A stretch of DNA of 62,267 bases, counting the filler. It is 6 parts of 6 records of this genome, joined end to end, with 100 filler letters (N's around TTAATTAATTAA, not from the genome) between each part and the next. Parts side by side here need not be neighbours in the genome. Positions count along the whole stretch, not along the records: positions 1 to 10,775 come from SRR22947725_4697; 5 more parts are not named here. The stretch is one strand, 5' to 3'. Of this stretch, positions 1 through 62,267 are shown in pieces; positions within the stretch are counted from its first letter, which is position 1; each line of letters starts with the position of its first letter. The notes beneath the pieces are model-generated. The model was not told the DNA's origin, did not search any database, and saw nothing but the letters and a program-made list of their open reading frames with translations. The translations under genes were made by a program, and so were the position numbers.

Positions 1-1
1 A

Positions 2-565
2 ATTGATAAAGATACAAGTGGATTATTAGTTGTCGCCAAAAATGATCAAGCCCATGCATTCATTGCTAAACAATTTGAAGAACATACTATAAGAAGAAGT
101 TATTTAGTTTTTGTATATGGAATCCTAAGACCTCTTCATGGAAAGATTGAAACCTTAATTGGAAGAAACAAAACTAACCGACAAAAAATGAGTGCTGATG
201 TTGTTCGTGGAAAAGATGCGATAACAAACTATGAAACCTTGGAAGTTTTTAAAGGAAATAAAATTCCAGATATTAGTCTTCTCAAATGTGTTTTAGAAAC
301 TGGTAGAACTCATCAAATAAGAGTCCACATGTCACACAAAGGTAATCCAATTCTTGGCGATCAAACTTATGGTAAAAAAATTAAAAAAATTAGAGGTGTG
401 GACCAGGAATTTGAGGAAATATTAAAATCATTAAAACGACAAGCATTACACGCTCATACCTTGGGCTTTATTCACCCTAAAACTCATGAAGAAGTTTTCT
501 ATGCCTCAGAATTGCCAGAAGATTTACTTAAACTCAAAAATAGGCTTGAAACGTTAAAAAATTGA
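2..565 (+). CDS. rluD: RluA/RluD-family pseudouridine synthase, 5'-truncated by window start
   Basis: Frame is open from position 2: IDKDTSGLLVVAK (catalytic HRxDxxTSG motif), LETGRTHQIRVH, PILGDQTYG, RQALHA. Confidence 0.92.
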   Translation: MDKDTSGLLVVAKNDQAHAFIAKQFEEHTIRRSYLVFVYGILRPLHGKIETLIGRNKTNRQKMSADVVRGKDAITNYETLEVFKGNKIPDISLLKCVLETGRTHQIRVHMSHKGNPILGDQTYGKKIKKIRGVDQEFEEILKSLKRQALHAHTLGFIHPKTHEEVFYASELPEDLLKLKNRLETLKN

Positions 566-602
566 GTCTTGAAGGTTTTGAATTAAAAATTACATATACA
601 AC

Positions 603-1505
603 ATGAGCAAAGAAACTAACAAAACGACACTTCCAGTTCTTAGTCCAGATGGAAGTTTTGATTCATACTTACAAAAAATAAGAAAATTTCCTATGCTGGA
701 TGCAGCGGAGGAATATATTTTAGCAAAAAATTGGAGAGAAAAAGGAGACAAAGAATCAGCTCATAAACTCGTTACTTCACATCTCAGACTGGTTGCCAAG
801 ATTGCAACAGGTTACCGAGGATATGGTTTGCCAATGAACGAATTAGTTTCTGAAGGAAATATTGGATTAATGACTGCTGTAAAAAAATTTGATCCTGAAA
901 AAGGATTTCGATTAGCCACTTATGCCATGTGGTGGATCAAAGCATCAATACAAGAATATATTTTAAGATCATGGAGTTTGGTGAAAATAGGAACAACTGC
1001 CGCTCAAAAAAAATTATTTTTTAATCTAAGAAAAATGAAAAATCAAATTATGAAATCTGATCAAACAGATTTATTACCATCTCAAGTGACAGAAATTGCA
1101 AATCGACTGGATGTAAGTGAAGATGAAGTTAACTCCATGGAACAAAGAATGAAAGGTCCTGAGGCTTCTTTAAACGCAACAATTAAAGGTGAAGAGGGAG
1201 AAACTCAATGGCAAGATTGGGTTGTTGATGAAAATGCAGATCAAGAACTTCAAATTTCCCAACGACAAGAAACCGCTAAAAGAAAAGTTTTGCTTGATAA
1301 AGCAATGTCAGTTTTAAATGAAAGAGAAAAAGAAATTTTATTTGATCGAAGATTAAATGAAGAACCAAAAACATTGGAAGAGCTCAGTCAAAAATATAAT
1401 ATTAGCCGTGAGAGAATTCGACAAATTGAAAACAAAGCATTCGAGAAACTACAAAAAGAAATGCTTGAACAAGCTAAAGAGCAAAAACTAATCTCTGTTA
1501 ATTAA
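603..1505 (+). CDS. rpoH: RNA polymerase sigma-32 factor
   Basis: Sigma70 region 2 (GYRGYGLP..EGNIGLM..KKFDPEKGFRLATYAMWWI), RpoH box QKKLFFNLRK, region 4 HTH ISRERIRQIE; follows rluD as in many alphaproteobacteria. Confidence 0.96.
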   Translation: MSKETNKTTLPVLSPDGSFDSYLQKIRKFPMLDAAEEYILAKNWREKGDKESAHKLVTSHLRLVAKIATGYRGYGLPMNELVSEGNIGLMTAVKKFDPEKGFRLATYAMWWIKASIQEYILRSWSLVKIGTTAAQKKLFFNLRKMKNQIMKSDQTDLLPSQVTEIANRLDVSEDEVNSMEQRMKGPEASLNATIKGEEGETQWQDWVVDENADQELQISQRQETAKRKVLLDKAMSVLNEREKEILFDRRLNEEPKTLEELSQKYNISRERIRQIENKAFEKLQKEMLEQAKEQKLISVN

Positions 1506-2054
1506 TTATAACTTTTCTTCTTCAAGCTTTTTGGATGCTTGAGAAAATCCATCTAAACTTATTTCAATGGCTAAGGGTTGGGGTCCAAAACCTGCAACAC
1601 CAATAGCTACTTTTTTTCCAGAAGAAAAACTTTTCTTTATTTTATTATAATTATCGATTGAAGTTTTGTCTTTAGTGTTATTTGTTAAAATGACCATGCA
1701 ACCAATTACCTCACACTTTGTCCAGGATAAATTTAATTGTTCCTTATCATCAAATTTTACAGCTAGTCTTCTGTTAAGATTTACACCCAAAGGACCTATC
1801 ACGCTTATGATCTCTTTAACGTCATTATCTTTATTTTTAAATCTTACGTAATTAATACTAAATCTAATATTTGAATTTTGTATTTGCAAAGACTGAGAGA
1901 CCTCACAATTTTTTTTACCATGATCTTCAACGCATTGATAAGTCCAATTTGTATATTGTTGAGTAGTCACTTTTGGAGGAGGATCACCTTTCTTATGCCC
2001 GGCATAAGCATGTGAGGAAAATAATAATATGATAACCAACAAAATTTTTAACAT
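1506..2054 (-). CDS. Invasion-associated locus B (IalB)-family exported protein
   Basis: Signal peptide ending AYA; pattern W-x3-C-x8-C-x3-Q, GPLGVNL, WTKCEVIGC, ISLDGF typical of the IalB family; start overlaps the tpsB stop at 2054. Confidence 0.8.
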   Translation of the reverse strand: MLKILLVIILLFSSHAYAGHKKGDPPPKVTTQQYTNWTYQCVEDHGKKNCEVSQSLQIQNSNIRFSINYVRFKNKDNDVKEIISVIGPLGVNLNRRLAVKFDDKEQLNLSWTKCEVIGCMVILTNNTKDKTSIDNYNKIKKSFSSGKKVAIGVAGFGPQPLAIEISLDGFSQASKKLEEEKL

Positions 2055-3790
2055 TAAAACTGTCCTGCTAAACTTATTAAACCTCTATTATCCCAGGTCA
2101 ACCCATCAACATCATTTCCATTAGAATCTTTACCTGGATTATTTCCAAGTTTTTCAGCATAGGTGGCAGTCAAAGCAAAATTTTTATAAATGGGTATTGA
2201 AAAAGATATACCTACTCCTGATAGATCATAATTATTTTTTAAAGAAGTGTTAGTTGCATTCCAATTTTCCCAAGCTTGCTTATGTAGTTGAATTTTTCCA
2301 TAATCATAAAATAATGTTAGCCTTCTATTTTTTGAAAATGTTTTATTAAATTCTAAACTCGATATAAATCCCTGGTCACCTGCCCCTTCATTTGATGGAT
2401 AAGCTCTCACAGCGTTTGGACCACCTAAACTTAACTGTTCAGCACCATCTAAATTTTTATCTGTATACTGGCCATTAAATTTAATCACTGCAGAAACTGT
2501 ATCGGTAATTCTTTGAAAACGGTTAACATTTATTGCTAATTTCCAATAATCTCCATTTGCTTTTGCAGTTAATTGATCGGTATCAAAGTTGCTGGTATTA
2601 TCAGTTAAATCTAAAGAACCAAAAATACCTGTAAATGCCACAGTATTTGCTCCACCAGAAAAATATTTATCCTGATTATTATAAGTTAAATTTAACGATG
2701 ATTTTATAATATCTTTATTACTATTTGATCCAGTATTGAGATCATTGACATAATCATTTCTTGAAAAAGACAAAGATGAAGTCAAACTCTTATCAGGCTT
2801 AATCATTAACTCTTTATTAAACCCTAAAAAAAATTCTGTAGAGTAACCTGTGGGGTCAGTTGAATCAAAGGGTGCTCCAAGGTCATACTTCATTTTAGAT
2901 ACTCTAAATGTTGTTTGTAAACCATCGTAACCAAGAGGTGTTGTTGCTGAACCTGCATAGTAATGAGATCCTTTTGTTATTACATCCGTTACGCTAAATC
3001 TCTCACCTTTATTAAAAACACTATCAAAATTTAAAATATTAGTAACACGCTCATAACCTGATGATCGCGAACCATTATTATCAACTAAGCTGGTAGTTGA
3101 TAGCGTTTTGGTATTTGATGCGGAAATTGTAATGTCTGTCTCTCCAAGTTGCTCTCCTTCAACAAGTTGAGCAATGGCATTAATTCCGGGTGTATTATTT
3201 AAATTTCTAATATTTCGATCAAGTTGAACAATATTTAAAATTTCATTTGGATTAATTTTATTAAATATAAATTTTGATATTCTTTCCCTGGAGATATTGA
3301 GTTCTTTTTGAACATCTGCCTTAATTTCAAGTTTTCCAATCCTACCCTCCACTATATAAATTTGAATTTTTCCATCGCTAATATCTTGTTCAGGTAAAAA
3401 AGCAGTAGCTAGAAAACCTTTTGATCGATAATAAAAGGATACATCTTGCAAAATATTTCTAAGATCAGCATAAGCCAGTTCCTTATTTACTTTATCTCGA
3501 ACTAATTTTTGAAATTCAGAAGATGGGTATTTTTCATTTCCATCAAAACTGAACTCTTTTACAAGTACTTTAATTAAATCTTCTTCTTTTTTTACAGGTT
3601 GCTCAGATTTTTGTTCAAATAACTTATCTGATGGCATTTCTTTTTTTTGCAAATTTTTATTAATTTTTGGTATTTGCTTATTCATATCGTCAACTTTTGG
3701 GATTACAGGATCGGCAGCATAAGCTGAGCTTAATGAAAAGCTTAAGACAAGAGTAAAAAATATTTTAGTTAGTTTTTGCTTTATCACCAC
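2054..3790 (-). CDS. Two-partner secretion transporter TpsB (ShlB/FhaC/HecB family)
   Basis: POTRA (FSFDGN..YYRSKGF..PEQDISDGKIQIYIVEG), DNNGSRSSG, loop-6 LGGPNAVRAY, terminal Phe. Likely start is GTG at 3790 after AGGAG, overlapping the tpsA end, rather than 3862. Confidence 0.92.
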   Translation of the reverse strand: MVIKQKLTKIFFTLVLSFSLSSAYAADPVIPKVDDMNKQIPKINKNLQKKEMPSDKLFEQKSEQPVKKEEDLIKVLVKEFSFDGNEKYPSSEFQKLVRDKVNKELAYADLRNILQDVSFYYRSKGFLATAFLPEQDISDGKIQIYIVEGRIGKLEIKADVQKELNISRERISKFIFNKINPNEILNIVQLDRNIRNLNNTPGINAIAQLVEGEQLGETDITISASNTKTLSTTSLVDNNGSRSSGYERVTNILNFDSVFNKGERFSVTDVITKGSHYYAGSATTPLGYDGLQTTFRVSKMKYDLGAPFDSTDPTGYSTEFFLGFNKELMIKPDKSLTSSLSFSRNDYVNDLNTGSNSNKDIIKSSLNLTYNNQDKYFSGGANTVAFTGIFGSLDLTDNTSNFDTDQLTAKANGDYWKLAINVNRFQRITDTVSAVIKFNGQYTDKNLDGAEQLSLGGPNAVRAYPSNEGAGDQGFISSLEFNKTFSKNRRLTLFYDYGKIQLHKQAWENWNATNTSLKNNYDLSGVGISFSIPIYKNFALTATYAEKLGNNPGKDSNGNDVDGLTWDNRGLISLAGQF

Positions 3791-6700
3791 TTCTCTTCTC
3801 CTCTTCATCATCTTCTGAAATATCTGGTTTATTGTTATCGTCTTGACCTTTGCCTCTTTCATCAGGTCGGTCTTTTGATTTATCTAATAATTTTCTAGGA
3901 TCCTCATCACCTTCTTTAAATTTTCTAAATGCTTTCTGTTCTTCTGGCCTTGCTTTTTCAAAAGATTTTGGATCTGTCGGATCAAACCCATCTCTTAAAT
4001 CTTTATTAAACGATTTTCGACTTCCAGGATTGTTTTTAAATTCTTTTCTTAATTCTTTTTTAAACTGTCTCATTTCCTGTTTTGTACTAAACTGATTTTT
4101 AAAGTCTTTGCTACTAAATAATTCTTTTATACTTCTTGGTTTTGGAGAACTTGTTTCTTGATTAGTGGAGTCAAATTTGCCACCTTGTGATTTTGGAGCT
4201 GGAGCGCCACCAATTGAATTATTACCACGAGGCTCAAAGCTTGGTGCAGACTGATTATTTCCAGGTTTACCAAAATCAGCTCCCGATCCAGTTTCTGGTC
4301 CTGGTTTATTAAATCCAGCATCTCCAGGCATTACAACTTCAATGGATTTTGAGAATGTTCTTCCACCACCACTTGGTCCACCTCCAAATAATGTTGCAAT
4401 TAAGTTTTTGCCCGCATCTGCAATGGTAGTTTGTGCGCTTTTTGCAACAGCATTAGCTGATTTTTCAGTTTTTCTTCCATTACTTTGGGATGATCTTTTT
4501 GATGATGAAGATGAAGATGCTACTGTTCCATTGGTTTGTGTGCCACCCGTTACTGATCCAAAACTAGTATCAGCATCAATTACTCCATAGTTTTTACTTA
4601 CTACTTGATAACCTGTAACACCTGAATAACCTGCTAATTTTTTTGATCTTCCAATTGTTCCATTATAAGTCACATCAGGAGTATCTGGCGTTATTCCGTC
4701 TCTTCTTACTGCAATTGCTTTTGCAACTAACGTGTGAGTATTTGTAATGGTATCATTAACATTTCCATTAATAATTACTTTAGGGTCCATTGATAATAAA
4801 GTTCTCGTTGTTCCATTAGAACCTGTACTTCCCACATCAATATTAGAATTATAAGTTTGTTCCTCATATGTCATTACATCACCTTTAATAGTTGTGGTAC
4901 CAGCAGTAACTGTCATTTTATAGAAACTGTCTGCAGTGTTGTTTGCATTAAAGTTTTCACCATTAAATGCATATCCTACTCGATCACCAAAAGTTACATC
5001 TCCTGTTCCAGCATCAATAGTAAGTGATCTTGCTTTTGCATTCCCCTTACCTTTTAGCGTTCCGCCAAATTCAATATCAGAGTTAGTCGTATTAAATTCT
5101 ACAGGACTTGCTCTTGTACCACTTGCAACTAAAACATCACTTGTATAAGTTTGTGCTCCTGTTGTTGTGATACCAGAATCTAACTGAACATTTCCACTAA
5201 CAATTAACGAAGGTAATGTAATACTAGAAGCTGTAGAAATTCTGCCTCCAGATGACGTAACTGAAGTTACCGATCCTAATGCATTGTTGTGTTCTGCTTT
5301 AAATCCACCATCAGCAATATTAATGATACCTGAAAAAGTATTATTACCTGAAAAAGTTTGTGTGCCACTTCCTCCGAGTAATAGAGTTCCAGCTCCAGAT
5401 AAGACGCCATCAAATGAATTATTTATTGAAGAGTCAATTTCTAATGTAGCTCCAGACTCTATATTAAAATTACCATTTGAGTCATTATTTCTCCCCCAGT
5501 TCCCAGAAAGAATAACTTTACCAGCTTGAACATTAATACCATTAACATCATCCTGATGAGCATTTGAACTTGTATTAGAGAATGTTGTAGTTCCCGTTCC
5601 AACTTTAACTAAATCATATCCATCGTTATTATATTGTGAGATGGTTCCTGAAAAAGTTGTATCTTGATTATTATATCCAAAAGTAACTTGTTTGTTTTGC
5701 CATCTCCAATTTGTTGCATCTCCAGCAAGACCACCAAAATTAATTGAACCTCCTGAGACTACAGTCCAACCTTTTCTAACGTCTGTTCTTGTACTATTAA
5801 GATAAACAGTTGAATATTTCCATGCATCAGCATTTGCAATGTGAACTCCGTTATTTGATCCTGTTGTGTAATTAAATTTTGTATCACCTGTATAAGTATT
5901 GGCTGAGTAGATTGTCATAGTTTTGTTACCTATTTTTCCATAAGTAACTCCACCAACTCCGCTGATAACAGAATAAATTTTATTTCTTCCTGAGCCTCCG
6001 CTACCATCAATAAAATTATGCTGTCCTGTCTCTAGATAAATTCCTCTATTATTATTGTAACCAAAATTAACGTGTCCTAAAGAATTACTAGAATTAACTG
6101 ATCCAAAATAAATTGTTCCTGCATTTTTTAATAAGATATTATCTGGATCATCTGATGAAGGATTGGCACCAAAATTTCTATCTGTTTGCGCTGCAATTTT
6201 ACCTCCATCAATTACTGTTCCTCCAGTATAAGTATTTGTAGCAGTTGGTTCAAAGACTCCAGTACCAGTAACAGTTAATTTCATTGCACCACTTAGTACT
6301 CCTGAAAAAATTCCATTTGTATTAGCTGAACCAATAGTCATATCAGTATTAGAAGATAAATTTGCTGATCCAATTAAACCACCGATAGAAACCGTTGGAG
6401 AACCTCCAGATGTTGTAATGGCTGAGTTTCCAGAAACTGTAACCGTTGAATAAGTTTGACTAGGGGCAAATGAATCTGCTGCGATTGTAGCAACTGTTAC
6501 CCCGCTCATTTCAACTGAACCTCTTGGAATATTTACGCTAATTAAATTACTTCCACCTAGGTCTCCGTTTAAGGTAACTGTACCTGAGGTATTTGCAGTT
6601 AACCTAACTTTTTGATCATAAGCTGCCATCTGGATATCACCTGATTGAGAACCATGACCCAAGTTAAATGCAGCACCTGTCCAAGGTCCTCCACCATATC

Positions 6701-9700
6701 GGTCAGTTTGTACAACTAAATCACTGTCATACCAGACATCAGTACTTATTGAGTCATCATTTGTTGGTGAAAACTCTATGCTTGAAGAATTTGATATGGG
6801 TCTTAATGTAAAGGTACCTGGCGCGCTATGATATCTTCTTCCAACCTCAATTCTTCCTGGATTAATTAAACCATTAGCTCTAATTTCTATTGTTTCATTA
6901 TAATAATCATTTTCTAAAACAGCGGTATTGTTCATGTTTAAAATACCATCTGTTTCAATATAAAGATCTGCTCCTCTATTACTTACATCAAGTGTTCCTG
7001 ATAAAGAAATATCTCCATCAGCATACATTTTAATTTGTCCAAATTGTCCTGTGTTATAACTCCCGGTATCTGTTATAGTGTTTGTTGATCCACCTTGCGA
7101 TCGAACTGTTAATGAACGATTATGCCAAGTATAACCTCCAGCCATAGTAATCGCACCACCGCCTGAGTTTACAGTCAATCCTCCACAGTCAATACCTGAT
7201 ACACAGTTTCTGAAATATTTTAATGTAATTGCAGAATCTGTTGATTGTATAGTTCCGTTTGCATAAAAGTTTCCATCATTTGATACTGTTAATCCTCCTG
7301 TAAACGTTCCACCATTTTTTAACCATAGTGCTCCGGTGTTATCAAAAGTAGATGCTCCACTTACTGTTGGAGCATTAGCAATTGTTATATCTGTGTTAGT
7401 ATTATTTACTGAAACAGATGCGGCAGTAATTGTTCCAAATTTTGCACTAGAAGACTCTTTTACTGTTAAAGCTCCTTGAGTTGAAACAGTTGTATTACCT
7501 CCACTAGCTATACCTTGATTAATTGTAATGGCACCTTTCGTTGTAGATGCTGTTAGTGGCGTATAAGTCAGAGTTAAAGATCCATTGCCAGTTGCTGAGG
7601 AATATCCTTGGGTGTTTGTAATTATTGTACCAGAGCTGTATGAAGAACCTCCTCCGCCACCTCCTCCTGCATCACTTCCATTCCAGTCGCCACCACCGCT
7701 ACCGCCATAGTAACCACCTCCGCCACCTCCGCCTGATCTTCCGCTAGTTCCACCTTTTCCACCAAAACCTAAAGTTCCTTCTAGACCTCTATAATTAACA
7801 GCAGCTCCTCCAGCAGATTGTGTACCGCCGTTACCGCCGTAACCTCCTCTACCATTTGGCCCCATTCCTGAACCTAGTGAATTCTGATTACTTCCACCGG
7901 CTCCTCCTCTAGATCCTGCTCCGCCTATTAAACCACCCCCTTGACCTCCGTCACCACCAGGTTGAGTGTATCTTCTTTGATTTCCACCACCGCCACCGCC
8001 TCCGGCTACATAAATTCTGTCTGATAAAGAATTGCCACCACGTCTAACATCAGTTGCTCCTCCACCTGCACCAGCAGCATGGTTTCCTGGCGCCCCACCT
8101 CCATTAAAACCAGCTAATGCATTTCCCCTAGAATATGGATTCCATGCGGGTTTATAATTTGTTCCAGGATTTACAGTTGTGTTTCCTCCTTTACCTCCAA
8201 CATATAGATATAAAGTTTCACCGGCTGTTACAGTGGAAGTAGCTACTAAACGACCTCCTTTACCACCACGTGCGTTCAGATCACTTGCGCCATGTCCACC
8301 TGCCCCTCCGTAACCATCAATTTCAATTGATGTAACTCCTGTTGGAACCGACCAGGTTTGTTCGGCTCCAGTGTAGGAGAATGACTGTGTTGTTTGATCA
8401 CCAGCTACATATGAGGTGTAAGTTGTTGTTGTTAAATTAATTGAGCCAGCAACATCAACAGCGCCATTAAAAGTAATATTTCCTCCAGCAGTAAAAGCTA
8501 AACTTAAGGAATGTGAACCACCATCACTAATCGTTACTCCAGAATTTGAAACTATGTGTCTTGCTGCTTCTAAAGTTAAAGTGCTCGATGTAGCGCTACC
8601 AGCTGTAGTTCCAATATTAGATGTAATTGTAATATCTCCATTTCCAGAACTAGATCCTCCAGAACCAAAAGATGAACTGTTAGCTGAAGTTTGAATTGTT
8701 ACGTTTGTGCCAGCATTTAGAGCATTAGTTATATTAGTGGCTGCTGAAGAATTTATTGTGTAATCATATGGGTCTATCAACCATAAACCACTTGGACCAC
8801 TTGTTGAGCCGGCGTTAACTCTTATACCATCTGTATTAATAGATGCTCCAGAAGTTTCAATTTGACCACCACTTCCATCAATACCTTTAGCTTCTAATGT
8901 TCCACTTACTTTTGTTAATGAATTTGAATTTTTAATATCAGACCAAGCAACGATGGTTCCACCGGATCCACTTGTTAATGCATTTGCAGTAATTTTTGAG
9001 TTTGAATCAATATTTAAATAAGTTGCTTGAAGTAAATCTCTTGTTCCTTGCCAATCACCACCAATTAAAACTTTTCCTCCACCCGTTTTTCCATCTGCTG
9101 AAATAGTAGCACTATTTACATCAATATCTTTACCAGTGATTTCAATCGTACCACCTTTTCCTTCTTTGTTATCAGAATTTAAAGTTCCTGAAATTTCTGT
9201 TGCTCCTTTAGATCCTGTATCAATTTTAATTTTATTTGCTTGAATAGAACCAGAATTTGAAACTAATTTAATCACTCCATTTTCAGAAACTAAACCATCT
9301 GCTCTTGCATTTGGAAGTTTTACTACTTCATCAACTAAACTTTGAGCAGCGTCCGCTTTAATGGTGACTATGCCGTTTTGGGTTTTGATGGTGCCTTCAT
9401 TTTTTGCCATCGCTTTTAATTTGGATGGTGCAACTTTTACCGTTAAATTGTTACTGTCACTAATTCCTAAAAGCACATCATCACCAGCAACAATTGTGGT
9501 TGCAGCGCTGGTGATAATGTTACCTTTATTATTAACCTGGGGAGATATTAAAGCTACATATTGCCCCTCGATCAAACCTTGATTGACTAACGATGAGTTA
9601 GAATTTGTATTAAACTGATAATTATTATTTAAAAAATTTTGGTTTGTTAGATTTAAAGTTGAAAGAATTGCACCTTCTGCTTTGATTGCTGAATGCGGTC

Positions 9701-10055
9701 CTGTTAAGATTCCTGTTGGATTAACTAAAAATAATCTTCCATTTGAAAATATTTTTCCATTAATAATTGATTGGCCACTTAAAACATTATTTAAAATGCT
9801 AGCTTTAGATCCGGGTTGATTAAAATGAACGGAAGCATCTCGACCAACATTAAAGCTTTGCCAATTCACAATAGCTTGGTTGGTTGATTGATCCACATTT
9901 AAACGATCAATGGCTGCATAATTAATATTAACTTGTCCTGACACAACGTTACCACCTTGAGGTAAGGCTAGCCGGTCTAACTCTGCGTAAACATGAATTG
10001 GAGCACTAAAAAAGTATATGAGAAATATACTTAACCAGTGTATTACTTTTTTCAT
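3765..10055 (-). CDS. TpsA filamentous-haemagglutinin/HMW1-like exoprotein (~2100 aa) with glycine-rich domain and autotransporter-associated beta-strand repeats
   Basis: Signal peptide; TPS domain (LPQGGNVVSG..NWQSFNVG..FNQP..LVNPTGI); GG-x-I-x-I repeats to WLIDP; Gly-rich block; G-x-G..NTYTGGT repeats. ATG at 10055 follows AAGGA. Confidence 0.92.
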   Translation of the reverse strand: MKKVIHWLSIFLIYFFSAPIHVYAELDRLALPQGGNVVSGQVNINYAAIDRLNVDQSTNQAIVNWQSFNVGRDASVHFNQPGSKASILNNVLSGQSIINGKIFSNGRLFLVNPTGILTGPHSAIKAEGAILSTLNLTNQNFLNNNYQFNTNSNSSLVNQGLIEGQYVALISPQVNNKGNIITSAATTIVAGDDVLLGISDSNNLTVKVAPSKLKAMAKNEGTIKTQNGIVTIKADAAQSLVDEVVKLPNARADGLVSENGVIKLVSNSGSIQANKIKIDTGSKGATEISGTLNSDNKEGKGGTIEITGKDIDVNSATISADGKTGGGKVLIGGDWQGTRDLLQATYLNIDSNSKITANALTSGSGGTIVAWSDIKNSNSLTKVSGTLEAKGIDGSGGQIETSGASINTDGIRVNAGSTSGPSGLWLIDPYDYTINSSAATNITNALNAGTNVTIQTSANSSSFGSGGSSSGNGDITITSNIGTTAGSATSSTLTLEAARHIVSNSGVTISDGGSHSLSLAFTAGGNITFNGAVDVAGSINLTTTTYTSYVAGDQTTQSFSYTGAEQTWSVPTGVTSIEIDGYGGAGGHGASDLNARGGKGGRLVATSTVTAGETLYLYVGGKGGNTTVNPGTNYKPAWNPYSRGNALAGFNGGGAPGNHAAGAGGGATDVRRGGNSLSDRIYVAGGGGGGGNQRRYTQPGGDGGQGGGLIGGAGSRGGAGGSNQNSLGSGMGPNGRGGYGGNGGTQSAGGAAVNYRGLEGTLGFGGKGGTSGRSGGGGGGGYYGGSGGGDWNGSDAGGGGGGGSSYSSGTIITNTQGYSSATGNGSLTLTYTPLTASTTKGAITINQGIASGGNTTVSTQGALTVKESSSAKFGTITAASVSVNNTNTDITIANAPTVSGASTFDNTGALWLKNGGTFTGGLTVSNDGNFYANGTIQSTDSAITLKYFRNCVSGIDCGGLTVNSGGGAITMAGGYTWHNRSLTVRSQGGSTNTITDTGSYNTGQFGQIKMYADGDISLSGTLDVSNRGADLYIETDGILNMNNTAVLENDYYNETIEIRANGLINPGRIEVGRRYHSAPGTFTLRPISNSSSIEFSPTNDDSISTDVWYDSDLVVQTDRYGGGPWTGAAFNLGHGSQSGDIQMAAYDQKVRLTANTSGTVTLNGDLGGSNLISVNIPRGSVEMSGVTVATIAADSFAPSQTYSTVTVSGNSAITTSGGSPTVSIGGLIGSANLSSNTDMTIGSANTNGIFSGVLSGAMKLTVTGTGVFEPTATNTYTGGTVIDGGKIAAQTDRNFGANPSSDDPDNILLKNAGTIYFGSVNSSNSLGHVNFGYNNNRGIYLETGQHNFIDGSGGSGRNKIYSVISGVGGVTYGKIGNKTMTIYSANTYTGDTKFNYTTGSNNGVHIANADAWKYSTVYLNSTRTDVRKGWTVVSGGSINFGGLAGDATNWRWQNKQVTFGYNNQDTTFSGTISQYNNDGYDLVKVGTGTTTFSNTSSNAHQDDVNGINVQAGKVILSGNWGRNNDSNGNFNIESGATLEIDSSINNSFDGVLSGAGTLLLGGSGTQTFSGNNTFSGIINIADGGFKAEHNNALGSVTSVTSSGGRISTASSITLPSLIVSGNVQLDSGITTTGAQTYTSDVLVASGTRASPVEFNTTNSDIEFGGTLKGKGNAKARSLTIDAGTGDVTFGDRVGYAFNGENFNANNTADSFYKMTVTAGTTTIKGDVMTYEEQTYNSNIDVGSTGSNGTTRTLLSMDPKVIINGNVNDTITNTHTLVAKAIAVRRDGITPDTPDVTYNGTIGRSKKLAGYSGVTGYQVVSKNYGVIDADTSFGSVTGGTQTNGTVASSSSSSKRSSQSNGRKTEKSANAVAKSAQTTIADAGKNLIATLFGGGPSGGGRTFSKSIEVVMPGDAGFNKPGPETGSGADFGKPGNNQSAPSFEPRGNNSIGGAPAPKSQGGKFDSTNQETSSPKPRSIKELFSSKDFKNQFSTKQEMRQFKKELRKEFKNNPGSRKSFNKDLRDGFDPTDPKSFEKARPEEQKAFRKFKEGDEDPRKLLDKSKDRPDERGKGQDDNNKPDISEDDEEEKRSGDKAKTN

Positions 10056-10297
10056 TGATCCTTTCTTGGATCGCAACAACTTTTAATACTTAAAGCTTTA
10101 TATTTTTTTTTTGTTTTTTTTTAAAAAACAACTAAAAAAAATATTGCAACCACAATCAGATTATAAACCAAAATGAGTGCATAGCCTAAGCTATACGTAT
10201 AATTATTGATGTTTATAAAGGTAGTTAAACCAAGGTTAATTAGTAATGACAAAATATCATTAGTATCTGAGGTTGTATTTATTGGCTTAAATAAAAT

Positions 10298-10775
10298 TTA
10301 GACGTGAAATGGATTCTCTAATAAGATTGTATCATCTCTTTCTGGGCTAGTTGAGATGCTTGAAATTCTTGCTCCAATAAAATCTTCTATTGCAGTTACA
10401 TACAGTTTAGCTTTTTCAGGCAATTCATTAATATCTCTAATGCCCCTTGTTTCAGATTTCCAACCATCAAATGATTGATAAATTGGTTTTACTTTTAATT
10501 GATCTTCGACTGCAGCAGGTAAATAATCAATTTCTTTTCCATCAAGCTCATACTTGATGCAAACTTTAATTTCATCACATTCGTCAAGTACATCAAGTTT
10601 GGTGAGCGCTATAGCAGTAATTCCAGAAATTTTACAAGTCTGTCTAACTAATACAGCATCAAACCAACCACAACGTCTTTGCCGGTTGGTTACAGTTCCA
10701 AATTCATGACCTCTTTTTCCAAGTAATTCTCCAGTTTTATCTTTCAACTCAGTTGGAAAAGGTCCTTCGCCAACT
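10298..10775 (-). CDS. purA: Adenylosuccinate synthetase, 5'-truncated
   Basis: [40 protein letters not shown]. Confidence 0.96.
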
Positions 10776-10875
10776 NNNNNNNNNNNNNNNNNNNNNNNNN
10801 NNNNNNNNNNNNNNNNNNNTTAATTAATTAANNNNNNNNNNNNNNNNNNNNNNNNNNNNNNNNNNNNNNNNNNNN
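10776..10875. other. Artificial contig spacer
   Basis: 44 N + TTAATTAATTAA (stops in all six frames) + 44 N. Confidence 0.99.
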
Positions 10876-11157
10876 TCCATTGTTAATATGTTGCGTAATA
10901 ATTTCATCAATATCTTCATTATCAATATATCTATACCATGTTTCTTCGGGATAAATTACCAATAAAGGCCCTTCTTGACACCGGTTAAAGCAGCCCGCTC
11001 TGTTGACTCTGCACATATTTACACCATACAAATTAAGAGATTTAAGTTTTTTCTTCATATAATTAAATTTATCTTCTGCTCCAAAATTATTACAGCATTG
11101 TTCATTATCATCTCTTTGATTTAAGCAGAAAAAAATATGATATTTGTAATAAGCCAT
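10876..11157 (-). CDS. Thioredoxin-like [2Fe-2S] ferredoxin, 3'-truncated
   Basis: HIFFCLNQR..CC..RVNRAGCFNRCQEGP..VIYPEETWY. Confidence 0.88.
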
Positions 11158-11943
11158 TTAATTAGTAAAACTCTTATCTTCTGTAAATTTCCAAATTCTT
11201 GTAATACTTACTTGATCTACTTCTTTTTTCATTTGATCACTAAAGGGAGCGTAAGGAGATCCATTTCTTACTATATCTATAGCAGCTTCATCTAACTTAG
11301 CTTTTCCTGAACTTTTAATAATTGAGATATCATAAATAGAGCCATTTGAATTTATAATTACTTTCATTATAAGATTGCTAAATCTATTTTTGATTTTCGC
11401 TGCATCAGGATAATTCATAGCGCCCATTCGTTCAACTTTCTTTTTCCAAGCTTCAAAATATAAACGATATACATATTCTGGTGATTTAGCAGATATATTC
11501 TTTATCCTTATTTTTTCATTTGGGATAGGAGCATTATTCAAACTCAGTTTACTCACATTAGATAAAATTTTATTTTTATCTAATATTTTTTTTCGCACTT
11601 CAATCTTTTTATCAGATGGACTTTCTATTTTTTGATCATTTTTTTGTGGAGTTTTATCTAATTCAGGAGAAATTTCTTTCTCTTTTTTTGAGATTTGATT
11701 TTTATTTAAATTGATTAAATTATCATCAGATTTTATTAATTTTTTTGATTTTTTTTCATTATTTCCCTTTTTTTCTTCTGGGGTAACAAAAATTTCTAAC
11801 TCATTTGTTTCATACCTATCAACAGTGTTTAATAAATCAAACAAATTAAATTTTGTAAAAAAAATAAGGTGAAGAACTAAAGAAAGAAAAATGGCTAAGA
11901 TTATATTAAAGGAAGTAAATTTTATTTTACTATCATTATTCAT
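11158..11943 (-). CDS. TonB-family energy transducer (TonB C-terminal domain)
   Basis: N-terminal TM with SLVLH, charged linker, C-terminal YFEAWKKKVE..G..NYP..SSG..LDEAA..PYAPF. Confidence 0.8.
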   Translation of the reverse strand: MNNDSKIKFTSFNIILAIFLSLVLHLIFFTKFNLFDLLNTVDRYETNELEIFVTPEEKKGNNEKKSKKLIKSDDNLINLNKNQISKKEKEISPELDKTPQKNDQKIESPSDKKIEVRKKILDKNKILSNVSKLSLNNAPIPNEKIRIKNISAKSPEYVYRLYFEAWKKKVERMGAMNYPDAAKIKNRFSNLIMKVIINSNGSIYDISIIKSSGKAKLDEAAIDIVRNGSPYAPFSDQMKKEVDQVSITRIWKFTEDKSFTN

Positions 11944-13294
11944 TTTTAAATAAATCTAAACATTTTTTTTGAATTCCTGAAAAACTTCCATTGCTCATAA
12001 AAACAATTTGATCATTTGGTTTTTTTTCTCTAATAATACTACTTAAAATCCATTGAGTACTGTCTGAAACTTTGATTTTTTGATTATTTTTGAATAACTC
12101 ATTTGGATCCCAATCTAAATTACTGGCATAACAATAAACGATATCTGCAGATGAAAGGCTATCTTGTAGTTCTTTCTTCATTTCACCAAGCTTCATGGTA
12201 TTTGATCTAGGCTCAAAAACAACAATTATTCTGCCCTCTTTAAGCACTTGTCTCATTCCATCTAATGTACTTTTTATTGCAGAGGGATGATGAGCAAAAT
12301 CATCATAAATTTTTATATTGTCTTTAAATTCTCCTATTTTTTCTAACCTTCTTTTTACACCCTTGAATGTTGCAAGCGCTTTTATAGATTTAGCGGCAGG
12401 TATGCCTATATGATGAGCAGCAGCAATTGCTGCAAGAGCATTTGATGCATTATGATCACCAATACATTCCCACGTAAGAGTACCTTCTTTTTTATTTTGA
12501 TAAAAAATATTTAGCGATGAGCTTTCGTCTTGCCATTGATATGACCATCCATCAATATCATTAAAATATTCTAAATCTGACCAGACTCCTAGTTTTATAA
12601 CTTCATTAAGAGCATTACTTTGAGCATTTGAAATAATCTTACCTTTCTCTGGCACTATTCTTATCAGATGATGAAAATGTTTTTTTATATGGTTAAGGTT
12701 CTCAAAAATATCTGCATGATCAAATTCTAAATTGTTCATGATAAGAGTGCGTGGATAATAATGAACAAATTTTGAGCGCTTATCAAAGAAGGCGGTGTCA
12801 TATTCATCTGCTTCGATTATAAAAAAGTTAGAATTTTTATCATTGATTAATCTTGATGAAGTTTTTAGATTTTTTGGAATGCCACCAATCAAATAACTTG
12901 GATTTAATCCACAAAATTCTAAAATCCATGCAACCATAGCTGTTGTTGAAGTTTTGCCATGGGTGCCTGCAACAGCGATAACCCATTTTTCATGAAGTAT
13001 ATTTTCATAAAGCCACTGGGGACCTGACATAAAAGATAAGTTATTGTTTAATATGCTCTCCATTAGCGGGGTACCTCTTTTGACAACATTACCAATAATA
13101 TAAATATCAGGTTTTAATTTTGTTTGTGATGAATCAAATCCCTCAATTATTTTAATACCTTCCTCTTCAAGCTGCGTGGACATAGGAGGGTAAACATTTT
13201 GATCACACCCAGTAACTTTGAAGCCTTTTGATTTTGCAAGGGAGGCTAATCCTGCCATAAATGTTCCACATATACCTAATATATGAATATGCAT
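11936..13294 (-). CDS. mpl: Murein peptide ligase
   Basis: MHIHILGICGTFM, VYPPMS, AGTHGKT, EADEYDTAFFDKRSKF, DDFAHHP, EPRSNTM. Confidence 0.96.
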   Translation of the reverse strand: MHIHILGICGTFMAGLASLAKSKGFKVTGCDQNVYPPMSTQLEEEGIKIIEGFDSSQTKLKPDIYIIGNVVKRGTPLMESILNNNLSFMSGPQWLYENILHEKWVIAVAGTHGKTSTTAMVAWILEFCGLNPSYLIGGIPKNLKTSSRLINDKNSNFFIIEADEYDTAFFDKRSKFVHYYPRTLIMNNLEFDHADIFENLNHIKKHFHHLIRIVPEKGKIISNAQSNALNEVIKLGVWSDLEYFNDIDGWSYQWQDESSSLNIFYQNKKEGTLTWECIGDHNASNALAAIAAAHHIGIPAAKSIKALATFKGVKRRLEKIGEFKDNIKIYDDFAHHPSAIKSTLDGMRQVLKEGRIIVVFEPRSNTMKLGEMKKELQDSLSSADIVYCYASNLDWDPNELFKNNQKIKVSDSTQWILSSIIREKKPNDQIVFMSNGSFSGIQKKCLDLFKNE

Positions 13295-13296
13295 AT

Positions 13297-16200
13297 TTAT
13301 CTTAAGTTAGATGCAAGCCATTTTTTCAATTGATCTTTAGAAATAGATCTTCTTTTTGCCATATCGTCAATTTGATCTTCATCAATCTTATCAACACTGA
13401 AATATTTAGCTTCAGGATGTGCAAAGTAAAAACCACTAACCGAGGATGCAGGTATCATTGACATACTTTCAGTCAATTCCATACCGATTTCTTTAGCTTG
13501 GAGAAGCGAGAAAATATCTTTTTTAATAGTGTGCTCAGGGCATGCTGGGTAACCTGGAGCAGGTCTTATCCCTTGATATTTTTCTTTTATCATTTCCTCA
13601 TTGCTAAGTTTTTTTGTTTGATATCCCCATAAGTCTTGCCTAACTCGGTTATGCATATACTCTGCAAATGCTTCTGCTAATCTATCTGTAATAGCTTTGA
13701 CCATGATACCGCTGTAGTCGTCTTCTGTTTTTTCAAACATATCTTCATAAATTTTTGCATTAATTCCTGATGTGACAGCGAATAGACCAATGTAATCTTC
13801 AATATTCTTTTCTTTAGGCGCAATAAAGTCGGCAAGACATAAATTAGGTTTCTGTTTACCACCAACAACTGGTTTTTGCGTTTGTTGTCTTAAGCAGTGG
13901 TAGGTAAAGGCTAATTCCATCGATTCGTCTTTAAAAACCTGGATGTCATCTTCATTAATTGAATTAGCGGGATAAAAACCAACGACGCCATTTGCTTTTA
14001 GTTTTTTTTCATTGATAAGTTTGCTCAGCATTTTTTGTGCTTCTTTAAATAGATCCGAAGCACTTTTTCCCACTACACTATCTTTGAGAATATCTGGGTA
14101 TTTTCCATGAAGATCCCATGTCTGAAAGAATGGCGACCAATCAATATATTCTTTGATTAAATTTAAGTCGATATTTTTAAATACTCTTCTTCCAATATAT
14201 TTAGGTTTTTTTGGTTTAAATGTAAGTGCTAATTTATTTTTCCTAGCATCCTCAATAGAAATAAATGTTGCACCCTTTTTCTTTAAATGCATTTGACGAA
14301 CACTTTCGTAGTCTTTTGATAAATTAACGATATATTCCATTTTTTGTTTGGGGTCCATCAAAGATTGCATCACCGAAACTGATCGAGAAGCATCGGATAC
14401 ATGAATCACAGGTCCATCGTAATGTTCTGAAATTTTTACAGCTGTATGCGCTCTTGATGTTGTTGCGCCTCCAATAAGTAACGGGATATTATTTTCTTTA
14501 AAATATGGGTCACGTTGCATTTCACTTGCTACATTGGTCATTTCTTCAAGTGAAGGTGTAATCAGTCCAGAAAGCCCAATAATATCTACGTTTTCTTCTT
14601 TTGCTTTTGCAAGAATTTCTGCACAAGGGACCATAACGCCCATATTGACTACTTCGAAGTTGTTACATTGAAGCACAACGGAGACAATATTTTTCCCAAT
14701 ATCATGTACGTCACCTTTAACAGTAGCGATGAGCATTTTTCCTTTAGGCTTTGCTTTAATGCCCGTTCTTTTCTCATCTTCTTCTTTCTCTTTTTCAATA
14801 AAAGGCACAAGGTGAGCTACGGCTTGCTTCATAACTCTTGCTGATTTTACAACCTGAGGTAAAAACATTTTACCTTGACCAAATAAATCGCCAACAACAT
14901 TCATCCCATCCATGAGTGGCCCCTCGATAACATTAATGGGCCTACCACTCTTACTGCTCATTATTTTTAATCGAGCTTCCTCAGTATCTTCAACAATGAA
15001 ATCTGTAATGCCATGAACTAATGCATATTCAATTTTCTTTTCAACAGACACAGGAGTTTTTTCATCGCCACGCCAATTAAGTTTTACATTTTCTTTTTTG
15101 CTTCCTTTGAGAGTTCCTGCAAAATCAATCATTCTTTCTGTAGCATCTGGTCTACGATTTAAAATAACATCCTCAACAGCTTCTTTTAGGTCATCACTTA
15201 AATCATCATAAAGACCAATCATGCCAGCATTTACAATGCCCATCGTGAGTCCAGCTTTTATTGCATAATGTAAAAAAACAGTATGTATCGCTTCCCTTGC
15301 TTCATTATTTCCTCTAAAACTAAAGCTTACATTTGAAACACCCCCAGAAATTTTAGCGTGTGGAAGGTTATCTTTTATCCATTTAGTGGCGTTAATGAAA
15401 TCCACGGCATAATTGTTGTGCTCTTCAATTCCGGTAGCAACAGCAAAAATATTTGGATCAAAAATTATATCTTCTGGAGGAAAATTTAACTTCTCAACTA
15501 GCGTATCGTAAGCTCGTTTACATATCTCAATTTTTCGCTCATACGTATCAGCCTGACCTTTCTCATCAAAAGCCATCACAATAACGGCAGCGCCGAAATT
15601 TCTACATATTTTTGCATGATGCAAAAATAATTCTTCACCCTCTTTAATTGAAATGGAATTAACAATGGCCTTGCCCTGAACACATTTTAATCCTGCCTCT
15701 ATTACTTCCCATTTAGATGAATCAATCATTATGGGAATACGGGCGATGTCTGGTTCTGATGATATTAAATTTAAAAAATGTTTCATGGCATTTAAAGAAT
15801 CAAGCATGCCCTCATCCATATTAATATCAATGACTTGAGCTCCGTTTTCAACTTGTTGCCTTGCAACAGAGACTGCTTCTTCGAATTTTTCATCAATAAT
15901 TAATTTTGCAAAAGCTTTGGAGCCGGTTACGTTAGTTCGTTCTCCAACGTTGATAAAAAGCGTGTCTTCTTTTATGTTAAGTGGTTCAAGTCCTGCAAGT
16001 TTTGTATAGACATCTTGTTTAGGAAGAATCCTTGGGGCGATATTATGCATCTCTTCGGCGATTGCTTTGATATGTTCAGGTGTCGTACCACAACATCCTC
16101 CAGCGATATTAATAAATCCACTTTCAGCAAACTCTTTTAAAAGTGTTGAAGTATCATGTGGTTTTTCATCAAAGCCTGTGTCCGACATTGGGTTTGGAAG

Positions 16201-17067
16201 CCCGGCATTTGGATAAATACAAATATGTGTGTCTGCTATTTTCGACAGTTCTTCAGCATACGGGCGCATGAGTGCTGCCCCTAATGCACAATTAAGTCCA
16301 ATAGTTAAAGGGTTTGCATGCCTAATTGAATTCCAAAATGCACTCACCGTTTGTCCTGATAGAATCCTACCCGATGCATCGGTTACAGTTCCAGAAATCA
16401 TAAGAGGCAATCTTTGAGCGGTTTCTTCGAAAACCTGGTTAACGGCAAATAAAGCAGCCTTACAATTTAAGGTATCAAAAACAGTTTCAACTAAGATAAT
16501 ATCAACACCACCATCAATTAGAGATTTTGTTTGCGCCTTATAGGATTCTACCAATTGATCAAAATTGATATTTCTTGCGCCAGGATCATTAACATCTGGG
16601 GATATAGACGCAGTTTTGGGCGTTGGACCAATTGCACCAGCTACATACCTGGGTTTTTCTGGCGTGCTATATTTTTTAGCCGCTTCTTTTGCAAGTCGAG
16701 CTGATTCCAGATTCATTTCATGAATTAGGTGTGCCATATAATAATCATCTTGAGCAATGCTATTGGCACCAAATGTATTGGTTTCAATAATATCTGCGCC
16801 AGCTTCAAGATAATCTTCGTGGATTTTTTTTATCAATTGCGGCTGTGTCAGGCTTAATAGTTCATTGTTGCCTTTTAAGAAAAGCTCACGTTCTCCTTTA
16901 GGTGCTGAGAATTTTATATATTCGCCTTGCTTACCACCTCGATAATCCTCTTCTGATAACTTGTGTTGTTGGATCATCGTGCCGGTTGCACCATCCATTA
17001 TCATAATCCGATCTTTTAGAATTTCTCTAAGCTGAGCTTCTTTTTCCTCTGAGAATTTCTTTTCCAA
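13297..17067 (-). CDS. metH: Cobalamin-dependent methionine synthase
   Basis: Hcy domain (DGATGT, GGCCGT), pterin domain (GERTNVTGS), B12 motif [11 protein letters not shown], reactivation domain [14 protein letters not shown]. Confidence 0.97.
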
Positions 17068-17069
17068 TT

Positions 17070-17306
17070 TTATTTAATGCCCTTTTCTATTTTTGATAAT
17101 TTTTTTTCAATAGCTTCAAGTTTCTCTCGCGTCTTCTTAAGCACGCCTGTTTGTACATCGAATTCTTCCCGGGTAATAAGGTCCATTTTGGTGAACATGC
17201 CCTTTAATAGTGCATTAATGTTCTCCTCTATGTCACTTATTGGGGAATCAGAAACAATATTTTTAATTTTTTGTGAAATTTCTTGAATTGTCTTCTTATT
17301 TACCAT
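17070..17306 (-). CDS. ubiK: Ubiquinone biosynthesis accessory factor UbiK (YqiC/BMFP family)
   Basis: [24 protein letters not shown] coiled coil; divergent from glnK-amtB, a common proteobacterial arrangement. Confidence 0.85.
17179..17214 (+). promoter_or_regulatory. Two candidate NtrC binding sites inside ubiK
   Basis: AGGTCCATTTTGGTGAA (17179-17195) and TGCCCTTTAATAGTGCA (17198-17214) resemble TGCACCA-N3-TGGTGCA, about 215-250 bp upstream of the sigma54 promoter. Confidence 0.5.
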
Positions 17307-17427
17307 ATATTCTTCCCGTAAAACGTTGATTTTAACAGTTTTTTTTAAATTATTTGTTATTAAATTAATTTAGTTTATTCCCCAAATTAGATTAAATAAA
17401 CAAAAAAAATTTAGAAAATAAGAAAGT

Positions 17428-17443
17428 TGGCACGGTTCTTGCT
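17428..17443 (+). promoter_or_regulatory. Sigma54 (-24/-12) promoter of the porin-glnK-amtB operon
   Basis: TGGCAC-GGTTC-TTGCT matches TGGCAC-N5-TTGCW exactly. Confidence 0.9.
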
Positions 17444-17502
17444 TCATATATAAGTGTACGCAGACAAAAGTGTCAGCATATTTTAAAAAAGGAGATAGTA
17501 GT

Positions 17503-18315
17503 ATGAACAACAAATTAATAAAAGCTGCTGTAGTTGGCGCATTATTTTCAATTGCCCCAATCAGTTTTGCAGCTGACGAAGTAGAGGAAATTAAAGCTCC
17601 TTCATCAATGCTTGATGATTTTAGCTTTAGTGCAAACGTAGGACTCTACACAGATTATATATTCCGTGGCTACACACAGACACAGAATGAGCCTGCGATT
17701 CAAGGTGGTTTTGACGTAGAACATTCAAGCGGTTTATATGCTGGTACTTGGGCATCCAATGTAGATTGGACGACTGCAGGTGGTTATATGGATAAAAACA
17801 GTGTCGAAATAGACGTTTATGCAGGTTGGGCTACAGATCTTGGTTTTTGGGATCTTGGTTTCGATATTGGTATTTTACAATTTTACTACCCAGGTAATAA
17901 TAAAGCGGGTCAGGCTGATACAGATGCAACTGAAGTTTATTTTGGGTTCAATAAAGATTGGATGGACGGTGCATTTTCAACAAGCGTTACCAACTATGTT
18001 GTAGTGTCAGACGATGCATGGGGCTTTTATAACATGGATGGTGAGATGTACCACGATCTTACCGTTGATGTGCCAATTGGCTCAACACCATTAACACTTA
18101 CAGGTCATGTTGGTCACCAAACATTTGGTGGACAAGGTGATGGAAAAGATTGGGACTATACAGACTGGAAAGTAAACGTAGATTATGCATTTAATGATAA
18201 CTTTTCAGCAGGCGCATTTTATACAGATACTGACCAAGATAAAACTGCTTGGACAGTGGGTACAACCTATCTTGGAGATAGTGTATTCGGAGGTTACTTA
18301 AGCGCAGGATTCTAA
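17503..18315 (+). CDS. TorF-family putative outer-membrane porin (nitrogen-regulated)
   Basis: Signal peptide; TDYIFRGYTQT..PAIQGGFD..GLYAGTWASNV..EIDVYAG; terminal Phe; ATG 17503 after GGAG. Confidence 0.88.
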   Translation: MNNKLIKAAVVGALFSIAPISFAADEVEEIKAPSSMLDDFSFSANVGLYTDYIFRGYTQTQNEPAIQGGFDVEHSSGLYAGTWASNVDWTTAGGYMDKNSVEIDVYAGWATDLGFWDLGFDIGILQFYYPGNNKAGQADTDATEVYFGFNKDWMDGAFSTSVTNYVVVSDDAWGFYNMDGEMYHDLTVDVPIGSTPLTLTGHVGHQTFGGQGDGKDWDYTDWKVNVDYAFNDNFSAGAFYTDTDQDKTAWTVGTTYLGDSVFGGYLSAGF

Positions 18316-18323
18316 TCATGATT

Positions 18324-18731
<408 letters not shown>

Positions 18732-18741
18732 GGAGACCATC

Positions 18742-20139
18742 ATGAAAAAAATATTTTCAAAATTAGGAGTAGTCGGATTATTAAGTCTAATGCTGCTAAG
18801 TTTTACACAAACGGGTGTATCAAATGAAGTTTTTGATATCACTAAAGAAACAGTTTTAGTTGCTGAACAAGATGTTTTAGTTGTGGAGGAAGCAGTTGAG
18901 GAGGCTCCAACACTAAATTCAGGTGATACAGCCTGGATGATTGTGGCAACCATTCTTGTGATCGTCATGGCAATTCCTGGTTTAGCATTATTTTACGGGG
19001 GATTAGTCAGGTCAAAAAATATGTTGTCTGTCTTGATGCAGGTTTTTGCTACCTTTTCATTAATGTCAGTTTTATGGGTCATTTATGGTTACAGTGTCGC
19101 ATTTTCAGATGGGGCAGGAACACCATGGGGTCAAATGATCGCAGGGGGTTTTGGTGCAGCATTTTTAAGTGGCATTACACCAGATTCAGTATCAGGTACA
19201 ATTCCTGAATTTGTATTTGTGACCTTCCAATTAACTTTTGCAGCTTTAACGCCTGCACTTATTGTCGGTGGTTTTGCTGAAAGAATTAAATTTTCAGGCA
19301 TGCTTTTATTCATGGCTGGTTGGTTCACTATCGTTTATCTACCTATATGTCATATGGTTTGGGGTGGTGGATTAATCGCAGAAATGGGTGCTATTGATTT
19401 TGCTGGTGGCACAGTTGTTCACATTAATGCAGGTATCGCAGCTTTAGTTTTAGCACTTTTAATAGGTCCGAGAATAGGCTATGGCAAAGAGGCTATGCCT
19501 CCACATAACATGCCAATGACTATGATTGGTGCATCATTACTTTGGGCAGGTTGGTTTGGATTCAATGTCGGAAGTGAATTAGCTGCAGATGGTGTAGCGG
19601 GTGCAGTAATGATTAATACACAAGTTGCCACTGCAGCGGCTGTATTAGGTTGGATGCTTATTGAGTCCTTACAAAAAGGTAAAGCGTCTATGCTGGGCGG
19701 TGCTTCGGGTGCAATTTCAGGTTTAGTTGCGATTACTCCGGCCTGTGCAGTAGTTGGACCGATGGGCGCAATTATCCTAGGTTTTGTAGCTTCAATAGTC
19801 GCTTACTGGGCTTGTACAAGTCTTAAAAAAGCAATTGGTTATGATGATTCATTGGACGTATTCGGTATTCACGGTGTTGCAGGAATCATAGGCGCACTTG
19901 GATTAGCCATTTTAATGTCACCAACATTTGGTGGAGTAGGCTTTGACGAAGGCGTGACAATGGCATCGCAATTTATTATCCAAGCGAAGAGTGTAGGTAT
20001 AACAATTATTTGGTGTGCTATCGCAACCTTCGTTTTATATAAAATTGTGAATTCCGTTATCGGTATGAGAGTTTCAGATGAAAGTGAAAGAACTGGACTT
20101 GATACTACTTCTCACGGAGAAACAGCGTACCACTCTTAA
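18742..20139 (+). CDS. amtB: Ammonium transporter
   Basis: GDTAW, PGLALFYGG, DFAGGTVVH, GWFGFN, DDSLDVFGIHG; ATG 18742 after AGGAG. Confidence 0.97.
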   Translation: MKKIFSKLGVVGLLSLMLLSFTQTGVSNEVFDITKETVLVAEQDVLVVEEAVEEAPTLNSGDTAWMIVATILVIVMAIPGLALFYGGLVRSKNMLSVLMQVFATFSLMSVLWVIYGYSVAFSDGAGTPWGQMIAGGFGAAFLSGITPDSVSGTIPEFVFVTFQLTFAALTPALIVGGFAERIKFSGMLLFMAGWFTIVYLPICHMVWGGGLIAEMGAIDFAGGTVVHINAGIAALVLALLIGPRIGYGKEAMPPHNMPMTMIGASLLWAGWFGFNVGSELAADGVAGAVMINTQVATAAAVLGWMLIESLQKGKASMLGGASGAISGLVAITPACAVVGPMGAIILGFVASIVAYWACTSLKKAIGYDDSLDVFGIHGVAGIIGALGLAILMSPTFGGVGFDEGVTMASQFIIQAKSVGITIIWCAIATFVLYKIVNSVIGMRVSDESERTGLDTTSHGETAYHS

Positions 20140-20165
20140 TTATCCTCCTGTAATTAGAGTGTTTG

Positions 20166-20193
20166 AAGGCCCACATATGTGGGCCTTTTTTTT
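20166..20193 (+). terminator. Rho-independent terminator after amtB
   Basis: AAGGCCCAC-ATAT-GTGGGCCTT followed by a T run. Confidence 0.9.
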
Positions 20194-20324
20194 ATCGTTT
20201 GTAGTAAGAACAAGTTCATGATTTTACTTAGGGTATTTTCATAAACAAATTTTATGCAGCATAGGTATATTACTAAAACTACTATTAATTAGTAGAATTT
20301 AAAAACAAGAAAGGAGATCATATT

Positions 20325-20396
20325 ATGTGGACAACACCAGTTGCAACTGAAATGCGTTTCGGTTTTGAAGTAACAATGTACGTAATGAACAAGTAA
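20325..20396 (+). CDS. pqqA: PQQ precursor peptide (23 aa; absent from the ORF track)
   Basis: AAGGAG RBS then MWTTPVATEMRFGFEVTMYVMNK*, containing the E-x3-Y core and the W..P..R.GFE signature. Confidence 0.95.
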   Translation: MWTTPVATEMRFGFEVTMYVMNK

Positions 20397-20414
20397 TCGT
20401 TTATTTACTTACTT

Positions 20415-20445
20415 AAAAAAAGGAACTCTAGTGGTTCCTTTTTTT
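20415..20445. terminator. Bidirectional terminator between pqqA and mltA
   Basis: A7-GGAAC-loop-GTTCC-T7. Confidence 0.85.
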
Positions 20446-21637
20446 ATGGAAGCTTGAAGTTCTTTGGAAGTAGGACCCACATGCGCCCATCTTGTTTCAT
20501 TTTACCAGCCATTTTTCCAGCTTGATGACCCTGTCCCCAATAAAAATCTGCTCTTACACCACCATTTATTGCACCACCAGTGTCTTGCGCTATCATCAGT
20601 TGTTCTATAGGAACATCGGTATTGGGCTTTGTTGTCTTTAAGAAAATAGGCGCACCTAAAGGAATATATTTTCGATCTATGGCAACTGATCTTTCAGATG
20701 TGATCGGTATGCCTAAAGCACCAATCGGTCCAGGTAATCCTTCTGGAAGGATTCGAAAAAAAACATAACTTGGATTAGCGCTTAAGAATTTTCTTAATTT
20801 CTTTTTATTTTTTCTTGCCCATTTTTTTATACTTTGCATGGAGACTTTGCCTCTTTCTAATTCCCCAGCTCGAATAAGTGCGCGTCCCATTGAGCGATAA
20901 GGATGCCCATTTTGATCAGCATAACCAATTTGTATTCTTCTACCATTTTCAAATTCAATAACACCTGAACCTTGAATTTCAAGAAAAAAAGCATCAACTG
21001 CATTATTGACCCAAACTAGTTCATTACCCTTTAGGGGCGCAACCTTTTCTGTAATTTCATCTCTTGTGAAATAAGGCACTAATTTATTGCCTTCTACCCT
21101 ACCTCTTAATCTTTTGTATTTTAGATCAGGATAAATTTCACTTAAGTTAACAGTGATTAAGTCATCGGGAATTGAATAAAGTGGGATATTATATTTTTTT
21201 GTTTTCTTCCAGTTACCTTTGAGAACAGGTTGATAATATCCAGTAATTAATCCTTCTTTTGAGCCGTCATTATTCGTTGCCTGGTATAGGTTAAAATAAT
21301 TTCTATAGTATTTAATTATTTCATCATTACTTGGTGAGGCACCCATTAGGTAGGCTTGTTCACAAACTTTTCGCCAGGATTTTTTATTAATCAGTGTTGA
21401 ACAACTTCTAACCCATGCGGGCCAAGCAAGTATAAGGTAATCCTTAGATAACGCATATTCAATATCACTCCAATAGGCTTTTTTTAAAAAACTATAAGGC
21501 TTAAATTTGATTTCTTTCTTTTCTTCGACAATAGGTATCTCGATCTCAGGACAATTACAGTCGACGGGTGGCTGTGTTTCTTGACACCCTGTAAGGATAA
21601 AAAAGAAAACAATTATGAATTTATTTAGATATCTCAA
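20444..21637 (-). CDS. mltA: Membrane-bound lytic murein transglycosylase A (lipoprotein)
   Basis: Lipobox LTGC; TGYYQP, FFLEIQGSG, NPSYVFF, AQDTGGAING. Confidence 0.93.
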   Translation of the reverse strand: MRYLNKFIIVFFFILTGCQETQPPVDCNCPEIEIPIVEEKKEIKFKPYSFLKKAYWSDIEYALSKDYLILAWPAWVRSCSTLINKKSWRKVCEQAYLMGASPSNDEIIKYYRNYFNLYQATNNDGSKEGLITGYYQPVLKGNWKKTKKYNIPLYSIPDDLITVNLSEIYPDLKYKRLRGRVEGNKLVPYFTRDEITEKVAPLKGNELVWVNNAVDAFFLEIQGSGVIEFENGRRIQIGYADQNGHPYRSMGRALIRAGELERGKVSMQSIKKWARKNKKKLRKFLSANPSYVFFRILPEGLPGPIGALGIPITSERSVAIDRKYIPLGAPIFLKTTKPNTDVPIEQLMIAQDTGGAINGGVRADFYWGQGHQAGKMAGKMKQDGRMWVLLPKNFKLP

Positions 21638-22017
21638 TGTAATGTTCTCGGCATAGTTAATTCAAATTTTGGAATTTCAACATCGAAGTAAACTTCACTT
21701 TCCGCCAACATTTTGTAGGAGCCCCACATAAATCCTGAGGGCGTACTTATTTCGGTAAAACTTGAATAAATATAAACTTCTCCTGGGTTGATAGTGGGTT
21801 GTTCCCCTATTACCCCCTCTCCTTTTACCTCAAAAATTTCAGATTTTGAATTCTCAATAATCCAGTGCCTACTCATTAGCTGAATTGATTGGGGGCTATC
21901 ATTTTTTATTTCAACTTCATATGAAAAGACATACTTGTTGAATTCAACCATTGAATTCTTTTCTATGAAATTGGGAGTAACTTTGATTAAAATTTGGGCA
22001 TTATTTTCTTTTGTCAT
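21634..22017 (-). CDS. apaG: ApaG domain protein
   Basis: [30 protein letters not shown]. Confidence 0.93.
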
Positions 22018-22437
22018 TTGATCAGCCCTGAAGTCGGCGAACTTGGTGCTGCTTGATAAAACTTCTTTTTCATCCTTCCTGCTAAGAAGGCATCTCGTCC
22101 AGATTCAATGGCTTTTTTCATAGCTTTGGCCATTAAAATAGGATCCTTAGCCGCCGCGATAGCAGTATTCATTAAAACACCATCACAGCCCAATTCCATG
22201 GCAATTACAGCATCTGATGCAGTTCCAACACCAGCATCTACAATGATTGGTACTTTGGCATTATCAATTATAATTTCTAAATTGTGTGGATTAAGTATTC
22301 CCATACCTGAACCTATCAGTGAAGCTAAAGGCATAATTGCACAACAACCTATGTCTTCAAGTTGTTTTGCAATGATTGGATCATCAGAGGTATAAACCAT
22401 CACATCAAAGCCTTCTTTGATTAAGGTTTTTGCAGCC
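22014..22437 (-). CDS. thiG: Thiazole synthase, 5'-truncated
   Basis: [38 protein letters not shown]. Confidence 0.95.
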
Positions 22438-22537
22438 NNNNNNNNNNNNNNNNNNNNNNNNNNNNNNNNNNNNNNNNNNNNTTAATTAATTAANNNNNNN
22501 NNNNNNNNNNNNNNNNNNNNNNNNNNNNNNNNNNNNN
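22438..22537. other. Artificial contig spacer
   Basis: Same 100-nt N/TTAATTAATTAA linker. Confidence 0.99.
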
Positions 22538-22538
22538 C

Positions 22539-24116
22539 GAGTCGGCTTCAAAGAGACTGCATGGGCTGGGGGAGGCGATCGAAGCCTCGTTTGGGTACTT
22601 TCAGCGAGCATCCAGGGCCGAGTTCTCTCCCACGGAGCATCAGGAGCGGCTTGGGAGACTGGAGAAGGCTGTGGTCGAGTTGATGGCGTACCTGACGAGC
22701 TCGGTGAACAAACAGTTGCTTAGAGCGGGTGGGGGAACCTCCAGGGCGGCGATGGCCATGGTGGGCTGCCTCGGCTGCTTGGTCATTCGAATGTATCCGG
22801 TCTTTGGAGAGTGCTTTGGCGCATCTGGTGTGGAAGCGCTGGGTTGTCGACAAGATGTTTCGGTGGAAGAGACCGAATCTTTGGGGTTACACGCTGCGTG
22901 GGCACCATCGGCCCTGAAGGAAGTCAAGCACCACCGGAGCGATGCGTTTTCGCGCGCGGTGCGACGAATACTGGGGGCTCTGCACCTCGAGGCCAAGCAC
23001 ATGAAGGCTGTTGCTCAGGCGGCCGTGGCCATCCCGTCGGCCGCCGTGCTGCTCGTCTGCCCCTCTTCGTACGAAGGCCTCGGAGGCCATGCACTGTGGG
23101 TACTGGTGACGGTGTGGATCATGTCCGCGCAGAGCACGATCGGATCGGTCATCTTGAAGGCGGCGAATCGCGTATTTGGAACAGCGGTGGCCGCCGCCGT
23201 CGCCTATGCCACCATTTATGCAGTCTTCCTGCTGAATGGGCTGAGCTATGAGAACCGAGCGGTCAAATACGTGATGATGACACTCATATTCCCCCTCGGC
23301 ATGGCACTGCTGCATCGGCAAATGATCAAAGCGCCGCCGCAGTACAAGTATGCTTTCTATGTTGCGAAGGTGACCGTGGCGATCGCCACGCTGGCCACCT
23401 ACAACGAGGAGACGCCAAACCCCGCGGTACCGGCATGGAGACTTCTCGCTGTGCTCATCGGACTGGGTATCGAGTTTGTCGTGAAGGTTCTTCTCTTTTA
23501 TCGAGAAACGTCGACAACCATGCGGCATGAGATCCAGGATATTCTGGAGACGCTGGCTAGGGGTGGGTGGAGGGACGAGCGGTTGCGGCAAGTGGCGGCC
23601 TCGAACATCAGCGGTCTCGAGACGCTCGAGCAGCTGATTGTGTTCGAGGACGCGATTGCCAGGCGCTTGCACCTTCCTCGGTTATTCGACCGACGGCTTG
23701 TGGACCAGAAGAGCATGAAAACGTTGCGCAGGCTGCTTCGAATAGTTCTCAATCGCCTTTTGTCCACCATCTATCTCGAGTCTAGCCTCCAGACGCTCAG
23801 TCCGGAGGCTGCCTTGGGCATCGACGACGGCGTCAGGCCTTACCTGCTCCGCGCACAATCGGAACTCGTGCCTGCCTGCCTACTCGAGATCGGGGCTCTG
23901 TTCGGATACGAGACGGCCTGTAGGGAAGGTGAGACGTTTGACGAGCTTCGATCGTGCGTGGAGGAGGCCCGGGCCATCGTGGTCCGACGGACCGAGTCGG
24001 GCGGAATCGACGTGGGACAGCTGACCTGGACGATCGGCCTAATCACGGTCCTCGGATCGCTGGCAGACGCCATGGTCGACCTGCGAGAGTATGCACTCGA
24101 CCGGAGGGTTGAATAG
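22539..24116 (+). CDS. ALMT/aromatic-acid-exporter-like membrane protein (algal), 5'-truncated
   Basis: Frame open from the contig edge; ALMT-like TM core WVLVTVWI..TIGSVILKAANRVFGT..YKYAFYV..WRLLAVLIG. Confidence 0.65.
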   Translation, partial: ESASKRLHGLGEAIEASFGYFQRASRAEFSPTEHQERLGRLEKAVVELMAYLTSSVNKQLLRAGGGTSRAAMAMVGCLGCLVIRMYPVFGECFGASGVEALGCRQDVSVEETESLGLHAAWAPSALKEVKHHRSDAFSRAVRRILGALHLEAKHMKAVAQAAVAIPSAAVLLVCPSSYEGLGGHALWVLVTVWIMSAQSTIGSVILKAANRVFGTAVAAAVAYATIYAVFLLNGLSYENRAVKYVMMTLIFPLGMALLHRQMIKAPPQYKYAFYVAKVTVAIATLATYNEETPNPAVPAWRLLAVLIGLGIEFVVKVLLFYRETSTTMRHEIQDILETLARGGWRDERLRQVAASNISGLETLEQLIVFEDAIARRLHLPRLFDRRLVDQKSMKTLRRLLRIVLNRLLSTIYLESSLQTLSPEAALGIDDGVRPYLLRAQSELVPACLLEIGALFGYETACREGETFDELRSCVEEARAIVVRRTESGGIDVGQLTWTIGLITVLGSLADAMVDLREYALDRRVE

Positions 24117-24420
24117 CCTTAAGGCAGCAAGCTTGCTGCCTCGAGGAGCCTTTCCCAAAGGGGAGGCCCCGACCGCGAACCCTCGCCGTTCCTCGTGCAT
24201 TGTTTTACGTTTTATTTTTTCAATACACCATCCAGGTATGTGTACGCCGCTGGAATGGCGCGGCAAGCCTGTTGGCACCCGTCATTGATCGGAGTTCGGT
24301 AAAACGTTCGAGGTCCTCACGGACGCCGGTTTCGCTCGCCCCCCATCCTCCGACGCCCCCACAGGCTACCTTTAACTCCAAAGCTGACATCACATCGCAG
24401 AGTTTCGCGAATCGACGACC

Positions 24421-26074
24421 ATGCTCATTTCCTTGACCAACTCGATGAAGACGACCAGGGGGTCGAATTTCGACCGAGACCCCCGCGGGTCCCCTCGCCC
24501 CGTTCGCGGGTTCCGGACGACGAGGCGGGTGGTGTGCGTGGCCCAGCCGGCAGGATCGCGCGGCGCGCCGCAGGTGTTCTCGGCGACGGGATCGAGCAAG
24601 CTTAAGGCGCTCATCACGCCGTTCAACGACCCGCAGGCGAACAAAAAGATGCTGTCCCTTGCCACGGCGCAGATGCTGTGCTCCGTTGCAACGCTGATAC
24701 ATGACACGTACCTTCCGGTGTACATGAGTGACGTGTTGGGGATGAGCAACTCGAAGATCGGAAACCTCCAGGCCATTGCCCTGTTTCTGAGCAAGGTGCG
24801 CCATTTGATCCCTTGGCCCGCAACGTCCTGCCGTCGTTGTCGATCGCATCCCGCTACGTGCCTACTCACGCATCGCGTCGCTCTCATCGCGTGTCCTCCA
24901 GGCTTCTGGCTCGGTGAGTGGCATTTTCGCCGACATCCTCTCACCGGCACGGATGGTCATCTTTGGCACCCTGCTGACCACCATCAACAAGCCGATGTTT
25001 GCCGCCTCGGGATTGGTCTTCACTTCGTTCGGCGCGATTGCCGCCCTGTATTGGATCACTTTTGGCAAGATCTTTGACAGGATGAGCAAGGGGATCAGGG
25101 AAGCTCCCAGCAAGGCGCTGATTGGCGAGCTTGCGACCCAGTCTGGCGAGAGCGCGGCTGCTGCATTCTCCCTGAGGCAGTCGATGGCGACCTTTGGCGC
25201 CCTCTTCGGAGCCGCCGTCGCCGCCGCCGCGTTCAAGATCTCCGGCCAGAACTACGTGGCCACATTCTCCCTGGCCGCCGTCCCAGCTGTCATCGCCCTG
25301 AGCCTGGTCGTGTACGCGTTTGGCGGTGTGCAGGCCCCGGACCTGGCCCCGGGGAAGGGAGAATCACCTTCCTCACCAAGCGATGCCGGAAGCTCGTCGC
25401 AGGAAGATGATATCCAGTTGACCGTCTGGCAGAAGGCCAAGTCCATCGCCGGTGCCATCCAGCCCGCCTACTGGCAGGCGCTAATCATCGTCGGAATCCT
25501 CTACTTTGCGCGATTTGATGCCTCGTTCGTCACGCTCCGCGCGAAGACCGTCATGGACAAGGCATCCCTCCCCATCCTCACCTCCATCATGATGCTCACA
25601 CAGGCGGTGCTGGCCACCCCAATGGGACTGAAGGCCAAGGAGAGTGTCCAGTCTAGAAACATGGTGATTATCGCAGGCATTGCGGTCCTCATCGGTGCCA
25701 ACGCTGCCCTTGCCTTCATCCCATCGTTCAGCGGCATGGCGCTGGGGGCGCTCCTCATCGGCGTCCACATGGCCATGACGCACGGAGTGACCATCGGCAT
25801 GCTGTCGAGCTATATGCCGCAGACGAGTATCCCAGGTATCGGGAAGATTACCGGCACCGTCTGGAGCTTTTCGGACTTCATCCTTGGCCTCGTGCTGAGC
25901 TTCTCCAACTCGCTCGCCGGGTACCTGGCCGACAAGACGGCTGCCCAGGGCCTGGGTAACATCGGGTGCTTTGGAGGAGGCGCCGTCGCGTGCGTACTGT
26001 CAATCTGCGCCGTGCTCGTGTTCAGCCAGTTTGGGTCCATCGGGAAAGAGGACTTGGTGGCAAAGAAGGCCTGA
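24421..26074 (+). CDS. MFS transporter with probable plastid transit peptide; 2 exons, intron 24796-24901
   Basis: GTGCGC..CAG intron joins ..LFLSK|ASGSVSGIFAD in frame; motif DRMSKGIREAP; multiple TM helices. Start could instead be 24445. Confidence 0.8.
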
Positions 26075-26231
26075 TAAGAGAAGGAAAGAAATTGACTTTT
26101 CTGCCACGTGTAACGCACGTGTAACGCGCCCGGCGTGCATGAATCCCATATCTGTGCCCAGAAAGTCGCCCTGCAGGACAGTGACACGCAGCACGTCGAG
26201 AATCAGGGGTGCGCGAGGAACCTGCGCGGCC

Positions 26232-27101
26232 ATGGTCCCAGTCGAGACCGTCCGGTCGTTCAAGTCGGTCCGCGGCGAGGAGCTCAAGGGTTCGTTCGTG
26301 AGCGGCGGAGACGCCACTCCCGTCGTCGTGCTTGCGCACGGCTACACGTCGAACAGAAACTCGTGCAAGTTTGCACAGATCGCAGCGGCCCTGGCGGCTG
26401 CGGGAATCTCCAGCCTCAGGTTCGACCACCCCATGGCCATTGGCGGCCTCTCCGAGCGCCATGGACCCTTCAGAATGGGGAACCACAACGATGAGGTCGA
26501 CGACATCCATGCCGCGGTCACGTTCCTCCGAGGCAACGGGGACACTGTCGTCGGCGTCCTCGGTCACTCCAAGGGCGGTTCGTGTTGAGCCCGCTCGCCT
26601 CCACTCCCCGACGCTCTCGCGATCTTCATCTCACCGAAACCTCCATCTGTTGGCCTCGTAGGGTGCAATGTCGTGAAATACGCCGCCGAGCATGGCGACG
26701 TTTGCCCTCCCCTGGTCATCAACTTGGCGGGCCGGTTTATTCCCGGAAGGGCCTCGCTAGAGAGACGGTTTGGCGAGGGGATACTGGAGAGACTACAGAG
26801 AGACGGGCCGATCGAGCGGAAAGAGACGTGGGGCACGTGGGCCATCACATATGACGATGTGCGGGAGCGGATTGACCTCCCGATGGACTCGTACGCTGAG
26901 GCCATCGCCGCGAACCAGCGCGTGACGCTCTTGTGCATCCACGGAAGGGAGGATGCCGTGATACACTATAGCGAGTCCGAGCGCTGCGCCAGACTATCGG
27001 GGTCCCGGGCCGTCATCATCGAAGGAGGGGACCACAATTTTACATCGCCAGCAGCAGCATCGGCCATGTGCGCCGAAGTGGTCTGCTTTTTTGCGGGCTG
27101 A
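26232..27101 (+). CDS. Alpha/beta hydrolase; 2 exons, intron 26578-26661
   Basis: LAHG, GHSKG nucleophile elbow, IHGRED, GGDHNF; splicing gives GHSKGGCNVVKY. Confidence 0.85.
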
Positions 27102-27165
27102 CCTCCTTCTCAAGTACCAGAACCCGTTTGTATATGTTCTGAAAGATACTCTGACACGGCGAGAA

Positions 27166-28400
27166 ATGTTCCGTAACGCGGCGAGGCGACTTGTTCCGCT
27201 CGTTTCGTCATCGCGAGGTTTCGCCTCCGAGGCGTCTGGGCAAAAGTCTGGGGTGCGTGTGTCTGCCTTCGCGTTTTCCTATCAATCCTTGATTCTCTCC
27301 AACGCCAGTGGCGCGGCGCGCACGGCGGTTGTGGTGGTCGCACTCGCAAACGTTGCCGACGCGATCTTTAGAGTTCCCCCTCACCGTATGCCTTTTCGCT
27401 TGCGCAGGGTTCTGGCGGGATCCTCTTGGGTCTGGCCGGGGCCGGGGCTGGGTTGTATGCGGCGCGCGAGCAGGGCTACCTCGACACGTTGCTGGGCGCC
27501 CCGAGCAACAAGATCCCCACGGCCGCTGACTATGCAAAGGTGCGATCGGCTATTGCCGACGTGCTGGACAGCGACACGCACGACGACGGATCGTACGGTC
27601 CGATTCTGGTTCGCCTGGCCTGGCACACGTCCGGAACCTATGACAAGGCGACTGGCACCGGGGGCTCCAATGGCGCCACCATGCGCTTCAACCCGGAGTC
27701 GGGCTGGGGCGCGAACGCCGGCCTGAAAACGGCACGTGACGTCCTCGAGCCGGTCAAGAAGGCGTTCCCGTGGATTTCGTATGCCGATCTCTGGACGCTG
27801 GCCGGCGCGGTGGCCATTGAGGAGATGGGCGGTCCTGAGATCCCCTGGAGGCCCGGGAGGTCTGATAAGGAGGAGAAGACGCACGTGCCGCTCCCGGATG
27901 GTCGTCTTCCTGATGGGGATAAGGGTTCTGACCACGTGCGAGACATCTTTTACCGCATGGGGTTCAATGATCAGGAGATTGTTGCTCTCGTCGGTGCCCA
28001 CGCGCTTGGGCGCTGTCACCCGACCTCCAGCGGCTGGGACGGCCCGTGGACGCGCGCGCCCACGACGTTTTCGAACGAGTACTTCGTTCAACTGGCTGAC
28101 AATAAATGGAAGAAGAAGAAGTGGTCCGGACCGGAGCAGTACGAGGACCCCACCGGTGACCTGTGCGTCTTTTGACTTGAATCAAACCCCGACGTCTGAT
28201 GAATCTCACTCGTGTCCGATCGCCCATCCACCCACCTATTCGGCAGGATGATGCTCCCCGCCGACATGTGCCTCCTCTGGGATCGTGGATTCAAGAAGTA
28301 CGTTATGGAGTACAAAAATGACGAGGACAAGTTCCGCGCCGACTTTGCCAAGGCCTTTTCCAAGCTTCTCGAGCTGGGCGTGCCCTTTGCCTCTGCCTGA
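27166..28400 (+). CDS. Cytochrome c peroxidase-like class I heme peroxidase with mitochondrial presequence; introns 27253-27407 and 28163-28246
   Basis: [13 protein letters not shown] presequence; [30 protein letters not shown]; splicing restores DLMMLPAD. Confidence 0.9.
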
Positions 28401-28419
28401 GACCCGAGACCCGAGACCC
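28399..28419. repeat. Microrepeat (GAGACCC)x3 in a convergent 3' gap
   Basis: Read directly from sequence. Confidence 0.8.
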
Positions 28420-28474
28420 GGTGCCTGCTTTTCTGTTTGCCAACCCAGACGCTGAAAGATCCGTACCATTACAG

Positions 28475-29597
28475 TCAGTCACAACCCAGCTCGGAGAGTT
28501 TGACAAATGCCCCCTCAAACTCTCTAAAAAAGGCTGCCTGGTCGCCGGCAAACCGCTCGATCACCGTCCTGGTCTCCTTCAAGTCTGGCAGCACCCGATC
28601 GCTCGCCAGCCCAATCATCGACGCCATCTTGTCATCCTTCTTCTCCCACGGTCGCTGCAACAAGCTCTGATAGTACACGTTGTCAAACTCCAACGGGCCT
28701 CCAAATCCCTTCTGTCCAATCGTATGCGATCCCAACAGCGCGATCATTTCCGTCGTAGAAAAACCCATTTCTGCAAATACCTTCACCTGCCCCGCCGCCG
28801 ACAACGTCTCCTCTGGCATCCGACCTACGGGATCAGCCGCCGTCGCATCCCGCCGACCCACCCGCACCGACGAAACCATGTCCGGACCGTTGGTAATTTT
28901 TACCGCGTACGCAGCCGCCAGTACGACAAGGTCAGCAAAGGAGTACCCCGGGAGCTTGCTTTGCAACTGCTTGATGACACTCACGCCGCCTAAAATACAG
29001 CCAACATGCAATCCGCGGGAGCGGCCAGTGGGTGAGCGGGGTGGACGAAACATACGGAACATACGGGACATACGAAACGGATGGAGGGGGGAACAACGCA
29101 CGCTTCAGACCAAAGCTTTCCGGTCGATCCAACTCGTACTGAATACTGCCGTTCACACCGCCATCCTTCGAGGCAGCCCGATACGTCGCGCCATCGTGAA
29201 AGATGAGCCGCAGCATCACGGGCGCCTTGGACGGCGGGATCGTATCCTGCAGCGCTGTCAGGACACTCGCAAGTTCCGCTCCACTCAGGCTCTTCAACGT
29301 GGCCCCGCGCGTCACTGCAACTGGTGCCGCGAGCGCCCCAGGAGGACGCGCGATGGCGGGCACCGAGAAAAAGCCCGCTGAGGACACCAGGGCAAGCAGG
29401 GCCGATCGCCGAGAGGACACCGTCGCTGGATCCCTGGTGCCACCAGCGACGTGTTCCGTCTCGCGGACATGATCCGCCCGCCTGCCCCGGCACGAGCCCC
29501 CGAGATTCGGCTGCTCCGTGCTCCTGTTCGCCAAGGCCCGCGTCGGCGGGCGGGCGGAGCATCGTCGCCCGCCGGGGAGCCCTCGGCTGAGCGGCAT
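28475..29597 (-). CDS. Ascorbate-peroxidase-related protein (APX-R/APX6-like), plastid-targeted; intron 28990-29101
   Basis: Bipartite leader (SSRRSALL..ALA); RLIFHD (Phe in place of distal Trp), LLGSHTIG, FDNVYY, GLASDRVL; splice GLKR|GVSVIK. Confidence 0.82.
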
Positions 29598-29877
29598 GGT
29601 ACCAAGGAGCGTTAATACAGCGTACTGATGCCCCGTTTGAGGAAAAGGGGAAAAAGGGAACGAGAAAGGGAACGAGAGAAAAGGCCAAGCACCACCGGAA
29701 GCGGGAAACAAACAAAACCCCTCTGGCATAGACTATTCGTTCATCACCGGTCCATTACCTACGTGCGAACGTGTCGGAGAGAGATAGAGATATTGGTTGG
29801 AGGCGTTGCTGTTCCCAGTGCCGGAACATTGAGCGACAACGATTTACCGTTGATTTCATCCACCGCGCAGTGAGCGC

Positions 29878-32635
29878 ATGGAGCGGCACAAGCGTCCAAC
29901 GATGTCGGTCGATAAAGGAGCAACCCGCATTCCTCTGCCGCCCTTGCAGACGCAGGTATTGGCGGGAGAGGTCGGTGAGGCTGGGCAAGACGGGAATGAC
30001 GAACTGAATTTGAAAATCACGCCGCTGTCTGTCACGACACAGCACGTGTTCGTCGACTGTACGAATGGTTTTGGTGCTGAGAGTGAATTTGGGGCGAAAC
30101 GTGCGTCCACGAGCTCCTCGAACGAGATTGCTGCCCATTCCTCGACTGATCGTTCCCACTCCCGCTCGCTCTCCACGGGTGTTGAGGTGGCGTCGGCGAG
30201 CGTCAAATCGATGTCGGCGGGTCCGTTGTCTTCGGTGAACGTGGTTGTGCGCGTCAGGCCGCTGCGGGCCGCGGAGGCTGGGTCGGCCTCCGTCGTGTCG
30301 ACGGTGAATCAGGGGGACGTGCACCAGGTTGTGCTGAGTGATCCGAGTCGCGATGGGTCGGGTCCGTTTACGGTCCAAGTGGACGCGGCTCTTCCTTCCT
30401 CTTCGACGCAGGCTGACGTGTTTGGCGTGGTGGGCTGGCCGATGGTGGACCACTGCATGGATGGGTTCAACTCGACCATCTTTGCCTATGGGCAGACTGG
30501 CTCGGGGAAGACACACACGATGATGGGCGACATCGAAGATGAGCAGCAGGCGGGGCTTGTTCCAAGGGTTTTTGCTTGTCTGTTCGAGGCCATTCGTGCA
30601 AGGGCCAGTGACGGCGAGGACGACTCGTACACCATCTCGTGCTCCTTCCTCGAGATCTACAACGAGGAGGTCACCGACTTGCTGCATACGTCGTCGACGA
30701 ATTTACAAATCCGCGATGGGGATGTGAAGCGTGGCGTGTACGTGCAGGGCCTGAGTTCGCATCCTGTTGCGAGCCTGGCAGACGTGCTGCGGTTGATTGC
30801 GTTTGGCTCGGAGAATCGGAAGATTGCGAGTACCGAGTTGAACGAGCGGAGTTCGAGGAGCCACTCTGTGTTCACGGCGACGATCACGTGGGAGGGGGTA
30901 CGAGCCGGGGTGAAGACGTTCCGGAGCAGCAAGCTGAATTTGGTCGACCTGGCGGGCAGCGAGCGGGTGGGGAAGAGCGGTGCCACCGGCGAGCAATTGG
31001 TGGAGGCGAGGAGTATCAACAAAAGCTTGAGTGTGCTGGGAAGGGTTATTGCGCGGCTGGTGGATAAACAGGTTGGCGGCGGTGGAAATGTACACGTGCC
31101 GTACAGGGACTCCAAACTCACATTCTTGTTGCAGGTGCGTTTCGTCGTCGGCGGATCTTTACGATATCGCGGGCCGCGGGTCGCGCTTTAGACATACCTA
31201 GCCTGACTTCGATTCTTCCTCGTGCCGTTTCACCCCCGTCGATGCAGGAGAGTTTGGGCGGCAACAGCAAGACGGCAGTTGTGGCGACGGTTACACCAAG
31301 TGCCTGCTCCGCCGGAGAAACATACTGCACCCTGGCGTTTGCCGCCGGGGCGAAGAAGATGAAGTGCCGGGCAGTTGTGAATGAGGATGAGATGGAACGC
31401 GGCAGCCTAAACGAGGAGATGATTCGGGCCCTCCGGGAGGAGAATGCCATTCTGCGGGCAGAGCTGGACGAGAGTCGCGTCGAGGCAGAGATGGCTGGCA
31501 GTTTGCAGAGCAGTATGGAGATGTCCAGATATCATTCGGAGAAGGTAGAGACACTGGAACGGGAGCTGGAACAGATTCGGATGTTGTTTGATCAGAACTC
31601 GGCGGTACGGTCTTTGTTCCGGCGAGCTCTCGACTCTGGATGGTCGCCGATGGGTTTCTCACTCGTGATTCACACGCGTTGCCACAGGTTATTGGGATGT
31701 TGCGCGCCGAGCAATCGGTCATCCAACGGGAGCTCGTGGAGAGCAAGGCGACGGCGCTTCGGGCCACGCAGGAGGCCAGCACGCTTCGCGCGAGCAACGT
31801 GAGCCTGAGCAATGCCTTCGAGGCGCTAGAAGAAGAGAATTCCAGGTTGCAAGGAGCACTGGAGAACCTCCAAGAACAGTTCGTGCTCGATAACGGCGAG
31901 CTGGAGCAGGCCAAGATAGACATGGCCAAAGAAATTGAGCGGCTGGCGGCAGACGCCGAGCTCGAGGCAAGTTCGCTGCGAGAGAAGCTCGAGGAGATCA
32001 AGTCAGCACGTCAGAAGGAGGTGGCAGAGATGGAGACGAAGCTGGTCCTCTTGGAGAAGGACCTTGCCCACAGCAACGACAAGGCGTCGTCCCTCAGGAA
32101 GCGTATGGATGATGCGGCGGAGTTCAAGGCGATTGCGGACTCTTCGAGGGTAGAGATCAAGATGCTGAAAGAGAAAATGGCCGAGTTGAAGGAAGAGTAC
32201 ATGGAAGAGCGCCAGAAGCTTGCGGCAGACCTTGCGTTGGCGAGGAGCAACGAGCGTGCAAGCTGCGAGGGTTTGGCCCTTGCGACACTGGAAAAGCAGC
32301 AACTGACTGCAGAGATCGAGTCAATGCGCAAAGAACACGAGCGCGATCTGAAAGAGCGGGCTGAAGCGGCCGACAGACTCGAGAAACGGGTCAAGGATGA
32401 GAAGGCTTCCGTGGCAAAATATAAGCGGATGGTGGGGGAGATCAGCAAGCTCGTTGACTGGGCCCAGTCTAACCAAGCTGGATCCGCCGCCGCCGCCGCG
32501 GCTGTGATGGCAGCTTCGAATGAAAACGACGCGATCAAGCCTTCGCCTGCGGCTCAGGCGGCTCTCCGCATCGCCCGCATGAGCCTGTCGAATGGGAATG
32601 GGGTGTCCACCCACGTGCTGCGCGACGTCAACTGA
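29878..32635 (+). CDS. Kinesin motor with coiled-coil tail (kinesin-12-like); introns 31135-31247 and 31605-31687
   Basis: FAYGQTGSGKT, LEIYNE, SSRSH, LVDLAGSE, HVPYRDSKLTFLLQ|ESLGGNSKT; long heptad tail. Confidence 0.9.
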
Positions 32636-33062
32636 TTACTGTATATTTCTACAACCATGATGTCTAAAATATACGTTGCGCTGCTGGCCCTGGTCATCAA
32701 CGGTACGTCGTCGCGATCTCCACGCTCGTCGTCGGGACGCACTCGGACGTTCTGGAGTCGACCGGAGCCGACCTCGCTCGCTTGTCGCTTGTCGTTCGTC
32801 ATGTGCCGCCGCGCCCGTGGCTTGGCCGTATTTTGATCGGACAATATCGCATTGATTCACGGAATGCGTGACGTGCCGGGATTGTAGCCGATTGTAGCCG
32901 TACCCGCGCACTGTCATGTCCCCTCACGGTTCCATTCAGATGAGCCCCGTGGGTCACCGTGGATTGACTTGCGGCAAATCTCATCATGACCCCCACCACC
33001 ACGACGGCGTCCATATACGCAAAACCCTTGGGCATGACAGACACGCACGACCGACACGCACA

Positions 33063-33162
33063 NNNNNNNNNNNNNNNNNNNNNNNNNNNNNNNNNNNNNN
33101 NNNNNNTTAATTAATTAANNNNNNNNNNNNNNNNNNNNNNNNNNNNNNNNNNNNNNNNNNNN
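33063..33162. other. Artificial contig spacer
   Basis: Same linker. Confidence 0.99.
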
Positions 33163-33214
33163 ACCGGTGTACACGGATTTGCAATCCGCTGCGTCACCAC
33201 TCCGCCAACTCGCC
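33163..33214 (-). tRNA. tRNA-Cys(GCA), 3' end truncated by contig edge
   Basis: Minus strand GGCGAGTTGGCGGAGTGGTGACGCAGCGGATT-GCA-AATCCGTGTACACCGGT: D arm, anticodon arm, start of T arm. Confidence 0.92.
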
Positions 33215-33373
33215 ATCTGATGTGGTACACTGGGCTATACCAATCGGATGCATGTGGTGCAAGATGAAACATGGCCTTATATCAAGCTTTTAATAGTCAA
33301 AAATTAAATTTTAGTTTAACTGCAATTATATTATCTTATAAGCTAGTAAGTTTTGTAATATCGAGAAATAAAA

Positions 33374-34828
33374 ATGGTTAAATCTATTATGATACAAGGT
33401 GCTGGCTCTAATGTTGGCAAGTCAATGATTGTAGCAGGTCTTTGCCGAGCGTTTAGTGCTAGAGGTTTGAAAGTTTTACCATTTAAACCACAAAATATGT
33501 CAAATAATGCATCTGTAACCGCAGATGGTGGTGAAATAGGAAGAGCTCAGGCGATGCAAGCAATGGCATGTAGAGTAAATCCTATTATTGATATGAACCC
33601 TGTGCTGCTCAAACCTGAAACAGAAGTAGGTGCACAAGTTATTGTGCAAGGTCAGAGGTTAACAACTGTGAAGGCAAGAGATTATGCTCAATTAAAGCCT
33701 ACTTTAATGCCACGCGTTATGGAAAGTTTTAATAGATTAGCCAAGGAAGCAGACCTTATAATAGTCGAAGGTGCAGGAAGCCCAGCAGAAACTAACCTTC
33801 GTGCAGGTGATATCGCAAATATGGGATTTGCCGAAGCTGCAAATATACCTGTTATATTAGTTGGTGATATTGACCGTGGTGGAGTAATCGCACAGTTGGT
33901 AGGAACCTATTCGATCTTAGATTCTGAAGATTTAACAAGAATAAAAGGATTTATGATTAATAAATTTAGAGGCGATGTTACACTATTTGATGGTGGATTA
34001 GCTGATATTATTAATCACACAAAGTGGCCGTCTATGGGTGTTTTGCCATGGTTTAATAATGCGGGGTATCTGCCTGCTGAAGATGCATCAGATATAAAAC
34101 CAAAATCTACGGGCAAAGGGTTTAAAGTTGTAGTGCCTAAACTTTCACGTATAGCAAACTTTGATGATTTAGATCCTCTTTCAGCAGATCCAAATATTTC
34201 TGTAGAGATAATATCTCCTGGGCAACCATTACCACTTGACTCAGATTTAATGTTATTACCGGGAACAAAATCAACAATTGGAGATTTAAAGTTTTTTAGA
34301 GAACAAGGCTGGGATATTGATTTGGCAGCATACGTGAGAGCGGGTGGGCAAGTTCTTGGCATCTGTGGTGGCTATCAAATGCTAGGTCAAGAAATAGTTG
34401 ACTCTGAAGGGATAGAAGGGACACCTGGAAAGCATAAGGGACTAGGGCACTTAGATGTTGTAACTGAAATGCATGCTGAAAAACGATTAGCAATAGTTTC
34501 TGGCACTGATTTGATTTCTGGGGCTAGTGTTGATGGCTATGAAATTCATATTGGCCAAACAAGTGGTAATGATTGTAATAATCATTGGCTAATAATGAAT
34601 AATAACAAGACAGGTGCTGCATCAGCAGATGGTAAAATCCAAGGATGCTATATTCATGGCCTTTTTTCTTCTGATGGATTTCGACAAAATTATTTAGAGC
34701 GAATTGGTGCAAATATTGCTAAAAGTGAATATTCAGTTAAGGTTGAAAAGACATTAAATGATTTAGCAATCCACATGGAAGAAAATTGCGATTTGGATCA
34801 GATACTAAGGATCGCATCTGAAAAATAA
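33374..34828 (+). CDS. cobQ: Cobyric acid synthase
   Basis: QGAGSNVGKS, FKPQNMSNN, EGAGSPAE, GICGGYQMLG, GYEIH, GCYIHG. Confidence 0.96.
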   Translation: MVKSIMIQGAGSNVGKSMIVAGLCRAFSARGLKVLPFKPQNMSNNASVTADGGEIGRAQAMQAMACRVNPIIDMNPVLLKPETEVGAQVIVQGQRLTTVKARDYAQLKPTLMPRVMESFNRLAKEADLIIVEGAGSPAETNLRAGDIANMGFAEAANIPVILVGDIDRGGVIAQLVGTYSILDSEDLTRIKGFMINKFRGDVTLFDGGLADIINHTKWPSMGVLPWFNNAGYLPAEDASDIKPKSTGKGFKVVVPKLSRIANFDDLDPLSADPNISVEIISPGQPLPLDSDLMLLPGTKSTIGDLKFFREQGWDIDLAAYVRAGGQVLGICGGYQMLGQEIVDSEGIEGTPGKHKGLGHLDVVTEMHAEKRLAIVSGTDLISGASVDGYEIHIGQTSGNDCNNHWLIMNNNKTGAASADGKIQGCYIHGLFSSDGFRQNYLERIGANIAKSEYSVKVEKTLNDLAIHMEENCDLDQILRIASEK

Positions 34829-34829
34829 T

Positions 34830-36164
34830 TTATCTATTTTTAAGCTTTTCTAAAATTCTTATTCTTGCTTTGCCCAAAGGTGAAGTTTGCTCAATTTTAT
34901 TATTATTACTAAATGAATTGAAAGTTTGAACTTCTAAACCCAAGTTTGAAGTTGTTAATTGACCCATCTCTGACAAGACGTTGTAAGCTTGAACTTGTTC
35001 ATCTCTAAGAGCTGTAACTAAGTTTGACCTTGCTGAAAGGAGTTCTTGTTCGGCATCTAATACATCAAGTGTAGTTCGAGATCCCAGTTTAGATTCTTCG
35101 CGCATTCCTTCAAAAGCTATTTGTGATGCTTCAATTTGTGCTTTGCTTGCTTTTATAGCAGCTACAGCGGCTAACCATGAAGAGTGATATATCTGAAGAT
35201 TTGATCTTGTTGTGAGTAATGCAATATCTAATGCGTGCTTGCTAATTTTTTTATCATTTATGGCAGCGCGTTTTTTGCTTCTTAGATTACCGGAATTAAA
35301 TAAAGGAATTGTTGCTTGTATTGTAGCTCCGGTAGAAGAACTAATGGATGTGCCAGTCTTTGACGTAATACTACCTATTATAGTTGGGTTAAAAATTCCT
35401 CGTGATGCATCAATTCTGTATTCTGAAACTTTCAACTGTAGTCTCGCTGCAAGAATTCTTGGGTGATTTTCTATTGCAATTTTTTCTGCTTTGGAAAATG
35501 TATTTGGAATTTCGGGATGTTTGGGGGGGGTAGATAAATTGCCATGGTTCTCGCCTACTACAAGAAGATAGGATGCGCTTTTTCCAGTCAAAATTGCTTT
35601 ACGTGTTTCAACATTACTTACAGCTAGAGCAAGTCTTGCTTTTGTTTGACTTACATCAGTACGGGTAACTTCACCAACTTCGAAACGATTATTTGCTGCT
35701 CGCAATTGCTCCTCAATAACTTTAATATTATTTTCAGCTAATTCTAGATTTGCTTGGGCTTGACGCAAATCCATATAAACTGTGATGGCTTTTAATAAAT
35801 TGTCTTGCTCAGCTTTAATTAATAGTTCCCTTTCGGCTAAAACAGTATACTTAGCCGCATCTACTAAGTTTGATGATTGACCACCATCATATAGTAATTG
35901 TTTAATAGTTATGTTTGCGCTGTTGTTATACTTACCATTACTTTCGTCAAGATTTTGTGACAAGTTTGCGCTTAAATCAGGTTTTTTAACTGATAACTGT
36001 TGCGTAACACTTTCATTATACTTTAATATTTTTTCACGCTGCTGTGCGATTAAGAAATTATTATTGTAAGTAGCCTCTAATGTTGATTTAAGATTTGTTT
36101 CTTTTGCGGATACAGGAAAAGCAAAGAGCATGATTATTACAGAGCTAGAAAAAAATCTAAACAT
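34830..36164 (-). CDS. tolC: TolC-family outer membrane protein
   Basis: Signal peptide; RFEVGEVTRTDVSQ, LGSRTTLDVLDAEQEL; downstream of pcm. Confidence 0.9.
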   Translation of the reverse strand: MFRFFSSSVIIMLFAFPVSAKETNLKSTLEATYNNNFLIAQQREKILKYNESVTQQLSVKKPDLSANLSQNLDESNGKYNNSANITIKQLLYDGGQSSNLVDAAKYTVLAERELLIKAEQDNLLKAITVYMDLRQAQANLELAENNIKVIEEQLRAANNRFEVGEVTRTDVSQTKARLALAVSNVETRKAILTGKSASYLLVVGENHGNLSTPPKHPEIPNTFSKAEKIAIENHPRILAARLQLKVSEYRIDASRGIFNPTIIGSITSKTGTSISSSTGATIQATIPLFNSGNLRSKKRAAINDKKISKHALDIALLTTRSNLQIYHSSWLAAVAAIKASKAQIEASQIAFEGMREESKLGSRTTLDVLDAEQELLSARSNLVTALRDEQVQAYNVLSEMGQLTTSNLGLEVQTFNSFSNNNKIEQTSPLGKARIRILEKLKNR

Positions 36165-36216
36165 TTTGAACCTTGGTACGTTGTTTATAGTATATTTATC
36201 TTTATTTGATTTTAAA

Positions 36217-36873
36217 TCAAACTAAAGAAAACGACTTTGTTTCAGAGAAGTCTTTGATGATTGGTGCTGTTGCATCAAATTCAGAGCGCCATGTGATATC
36301 AGAACCTCTTTTAATACCAAGAAAACACTGACCAATTGCACCATCTGTGAATATACAAATAATTCTTCCACCATCTTTTAGTTGTGTTTTTAAGTCTTCA
36401 GAAAGTTTTTGTACGCCACCTTCAATTATAATCACATCATAAAGACCATGTTTCTCATCACCATTTTGAAGTTCACCGTATATAACTATGGCATTATCAA
36501 CGCCTTCGTCTTCTAGGGCTTTTTGAGCAAATTCCGCTAGTTTATTATCTGACTCAAGTGCAACTACAGCTTGAGCAAGTTTCGCTATAACTGCAGTAGA
36601 GTATCCTGTGCCGCAGGCTACATCTAATACTAACTCTTCTGATTTTATTGATACTGCATCTAACATTTTTGCAAATATTCGTGGATCTAAAATTATGCGG
36701 TTTTCAGAAAGCGTTAAATGTTCTCCCATGTAAGCTATAGATTGCTTTTCAATTGGCACAAATTTTTCTTTGGGAGTTTGTAATAATGCGTCAATAATGG
36801 GGTATTTAGTAACGTCAGAAGGTCTTACTTGGCAATCTACCATAGATTCTCGTGCAGTTTGAAAGTTAGTCAT
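36217..36873 (-). CDS. pcm: Protein-L-isoaspartate O-methyltransferase family
   Basis: ARESMVDCQVRPSDV, VLDVACGTGYS, YDVIIIEG. Confidence 0.88.
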   Translation of the reverse strand: MTNFQTARESMVDCQVRPSDVTKYPIIDALLQTPKEKFVPIEKQSIAYMGEHLTLSENRIILDPRIFAKMLDAVSIKSEELVLDVACGTGYSTAVIAKLAQAVVALESDNKLAEFAQKALEDEGVDNAIVIYGELQNGDEKHGLYDVIIIEGGVQKLSEDLKTQLKDGGRIICIFTDGAIGQCFLGIKRGSDITWRSEFDATAPIIKDFSETKSFSLV

Positions 36874-36989
36874 TTGTAATATCTTCTTTAGAATGTGAAT
36901 TATTTTTGTTTATTGCCACAGCTTGGCTAGATCAGCAATAGCATGTTGTAAAAGTCCGGTGCAAATATTTTGCAATGAATTTATAAAAA

Positions 36990-37032
36990 AACTGGTAAAT
37001 ATAGTTGACCAATTTAAAACACATGCTACTCT
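36990..37032 (+). promoter_or_regulatory. Candidate sigma70 promoter overlapped by a GntR/FadR-like inverted repeat
   Basis: AACTGGTAAA-TATAG-TTGACCAATT; TTGACC..16 bp..TACTCT. Confidence 0.4.
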
Positions 37033-37165
37033 CAATATATGTTGATTACTATTTATTAAATTCTTACAAAAATCGCTACTTGATTATAGAACGTTTTGGT
37101 AACAACTTTTCTGATTATGAGTAAAATCAAAATCATTAATCAAACTATATCCTTGGGAGGGGAAT

Positions 37166-38260
37166 ATGACAGATAAATTAAATCGTAGAAAATTTTTACG
37201 TGGAACAGCAGTGGCAGGTGCAGCTACTCTTGCAACACCGGCAATTGCTGACGGGCACGCAACCACTCTAAAAATGCAAGCAGCATGGGGTGGAGGCATA
37301 TTCCTTGAAAATGCACAATCTTACGTAGATCGTGTCCACGCGATGGCAGGTAATTCATTGAAAATTGATTTACTAGCAGTAAATTCAGTCGTGAAAACGT
37401 CTCAAATGCAAGATGCAGTACATAGAGGTGTTCTAGATGCATGTCACTATGTGCCAGCATATTGGTATTCTAAGTCAAAAACAGCATCATTATTTGGCAC
37501 AGGACCGTGTTTTGGTTGGTCATCACAAGAAGTGCTAGGCTGGGTGAACTATGGTGGCGGACAAGAGCTATTTGATGAATTAATGGGTGACCTAGGTTTA
37601 AATCTTGTTTCGTTTTTCAACTCACCAATGCCAGCGCAGCCATTAGGTTGGTTCAAGGAAGAGATTAAAAGCGCTGCTCAAATGGAAGGCCTAAAATACC
37701 GAACAGTAGGCTTGGCTGCAGACGTATTACTCGAAATGGGAATGTCTGTTGTTCAATTGCCTGGTGGTGAAATACAGCCAGCAATGAAATCTGGGTTAAT
37801 TGATGCTGCTGAGTACAACAACCCTACATCAGACCGTGATTTTGGTATGCAAGATGTCTCAAAAGATTATCATTTGGCATCTTTCCACCAATCTCAAGAG
37901 TTCTTTGAGGTTTCGTTTAATAAAAAGAAATACAACAAACTTCCAGATGAGCTCAAAGCGATCTTAAAATACGCTTCTGAAGCTGAAAATTCAAACTTCT
38001 ATTGGAATAACACAAAAAGATATTCTGATGATCTTGAGAAGCTACAAAGCGAGCATGGCGTAAATGTACATAGAACACCAGACAGTGTTATGCAGGCACA
38101 ATTAGAAGCTTGGGATGTTGTTACAGATAGAATTGCTGGTGAAGATGCATTCTTTGCAAAAGTTATCGAAAGCCAAAAAGCTTATGCGAAAAATGTTATG
38201 GGTTATCTAAACCTTAACCAACCTGATTATAAATTAGCTTATAAGCATTACTTTGGGTAA
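37166..38260 (+). CDS. TRAP substrate-binding protein (DctP/TakP-like), Tat-exported
   Basis: LNRRKFLRG twin-arginine leader; QPLGWF, GLKYRTVG, GLIDAAEYNNP. Confidence 0.9.
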   Translation: MTDKLNRRKFLRGTAVAGAATLATPAIADGHATTLKMQAAWGGGIFLENAQSYVDRVHAMAGNSLKIDLLAVNSVVKTSQMQDAVHRGVLDACHYVPAYWYSKSKTASLFGTGPCFGWSSQEVLGWVNYGGGQELFDELMGDLGLNLVSFFNSPMPAQPLGWFKEEIKSAAQMEGLKYRTVGLAADVLLEMGMSVVQLPGGEIQPAMKSGLIDAAEYNNPTSDRDFGMQDVSKDYHLASFHQSQEFFEVSFNKKKYNKLPDELKAILKYASEAENSNFYWNNTKRYSDDLEKLQSEHGVNVHRTPDSVMQAQLEAWDVVTDRIAGEDAFFAKVIESQKAYAKNVMGYLNLNQPDYKLAYKHYFG

Positions 38261-38270
38261 TTAGTATTTT

Positions 38271-38301
38271 AATGGGGGCCAGATTGGCCCTCATTTTTTT
38301 T
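38271..38301 (+). terminator. Hairpin with U tract after the TRAP binding-protein gene
   Basis: AATGGGGGCCA-GAT-TGGCCCTCATT followed by a T run. Confidence 0.7.
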
Positions 38302-38319
38302 ATGATAGGGAGAAGATAT

Positions 38320-38871
38320 TTGCTCAAAATTGTCCATGGAATTGAGGGTCTGAGTATTTGGGTTGGGAGAGCATTTGGTTGGTGTATACTGATTTTAACA
38401 CTATCCGTGGCTTACGAAGTATTTATGCGTTATGTTTTAAATTCACCCACTGTTTGGGCTTTTGATATGATGATACAAATGTATGGTGCATTATTTCTTA
38501 TGGCTGGACCATACGCGCTAGCACAAGATACTCACGTACGTGGAGACGTCTTATATAGATTATTTACAAAAAAATGGCAGGCTAGATTGGACTTTCTATT
38601 ATACCTTTTGTTTTTCTTCCCGGGAATATTAGCTTTATTCTGGTACGGTTGGGAAATTGCATCAGATAGTTGGAGATATCAAGAAGTTAGTTGGAATAGT
38701 CCAGCAAGAATTCAAATCTATTTCTTTAAAACATTAATTCCATTAGCAGGTGCTTTGATGCTACTTCAAGGTGTGGCTGAATTGATAAGATGTTGGACAG
38801 CTATGCGAACAGGCGTCTGGATGGAAAGACTTGATGACGTACGAGAAACTGAAGATATGTTAACTGATTAA
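38320..38871 (+). CDS. TRAP small permease (DctQ)
   Basis: YEVFMRYVLNSPTVWA, HVRGDVLY; 4 TM; likely TTG start at 38320 after GGGAG. Confidence 0.88.
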   Translation: MLKIVHGIEGLSIWVGRAFGWCILILTLSVAYEVFMRYVLNSPTVWAFDMMIQMYGALFLMAGPYALAQDTHVRGDVLYRLFTKKWQARLDFLLYLLFFFPGILALFWYGWEIASDSWRYQEVSWNSPARIQIYFFKTLIPLAGALMLLQGVAELIRCWTAMRTGVWMERLDDVRETEDMLTD

Positions 38872-38938
38872 GCAATACATAACCTACATAACTCTTAAGT
38901 TTAATTACTTAAAATAAGCATTTACGAAAGTTACTAAA

Positions 38939-40303
38939 ATGACAAATCCAGAAGTTGCAATTTTAATGCTATGCATGTTTATCATGCTAGTTTTATTAGG
39001 ATTTCCTATTGCATTTACATTAATCGCAATGGGAGTAGGTTTCGGTTATTATGCCTATTACGATGGCCCACCAGAAATATTTTCAGAGATATTTGATAAT
39101 AATATATTCTATTTGCTCAACCAAAATACATATTCGGTTATGGAGAATGATACTCTTGTTGCAATACCATTGTTCTTATTTATGGGTTATGTAGTAGAGC
39201 GTGCAAATATTGTTAATAGACTGTTCTTTTCACTATATATGGCGGCAAGAAATTTACCTGGATCTTTAGCAATTGCAGCATTATTGACTTGTGCTGTTTT
39301 TTCTACGGCTTCAGGAATTGTTGGTGCAGTTGTAACTTTAATGGGCCTTTTGGCATATCCTGCAATGGCGAATGCAAATTATAATAAAAGTTTTGCTTCG
39401 GGTGTTATTTGTGCTGGAGGTACACTGGGAATCCTTATCCCCCCTTCAATTATGTTAATAGTATACGCAGCAATTGGAAACCTTTCACCATTACGCCTTT
39501 ACGCAGCAGCAGTTTTTCCTGGTTTGATACTTGCTGGATTTTATATAGTTTACGTTATTGCTAGAGTTTGGTGGAATCCATCCATAGCACCAAAGCCTAA
39601 TTTAGACGATGTGCCTCCTAAAGGTCAGATTTACTGGGACTTGTTAGTTTCCTTTGTGCCTCTAACTCTATTGATTACAGTAGTTCTTGGCTCAATTCTT
39701 GGTGGATTAGCCACGCCAGCTGAAGCCGCTGCTATGGGTGCTCTCGGTGGTATGATTCTTGCAGTTTGTTACAGATCGATGACATGGGATAAACTTAAGG
39801 AAAGTGTGTTTTTGACAGCTAAAGCAACTGCGATGGTCTGTTGGTTATTTGTGGGATCTTGGACTTTTGCTTCTGTGTTTTCATATTTAGGTGGTCATGA
39901 CTTAATTTCACATTGGGTCATTGGTATGGATTTAACCACAATACAGTTTTTGATTTTGGCACAATTGATTATTTTTATACTTGGTTGGCCACTAGAGTGG
40001 TCAGAAATATTAATTATATTTGTTCCAATTTTTCTTCCATTGTTAGAGCCTTTTGGAGTGAATCCTTACTTTTTTGCCATGTTGGTTGCTCTCAACCTAC
40101 AAACCTCCTTTCTGACACCTCCTATGGCTATGTCTGCATATTATTTGAAGGGCGTTTTGAAAAATCAAATTGAATTGATAGATATATTTAAGGGTATAAT
40201 GCCTTATCTTGGGATTGTTATATTCACAATGGTTCTAATGTATATCTACCCTGGAATTGCTTTATGGTTCCCAGACTATTTATTTGGTGAATATATACCA
40301 TGA
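38939..40303 (+). CDS. TRAP large permease (DctM)
   Basis: LVAIPLFLFMG, GGTLGILIPPSI, ATPAEAAA, NLQTSFLTPP. Confidence 0.93.
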   Translation: MTNPEVAILMLCMFIMLVLLGFPIAFTLIAMGVGFGYYAYYDGPPEIFSEIFDNNIFYLLNQNTYSVMENDTLVAIPLFLFMGYVVERANIVNRLFFSLYMAARNLPGSLAIAALLTCAVFSTASGIVGAVVTLMGLLAYPAMANANYNKSFASGVICAGGTLGILIPPSIMLIVYAAIGNLSPLRLYAAAVFPGLILAGFYIVYVIARVWWNPSIAPKPNLDDVPPKGQIYWDLLVSFVPLTLLITVVLGSILGGLATPAEAAAMGALGGMILAVCYRSMTWDKLKESVFLTAKATAMVCWLFVGSWTFASVFSYLGGHDLISHWVIGMDLTTIQFLILAQLIIFILGWPLEWSEILIIFVPIFLPLLEPFGVNPYFFAMLVALNLQTSFLTPPMAMSAYYLKGVLKNQIELIDIFKGIMPYLGIVIFTMVLMYIYPGIALWFPDYLFGEYIP

Positions 40304-41643
40304 TTAGAGAACCTAACACTTTAACAGCAACGGAGGCTGCCTCCTCCATTGCATCCGGGGTATTAAGTTCTGTGGACTTGGTGCAATCTTGTTTAGATCA
40401 AATATCTAATACAGATGATCAAATTAAAGCTTGGGAATATGTTGATAGTGACAAGGCACTTGAACAAGCAAAAGAGTGTGACCTGATACGTAGGCAAGGA
40501 AAGTCAATTGGGCGACTCCACGGTGTGCCAGTTGGTTTGAAGGATATAATTGATACGGTTGATATGCCAACTCAACTTGGCACCGCTGTTTTTCAAGGAC
40601 GACAAACAAAAAAAGATGCAAGATTAGTCGAAAGGTTGCGTGAGGCTGGAGCTGTAATAATGGGCAAAACTGTTACTACTGAATTGGCATTTTTGCATCC
40701 AAGCAAGACACGCAACCCACACAACTTAGAGAGAACTCCGGGTGGATCTTCAAGTGGTTCTGCTGCAGCAGTAGCCGCAAATCATATTCCAATTGCTGTT
40801 GGAACACAAACCAACGGTTCTGTTATTCGTCCTGCCTCATTTTGTGGAACATATGGCTTTAAACCTACTGCGGGTATTATATCAAGATCAGGTATACTTC
40901 AAACTTCTGAGACTTTGGATCAGGTTGGATGTTTTGGCCGCTCTCTAGCTGATATTGGGTTGCTAGGCGATGTTCTTGGATCTTATGACCAGAACGACAT
41001 AAATAGTTTTTCTAGGCCGCGACCTAAAATGTATGATGGAGCATTATCTGATCCACCTGTTACACCGAATATAGCCTGGTTAGATTTACCTTTTTATGAT
41101 CGTTTAGCTTCAGAAACACGAGAAGGGTTAGATGCAATAAATGATATTTTAGGTGCACAAGTTTCTAAAATGACTGCTGCAGATCAGCTCTCAAATTTAG
41201 TTGCTGTACAAGCTAGGATACATGAGTATGAAATTTGTAAACATCAAAGTGATGTATTTGACCAAAGTTGGGATGGTTTAAGCGATACTCTTAAATTGGC
41301 GATTAAACGTGCACGTAAAATCAGCTCAGATGAATATTCTGATGCTCTGGCAGTTAAGTTATCTGCACAAGATTTCTTTGCTGATTTTTTTACAGAATAT
41401 GATGCTATCATTGCACCTTCAGCAATAGGTGAAGCGCCATTTATCAGTGAAGCGACAACTGGTGATCCAATTTTTTGCACACTGTGGACTTTGGCTGGGC
41501 TTCCAACAGTTACGCTTCCACTACTTGTTGGAGAAAATGAAATGCCAATTGGTGTTCAATTAATTGGAGAAGCAGAACAAGATGGTCGTTTGTTAAGAAC
41601 AGCAAATTGGTTACAACAGTATCTCAGTGAAGATGCCAAATAA
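40300..41643 (+). CDS. Amidase-signature enzyme (malonamidase E2-like subgroup)
   Basis: GVPVGLKD, TPGGSSSGS, GTQTNGSVIRPASFCG (Ser-cisSer-Lys triad); ATGA overlap with dctM. Confidence 0.9.
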   Translation: MIREPNTLTATEAASSIASGVLSSVDLVQSCLDQISNTDDQIKAWEYVDSDKALEQAKECDLIRRQGKSIGRLHGVPVGLKDIIDTVDMPTQLGTAVFQGRQTKKDARLVERLREAGAVIMGKTVTTELAFLHPSKTRNPHNLERTPGGSSSGSAAAVAANHIPIAVGTQTNGSVIRPASFCGTYGFKPTAGIISRSGILQTSETLDQVGCFGRSLADIGLLGDVLGSYDQNDINSFSRPRPKMYDGALSDPPVTPNIAWLDLPFYDRLASETREGLDAINDILGAQVSKMTAADQLSNLVAVQARIHEYEICKHQSDVFDQSWDGLSDTLKLAIKRARKISSDEYSDALAVKLSAQDFFADFFTEYDAIIAPSAIGEAPFISEATTGDPIFCTLWTLAGLPTVTLPLLVGENEMPIGVQLIGEAEQDGRLLRTANWLQQYLSEDAK

Positions 41644-41654
41644 AAGGGAATAAC

Positions 41655-41849
41655 ATGTCATATAATATTAAATTATTAGTTGGATTTATAGGTGTTGGTA
41701 TCTTCATAATATTTATCGGAGGTTTATCACATTCAATTTCTACAGGATTTGCAGGGTTTTCAGGTGGATTACCATTTATGATTATTGCAATTATTGTTTG
41801 TGCTGCTGCTGTTTATGATTTTTGGTCTGAGTGTGTTCGAAAGAAATGA
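41655..41849 (+). CDS. Small 2-TM hypothetical membrane protein
   Basis: RBS AAGGGA; two hydrophobic helices; lies within the operon. Confidence 0.7.
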   Translation: MSYNIKLLVGFIGVGIFIIFIGGLSHSISTGFAGFSGGLPFMIIAIIVCAAAVYDFWSECVRKK

Positions 41850-42805
41850 ATAAACCGCGCATATGGATTACGCGGAAACTGTCAGATGCTACTTTAGAAC
41901 GTGCTCAAAAAGATTATGATGTTGTAGTAAATTTAGAAGATCAACCTGGCACTAAAGAAGAAATAATTTCTGCAAGTTTTGAATTTGATGCTATTGTTCC
42001 TTGCCATTCGGAAGTATTTTCTTCTGACGTTGTCTCCAAATTTGGGCCAAGGTTAAAAATTATAGCAAATCATTCTGTTGGTGTTGATCATTGTGATTTA
42101 GCGGCTCTCAATGAAAAGAATATACTTGTAACAAACACTCCAGATGTTTTATCGGATGCGACAGCAGAAATAGCGATGCTGTTGATGTTAGGTGCAGCAA
42201 GACATGCTGTTTTAGGAGATGAAATTGTCAGAAGTGGAAATTGGAAAAACTGGTCACCCTCTTTTATGGTTGGAAAGCAACTTACGGGTGCAAGGATAGG
42301 AATTATTGGTATGGGGCGCGTTGGGCAAGCGTTCGCAAAAAAAGCCCGTGGATTTGATATGGATATTCATTATTTTAATAGAACCAAACTAAATGATAGT
42401 GTTTCTTTAGGTGCATCATATCATGACAATATAGAAAGCCTTCTGAAAGTATCTGATTTTTTATCATTACACTGCCCAGCTACGCCAGAAACAAAATTAT
42501 TAATCGATGCTAAACGATTAAATATAATGCCATTTGGAGCTATTCTAGTAAATACAGCAAGGGGATCATTGATTGATGAAGAGGCTTTAATTGATGCTTT
42601 AACTTCAGGACGAATTTCGGGAGTTGGACTTGATTGTTATCAAGATGAGCCTGGAGGTAACTCTAAATTTTCAAATTTTAAAAATATTTTTATGCTTCCT
42701 CACATTGGTAGTGCTACTGTAAAAACTCGAGATGCTATGGGTTTTCGGGCACTTGATAACTTAGATTCGTATTTTGCAGGAAAAACTCCTGAGGACTTAT
42801 TATAA
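41846..42805 (+). CDS. D-isomer 2-hydroxyacid dehydrogenase (glyoxylate/hydroxypyruvate reductase-like)
   Basis: TNTPDVLSDATAE, GIIGMGRVG, VNTARG, PHIGSAT; ATG 41846 overlaps the upstream stop. Confidence 0.9.
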   Translation: MNKPRIWITRKLSDATLERAQKDYDVVVNLEDQPGTKEEIISASFEFDAIVPCHSEVFSSDVVSKFGPRLKIIANHSVGVDHCDLAALNEKNILVTNTPDVLSDATAEIAMLLMLGAARHAVLGDEIVRSGNWKNWSPSFMVGKQLTGARIGIIGMGRVGQAFAKKARGFDMDIHYFNRTKLNDSVSLGASYHDNIESLLKVSDFLSLHCPATPETKLLIDAKRLNIMPFGAILVNTARGSLIDEEALIDALTSGRISGVGLDCYQDEPGGNSKFSNFKNIFMLPHIGSATVKTRDAMGFRALDNLDSYFAGKTPEDLL

Positions 42806-42820
42806 TTAAAAGGAAATAAA

Positions 42821-43602
42821 ATGACAAAACTGGCTTTTCTTGGACTTGGAGTAATGGGATACCCGATGGCTGGGCATCTATTTAATGCAGGTCATAACGT
42901 TAAAGTTTATAACCGTACTGCAAGTAAGGCTGTTAAATGGACTAAAGAATATGGTGGAAATCATGGGAAAACACCTTCAGAGGCCTCAGATGGTGTGGAT
43001 ATTGTCATTGCTTGTGTTGGAAATGACGATGACTTAAGGTCAGTATGCTTAGGTGAAGATGGTGCGTTTTCATCTATGAAACCTGGCAGTTTATTCATAG
43101 ATCATACGACAGTTTCTGCAGCTGTTACTAAAGAATTACACGATATTGCAAAATCTCATGGAATTTCATTTGTTGATGCACCAGTCTCTGGGGGGCAAGC
43201 TGGTGCAGAAAACGGACAACTTTCAATTATGTGTGGTGGATCAGAAAATCACTACATCGAAGCAGAAAAAATAATGAATATTTACGCCAAATTATGCAAA
43301 AGAATTGGCGAAAGTGGTGCAGGTCAATTAACAAAAATGTGCAATCAGATTGCTATTGCAGGTTTAGTACAAGGGTTGTCTGAAGCTCTTCACTTTGCCC
43401 AAAAAGCTGGTTTGGATGGGCGTGATGTAGTTGAAGTAATTAGTCAAGGAGCTGCTGGTAGCTGGCAAATGGCAAATAGATTTGAGACTATGTTAGATGA
43501 TCAATATGAACATGGTTTTGCAGTTGATTGGATGCGTAAAGATCTAGGAATATGCTTGAATACTGCAAATGAAAATGGTGCAAGCCTTCCTATTACTGCA
43601 TT
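42821..43602 (+). CDS. Beta-hydroxyacid dehydrogenase (3-hydroxyisobutyrate DH family), 3'-truncated
   Basis: FLGLGVMGYPMA, DAPVSGG, GAGQLTKMCNQ. Confidence 0.9.
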
Positions 43603-43702
43603 NNNNNNNNNNNNNNNNNNNNNNNNNNNNNNNNNNNNNNNNNNNNTTAATTAATTAANNNNNNNNNNNNNNNNNNNNNNNNNNNNNNNNNNNNNNNNNN
43701 NN
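43603..43702. other. Artificial contig spacer
   Basis: Same linker. Confidence 0.99.
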
Positions 43703-44063
43703 AGGGCGGTTGCCGAGGGCGGTTGCCGAGGGTGCTCAACACTTTCTATAGAGGACTGCCTGTGCTCGGCTGGCGATTCCGCAGAGCGCCAAATCCCAAT
43801 TCCAAAAACCGGCTTCAAACCAATACCCCGCCAGATAGGACGCGCCAAGTGATCTTTCCTGCATGCTCCGCGCAAACCAAATCACCGTTCCAAGCCCACG
43901 GGCGCATAAAACGCAGTCACCGAGACCCCTTAATGGGTTAGGCCATTCGGCCGCGATGGTTTATAACTAATCAGACAGGCTGAGGGCACACCGCTCCAGG
44001 TCTGTCATCGATCGCCCTAACCGCAGGCGGGTTTTGGCAGCACAATAATAATAACGCCGGCGC

Positions 44064-45566
44064 GTGGCGACCAGCGTGACAACCGGAAACGTCCAGATGA
44101 CCTCGACAGTAACCTCAGCAAGCGTACTCAATAAACGCACCATTTATTTTCACGGCTGTATTGGCCTGCCGCTCGCAGTTATAGGCTACCCGCTCTCGAT
44201 CTGGATTCCCGCGCACTATTCTGGGGGCTTGGGCTTATCGCTCGCCGCTGTCGGAACCATCTTAATGCTAGCGCGATTCACCGATGTCATTACAGACCCC
44301 CTTATGGGCGAGTTGTCTGATCGCTGGCAAACCCGTTTTGGTCGTCGCAAGCCTTGGGTTGTGGTCGGCGCGCCGCTCATGATGCTTGGCGTCTATAAGC
44401 TCTTCATCCCGCCGGAAGGGATCGGCATGCTGTATTTCTTGTTTTGGCTGACCTTGTTCTTCTTGGGCAGCACCATCATTGCGCTACCGCACAGGGCTTG
44501 GGGCGCTGAGCTGTCGCCGGACTATCACCAGCGCAGTCGGGTCACGGCGGCGCGGGAATTATTCGTATTGGCCGGGCTCATGGTCGCGGCCGCCGTCCCC
44601 ATGATCATTGAAGTGATGGCCGATCGCGGCGGCTCTGTCAGCCAAGTCTTTGGCGCACTTTGGCATGATGCAACCAGCGCCTTCACCGGTGAGATTATGA
44701 ACGCCACCCCCGCGGACCGAGCGGCCCTGACGGGACCAGTACTTGCGGGTCTTGCCTTCGTCGTGATCGGCATCTTACCGATCTGCGTGTTTTTCGTTGT
44801 GACCTTCGTGAAAGAACCTGAACGCCACGAGAAATCAACGGTACCCCTTCTTGAGGGCGCAAAGATCGTGTGGCGGAACGGCCCCATGCGCCGCGTGCTT
44901 ATGATTGCGCTGCTCGTTATTTTTGGTGAGTCCTTTCGAAATGCCGTGTCGCTCTTTTTCATTCGCGACATCATCGGCATCCCAACCATTGGCGCGGCCT
45001 ACTTCTTTTATTTTATTGCAGGCCTTGGCGCGATCCCGTTTTGGCTTTGGTTAGGCCGTAAAATCGGCAAGCACCGCGCTTTTTTATGCACCCTTGTAAC
45101 CGTTGCCATTGTCAGCGGCATTAACTTCTTTTTAGAAAACGGCGATTACCTGCCCTTTTTCCTATTGTTCATTATTAAGGGTTTCTGCTTCGGCGGCCTA
45201 CAGTTCTTACCGGTGGCGATGCTTGCGGACGTTGTCGATGTCGACACCGCTCGCAGTGGCAGTAAGCGCGCCGGTACTTATTTTGCGGTTCTGGGATTAA
45301 CCGAAAAGCTAGCGATTGCCTTGGGGACCGGTATCTCGCTCAACGTTGTGGGCTTATTGGGTTTCGATCCCTCTGGTGGCATTACGGGCAGCACCGACAT
45401 TGGCGTGCTCAGTCTTCGGATTGTCTACTGCGGCGGACCTATTTTATTTTATGGCCTTGCGATGAAACTCATTTGGAACTATCCCTTAACACCCCAGCGC
45501 CATCAGCGACTGCGCGAACGGATAGAGCGCCGCAATGCCCGGCTAGCCCAGCTTGATGCGCGGTAA
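44064..45566 (+). CDS. MFS transporter, glycoside-pentoside-hexuronide (MelB-like) family
   Basis: RFTDVITDPLMGELSDR..FGRRKPW, GAELSPDYHQRSR, AMLADVVD; start GTG 44064 or ATG 44097. Confidence 0.88.
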   Translation: MATSVTTGNVQMTSTVTSASVLNKRTIYFHGCIGLPLAVIGYPLSIWIPAHYSGGLGLSLAAVGTILMLARFTDVITDPLMGELSDRWQTRFGRRKPWVVVGAPLMMLGVYKLFIPPEGIGMLYFLFWLTLFFLGSTIIALPHRAWGAELSPDYHQRSRVTAARELFVLAGLMVAAAVPMIIEVMADRGGSVSQVFGALWHDATSAFTGEIMNATPADRAALTGPVLAGLAFVVIGILPICVFFVVTFVKEPERHEKSTVPLLEGAKIVWRNGPMRRVLMIALLVIFGESFRNAVSLFFIRDIIGIPTIGAAYFFYFIAGLGAIPFWLWLGRKIGKHRAFLCTLVTVAIVSGINFFLENGDYLPFFLLFIIKGFCFGGLQFLPVAMLADVVDVDTARSGSKRAGTYFAVLGLTEKLAIALGTGISLNVVGLLGFDPSGGITGSTDIGVLSLRIVYCGGPILFYGLAMKLIWNYPLTPQRHQRLRERIERRNARLAQLDAR

Positions 45567-45919
45567 AGTCGAGGCTGCGCGCTGATTAACCCACTTCCGA
45601 GCGCTTTTAGGAAGTCCCTAACTAGGCGATCAGCACGACCTCAGCGACACGCGCTTTGAACCCACAAGGCTCAAGGTGCGTCGCCTGACGGCCTTAATCT
45701 GCATCGTGACCCATAGGGCCCAAGTTCAGGGACCCCAGCAAGAAAAGGTCACCGCTCATAGCGCTGGGTAGGATCCACTTCTGACGTCCTGACCGCGCGT
45801 CATTGAGAAAACCCGAAGGCATTTTGTTTTGTAAAAATGCCCTGAGCGCTAGGCAGTCAGCGCAGGATTTGCAGCGCAATCGCGCAAGATAACTTGCCCG
45901 TCAGTGACCCTTCAATCGG

Positions 45920-47737
45920 TTAAACGACCATCACGCTCGGATGATCATTGCCAAACAGCAACGCGACATTGTCAGCTCGAAGTCTTTGAACCAAACCCTG
46001 ATTAACATAGCCTTTTTCTGTGATTTCACCATCACCGATACTGGGCGGCGTCGTGAGTAATGAAAACCGCTTGATCGACTGGGAGGACGCTGGGTTTTGT
46101 GCATTGTGGGCCGCCAAACCAGCGCGAATTTTAGCCATCACCGCATCACTGGTGAACACGTCGGCCTCAACACCCGCGACCAACTGCGTGCAGGCAGAGA
46201 GGTTCGGCCAGATCAACGCTGCGATAAAGTTCTCATTGATCCCGCAAATGACAACGTCCCGCACCCAAGGCGCGCAAGCTGCCACCAGTTGCGCGCGCAG
46301 GGTTCCCGCAGAGACCCAGGTGCCGGTCACCAATTTGAACTGTTCCGCGATTCGACCCGCAAAACGCAAACCTGCTTCGGGCCGTTTGGGGTCCGCAAAG
46401 GTCACGGCATCGCCCATCTTAAGGAAGCCGTCCTCATCAAAAGCCTCAGCGGTCCGATCTGGATCATTGACATATCCAGGCGTCACCCCTGAACCTTTCA
46501 CTCGAATCTCAAAGCGATCGCCAACCGGCAGTAATTTAAACCGTGCACCGGGCATCGGCAGCCCTACTACGGTCTGATCTTCGCAGGGCCAGTACCGGGA
46601 CAGACCCACAGCAACTTCGGTCGACATCAAGCTGGTGGACATCGCCCGACGAGCGCCCTGGTATTTTACGAGTAGCGCCTGAAGGCGCTCGTAGGTCGAC
46701 TCAGGCATTGCCGCACTGCCGTAAGCCAGAGAGATTACATGACCGAAAAACGTTTTGGCGAGCGCATCGTCCTGTTCCAGCGCCTCGACCAGCATATTCC
46801 AGCCCAAGGGGGCGCCAGCATACGACGTCGGCTTCACAACGGCCAAATTCGCCAGTGTCTTCTCGAATTCACCCGGCACGGGCTTACCGTCATCAATGTA
46901 AATCGAGCCCCCAGCGTTCATTACGAACGCCATACGCAACACCCCTGCCCCTACGTGAGACCAGGGCATCCAGTCTAAAACTCTGGGCGGCGCAGCATCC
47001 GGTTCATCTTCGCCGAGGGCGGCGCGCGCTGCCAGCATCGTCGTGATCATGCCATGGGTATGAATGACGCCTTTGGGACTGCCCGTTGAGCCCGAGGTAA
47101 ACATATAGCGCGCCACGGTGTCACCACTGAACTCTGCAACTCGTTCATCAACGAGTCGATCAGACACTTCGTTGCCCTCAAGTTCAAGTTCAAGTGCCAT
47201 CGCGGATCCTGGTGCGTGACTGCCGAGCCACATAAAGGACTTTTCAGCAAGCCCTGTCGCCACCAAGGCCTCTCGCTGAACAGCATAATTTTCGGACCAA
47301 ACAAATTGCGGTTGCGCTGTTTCAAAGACCGCTTTTAATTTACCAAAAGCTGCCGGAACAGTCGCGTAATTATGACTGACCGGCACGTACGGCACGCCAG
47401 CCAGGAGCGCCCCCCAAGCCACGACAAAATGCACTCTAGACGCGCCAGATAGCATCATCAAAGGGGTCGATTGACTGCCGCCCAACCGGGTCAACTGGGC
47501 GGCAATCGCCCTGGCTTGTTGCGCTGCAGCGGCATAGGTTAATTCGACATAGCAACCCGATGCATCCTTTTCAGCAATCACCACTTGATTGGCATAGCGG
47601 GTGCACCAGTCAAAAAAGCGCTCGGCCAATGATTGGTTGCTTGCTTCAACGGATAACGGACTTCTTAGATACAGAATCCCACCTGCCTGAGTCTCAACGG
47701 CAACTTCTGGATTTCGAGCCATAAACAGAATCTCCAC
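45920..47737 (-). CDS. Feruloyl-CoA synthase-like AMP-forming acyl-CoA ligase
   Basis: FTSGSTGSPKGV, DWMPWSH, IYIDDGKP, GRIAEQFKLVTGTWVS, GEITEKGYVNQ. Confidence 0.85.
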   Translation of the reverse strand: MEILFMARNPEVAVETQAGGILYLRSPLSVEASNQSLAERFFDWCTRYANQVVIAEKDASGCYVELTYAAAAQQARAIAAQLTRLGGSQSTPLMMLSGASRVHFVVAWGALLAGVPYVPVSHNYATVPAAFGKLKAVFETAQPQFVWSENYAVQREALVATGLAEKSFMWLGSHAPGSAMALELELEGNEVSDRLVDERVAEFSGDTVARYMFTSGSTGSPKGVIHTHGMITTMLAARAALGEDEPDAAPPRVLDWMPWSHVGAGVLRMAFVMNAGGSIYIDDGKPVPGEFEKTLANLAVVKPTSYAGAPLGWNMLVEALEQDDALAKTFFGHVISLAYGSAAMPESTYERLQALLVKYQGARRAMSTSLMSTEVAVGLSRYWPCEDQTVVGLPMPGARFKLLPVGDRFEIRVKGSGVTPGYVNDPDRTAEAFDEDGFLKMGDAVTFADPKRPEAGLRFAGRIAEQFKLVTGTWVSAGTLRAQLVAACAPWVRDVVICGINENFIAALIWPNLSACTQLVAGVEADVFTSDAVMAKIRAGLAAHNAQNPASSQSIKRFSLLTTPPSIGDGEITEKGYVNQGLVQRLRADNVALLFGNDHPSVMVV

Positions 47738-47971
47738 CGGGTTTAAATTAATGCATCAGCCTATCCGTCAAGTGGGGTGCAGCGCACGCGGATTCTTAAA
47801 CAGAACCCGCGGGCGACTAATCTTTGCACAAGGCTCGGCTCCCAACCCATCAAGGCTGATTACCCGCATTTCAGGTTGACTTTGGACGCTTCTAAATTTC
47901 CGCAAACGCACTAAGGCCCTCTGCCGTTGCGCGCGCCCGCCTTCTAAAACAAAACACGTCCAAAAAATGAT

Positions 47972-48418
47972 TTGCAGTGCAACGATGCAACCGCTATAAA
48001 AAATCTCTTCTGCGAATTGGAGCGACTTGTGACTCTATCAATCCCCACGCCAGCACACCAGCGCGCCAAATTTTTTTTGGCACAGGCCCTGCTAACCGTC
48101 AATATGGTCTTGATCCTAACCAGCTGCGCCAGCAACAGCGGGCGAGATAAGCCAGATGCCGCGCAAGCAACACAAGTCAGCACCGTTGAAACCAGTTCTG
48201 ATTTAAGTGTCCGCAAAAACCCAGAGCCCGATCTATCCAAAGCGCAGGACCCAAGGCCACCAACCCTAATTTGCCATCGGGAGAAAGTACTAGGCAGTAA
48301 TCGCTCGGTAAAAGTTTGTCGGACCAAGGCGCAGATTGAGAATGAGCGCCAAGGCGCGAAGGTGATTGGCGGCAGAATCAGAAACGCAACCTCCGTGAGG
48401 CAGCGCGGCGTAGAATAA
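47972..48418 (+). CDS. Hypothetical lipoprotein (true start probably downstream of 47972)
   Basis: Lipobox LTSC; C-terminal ICHREKVLGSN..KVCRT two-Cys motif. Confidence 0.55.
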   Translation: MQCNDATAIKNLFCELERLVTLSIPTPAHQRAKFFLAQALLTVNMVLILTSCASNSGRDKPDAAQATQVSTVETSSDLSVRKNPEPDLSKAQDPRPPTLICHREKVLGSNRSVKVCRTKAQIENERQGAKVIGGRIRNATSVRQRGVE

Positions 48419-48757
48419 CGATCATTGATCTGGAACGTGTTGAGGTCGATGCCACCTCAACCGCTTGGACTCATTTTTTCTGGCGCTGCTTTTTACGCCC
48501 AAAACAACTGTGGGTCCATAATGAAAAGAACAACGAGGCCTTGAACGCAAGCAACCATTCCTAGACGGCCGAACCGCTTGCGAACCTGTTCAAATGAGCG
48601 GCCAAGGGTCTCCAAACCCGCCAACAACAAAATCTTTGGCCGGAATAAGGTTCAAGGTTGTCCATTTTTGATCGATCCGTCGGCGCGGCACCCAAGACCA
48701 GTCATTATTGGCCCGACCCCGGTAAATTTATGCGATCGATTCACCTTGCAAACAGGC

Positions 48758-48787
48758 AAAAAAAAGCCCGGCAAAACCGGGCTTCTT
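48758..48787 (-). terminator. Terminator after the downstream TBDR
   Basis: Minus strand AAGCCCGG-TTTTG-CCGGGCTT followed by a T run. Confidence 0.88.
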
Positions 48788-48803
48788 CAACTCGAGAATG
48801 ACT

Positions 48804-51800
48804 TTACTGCGGCATTCTAAACGTTATGTCTGCCTTGATCATGCGGCCAAAGGCATTGTGCGTGAACGGATCATAATTGAGATCACCCCGTGCTGCAGGT
48901 GGATCTTCATCCGTTAGGTTCAACGCTGACAAACCAATGGTTAGATTATCGATCCCATTGAATAGATAATGCGCGTCGAGTGTAACTTGAGAGTCAACCG
49001 TTGCAAGCCACGGGTAGGTTGCCGTTGCACCCGTATCATCATAATCGCCAATATACCGTGCGGCTAAGCTTGCGTAATGACTTTGCGTCTCAAAACTCAC
49101 AGTCGCATTAAGCTTTAACTCTGGCTTAGACGTGAACGATGGTCCGGCATTGTAATTCAACTTACCCACCAGATCGCCACCCGTTGCCAATACAATCGCA
49201 CCAGAGATATCCAGCTGATCGGCGCGCTCATATTCAAGAACGTAAGTCCCTTCAAGCGCCAAGCCAAGCGTACCCGGCAGCAAGTCTTCAATGCTGTATC
49301 GGATCGCAACATCAATACCCGAGGTCGTGATCTCCTCACCATTTATGATGTTCACCGCAACGCGCTCAGTGGCACCCAAATTGGTATGTGCGGCAACTGG
49401 GAAGATGTGCGTTCGCAACTCGTTACAGGTCGCGCTATCGGTTGCTACGCCATCCGAGCCCGTACAACCATTACCGGCGTAGGCACCCAACAAAGAATTG
49501 AAGCCCTCTGTCTGGAATGAATCGTCAAAGGTGAACGACCACCAATCGACAGAGGCATACAAACCCTCATTCTGGTAAATGGCGCCAAAATTGGTCGACA
49601 CTGCAGATTCAGAGGTCAAAGTCGGGTTACCGACCGTATCGATCGCCTTAAACGCACTGGTATAACTGACATAGGACAATGCCGTACCGGTGCCTGCGAG
49701 GAAGCTCTGGGGTGGCCCACGGAAAGTTGTTGAAGCAGAGGCACGAAGCGATAGGGTATCGCTTAATTCCCAGCTAACCGCAACCTTCGGATCGAGCGTG
49801 CTGCCGACGAAACCGCCGTAGTCTTCATATCGCAGGGCCGCTTGAATATTGAGGTCATCGGTCAACGGAATCGCGAGTTCACCGAACACACCGTAAATCG
49901 TCCGCTCGGTTGTCTCTTCGTCAGATGCCGCCAAGAACGCGGCAACCCCAGTGGGAGAGCTACAATTTGGCGAGAGTTGTGCGGTTGAAACTAACCCTAA
50001 TGCGGCACTTGCTGGCAACGTATAAGGACAGGGGTTTAGTGCCCGGTCGGATAAGTCATTGAAGTCAGAATCATAGTACTCATTTCGAGACTGGGCACCA
50101 AAGGCATAACCGACGCTACCGCCGCCGACTTCCCAATTGGTTTCACCACTGAACACCGCCTGGAACACCAACAACTCGTTGGTTTGATTCCATTGTCGCT
50201 GTCCAATCAGCCACTTCAGCAAGGACTCAGAGTTTGCGACCTCGGCATTATAGTCTGGGTTACTGTTGCCATTCACAAATGATTGCGGCAAGGCTCTTGA
50301 GAACGGATTGTAGTACTCACAACCGTCCATGCCGGCGCCATCGAGCGCGTCAGCATCGGTAAACCCGTAAGTACCATCATCACCCATCGTTGTTGCTGGC
50401 AAATCGCAATTGGGGCCACCGAAGCCGCGCAGTGCCAAACCCATGCGCTCCACAAACATGTCTTGACCGCCAATATCGCGGTTTCGCTTAGACCAGGACA
50501 CACTCACATCATAACTGAGTTCATCGTTGAACAGCTCGCCATCAAGGCCAAGCACGAAGCGAGACGTTGCGGTAAACCGCCTGGCAGCTTCGGGCTCACC
50601 CGTGCCGAACGCGCCTAAGACCCCCATGGCTCGACTGACCGTAAAGGCCGTTGGGCTTCGACCGAGTGCTGCGGCCGCGTCAGCGCCGCCAACAATACTT
50701 GACACGCTCGCGCCTTCTGGCAAACCAGTGACATCCAGCGATGAAATTGCCTGAGCTTCGGTGATCGACGCCGCACCACCGGCCGCGGTTAAACCATAGA
50801 ATTCATTAAAATCAATGAAGCCAGGATGATTTGGCAGAATCACTCGATCTGGACCGTACAAAGACTGCGGGGGGTAAGAAGGCGACGTTTTCCATTCAGG
50901 CAGATCGACTTCAGAATACATCGCTTCGACGTGCAGCCTGTGATTGTCACTCAGGTCTAAATTGAATTCGGTAAAAACCTTAGTCTGTTCGGTCTCTTCA
51001 ATCAGATTATCGAACCAACCATAGTTGAACCCACATTGGCCGTTTCCGGTTCGCAATGAACCCAAGTTAGCACACTGTGGATCGTTGAAAACCTTCGTAA
51101 AAGAACCGCCGGCGGTCGTAAGATTCTGCTCCTGCGAGGTCCCATCGGCCAAGGTTACGTTAACGGGCACGGCTTGCCCCGCATTGACCCCTGCAAACCA
51201 AACATTGAGTCCTGGGTTACCAATTCCTGACCAACCTGCAATGGGGTTCACGTCAGTGTTCACAAGCGCCCAATCTCGGGCTTTAATCGGCAACTCGCCT
51301 CGACCACCATGCTCTGCTGCAATCATGAAATTCCAATTATCGCGCGCGATACCCCATAGGGCATCGACCGAGTAATCACCGTCAGAGCCTTGAATGTCCT
51401 GGAAGGAGCCCCCGATTTCAAATCCCTCGTAACCACTTCGAGTAATGAAGTTCACCACGCCACCGATGGCGTCTGAACCATAAACTGCCGCGGCACCATC
51501 TTTCAACATTTCGACTCGGCCAATAGCATTCATCGGAAAGGCGTTAATATCAACACCCGCGCTTTCGGTTGCCACGTGTCGTCGGCCATTCACAAGCACT
51601 AGAGTTCTTGCCGCGCCCAAACCTCGTAGGTTGACCGTTGCGACCCCTTCGTTGGCCTGGCCACCAGAGGTAAACTGGTTTGTCTCGCCCAAATTCGCCG
51701 CCGTCACACCTAAGTTTCGTACCATCTCGATAATGGACGGAGAGCCCATTTTTTCAAGATCAGCACTGGTGATGACGTCAATGGGAAGCTCGGCGTCTTC

Positions 51801-51938
51801 CGGTGATCCCTTGATATAGGACCCAGTAACCACTACCTCTTCAATTTGCTCTTCCGCCCACGTTGTTGGGACAAAAGCAACCGCAGTTGCCGTTGATACC
51901 ACCGCCATGAACAGCCTCTTGAGTGAGACTCTCGACAT
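48804..51938 (-). CDS. TonB-dependent receptor
   Basis: ATG 51938 after AAGGGG; EEQIEEVVVTGS, VNLRGLG..RTLVLVNGRR, GAAAVYGSDAIGGVVNFIT. Confidence 0.95.
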   Translation of the reverse strand: MSRVSLKRLFMAVVSTATAVAFVPTTWAEEQIEEVVVTGSYIKGSPEDAELPIDVITSADLEKMGSPSIIEMVRNLGVTAANLGETNQFTSGGQANEGVATVNLRGLGAARTLVLVNGRRHVATESAGVDINAFPMNAIGRVEMLKDGAAAVYGSDAIGGVVNFITRSGYEGFEIGGSFQDIQGSDGDYSVDALWGIARDNWNFMIAAEHGGRGELPIKARDWALVNTDVNPIAGWSGIGNPGLNVWFAGVNAGQAVPVNVTLADGTSQEQNLTTAGGSFTKVFNDPQCANLGSLRTGNGQCGFNYGWFDNLIEETEQTKVFTEFNLDLSDNHRLHVEAMYSEVDLPEWKTSPSYPPQSLYGPDRVILPNHPGFIDFNEFYGLTAAGGAASITEAQAISSLDVTGLPEGASVSSIVGGADAAAALGRSPTAFTVSRAMGVLGAFGTGEPEAARRFTATSRFVLGLDGELFNDELSYDVSVSWSKRNRDIGGQDMFVERMGLALRGFGGPNCDLPATTMGDDGTYGFTDADALDGAGMDGCEYYNPFSRALPQSFVNGNSNPDYNAEVANSESLLKWLIGQRQWNQTNELLVFQAVFSGETNWEVGGGSVGYAFGAQSRNEYYDSDFNDLSDRALNPCPYTLPASAALGLVSTAQLSPNCSSPTGVAAFLAASDEETTERTIYGVFGELAIPLTDDLNIQAALRYEDYGGFVGSTLDPKVAVSWELSDTLSLRASASTTFRGPPQSFLAGTGTALSYVSYTSAFKAIDTVGNPTLTSESAVSTNFGAIYQNEGLYASVDWWSFTFDDSFQTEGFNSLLGAYAGNGCTGSDGVATDSATCNELRTHIFPVAAHTNLGATERVAVNIINGEEITTSGIDVAIRYSIEDLLPGTLGLALEGTYVLEYERADQLDISGAIVLATGGDLVGKLNYNAGPSFTSKPELKLNATVSFETQSHYASLAARYIGDYDDTGATATYPWLATVDSQVTLDAHYLFNGIDNLTIGLSALNLTDEDPPAARGDLNYDPFTHNAFGRMIKADITFRMPQ

Positions 51939-52002
51939 CCTATTCCCCTTTTTTTTGTTGTTAGTCCTAAACATAGATTGGATCCTCATTCTTCGCAACC
52001 CC

Positions 52003-52136
52003 CAATAAGTCAACAAAGTGACCCGCCCGATTAGGATTAAGCCCCTCACCGCGGCTGGTTGCGTCCTGCGAACGGGCTATCGTTACATCATTGCGACCGG
52101 GCAACCGCACAATAACGGGCGGGATCACGCTTATTG
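52003..52136 (-). ncRNA. Candidate structured 5'-leader RNA (three-way junction)
   Basis: Nested inverted repeats enclosing two hairpins; see findings. Confidence 0.4.
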
Positions 52137-52261
52137 AAACTCGGAATAGGTACTGATTGTTTTTTTTCAGCCCAAAAACACCTGACGCATCCAGCACGGA
52201 AGCTAGATCAAACAGGCTTACTGGTCAGCTTTCAAGACGGCGGTTTTCAATAACACAATGC

Positions 52262-52293
52262 AAAAAAAAAGGCAGCCATTCGGCTGCCTTTTT
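52262..52293 (-). terminator. Terminator after the upstream TBDR
   Basis: AAAAAGGCAGCC-GAAT-GGCTGCC-T9 on the minus strand. Confidence 0.9.
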
Positions 52294-52338
52294 ATTTTCA
52301 CACGATCATCGGTTTCCCGATGCCATTAAAACCCGTTT

Positions 52339-55191
52339 TTAAAAACCATATTTAAAACCAAGCTTAATAATTCGACCAATCGAATTGTGCGTGTAGCCAT
52401 CGTACATCAGGTCGCCATACGCAATCGGCGGCTCTTCATCGCTCAAGTTCACACCGGACAACGTGACCGATAACGCATCATCCAGCAGGTTAGCCGTGAC
52501 ATGAAGGTCATAGGTTGTGTGTGAATCAATCACGCCACCATTAAACGCTTGAACACCCGCACGACGATCTTCGTAGTCCGAAATGTGGTTCACATACAAC
52601 AAAGCAGTCAATGAATCCGTAATATTCAACGCGCCATTAATGCGCAGTTTGAAGTCTTGGATCGGACGAATACCGTTGTCAAAGTTGTAGTAGCCAGCGG
52701 CTTCATAACCCGATGCAACCTGCAAGCCATTCTTCACATACGCGGCAACATCATAGGCCATCGTATAGGTGCCTTCGAAACCGACCATTGCGGGCATGCC
52801 GCCCAGATCAAACGAATAGTTGGCAAACAGATCAATACCGGACGTTTCCGTTCTGGGACCGTTAACAATATTGGCTTGAATCCGCTCAATACCCGATGCT
52901 GCACAAGAGCCATCCGTCAAACCACCTTGACAGGTAATTTGCGATGCAACCGCATCTTTCGATGTGCCGCCAGCGGCGTAGGCTGCAGCCAACTGACCAT
53001 AGGACTCAACGATAATTGGGTTTTCAAAATTGAAGGCCCAATAATCAACGCTTGCCTGCAGATTATCACCTGAATAAACCAATCCCAGGTTATAGGTGAA
53101 CGCACTTTCTGGCTCGATGTTGGGGTTACCAACCGTATCAATGGCTTTAAACGCAACCGTTTGTGAAACATAAGCCAAAGCCGTTGCTGAACCCGTTGAC
53201 GTATCGTTAACCGATGGGCCTCTGAACGTCGTCTGCACGGACGCACGCCAAGATAGCGCGTCGGTTAAGTTGTATTGAATCGACAGCTTGGGGTCAAAGG
53301 TTTCTTTTTCCGAGCCATAGTTCTCATACCGAGCACCCAACTGCACCGTTGCGTTATCGCCTAAGCTAATCGCCGCTTCACCGAATGCGCTGTAAACCGT
53401 CTGATCTAAATCATAAGGTGTTGATGCGGCAAGGAAGCTATGAAGACCGGTCTTATTAGTACAGTCTAAGTATCCTGGCACGCGGCAAGGATTCTTCAGA
53501 ACATTCCCCAAATCGCCTGGATCTTGCTCAGCTTGATTGTGTCGAACCTGGAATCCGTAGCCTAGATCGATATTGTCTACACTCTGCTGAAAAATAATCT
53601 CAGCCGTAATGAGGTTATTCTCACCCTTAGAGGACCACTCGTCGTCGATCCAGTCCTGTAACTCCTGAGAATTGGCATTCGTTGGATCGTAGTTTTCATT
53701 GGGGAACTGTCCCCAGTAACCTGACTGGATCGACGTTGACAGCGGGTTGTACCACATGCAACCGCCCTCGCCTGCAACCGCACCATTGGTCACGATGCTT
53801 TCATCATTCGCAAGGGTTGCACCACAGCTTGGGCCACCAAAGCCTTGAAACGCCATGATCGTATTCGCGATACTGGCATCACGACTGGTCACACTGCCTT
53901 CTGAATGTGAATAACTGACCGACGCCCGATAGGCCACATCATCATTGACCATGCCGTCTAAACTACCCGCCAAGCGGATCGTTTCGTACTCGCGAGGTGC
54001 TGTTCTTGGCCCGTTCGCTCCGGCGCCATTAACCCGGCCTCGAAGAATAAAGTAGTCCGGCGCTGCTGGCAGACCCGCGATAAAATCAGGATACGCGGCA
54101 ATAAAGTTTTCCCAGGCTGGGTGATCCGTCGTGAATTTTTGACTGGTGTCAAAAATTGCTTGTGGCGGGTAGGACGGTGACGTTGCCCAGTTTGGCACGT
54201 CTGTCTTGGAATACATCACTTCAGCATGCAGCGTTTGACCGCCTGCTAATTCACCGTTGATCTCAGAGAACAATTGATAATGCTCTTCATCTTCGACGAG
54301 GTTATCGAACTGGGTGTACTGAAAGTAGCAAACACCGCCGCGAACGATATTACCAACCGTCTCACAACCAGGATCCGCCAAAGCGCCAATGATCGTATCG
54401 ACGCCATAGCCATCCGCATCCGGATTGGTGTCAAGAAATGGGTAAAGTGTGCCGGGATTTCCGATTGAGGAATAACCTCCGTAGGGCCAAGCACTGCCGT
54501 CGGGCGAAGAAGACCAACCTCTTGAGCGCTGCGTCAACTGCGAGCGACTCGTATAACCCAATGATGTGACCCAATCGAAGTTACCGACCTCTGTACCAAA
54601 GATCGCGCTGATATTGGCATCTCCATCACTATCTTGGATCTCGCTGTAGCCACCCTGAAGTTCGAAGCCTTTGAAATTTTTACGAGTAATGAAGTTCACG
54701 ACACCGCCGATTGCGTCGGAGCCGTAAGTCGCGGCTGCGCCTTCCTTCAAAATCTCGACGCGCTCAATTGCCGCCATTGGCATACTGTTCAGGTCGACAA
54801 ACCGTCCTGCACCGAGCCGAATAGGTACTGCAACCTGCCGTTGGCCGTTGATGAGCACCAGTGTTCTACTCGCGCCCAAGCCGCGAAGATTGACGTTGGA
54901 CAACCCTTCGGTCGCGTTCGATTGAAACTGGTTGGAATCGCCATCAACACCTGAGCTGAAGCTCAGCTGTTTGGTGAAGTCAACGATTGAAGGCGTATTT
55001 TGAAGGTCCATTGAACTTCGGTCATAGACCGAGACGTTGGTCGCTGAATCGATCGGTGTTCCTTTAATGATCGAACCGGTAACAACTACTTCCTCAATTT
55101 GCTCTTCGGCAAAGCTGCTTAATGGGCTAGCGGCGACAAGCCCCAACGCCAAAAAAACCGCTTGTTTTTTAGTCGAATTAACGTGTTTCAT
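52339..55191 (-). CDS. TonB-dependent receptor (paralog of the neighbour)
   Basis: Signal peptide, EEQIEEVVVTGS, plug motifs, terminal YGF. Confidence 0.95.
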   Translation of the reverse strand: MKHVNSTKKQAVFLALGLVAASPLSSFAEEQIEEVVVTGSIIKGTPIDSATNVSVYDRSSMDLQNTPSIVDFTKQLSFSSGVDGDSNQFQSNATEGLSNVNLRGLGASRTLVLINGQRQVAVPIRLGAGRFVDLNSMPMAAIERVEILKEGAAATYGSDAIGGVVNFITRKNFKGFELQGGYSEIQDSDGDANISAIFGTEVGNFDWVTSLGYTSRSQLTQRSRGWSSSPDGSAWPYGGYSSIGNPGTLYPFLDTNPDADGYGVDTIIGALADPGCETVGNIVRGGVCYFQYTQFDNLVEDEEHYQLFSEINGELAGGQTLHAEVMYSKTDVPNWATSPSYPPQAIFDTSQKFTTDHPAWENFIAAYPDFIAGLPAAPDYFILRGRVNGAGANGPRTAPREYETIRLAGSLDGMVNDDVAYRASVSYSHSEGSVTSRDASIANTIMAFQGFGGPSCGATLANDESIVTNGAVAGEGGCMWYNPLSTSIQSGYWGQFPNENYDPTNANSQELQDWIDDEWSSKGENNLITAEIIFQQSVDNIDLGYGFQVRHNQAEQDPGDLGNVLKNPCRVPGYLDCTNKTGLHSFLAASTPYDLDQTVYSAFGEAAISLGDNATVQLGARYENYGSEKETFDPKLSIQYNLTDALSWRASVQTTFRGPSVNDTSTGSATALAYVSQTVAFKAIDTVGNPNIEPESAFTYNLGLVYSGDNLQASVDYWAFNFENPIIVESYGQLAAAYAAGGTSKDAVASQITCQGGLTDGSCAASGIERIQANIVNGPRTETSGIDLFANYSFDLGGMPAMVGFEGTYTMAYDVAAYVKNGLQVASGYEAAGYYNFDNGIRPIQDFKLRINGALNITDSLTALLYVNHISDYEDRRAGVQAFNGGVIDSHTTYDLHVTANLLDDALSVTLSGVNLSDEEPPIAYGDLMYDGYTHNSIGRIIKLGFKYGF

Positions 55192-55728
55192 TTATTCCCC
55201 TTTCAGTATTCCATTACCCCATTCGAGGTCTTTGTTGCATAAAAAGCGCGAGCTTCCCCGCTTGCGCCGGCGCACAGTAACACAAATCAAGTTAAGGTGG
55301 CGCGCTAAATACTTCAGATCGGTCAGATCTTTTGATCACTTGGGGGCAATTCCTTTTAGCTGGTTACAGTAAGGTTTTTCTGGGGATGCGGTGGCCCCAT
55401 TGGCTAGACGCGGAACAACCCGCGGACCGCGCTTTGGTTCAGAAACAACCGATTATTGACGCCATAAGGCAGCCCGCCGATTTGGCTCATTTTTCAATGT
55501 CCTTTGAGCAAGCGGCAACCCACCCACAGCGGCCTCATAGAAGATCATCTTTGCAAGCGACACCGACCATCGCGGGCGCTTGAAATGATATCGTTCTAGC
55601 AAAAGACCCGTCCTTGGTTTTGCTCGACACCATCGCGCCTGCTACGCCGCAAGCACCCATTCAGTGCGTTGCCTCAGCCAGCCAAGAAAAACAACCTTGC
55701 CGGTTATGACGTCACCCAGGCCGCACGC

Positions 55729-55903
55729 TCAAGACCCGCGCTGCCAATTCCTTTGAAGCTGCTCAATTTGCGGCGGTCGTGCGCCGCCTGGGTATCGCGC
55801 CTTGATGTCATCAAGCGCCTCAGGGCGTTTCCCTAAGGCGTCCATGAGCACGAGATAGGTGTAGAAGAAATCGGTCCGGGCTGGCGCGAGCGCACTGGCC
55901 TCG
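55729..55903 (-). CDS. C-terminal fragment of a probable TPR-containing protein
   Basis: EASALAPARTDFFYTYLVLMDALGKRPEALDDIKARYP..WQRGS*, open from the contig edge. Confidence 0.5.
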
Positions 55904-56003
55904 NNNNNNNNNNNNNNNNNNNNNNNNNNNNNNNNNNNNNNNNNNNNTTAATTAATTAANNNNNNNNNNNNNNNNNNNNNNNNNNNNNNNNNNNNNNNNN
56001 NNN
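55904..56003. other. Artificial contig spacer
   Basis: Same linker. Confidence 0.99.
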
Positions 56004-56032
56004 ACAAATATACCACAAATATACCACAAATA
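56004..56032. repeat. Tandem repeat (ACAAATATACC) x ~2.6
   Basis: Read directly at the contig edge. Confidence 0.75.
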
Positions 56033-56107
56033 TTTGACAAACACACGTTTGATGCCCCAGTTTCCGAGACGGCTTCCACGACGAAGAACTGGGACACTTT
56101 CACCAGT

Positions 56108-56485
56108 TTATGCCGTTAAAACGGCCAGACCACCCAGAAATACACCTACAATTCCCAAGCTGACGCCTTTAGGGGAGCCCGACTCTGCGGCCAGTGACGC
56201 GTCCGCTTCGCCAGAAACCGCGTCGGCCGATTGACCGGCACCCTCAACGGCCGGTTTCACGTCGCAGACGTTGCCCACACACCTGCCGGTGTCGGGACAG
56301 ACGTCTTCACACTTGACGTCAGTTCCCGGCGGGGCAGCTTTGACTTCATAGCACAAGCCGTAGAGGCAAGCTTCCGGTGCCGTACAGTCAGCGTCCTCCT
56401 GGCAGATGCTTTGACCTTGGACGACGGCGAGGACAGCCACCAGGCAGATCCAGAACGCCCAACCGACGATGAAAGCGCGCGCCAT
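56108..56485 (-). CDS. Small secreted Cys-rich protein with C-terminal hydrophobic (GPI-like) tail
   Basis: Signal peptide; two 4-Cys modules; hydrophobic tail ending at the stop. Confidence 0.7.
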   Translation of the reverse strand: MARAFIVGWAFWICLVAVLAVVQGQSICQEDADCTAPEACLYGLCYEVKAAPPGTDVKCEDVCPDTGRCVGNVCDVKPAVEGAGQSADAVSGEADASLAAESGSPKGVSLGIVGVFLGGLAVLTA

Positions 56486-56653
56486 GGATCGTAAATGGCC
56501 ACGCGGATTTTTTCTTTTTTCTATTGTCTACCGGGCCATGGGGTCCTCCGAGGACGACGAGGCTCGTCGTACGGGAAAAGGAAAATCCATTTCCCAACTT
56601 TGTTTCACCTCCCGGGAGCGCCTCCGGGCCGTGCTCGAGTTTGCATCATCATA

Positions 56654-59600
56654 ATGCATGCGAATCTCGAACGCGCGCTGGGACCAGTGTACGAGGCGAT
56701 CGACAACCGGGAGTTTAAGAAATGCTCGAAGTTGGTCGAAGCCGTGCTCAGGAGGTACCCCCGCTCCCATCTGGTGCGTTCGCTCAAGGCATATGTCGCG
56801 GCACAGCTCGGGAAGTCGGAGATCGCGGCGCAGATCCTGCGCGAGGTCAACGCCGAGGGCGCAGAGGATGACCGGGTGCTGCACACCATGTCGTTTGTGT
56901 ATGCGGCGATTGGCGACAGTGGCGGGATGCTAGACGCGTACATGTCGGCGGTGGAGAAGCGACCGAACAATGCTGGGATCCGGGTCGGCCTGTTCGGGCA
57001 GCATGTGCGTCGCTTGTCGTACATCTCTCAGCAGCAGGAGGCGCTCAAGCTGGCAAAGTTGGATACTGCCAACTCAGACAGATACGTGTGGTGGAGCATC
57101 TGCTCGCTGATGATGCAGTTTATATCGAGCAATGGGTGTGGCTGGCGTGGCAAGAGGGGGGACGGCTGCGAGGCCGCCAGTGCTGGGGATGGAAGCTCGT
57201 CCGTGGGTACGAAGCTCGTCCAGCTGGCATATTCGATGGCGGAGCGGCAAGAGAAGCTCTCGGGTACGCTGTCGTACGAGAAATTTTTTCTGATGACCGA
57301 GTTGCTTTGTGGATTGGGGCGGCACGATGAGGCTGCGGAGCGGGGCGTTCGGTTCGACACACTGTGCACGGATTCGATTCCGTCTTCGGAAAAGGCTGCG
57401 TTTGTTGGGTCGCTGCATGTGCGGGCTGGGGCTTTTGAGGCGGCAAGCGGGGTGTATTTAGATAGTGTGCGGGCGGATCCCCATGATTGGGTCGCGTGGC
57501 ACATGTACCTGGCGACGATGTTGCCGGAATTGGTCGAGGACCCGGCAGCGTTGCCGCTAGGGGGGAGGATTGATGGCGGAATTGTGGAGGCGTGGGACAT
57601 GCTTCATTTGAAAGAGATATGGGCTGGGGCCTGTGCGGCCGGTGGCTTGGACGGGGATCTCGCAACGCGGTTGGAACATGTGGCCCGGGTGTTGGATGGG
57701 CTGGGCGAGCAGCTCCCGAAGGATCAGAGGACGACGCGTGCACTTGCCCTGGCTGGATTAGAAGTAGCTAAGTACGAGTTTTTGTGTGCTCGACTTGGGC
57801 ACGGCGGAGGGCAGGAGGGGCTGTGCGAGGCTGTACTGTGCGCTGTGCCTCGTTTGGCAGTGTATTCGAGCTTTGGGGCAGATCTGAGGGGTTACTTGGC
57901 GTATCTGGACGCCACACAAAAGCATCGAGTGGCCATCGAGGGGCGAGAGGCATGCCTAAAGGCGGCTTCCGAGCTCCGGAATGGCGCGGATTGCTCGCCG
58001 GTGTCCGAGAGCAAGGCCTTTGTCTGTGTCATCAATGGGTTCATGTTGCAGGTTGAGGTGGGTGCCACACTTGCCACTGCGTCAGAGCTGATCGAGACCT
58101 ACTTTGATAACGTGCACCTCGTCAAGGACTATGACCCCAAGGACCGTGGGCTTGGTGAAGAACTCTTGGTGATTGCCGTCAGTTCCCTGCTTGAGGAATC
58201 CCTGGGAGCGGGACGTGTGGTGGGGCGGGATTGCAATCGAGGCGATAATACGGGAAGGATATCGATCGTGTCGGCTCTGTTGCTCGGCCTTGTGTTCATC
58301 GACGCGGCACAGCAGGCTCGCCGTGTGTCGGCGCCCCTGAGACTCGCGGCATCAGCCATCTACGGATTGCTTGGGGCAGAATCTCTCGCTGCCGCCGAGT
58401 TTGAGGCATTGGATATTAAAGGGGTTCTACACGATAGTTTGACGGGCCATTGGATGATCCCCATGATAGCTGCAGCCTGCCCGAGCGAGGAGTCGTACCA
58501 AAAGTGGTTCAAAGGGATCGACAAGCTGCACACGGTGCAGGCTCAGGAGGCACGAGATGCCCTGTTCACGGTATATGAGGAGGGTACATACTCGAAAGTC
58601 CCGGAGTTTGTGGACTTTATCAATTGTCTGGACAAATCGAGCACCCTCTATGTGTACAGGAGTGAGGCAGCAATGGCCGCCTGCAGAAAAGCATGCCTTT
58701 CCGGTGGGACAATTGAGCCCGTGGATATGAAAGACATTCCACAGGTGCATGGAATCATTCACAACGACGACCTGACCCTGCGCCCGGCATGGTACCCCCC
58801 GAGCCTCGATGGGCCATTGTTCGAGGTGCATGGGTGGTGGGAGCAGTTGTACGCCGGTGACACGCTTGCATCGACACCCGGAGGATTGAGTGACGCGTGG
58901 TGGTTGCGTCAGTACGCTCCGACCGTCCCACCATCGGGACAGCGGGCCAATTGGGAGGGTAAACTCAACCAGCAGCTGGCCCTCCGTCTGAGGTTCCCCG
59001 GTATTCTGGCAGCGGTCTGCTCCGGAAGGCGAGCAGACCCCCCGGAAAAGATCGCGGCAGATTCTGTATCTTGGTGGACCCGCTCTGCTCTTGAGGCAGC
59101 CGGGATTGCGTCTCCTACCTTGACTAATGACCCCAGCCAGCTCGCGCTGCAGCTGGCTGAGGCCATGTTGCCAGGGACGGACACCTCGGACATCGCCTCA
59201 GTATCCCTTCTGCGGGCTCTGACCGTACTCGTAGGATATCAAGTGGTGTTTGGAAGCGATAACAAGGGGCAGGTTCCGGACGAACTCGAGCGACTGGCCA
59301 AGGGCGTCACCGGCGTGGGTACCCGATGCGCTGAAGCGCTTCGGAGGAAACCCTTCGCGGGCGTGCCATTTCTCGCGCGAATTGCCTCCGAAGAGTTTCT
59401 ATGGGTGTCGCACATGATATATGTGTACGCCAATGCCGATGGAGATGGCATCGCGCCTAAGGCGTCGTTGGCTGCGGTGGCCATGGCAGTTTCCGACTCG
59501 GCCGACTCGCTGAGCGCTGCACTCGGATGTCTCGACCCGCTCGCCGAAAGCATAGAGACCTTCAAGTCCTCATACCACCCTCTGTCCGACTGCATGCGCC

Positions 59601-59734
59601 GCATCCAAGGATACGACGTTGACAAATGCCTGTCCAACGTCACTGGCGCCATGGCCTTGACCCGCGCCAGGATTCAAGACGCCCTGAGCGCGCTCGACGC
59701 CCTCACTACGAAAACCATGGCGCTATGCGTGTAG
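56654..59734 (+). CDS. NatB N-acetyltransferase auxiliary subunit (NAA25/MDM20-like)
   Basis: ERALGPVYEAIDNREFKK N-terminus, TPRs, QQQEALKL..YVWW, LDIKGVLHDS, YEEGTYSKVPEFVDF; ATG 56654. Confidence 0.85.
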   Translation: MHANLERALGPVYEAIDNREFKKCSKLVEAVLRRYPRSHLVRSLKAYVAAQLGKSEIAAQILREVNAEGAEDDRVLHTMSFVYAAIGDSGGMLDAYMSAVEKRPNNAGIRVGLFGQHVRRLSYISQQQEALKLAKLDTANSDRYVWWSICSLMMQFISSNGCGWRGKRGDGCEAASAGDGSSSVGTKLVQLAYSMAERQEKLSGTLSYEKFFLMTELLCGLGRHDEAAERGVRFDTLCTDSIPSSEKAAFVGSLHVRAGAFEAASGVYLDSVRADPHDWVAWHMYLATMLPELVEDPAALPLGGRIDGGIVEAWDMLHLKEIWAGACAAGGLDGDLATRLEHVARVLDGLGEQLPKDQRTTRALALAGLEVAKYEFLCARLGHGGGQEGLCEAVLCAVPRLAVYSSFGADLRGYLAYLDATQKHRVAIEGREACLKAASELRNGADCSPVSESKAFVCVINGFMLQVEVGATLATASELIETYFDNVHLVKDYDPKDRGLGEELLVIAVSSLLEESLGAGRVVGRDCNRGDNTGRISIVSALLLGLVFIDAAQQARRVSAPLRLAASAIYGLLGAESLAAAEFEALDIKGVLHDSLTGHWMIPMIAAACPSEESYQKWFKGIDKLHTVQAQEARDALFTVYEEGTYSKVPEFVDFINCLDKSSTLYVYRSEAAMAACRKACLSGGTIEPVDMKDIPQVHGIIHNDDLTLRPAWYPPSLDGPLFEVHGWWEQLYAGDTLASTPGGLSDAWWLRQYAPTVPPSGQRANWEGKLNQQLALRLRFPGILAAVCSGRRADPPEKIAADSVSWWTRSALEAAGIASPTLTNDPSQLALQLAEAMLPGTDTSDIASVSLLRALTVLVGYQVVFGSDNKGQVPDELERLAKGVTGVGTRCAEALRRKPFAGVPFLARIASEEFLWVSHMIYVYANADGDGIAPKASLAAVAMAVSDSADSLSAALGCLDPLAESIETFKSSYHPLSDCMRRIQGYDVDKCLSNVTGAMALTRARIQDALSALDALTTKTMALCV

Positions 59735-59793
59735 CATAGTTGGCAGAGACCTCGAGAGTACAAGTGTACATACGTTTCAAGTGTACATACGAA

Positions 59794-61078
59794 TCAAGTG
59801 TACATGTGTGTGGATGACTTCTGGAACAAGTAGTGCCCGACCCCAAAGCGCTCACCGTGCTCCCGTGCGAAAAACTCTGCGCACGCCAGGTAGAACAGCC
59901 TCCAGTAAACGTACCACTTGAGCGCCTCCTCCTTCCCGTAGGCTTGCTCGAACAACGGGATGATCTTCGCCTTGCTCGTCGTATGGCGAACAAGCCAGTC
60001 CTCCAGCGTCTTGGCGTAGTGGACGCCGTTGACATACCACTGCCTCAAGATCGACAAATCCTTTTGGAAATGCAACAGGAGATCGGCCGAGGGCGTCTGA
60101 CCCCCGGCAAAGAAGTTCTTCGTCATCCAATCGTCCTCGCTCTCTACGACATAGTGAAAGGGCTGCGGATCAAACAAGCATAGCATGTGAGACGTGACGA
60201 TCCACGCGGCGAGAGACACGATGAGAAGCGCGACGCCGGCACGTTTTGCCATACACATACCAGACCCTTTGCATGAACGAAGATGTGAACGAAGAGCATT
60301 CCTCCAGGACGCAGCCACGACGATATCCTGGCCAACAACGTCTCGTAGTTCTTCATGTGCTCGAACATTTCGATAGATACCACCCGATCAAACGACTCGC
60401 CTTCAAACTCGGCCGTGACGACGTCTTGCGTCTTCACGGTCAAGTTCTTGATTCCCCTGGTCCTCGCCTGCCCGTCAATGTACTCTTTCTGCGTCCTCGA
60501 GTTAGATATTGCCGTGATCCTGGCTTTAGGCAACTTATGGGCCATGAACAGCGACAGCGATCCCCACCCGCATCCGAGCTCCAGAATATCACCGTCAAAT
60601 CCAGTGGCCAGCTGCGCCCGCTGGCACGTGAGCTCCATCATCTCCACCTCGGCCTCCTCCAAAGTCATCCCCGGCCTAGAGTATAAGCAAGAGGAGTACT
60701 TACGGTGCTCACCGAGCACGGTGGTGAAATACTCCGTCGGCACCTCGTAATGCTGCTCGTTCGCTGCATCTTGTTGTTCGGCCACTGGCATCGTCTTGAG
60801 CTCGTCCACGTACTCCTGGAGCTTGTCGCAGTACTCTTCTGCGCTGCTCGGTGTCGTCGACTTCACCCGCTTGGAGATGAGATGGCGGATTCCCGCACCT
60901 GGCGACGGAGCGAGTCCGGGTGGTGCGTCCGAGGGAGTCAGAGGGAGGAAAAAAAGACAAGCACGGGACGGCGTGCGAGCGTGAGCAGACACGCACGGAT
61001 CGCACGGTCCGGCACCACGTCCTTCTCGACAAGGCCCAACACACGGCGAAACAGCTCGTCATACACCGCAGACCCCAT
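59794..61078 (-). CDS. Coclaurine N-methyltransferase/cyclopropane synthase-like SAM methyltransferase; introns 60899-60996 and 60163-60260
   Basis: AANEQHYEVP, LELGCGWGS, VVSIEMFEHMKNY, DWMTKNFFAGG, WRLFYLACAEFF; both 98-nt GT-AG introns restore the frame. Confidence 0.9.
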
Positions 61079-61143
61079 ACTTTGTTCACGGAGCGGCACC
61101 AAACAAGTAAGTCGTTTTTTTTTTCGTCTCGAGGCTGCCCGAT

Positions 61144-62145
61144 ATGCGTGTCACGGTTCTGGGTGGTGGTGTGTGCGGGTTGACCTCTGCACTCCGCATC
61201 AAGCGGGAAATACCCTCGGTGCGGCTCGAGGTCATCGGGGAACGCATTGCCTCACGGACCGCCCCCAATGATGATGACATCACAACGTCTGAGGGCGCAG
61301 CAGGGTTGTGGAAGCCGTTTGCGCTCTCCGGCACCCCGGACGAGCTTGTGAATAGGTGGGGAAGGGAGACCCTGGACCACTACATGGGGATCTACCTCTC
61401 GGGTGCGGCGCCGAATGCCGGGATCCTCCTGTCGAGTGCGTACGAGCTGTTCGAGGAACCGCTGGTGGCGTTACCGGCGTGGAGGGACGTCGTGCCGGCA
61501 TTTAGGAGACTCACACAGGCAGATGTACACTTTTATGACCCCTCTGGCCGTCATGTTGACGGCTATAGCTACGATACCATCATCACCGAGGGCCGGCTGT
61601 ACCTGGGGTGGATTTGCGACCAGCTCGAGGAGATGGGCGTGACGATTACCCAGCGCAAGGTGGAGAGCTTGGAAGAGATTGAATCCGACAGGCTGATCGT
61701 CGACTGCTGTGGACTCGGGAGCCGGGAGCTTTTTGCCGACCAGGAGCTCTACGGCATTCGCGGCCACGTTCTGCGTGTCAGGGCGCCGTGGGTTCGGCAT
61801 CACGTGGAGAGCCACGGTCTTGACGCGACCCGCCCGGCGTATATCATCCCGAACACGGATACCGTTGTGCTGGGGGGCACGAAAGAGAGGAGCGAGGATC
61901 TCTCGTCGACGGAGGAAGAGCGGCGAGAGATTTTTGACCGATGCAAGGAGATTGTGCCGAGCTTGGAGGCCGCCGAGGTTTTGGGACACTGGGTGGGCCT
62001 GCGTCCAGGCCGGGAAGGTATTCGGTTGGAGCTCGAGGAGATTGGCGGGCGGACAGTGATTCACAATGTGGGGCATGGGGGCAGCGGCCTGACGCTGGCG
62101 TGGGGGTGCGCAGGCGACGTTGTCAAGCTTGTAACGAGTCTTTGA
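61144..62145 (+). CDS. D-amino acid/D-aspartate oxidase family flavoenzyme
   Basis: VLGGGVCG, TSEGAAGLW, IRGHVLRVRAPW, YIIP, VGLRPGR, HNVGHGGSG. Confidence 0.9.
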   Translation: MRVTVLGGGVCGLTSALRIKREIPSVRLEVIGERIASRTAPNDDDITTSEGAAGLWKPFALSGTPDELVNRWGRETLDHYMGIYLSGAAPNAGILLSSAYELFEEPLVALPAWRDVVPAFRRLTQADVHFYDPSGRHVDGYSYDTIITEGRLYLGWICDQLEEMGVTITQRKVESLEEIESDRLIVDCCGLGSRELFADQELYGIRGHVLRVRAPWVRHHVESHGLDATRPAYIIPNTDTVVLGGTKERSEDLSSTEEERREIFDRCKEIVPSLEAAEVLGHWVGLRPGREGIRLELEEIGGRTVIHNVGHGGSGLTLAWGCAGDVVKLVTSL

Positions 62146-62267
62146 TTGTACGATACATCATGATTTGACTGACGAATGTGATACGTCGCACGTTTCTTGG
62201 CAATCAAAGCGAACGCTTCCTGTTGGACCTCATCAGACAATGGCGGCTACCGTCAACGCCCGCAGAA

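Follow-up and report, generated by a model that had tools for sequence, protein, structure and literature searches.

Proteins of the IalB family have been called invasion factors since the 1990s without, to our knowledge, a known molecular job. The host-cell invasion phenotype of ialB comes from one pathogen, Bartonella bacilliformis, and is not a feature of the sequence, and we know of no host for SAR11. A SAR11 contig in which an ialB gene follows a two-partner secretion (TPS) gene pair raises the question of what IalB does there. Our preferred reading, to which we give a probability of about 0.5, is that the locus is an insertion in a Pelagibacteraceae genome of a type Vb system with a dedicated ialB, that IalB acts on the passenger in the periplasm, and that this is part of a wider partnership between IalB and type V secretion. 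The first-pass annotation, which took IalB to be a dedicated periplasmic chaperone or accessory factor defining a three-partner TPS variant, is partly supported overall, and none of the findings that it named as refuting has turned up.

The cassette and its insertion site

The window (the whole 62-kb stretch of DNA that was analysed) consists of six contigs of mixed origin joined by linkers, with GC ranging from 0.35 to 0.60; the linker after piece 1 reads N44-TTAATTAATTAA-N44 (positions 10776-10875). Proteins of piece 1 share 98-99% identity with those of a Pelagibacteraceae MAG. The description "SAR11-like genome" is valid for piece 1 only, since the stretch is made of six joined contigs, two of which carry eukaryote-type genes.

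Three co-directional genes, read in the order tpsA, tpsB, ialB, lie on the minus strand at 1506-10055 (Table 1), confirming the arrangement first proposed.

Table 1. Features of piece 1, in positions of the window
Feature	Position	Strand	Remarks
rpoH-type sigma factor	603..1505	+	Sigma70 r2, r4 and r1_2 domains; ialB-side flank, convergent with ialB
ialB	1506..2054	-	182 aa; IalB family; Sec signal peptide; four conserved Cys
TAATG junction	2052..2056	-	tpsB stop/ialB start overlap, one base common to both
tpsB	2054..3811	-	Omp85-type; signal peptide, POTRA, ShlB barrel; longest ORF to 3862
tpsA	3765..10055	-	~2096 aa from ATG 10055; 2104 aa from TTG 10079 (longest ORF)
Low-complexity C-terminal tail of TpsA	3768..4502	-	aa ~1860-2104; Pro/Gly-rich, then Lys/Glu/Asp-rich
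Glycine-rich region of TpsA	7680..8282	-	aa ~600-800; up to 46 Gly per 100 aa
TPS secretion domain of TpsA	9243..9899	-	aa 61-279; PF05860
AT-rich spacer, purA stop to tpsA start	10056..10297	.	Probable promoter region
purA, 3' part	10298..10775	-	Last 149 codons; PF00709 profile positions 277-416 of 416; tpsA-side flank

The tpsA start has the sequence context AAGGA-N5-ATG. For tpsB, translation could begin at an ATG (3811 or 3808) or, after GAGGAG, at a GTG (3790 or 3787); each of these positions falls inside the 3' end of tpsA, whose stop is at 3765-3767. The low-complexity tail of TpsA overlaps the tpsB start. A GTG start within the tpsA end had been proposed; the position stands, but GTG is not the sole candidate. 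The longest ORF, from 3862, was ruled out because stop codons precede the Met-Met in orthologues. Contigs from RNA libraries span parts of the cassette genes, which is no proof of function, and contigs of three runs carry a 183-nt in-frame length variant in the tpsA tail (3923->4107).

Both flanks of the unit, said to lie between rpoH and purA, were found, although purA is incomplete because the contig ends at 10775. The rpoH end and the ialB stop are one base apart. A terminator-like hairpin follows purA (10179-10196), and a promoter scan of the purA-tpsA spacer gave sites no more numerous than in shuffles. As had been noted, no integrase was seen at the cassette, nor were flanking repeats seen around it. 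When relatives were checked for rpoH directly beside purA, as the annotation had advised, the two genes abutted in all five TPS-less SAR11 genomes, so that the cassette is an inserted accessory block of the flexible genome. In the cultured strain HIMB109, tpsB-ialB is found at the same site.

The three proteins

The profiles proposed for the three proteins (PF05860, PF08479/PF03865 and PF06776) were all matched, and a signal peptide was read in each of them. TpsA carries an N-terminal TPS domain after its Sec signal peptide, as type Vb exoproteins do: PF05860 scores 76.8 bits (cut-off 33.5; E 3.3e-21), TIGR01901 matches aa 71-143 (58.7 bits, E 4.1e-16), and an NPTG motif lies at aa 120. TpsB shows the ShlB-type POTRA and ShlB/FhaC barrel of type Vb transporters (PF08479 POTRA_2, 59 bits, E 4.2e-16; PF03865 ShlB, 64.5 bits, E 1.4e-17) and ends in Phe. 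Secretion of TpsA through TpsB is predicted from these genes.

The size given to TpsA, about 2100 aa, agrees with the ORF. Its glycine-rich region accounts for a local GC peak and in the L001 orthologue matches PF21722 (Gly_rich_2). PATR repeats follow this region in TpsA orthologues, and the TpsA of the window gives a weak TIGR02601 match; these passenger-type repeats are common to TpsA orthologues and autotransporters. A Pfam scan of TpsA at E up to 10 yielded, besides the TPS domain, just one EAP30 match at chance level. There was no PF03797 at the same threshold, so a type Va autotransporter was rejected. A contact-dependent inhibition (CDI) system was likewise rejected: TpsA has no VENN, VDNN or ELYN pretoxin motif and a low-complexity tail, and the third gene, placed after tpsB, is exported and conserved.

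The identity of the third protein as IalB (PF06776/COG5342) is borne out by both profile and fold. PF06776 matches over profile positions 1-130 of 131 with 63.1 bits (E 3.8e-17; curated cut-off 22.1 bits). The AF2 model (pLDDT 82.7) superimposes on 3dtd, a solved IalB in the PDB, with E 8.5e-8 and TM 0.54-0.67 in Foldseek and with Z 13.9 and rmsd 2.8 over 137 residues in VIA; searching the PDB chains with a sequence profile gave no match. Signal peptide cleavage was read after residue 18, and the cysteines at 41, 50, 114 and 119 are invariant among the relatives aligned. The protein is small, predicted to be exported and, to judge by its fold, non-enzymatic. Fusions of IalB to TpsB or to an adhesin were not found, in what is a weak test.

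Could IalB instead be a surface co-adhesin, a small partner decorating the exoprotein at or beyond the outer membrane? We regard this as improbable. The gene linkage fits it equally well as our main reading. However, the domain scan and motif check gave no TPS domain, barrel or lipobox, and with a Sec signal only, IalB has no apparent route across the outer membrane. Surface-exposed parts are usually variable, and whereas TpsA orthologues range from 1459 to 2471 aa, IalB is invariant in length among relatives and is under strong purifying selection (dN/dS ~0.07-0.14). Of the published reports, which we cite from the portions available, one describes how erythrocyte invasion in vitro was hindered by antisera raised to the IalB of a Bartonella species, which would fit exposure; a 2026 preprint, in contrast, assigns the Bartonella protein to the inner membrane, and a Brucella paper predicts Brucella IalB to be periplasmic or inner-membrane.

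Recurrence of the linkage within and outside SAR11

Among close relatives of IalB (45-98% identity), nearly all labelled Pelagibacteraceae, tpsB lies directly upstream at 20/20 loci and tpsA is visible at 19, the remaining contig beginning inside tpsB. The TAATG junction, by which the ialB ATG had been said to overlap the tpsB stop, was read directly and is kept at all 20. The neighbourhood survey thus shows a linkage that recurs, and the three-gene arrangement is far beyond chance; since most of the loci derive from a few ancestors, they do not count as 20 independent observations. The cassette occupies two or three genomic sites: rpoH/purA, a place among metabolic genes, and a third context in L007. 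Placement next to rpoH in the absence of TPS genes would have spoken against the proposed unit; it was seen for none of the 20 closest IalB homologues. In the IalB phylogeny, which had been proposed as a test for such a clade, the TPS-linked proteins form their own SAR11 clade (SH-aLRT 97-98), and their TpsB partners form one subclade (support 99).

What recurs within this clade is not general. IalB was found at 0/11 of the other SAR11 TPS loci and at only one of the 30 top-scoring TpsB loci, and it is dispensable for most TPS systems. The idea of a three-partner variant keeps its recurring linkage and its own clade, but IalB as a third partner is not a general feature of TPS.

Outside SAR11, a type V gene, either a classical autotransporter or tpsB, occurs no more than ~3.5 kb away from nine of the 20 nearest IalB relatives. 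A type V protein is the commonest neighbour; the other 11 loci have no adhesin neighbour. Three of the nine are TPS-linked, in differing gene orders, with TpsB proteins from at least two other clades; the linkage has arisen again, independently, in other TpsB lineages. In four genomes (1.3-3.7 Mb) the sole autotransporter found adjoins IalB. IalB is accordingly not specific to TPS: relatives stand beside classical autotransporters and PATR-repeat giants, and published cases adjoin trimeric autotransporters.

These data also bear on the reading that ialB has no functional link to secretion and was merely carried along with tpsAB as a block that spread among SAR11. The single IalB and TpsB clades would allow one ancestral arrangement to have given rise to the SAR11 cassette, and IalB genes often occur without adhesins. 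Against this, the one-base overlap persists where protein identity is down to 45% and where the chromosomal site differs, the dN/dS of IalB is low, IalB and TpsB are linked independently in three other genomes with other gene orders and TpsB clades, and sole autotransporters adjoin IalB in the four genomes above. Such passive carriage is very improbable in our judgement.

The SAR11 paralogues of IalB have mixed surroundings. PATR-repeat giants are encoded no more than 10 kb away from ten of 19, and one has an autotransporter gene next to it; genes for pilin, T2SSE ATPase, CHASE2-SpoIIE and FecR occur around paralogues, and PBP2, RodA and bactofilin genes are found nearby. A core paralogue flanked by argG and an aldo-keto reductase gene has no adhesin neighbour, nor do the L021 type and the L029/L033 clade, and the autotransporters of G004 and G005 have no IalB adjoining. 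Such surroundings would suit a scaffold or sensor of the envelope instead of a chaperone: as a MotY-N-like docking domain, IalB would anchor, position or report on large envelope machines and serve any bulky structure that crosses the periplasm. The second-best VIA match of the IalB model, the flagellar LPHT ring chain 8z5n_A (126 residues aligned), points the same way, but its Z of 9.8 is only moderately above background, and a fold match alone gives no function. With type V proteins as the commonest neighbours of the nearest relatives, and with the TAATG coupling specifically to TpsB, we consider this role unlikely, though less so than passive carriage or a place on the surface.

Proposed role of IalB

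In our preferred reading, TpsA would be a giant beta-helical surface protein, exported by Sec, whose TPS domain is recognised by the TpsB outer-membrane pore. IalB would also be exported by Sec and is probably disulfide-bonded; the TAATG overlap would couple its synthesis to that of TpsB, and in the periplasm it may hold, escort or tether the very long chain of repeats, either while the chain is in transit or afterwards. IalB would thus serve giant type V passengers as an accessory factor in the periplasm; its location, its contact with the passenger and a chaperone or tether role are suggested by the Sec signal peptide, the four conserved cysteines and the gene context. The cassette would be one case of a wider partnership between the IalB family and type V passengers.

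Classical type Vb systems such as FhaB/FhaC (Bordetella) and ShlA/ShlB (Serratia) share with the cassette an adjacent, co-directional pair of a TPS-domain TpsA with a long repeat exoprotein and a POTRA/ShlB TpsB. The cassette differs in the coupled IalB-fold gene after tpsB, in the glycine-rich domain and charged disordered tail of TpsA, and in its host, a streamlined marine oligotroph. The periplasmic helpers of FHA biogenesis, Par27 and DegP, are general factors encoded elsewhere. HMW1A/B/C and CdiB/A/I do add one dedicated operon gene to the TPS pair, for a glycosyltransferase and an immunity protein respectively, whereas IalB is predicted to be exported, small and non-enzymatic, and is conserved rather than hypervariable; the TpsA of the window lacks VENN and any Pfam family beyond TPS.

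No link between IalB and TPS was found in the literature searched, which gave only IalB beside trimeric autotransporters, in keeping with the annotation's statement that no TPS role has been described. According to the available portions of these reports, ialB homologues adjoin badA (in the badA island of Bartonella henselae) and batA (Brucella), and in Hyphomicrobiales a link to trimeric autotransporters is reported for 188 IalB genes. The authors of the Bartonella and Brucella adhesin work suggested a single operon and a possible association of the proteins and left the function open; those of the 2026 preprint consider the link possibly incidental. These cases, like ours, have an IalB-family gene directly beside a type V adhesin gene, but they are type Vc, whereas the cassette here is type Vb, with type Va cases in further genomes. 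Small operon-encoded envelope proteins needed for type V adhesin biogenesis are described, in the parts of the papers available, for the enterobacterial trimeric lipoprotein (Grin et al. 2014) and TpgA of Acinetobacter Tol5; our case, known from genes, resembles them in the co-encoding of a small envelope protein with the adhesin. Those are outer-membrane proteins, whereas IalB belongs to another fold family (3dtd). A lipoprotein helper of that type was rejected for IalB, in which the first 30 residues contain no lipobox (L-x-x-C) and no Cys comes before that at position 41.

More tentatively, and at rather less than even odds, the IalB family as a whole may be an unrecognised periplasmic component for type Va, Vb and Vc proteins and PATR-repeat giants across Alphaproteobacteria, with the Bartonella invasion phenotype being indirect. 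If so, that phenotype would reflect a defect in adhesin biogenesis or display and not direct invasin activity. The recurrence of IalB beside export systems hints at a role for this long-puzzling family, and turns the puzzle into a testable hypothesis, that IalB assists giant type V passengers in crossing the periplasm or while they are in it. Its basis is a TPS linkage that arose at least three times, the sole autotransporters beside IalB in four genomes, and the PATR-repeat giants beside SAR11 paralogues.

A large adhesin had been thought surprising in a free-living oligotroph; it is less so because coastal SAR11 are already known to carry "autotransporter adhesin" genes of 5-9.5 kb that are flexible and habitat-linked (ISME J 2025, PMC12636525). 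To the finding that some SAR11 lineages carry such genes, the cassette contributes a defined route of secretion together with an accessory gene, which is relevant to whether "free-living" SAR11 cells attach to particles or other cells. The PATR-repeat giants beside SAR11 IalB paralogues resemble the published adhesins in also lying among pilus and T2SS-type genes, whereas the cassette lies between rpoH and purA and uses TpsB. IalB, hemagglutinin and two-partner secretion are all absent from the main text of that paper, whose supplementary table has one IalB gene cluster given as specific to a coastal genus.

Gene content and boundaries of the cassette

The cassette consists of a two-partner secretion (TPS, type Vb) pair followed by a third gene, which belongs to the IalB family, encodes an exported and conserved protein and is translationally coupled, and its description in the first-pass annotation was confirmed with corrections to the purA flank and to the make-up of the window. 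Features are collected in the table below. Sec-type signal peptides were read from the translations at the N-termini of TpsA, TpsB and IalB, and the C-terminal residue of TpsB is Phe. The most likely tpsA start, judging from the AAGGA that precedes it, is the ATG at 10055, which is also where the first-pass annotation had ended the unit. Candidate starts of tpsB are an ATG at 3811/3808 or a GTG at 3790/3787 behind GAGGAG, all of them within the last tpsA codons; the longest tpsB ORF was ruled out as the true start, since stop codons lie 5' of the Met-Met in orthologues. The tpsB stop and the ialB start have one base in common in TAATG. A promoter scan returned 25 sites against 21.7 expected, no informative excess.

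Features of the window and type V genes near IalB outside SAR11 (L handles denote fetched loci)
Feature	Location	Strand	Evidence or detail
Three co-directional genes (tpsA, tpsB, ialB)	window 1506-10079	-	ORF reading
tpsA, first gene, 2104-aa ORF		-	TPS secretion domain aa 61-279; NPXG-type haemagglutinin N-terminal model aa 71-143
tpsB, middle gene		-	ShlB-type POTRA domain and ShlB/FhaC barrel
ialB, last gene, 182 aa		-	Pfam IalB over whole profile, 63.1 bits (cut-off 22.1)
Five N44-TTAATTAATTAA-N44 linkers	window 10776-10875, 22438-22537, 33063-33162, 43603-43702, 55904-56003
Peroxidase, eukaryote-type, on kinesin piece	window 27426-28175	+
Kinesin motor, eukaryote-type	window 29878-31191	+	PF00225, 1.2e-89
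NatB/MDM20 subunit, eukaryote-type	window 56495-59734	+
Classical autotransporter near IalB	L058, L065, L074, L075, L076, L077		3.3 kb away in L076
TpsA-TpsB pair and autotransporter near IalB	L060
ialB-tpsB, 25 bases apart	L068		divergent from TpsA of at least 3057 aa
MBG-repeat protein tail, tpsB, ialB	L063		order as in window; 68% GC genome

TpsA has a glycine-rich region, which accounts for the local GC peak, a repeat region where orthologues match Gly_rich_2 and PATR repeats, and a disordered tail that is first Pro/Gly-rich and then Lys/Glu/Asp-rich. A natural length variant of this charged C-terminal tail is seen in three metatranscriptome runs, where contigs lack 183 bases with the frame kept (window 3923-4107). 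A Pfam scan of TpsA gave nothing past the TPS domain except a chance-level EAP30 match, no VENN-type motif was found in the protein, and a sequence check of IalB found no lipobox; on these grounds the CDI, HMW1C-type and lipoprotein-helper readings were ruled out.

The first-pass annotation had placed the cassette between two core genes of a SAR11-like genome. This host is sound for the first piece of the window, whose IalB, RpoH and pseudouridine synthase share 98-99% identity with proteins of a Pelagibacteraceae MAG. The purA gene does adjoin the cassette, but only its last 149 codons are within the window, as it is cut by the contig end at 10775, after which follow an N-run, TTAATTAATTAA and a second N-run. 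The five linkers divide the window into six contigs, and since the GC of these differs (0.35, 0.35, 0.60, 0.37, 0.53 and 0.58), the record is mixed and of metagenome type rather than one genome. Its eukaryote-type genes lie on high-GC pieces, and another piece carries two TonB-dependent receptors.

Whether relatives have rpoH directly beside purA had been raised as a check, and they do: the two genes are convergent and a few bases apart in all five Pelagibacteraceae genomes without a ShlB match, one of which has an RpoH 93% identical to that of the window. The block of about 8.8 kb between them is therefore accessory DNA. We saw no boundary repeats on comparing filled and empty sites by eye, and no integrase or recombinase gene among the flanking genes, in keeping with the earlier remark on integrases.

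Four metatranscriptome runs from four studies yielded contigs of 90-99% identity over parts of tpsB, ialB and the 3' end of tpsA; some contigs (X1, X3) span the tpsB/ialB junction, and one (X1) spans the tpsA/tpsB junction. They are a weak hint of cassette expression, proving neither transcription nor a single transcript, and the uncovered stretches carry no information.

Recurrence and origin of the tpsB-ialB linkage

A word-indexed protein search returned 14 IalB relatives with 45-98% identity, and an alignment of these was scanned against one genome per prokaryote species, which gave 20 loci. Apart from one 3.4-kb contig binned as Tamlana, their labels are Pelagibacteraceae or Pelagibacterales throughout. 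In every one of the 20 the gene for a TpsB homologue runs right up to the IalB start, with the TAATG overlap kept, and a TpsA homologue lies ahead of TpsB in 19; the remaining locus belongs to the cultured strain HIMB109, where the contig starts within tpsB. The three-gene unit that the first-pass annotation had proposed from a single instance is thus a recurring one. Across the loci TpsA ranges from 1459 to 2471 aa, whereas IalB is constant at 181-182 aa. The dN/dS of IalB is 0.07-0.14 within each group and about 0.33-0.36 between groups, where dS is saturated; the protein evolves under purifying selection. The Tamlana (Flavobacteriia) MAG contig (L008, JBMTVT010000103.1, 3410 bases) carries the end of a SAR11-type tpsA-tpsB-ialB unit with an IalB of 47% identity, and its assignment is probably a binning error.

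The cassette is mobile as a block. Five loci share the first site: like the window they have the genes for RpoH and pseudouridine synthase downstream, and purA is seen upstream in two of the five. A second site is common to 12 more distant loci (IalB 45-49% identical); Pfam matches in one of them, L012, place it with a fatty-acid oxidation gene on one side and genes for cyclophilin, a peptidase and arginase on the other. Locus L007 provides a third genomic context. At the second site ialB faces a convergent gene (L012:10496-11140, minus strand; same position in L009-L020) for a prolyl isomerase of cyclophilin type, which is extended by 56 residues at its N-terminus and is possibly an exported folding enzyme.

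In quick trees with SH-aLRT support, the TPS-linked IalBs formed one clade (97 and 98) beside clades linked to giant PATR-repeat surface proteins. All SAR11 TpsBs formed one clade (100), within which the IalB-linked ones were a subclade (99) nested among IalB-less ones, and three IalB-linked TpsBs from other genomes fell in at least two unrelated clades (one row, L085, belongs to the unpublished genome G193). Since IalB-linked TpsBs are scattered in this way, the TpsB-IalB partnership arose at least three times. Less probably, ialB is a mere hitch-hiker with tpsAB. A 2026 preprint linked 188 IalB genes to trimeric autotransporters in Hyphomicrobiales and judged the link possibly incidental.

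Neighbours of IalB inside and outside SAR11

We sampled 151 genomes of the SAR11 family and examined the best IalB match per genome. PF06776 (IalB) matched 109 of them, 94 over the cut-off, with one weak match coming from the unpublished G071; PF03865 (ShlB) matched 18, and the two were adjacent on one contig in 7 genomes. No IalB was found within about 6 kb of the other fetched SAR11 ShlB loci (11 loci in 10 genomes, two G066 fragments left out). Each of five cassette-bearing genomes holds a second, low-scoring IalB, a core paralogue that is flanked by argG and an aldo-keto reductase gene and lies very far from the others in the tree.

Nineteen further high-scoring SAR11 IalB loci without TpsB were fetched. 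The TpsA repeat region was matched by tblastn within 10 kb of IalB in 10 of them, and in the five of these that were scanned the matches were PATR-repeat proteins of 1074-2921 aa, whose neighbours include LysR, CHASE2-SpoIIE, FecR, pilin-like and T2SSE genes. In L022, L030, L036 and L027 (genomes G090, G037, G083 and G055) IalB paralogues adjoin PATR giants of 1477-2921 aa, which begin with a Sec signal peptide and carry a conserved membrane helix at the C-terminus, and in which no barrel or TPS domain was found; LysR, FecR-domain proteins, CHASE2-SpoIIE and an unassigned protein of 465 aa lie beside them. At one further locus the IalB gene and that of a classical autotransporter (902 aa) are divergent. 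No adhesin was found at the other eight loci, five of which are on contigs shorter than 10 kb. In an IalB-less SAR11 TPS locus (L040, G017:C1:321000-340900), tpsB comes before tpsA (at least 2989 aa), and upstream lie an alternative oxidase and the set also found beside the PATR giants, namely CHASE2-SpoIIE, the unassigned protein and FecR.

Among 401 sampled genomes of the same class (Alphaproteobacteria by the taxonomy of the family), again with the best match per genome, 23 had a match to the IalB profile at E up to 1e-5, of which three are SAR11 genomes at more than 170 bits and the other 20 score no more than 50 bits. At 9 of these 20 fetched non-SAR11 loci a type V gene (classical autotransporter or TpsB) lies within about 3.5 kb of IalB, and at 11 none was found nearby. 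The autotransporter beside IalB is the sole match to the autotransporter beta-domain (PF03797) in G331 (L060), G167 (L065), G196 (L075) and G143 (L034), genomes of 1.3-3.7 Mb; G369 and G310 each have one other such match, and G478 and G447 three others. With 1-4 matches in genomes of 1.3-5.4 Mb, chance adjacency would be well under 1% per genome. Type V genes are thus frequent neighbours for the examined part of the IalB family, and IalB relatives are repeatedly and independently associated with type V and PATR-repeat proteins.

As a partner of TPS systems IalB is rare: among the best 30 ShlB loci of the 401-genome sample, each taken as the matched stretch with 1.5 kb on either side, IalB was present in one (one of the 29 negatives is the unpublished G193). 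A full-library profile search at E up to 0.001 returned 611 IalB representatives, against only 9 at 1e-30; nearly all have the length of a single domain. A search for longer, fused forms gave one irrelevant match over 14% of the query. A tandem pair of IalB-family genes in a genome of 60% GC (L072, G157:C68, 9454-10760, minus strand) lies beside a TonB-dependent receptor with an STN domain.

Fold and proposed role of IalB

In the AlphaFold model (pLDDT 82.7) IalB folds as a beta-sandwich plus two helices, and this fold matches that of the solved IalB from Bartonella henselae (3dtd; Foldseek E 8.5e-8, VIA Z 13.9). The next match is a flagellar LPHT ring chain (Z 9.8), with all else at background, and a profile of the IalB alignment found no match among PDB sequences. 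The modelled fold points to a periplasmic protein-binding module but to no particular activity; as a less probable alternative, IalB would be a MotY-N-like scaffold or sensor. Its Sec signal, four invariant Cys and want of a lipobox would make it periplasmic. For the mature forms of TpsB and IalB, complex prediction scored 0.00 in two runs made without controls and without supplied alignments, which speaks neither for nor against contact.

The claim that IalB is a dedicated accessory factor is partly supported by the coupling, the conservation and the repeated linkage, whereas the chaperone role proposed with it is inferred only, and the rarity of IalB among TPS systems weighs against the claim. 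Because the IalB neighbourhoods share a very long beta-helical passenger and not one transporter, the target of IalB would be the passenger and not TpsB alone. We infer that it most likely holds, escorts or tethers the passenger during or after periplasmic transit, and coupling of ialB to tpsB would match its amount to that of the pore. Less probably, IalB is a surface co-factor. The passenger-directed role has the wider value of giving the IalB family a testable function. The Skp/OmpH family (PF03938) was matched in one of the five cassette-bearing SAR11 assemblies, which are incomplete; as a hint only, these genomes may lack this general periplasmic chaperone.

Literature term searches found no publication pairing IalB with two-partner secretion, or invasion associated locus B with Pelagibacter, and among the matches listed for SAR11 together with two-partner secretion none dealt with TPS-IalB. 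In a Bartonella henselae paper a homologue of ialB follows badA directly, and the authors suggest that the genes form an operon and the proteins associate; for Brucella, batA and ialB are described in another paper as adjacent, and bicistronic according to earlier reports. A 2025 study in ISME J (PMC12636525) reports, in its main text, 'autotransporter adhesin' genes of 5-9.5 kb in coastal SAR11, adjoining pilus and T2SS genes; IalB is absent from that text, and a keyword search of three supplementary files showed one IalB gene cluster listed as coastal-genus-specific.
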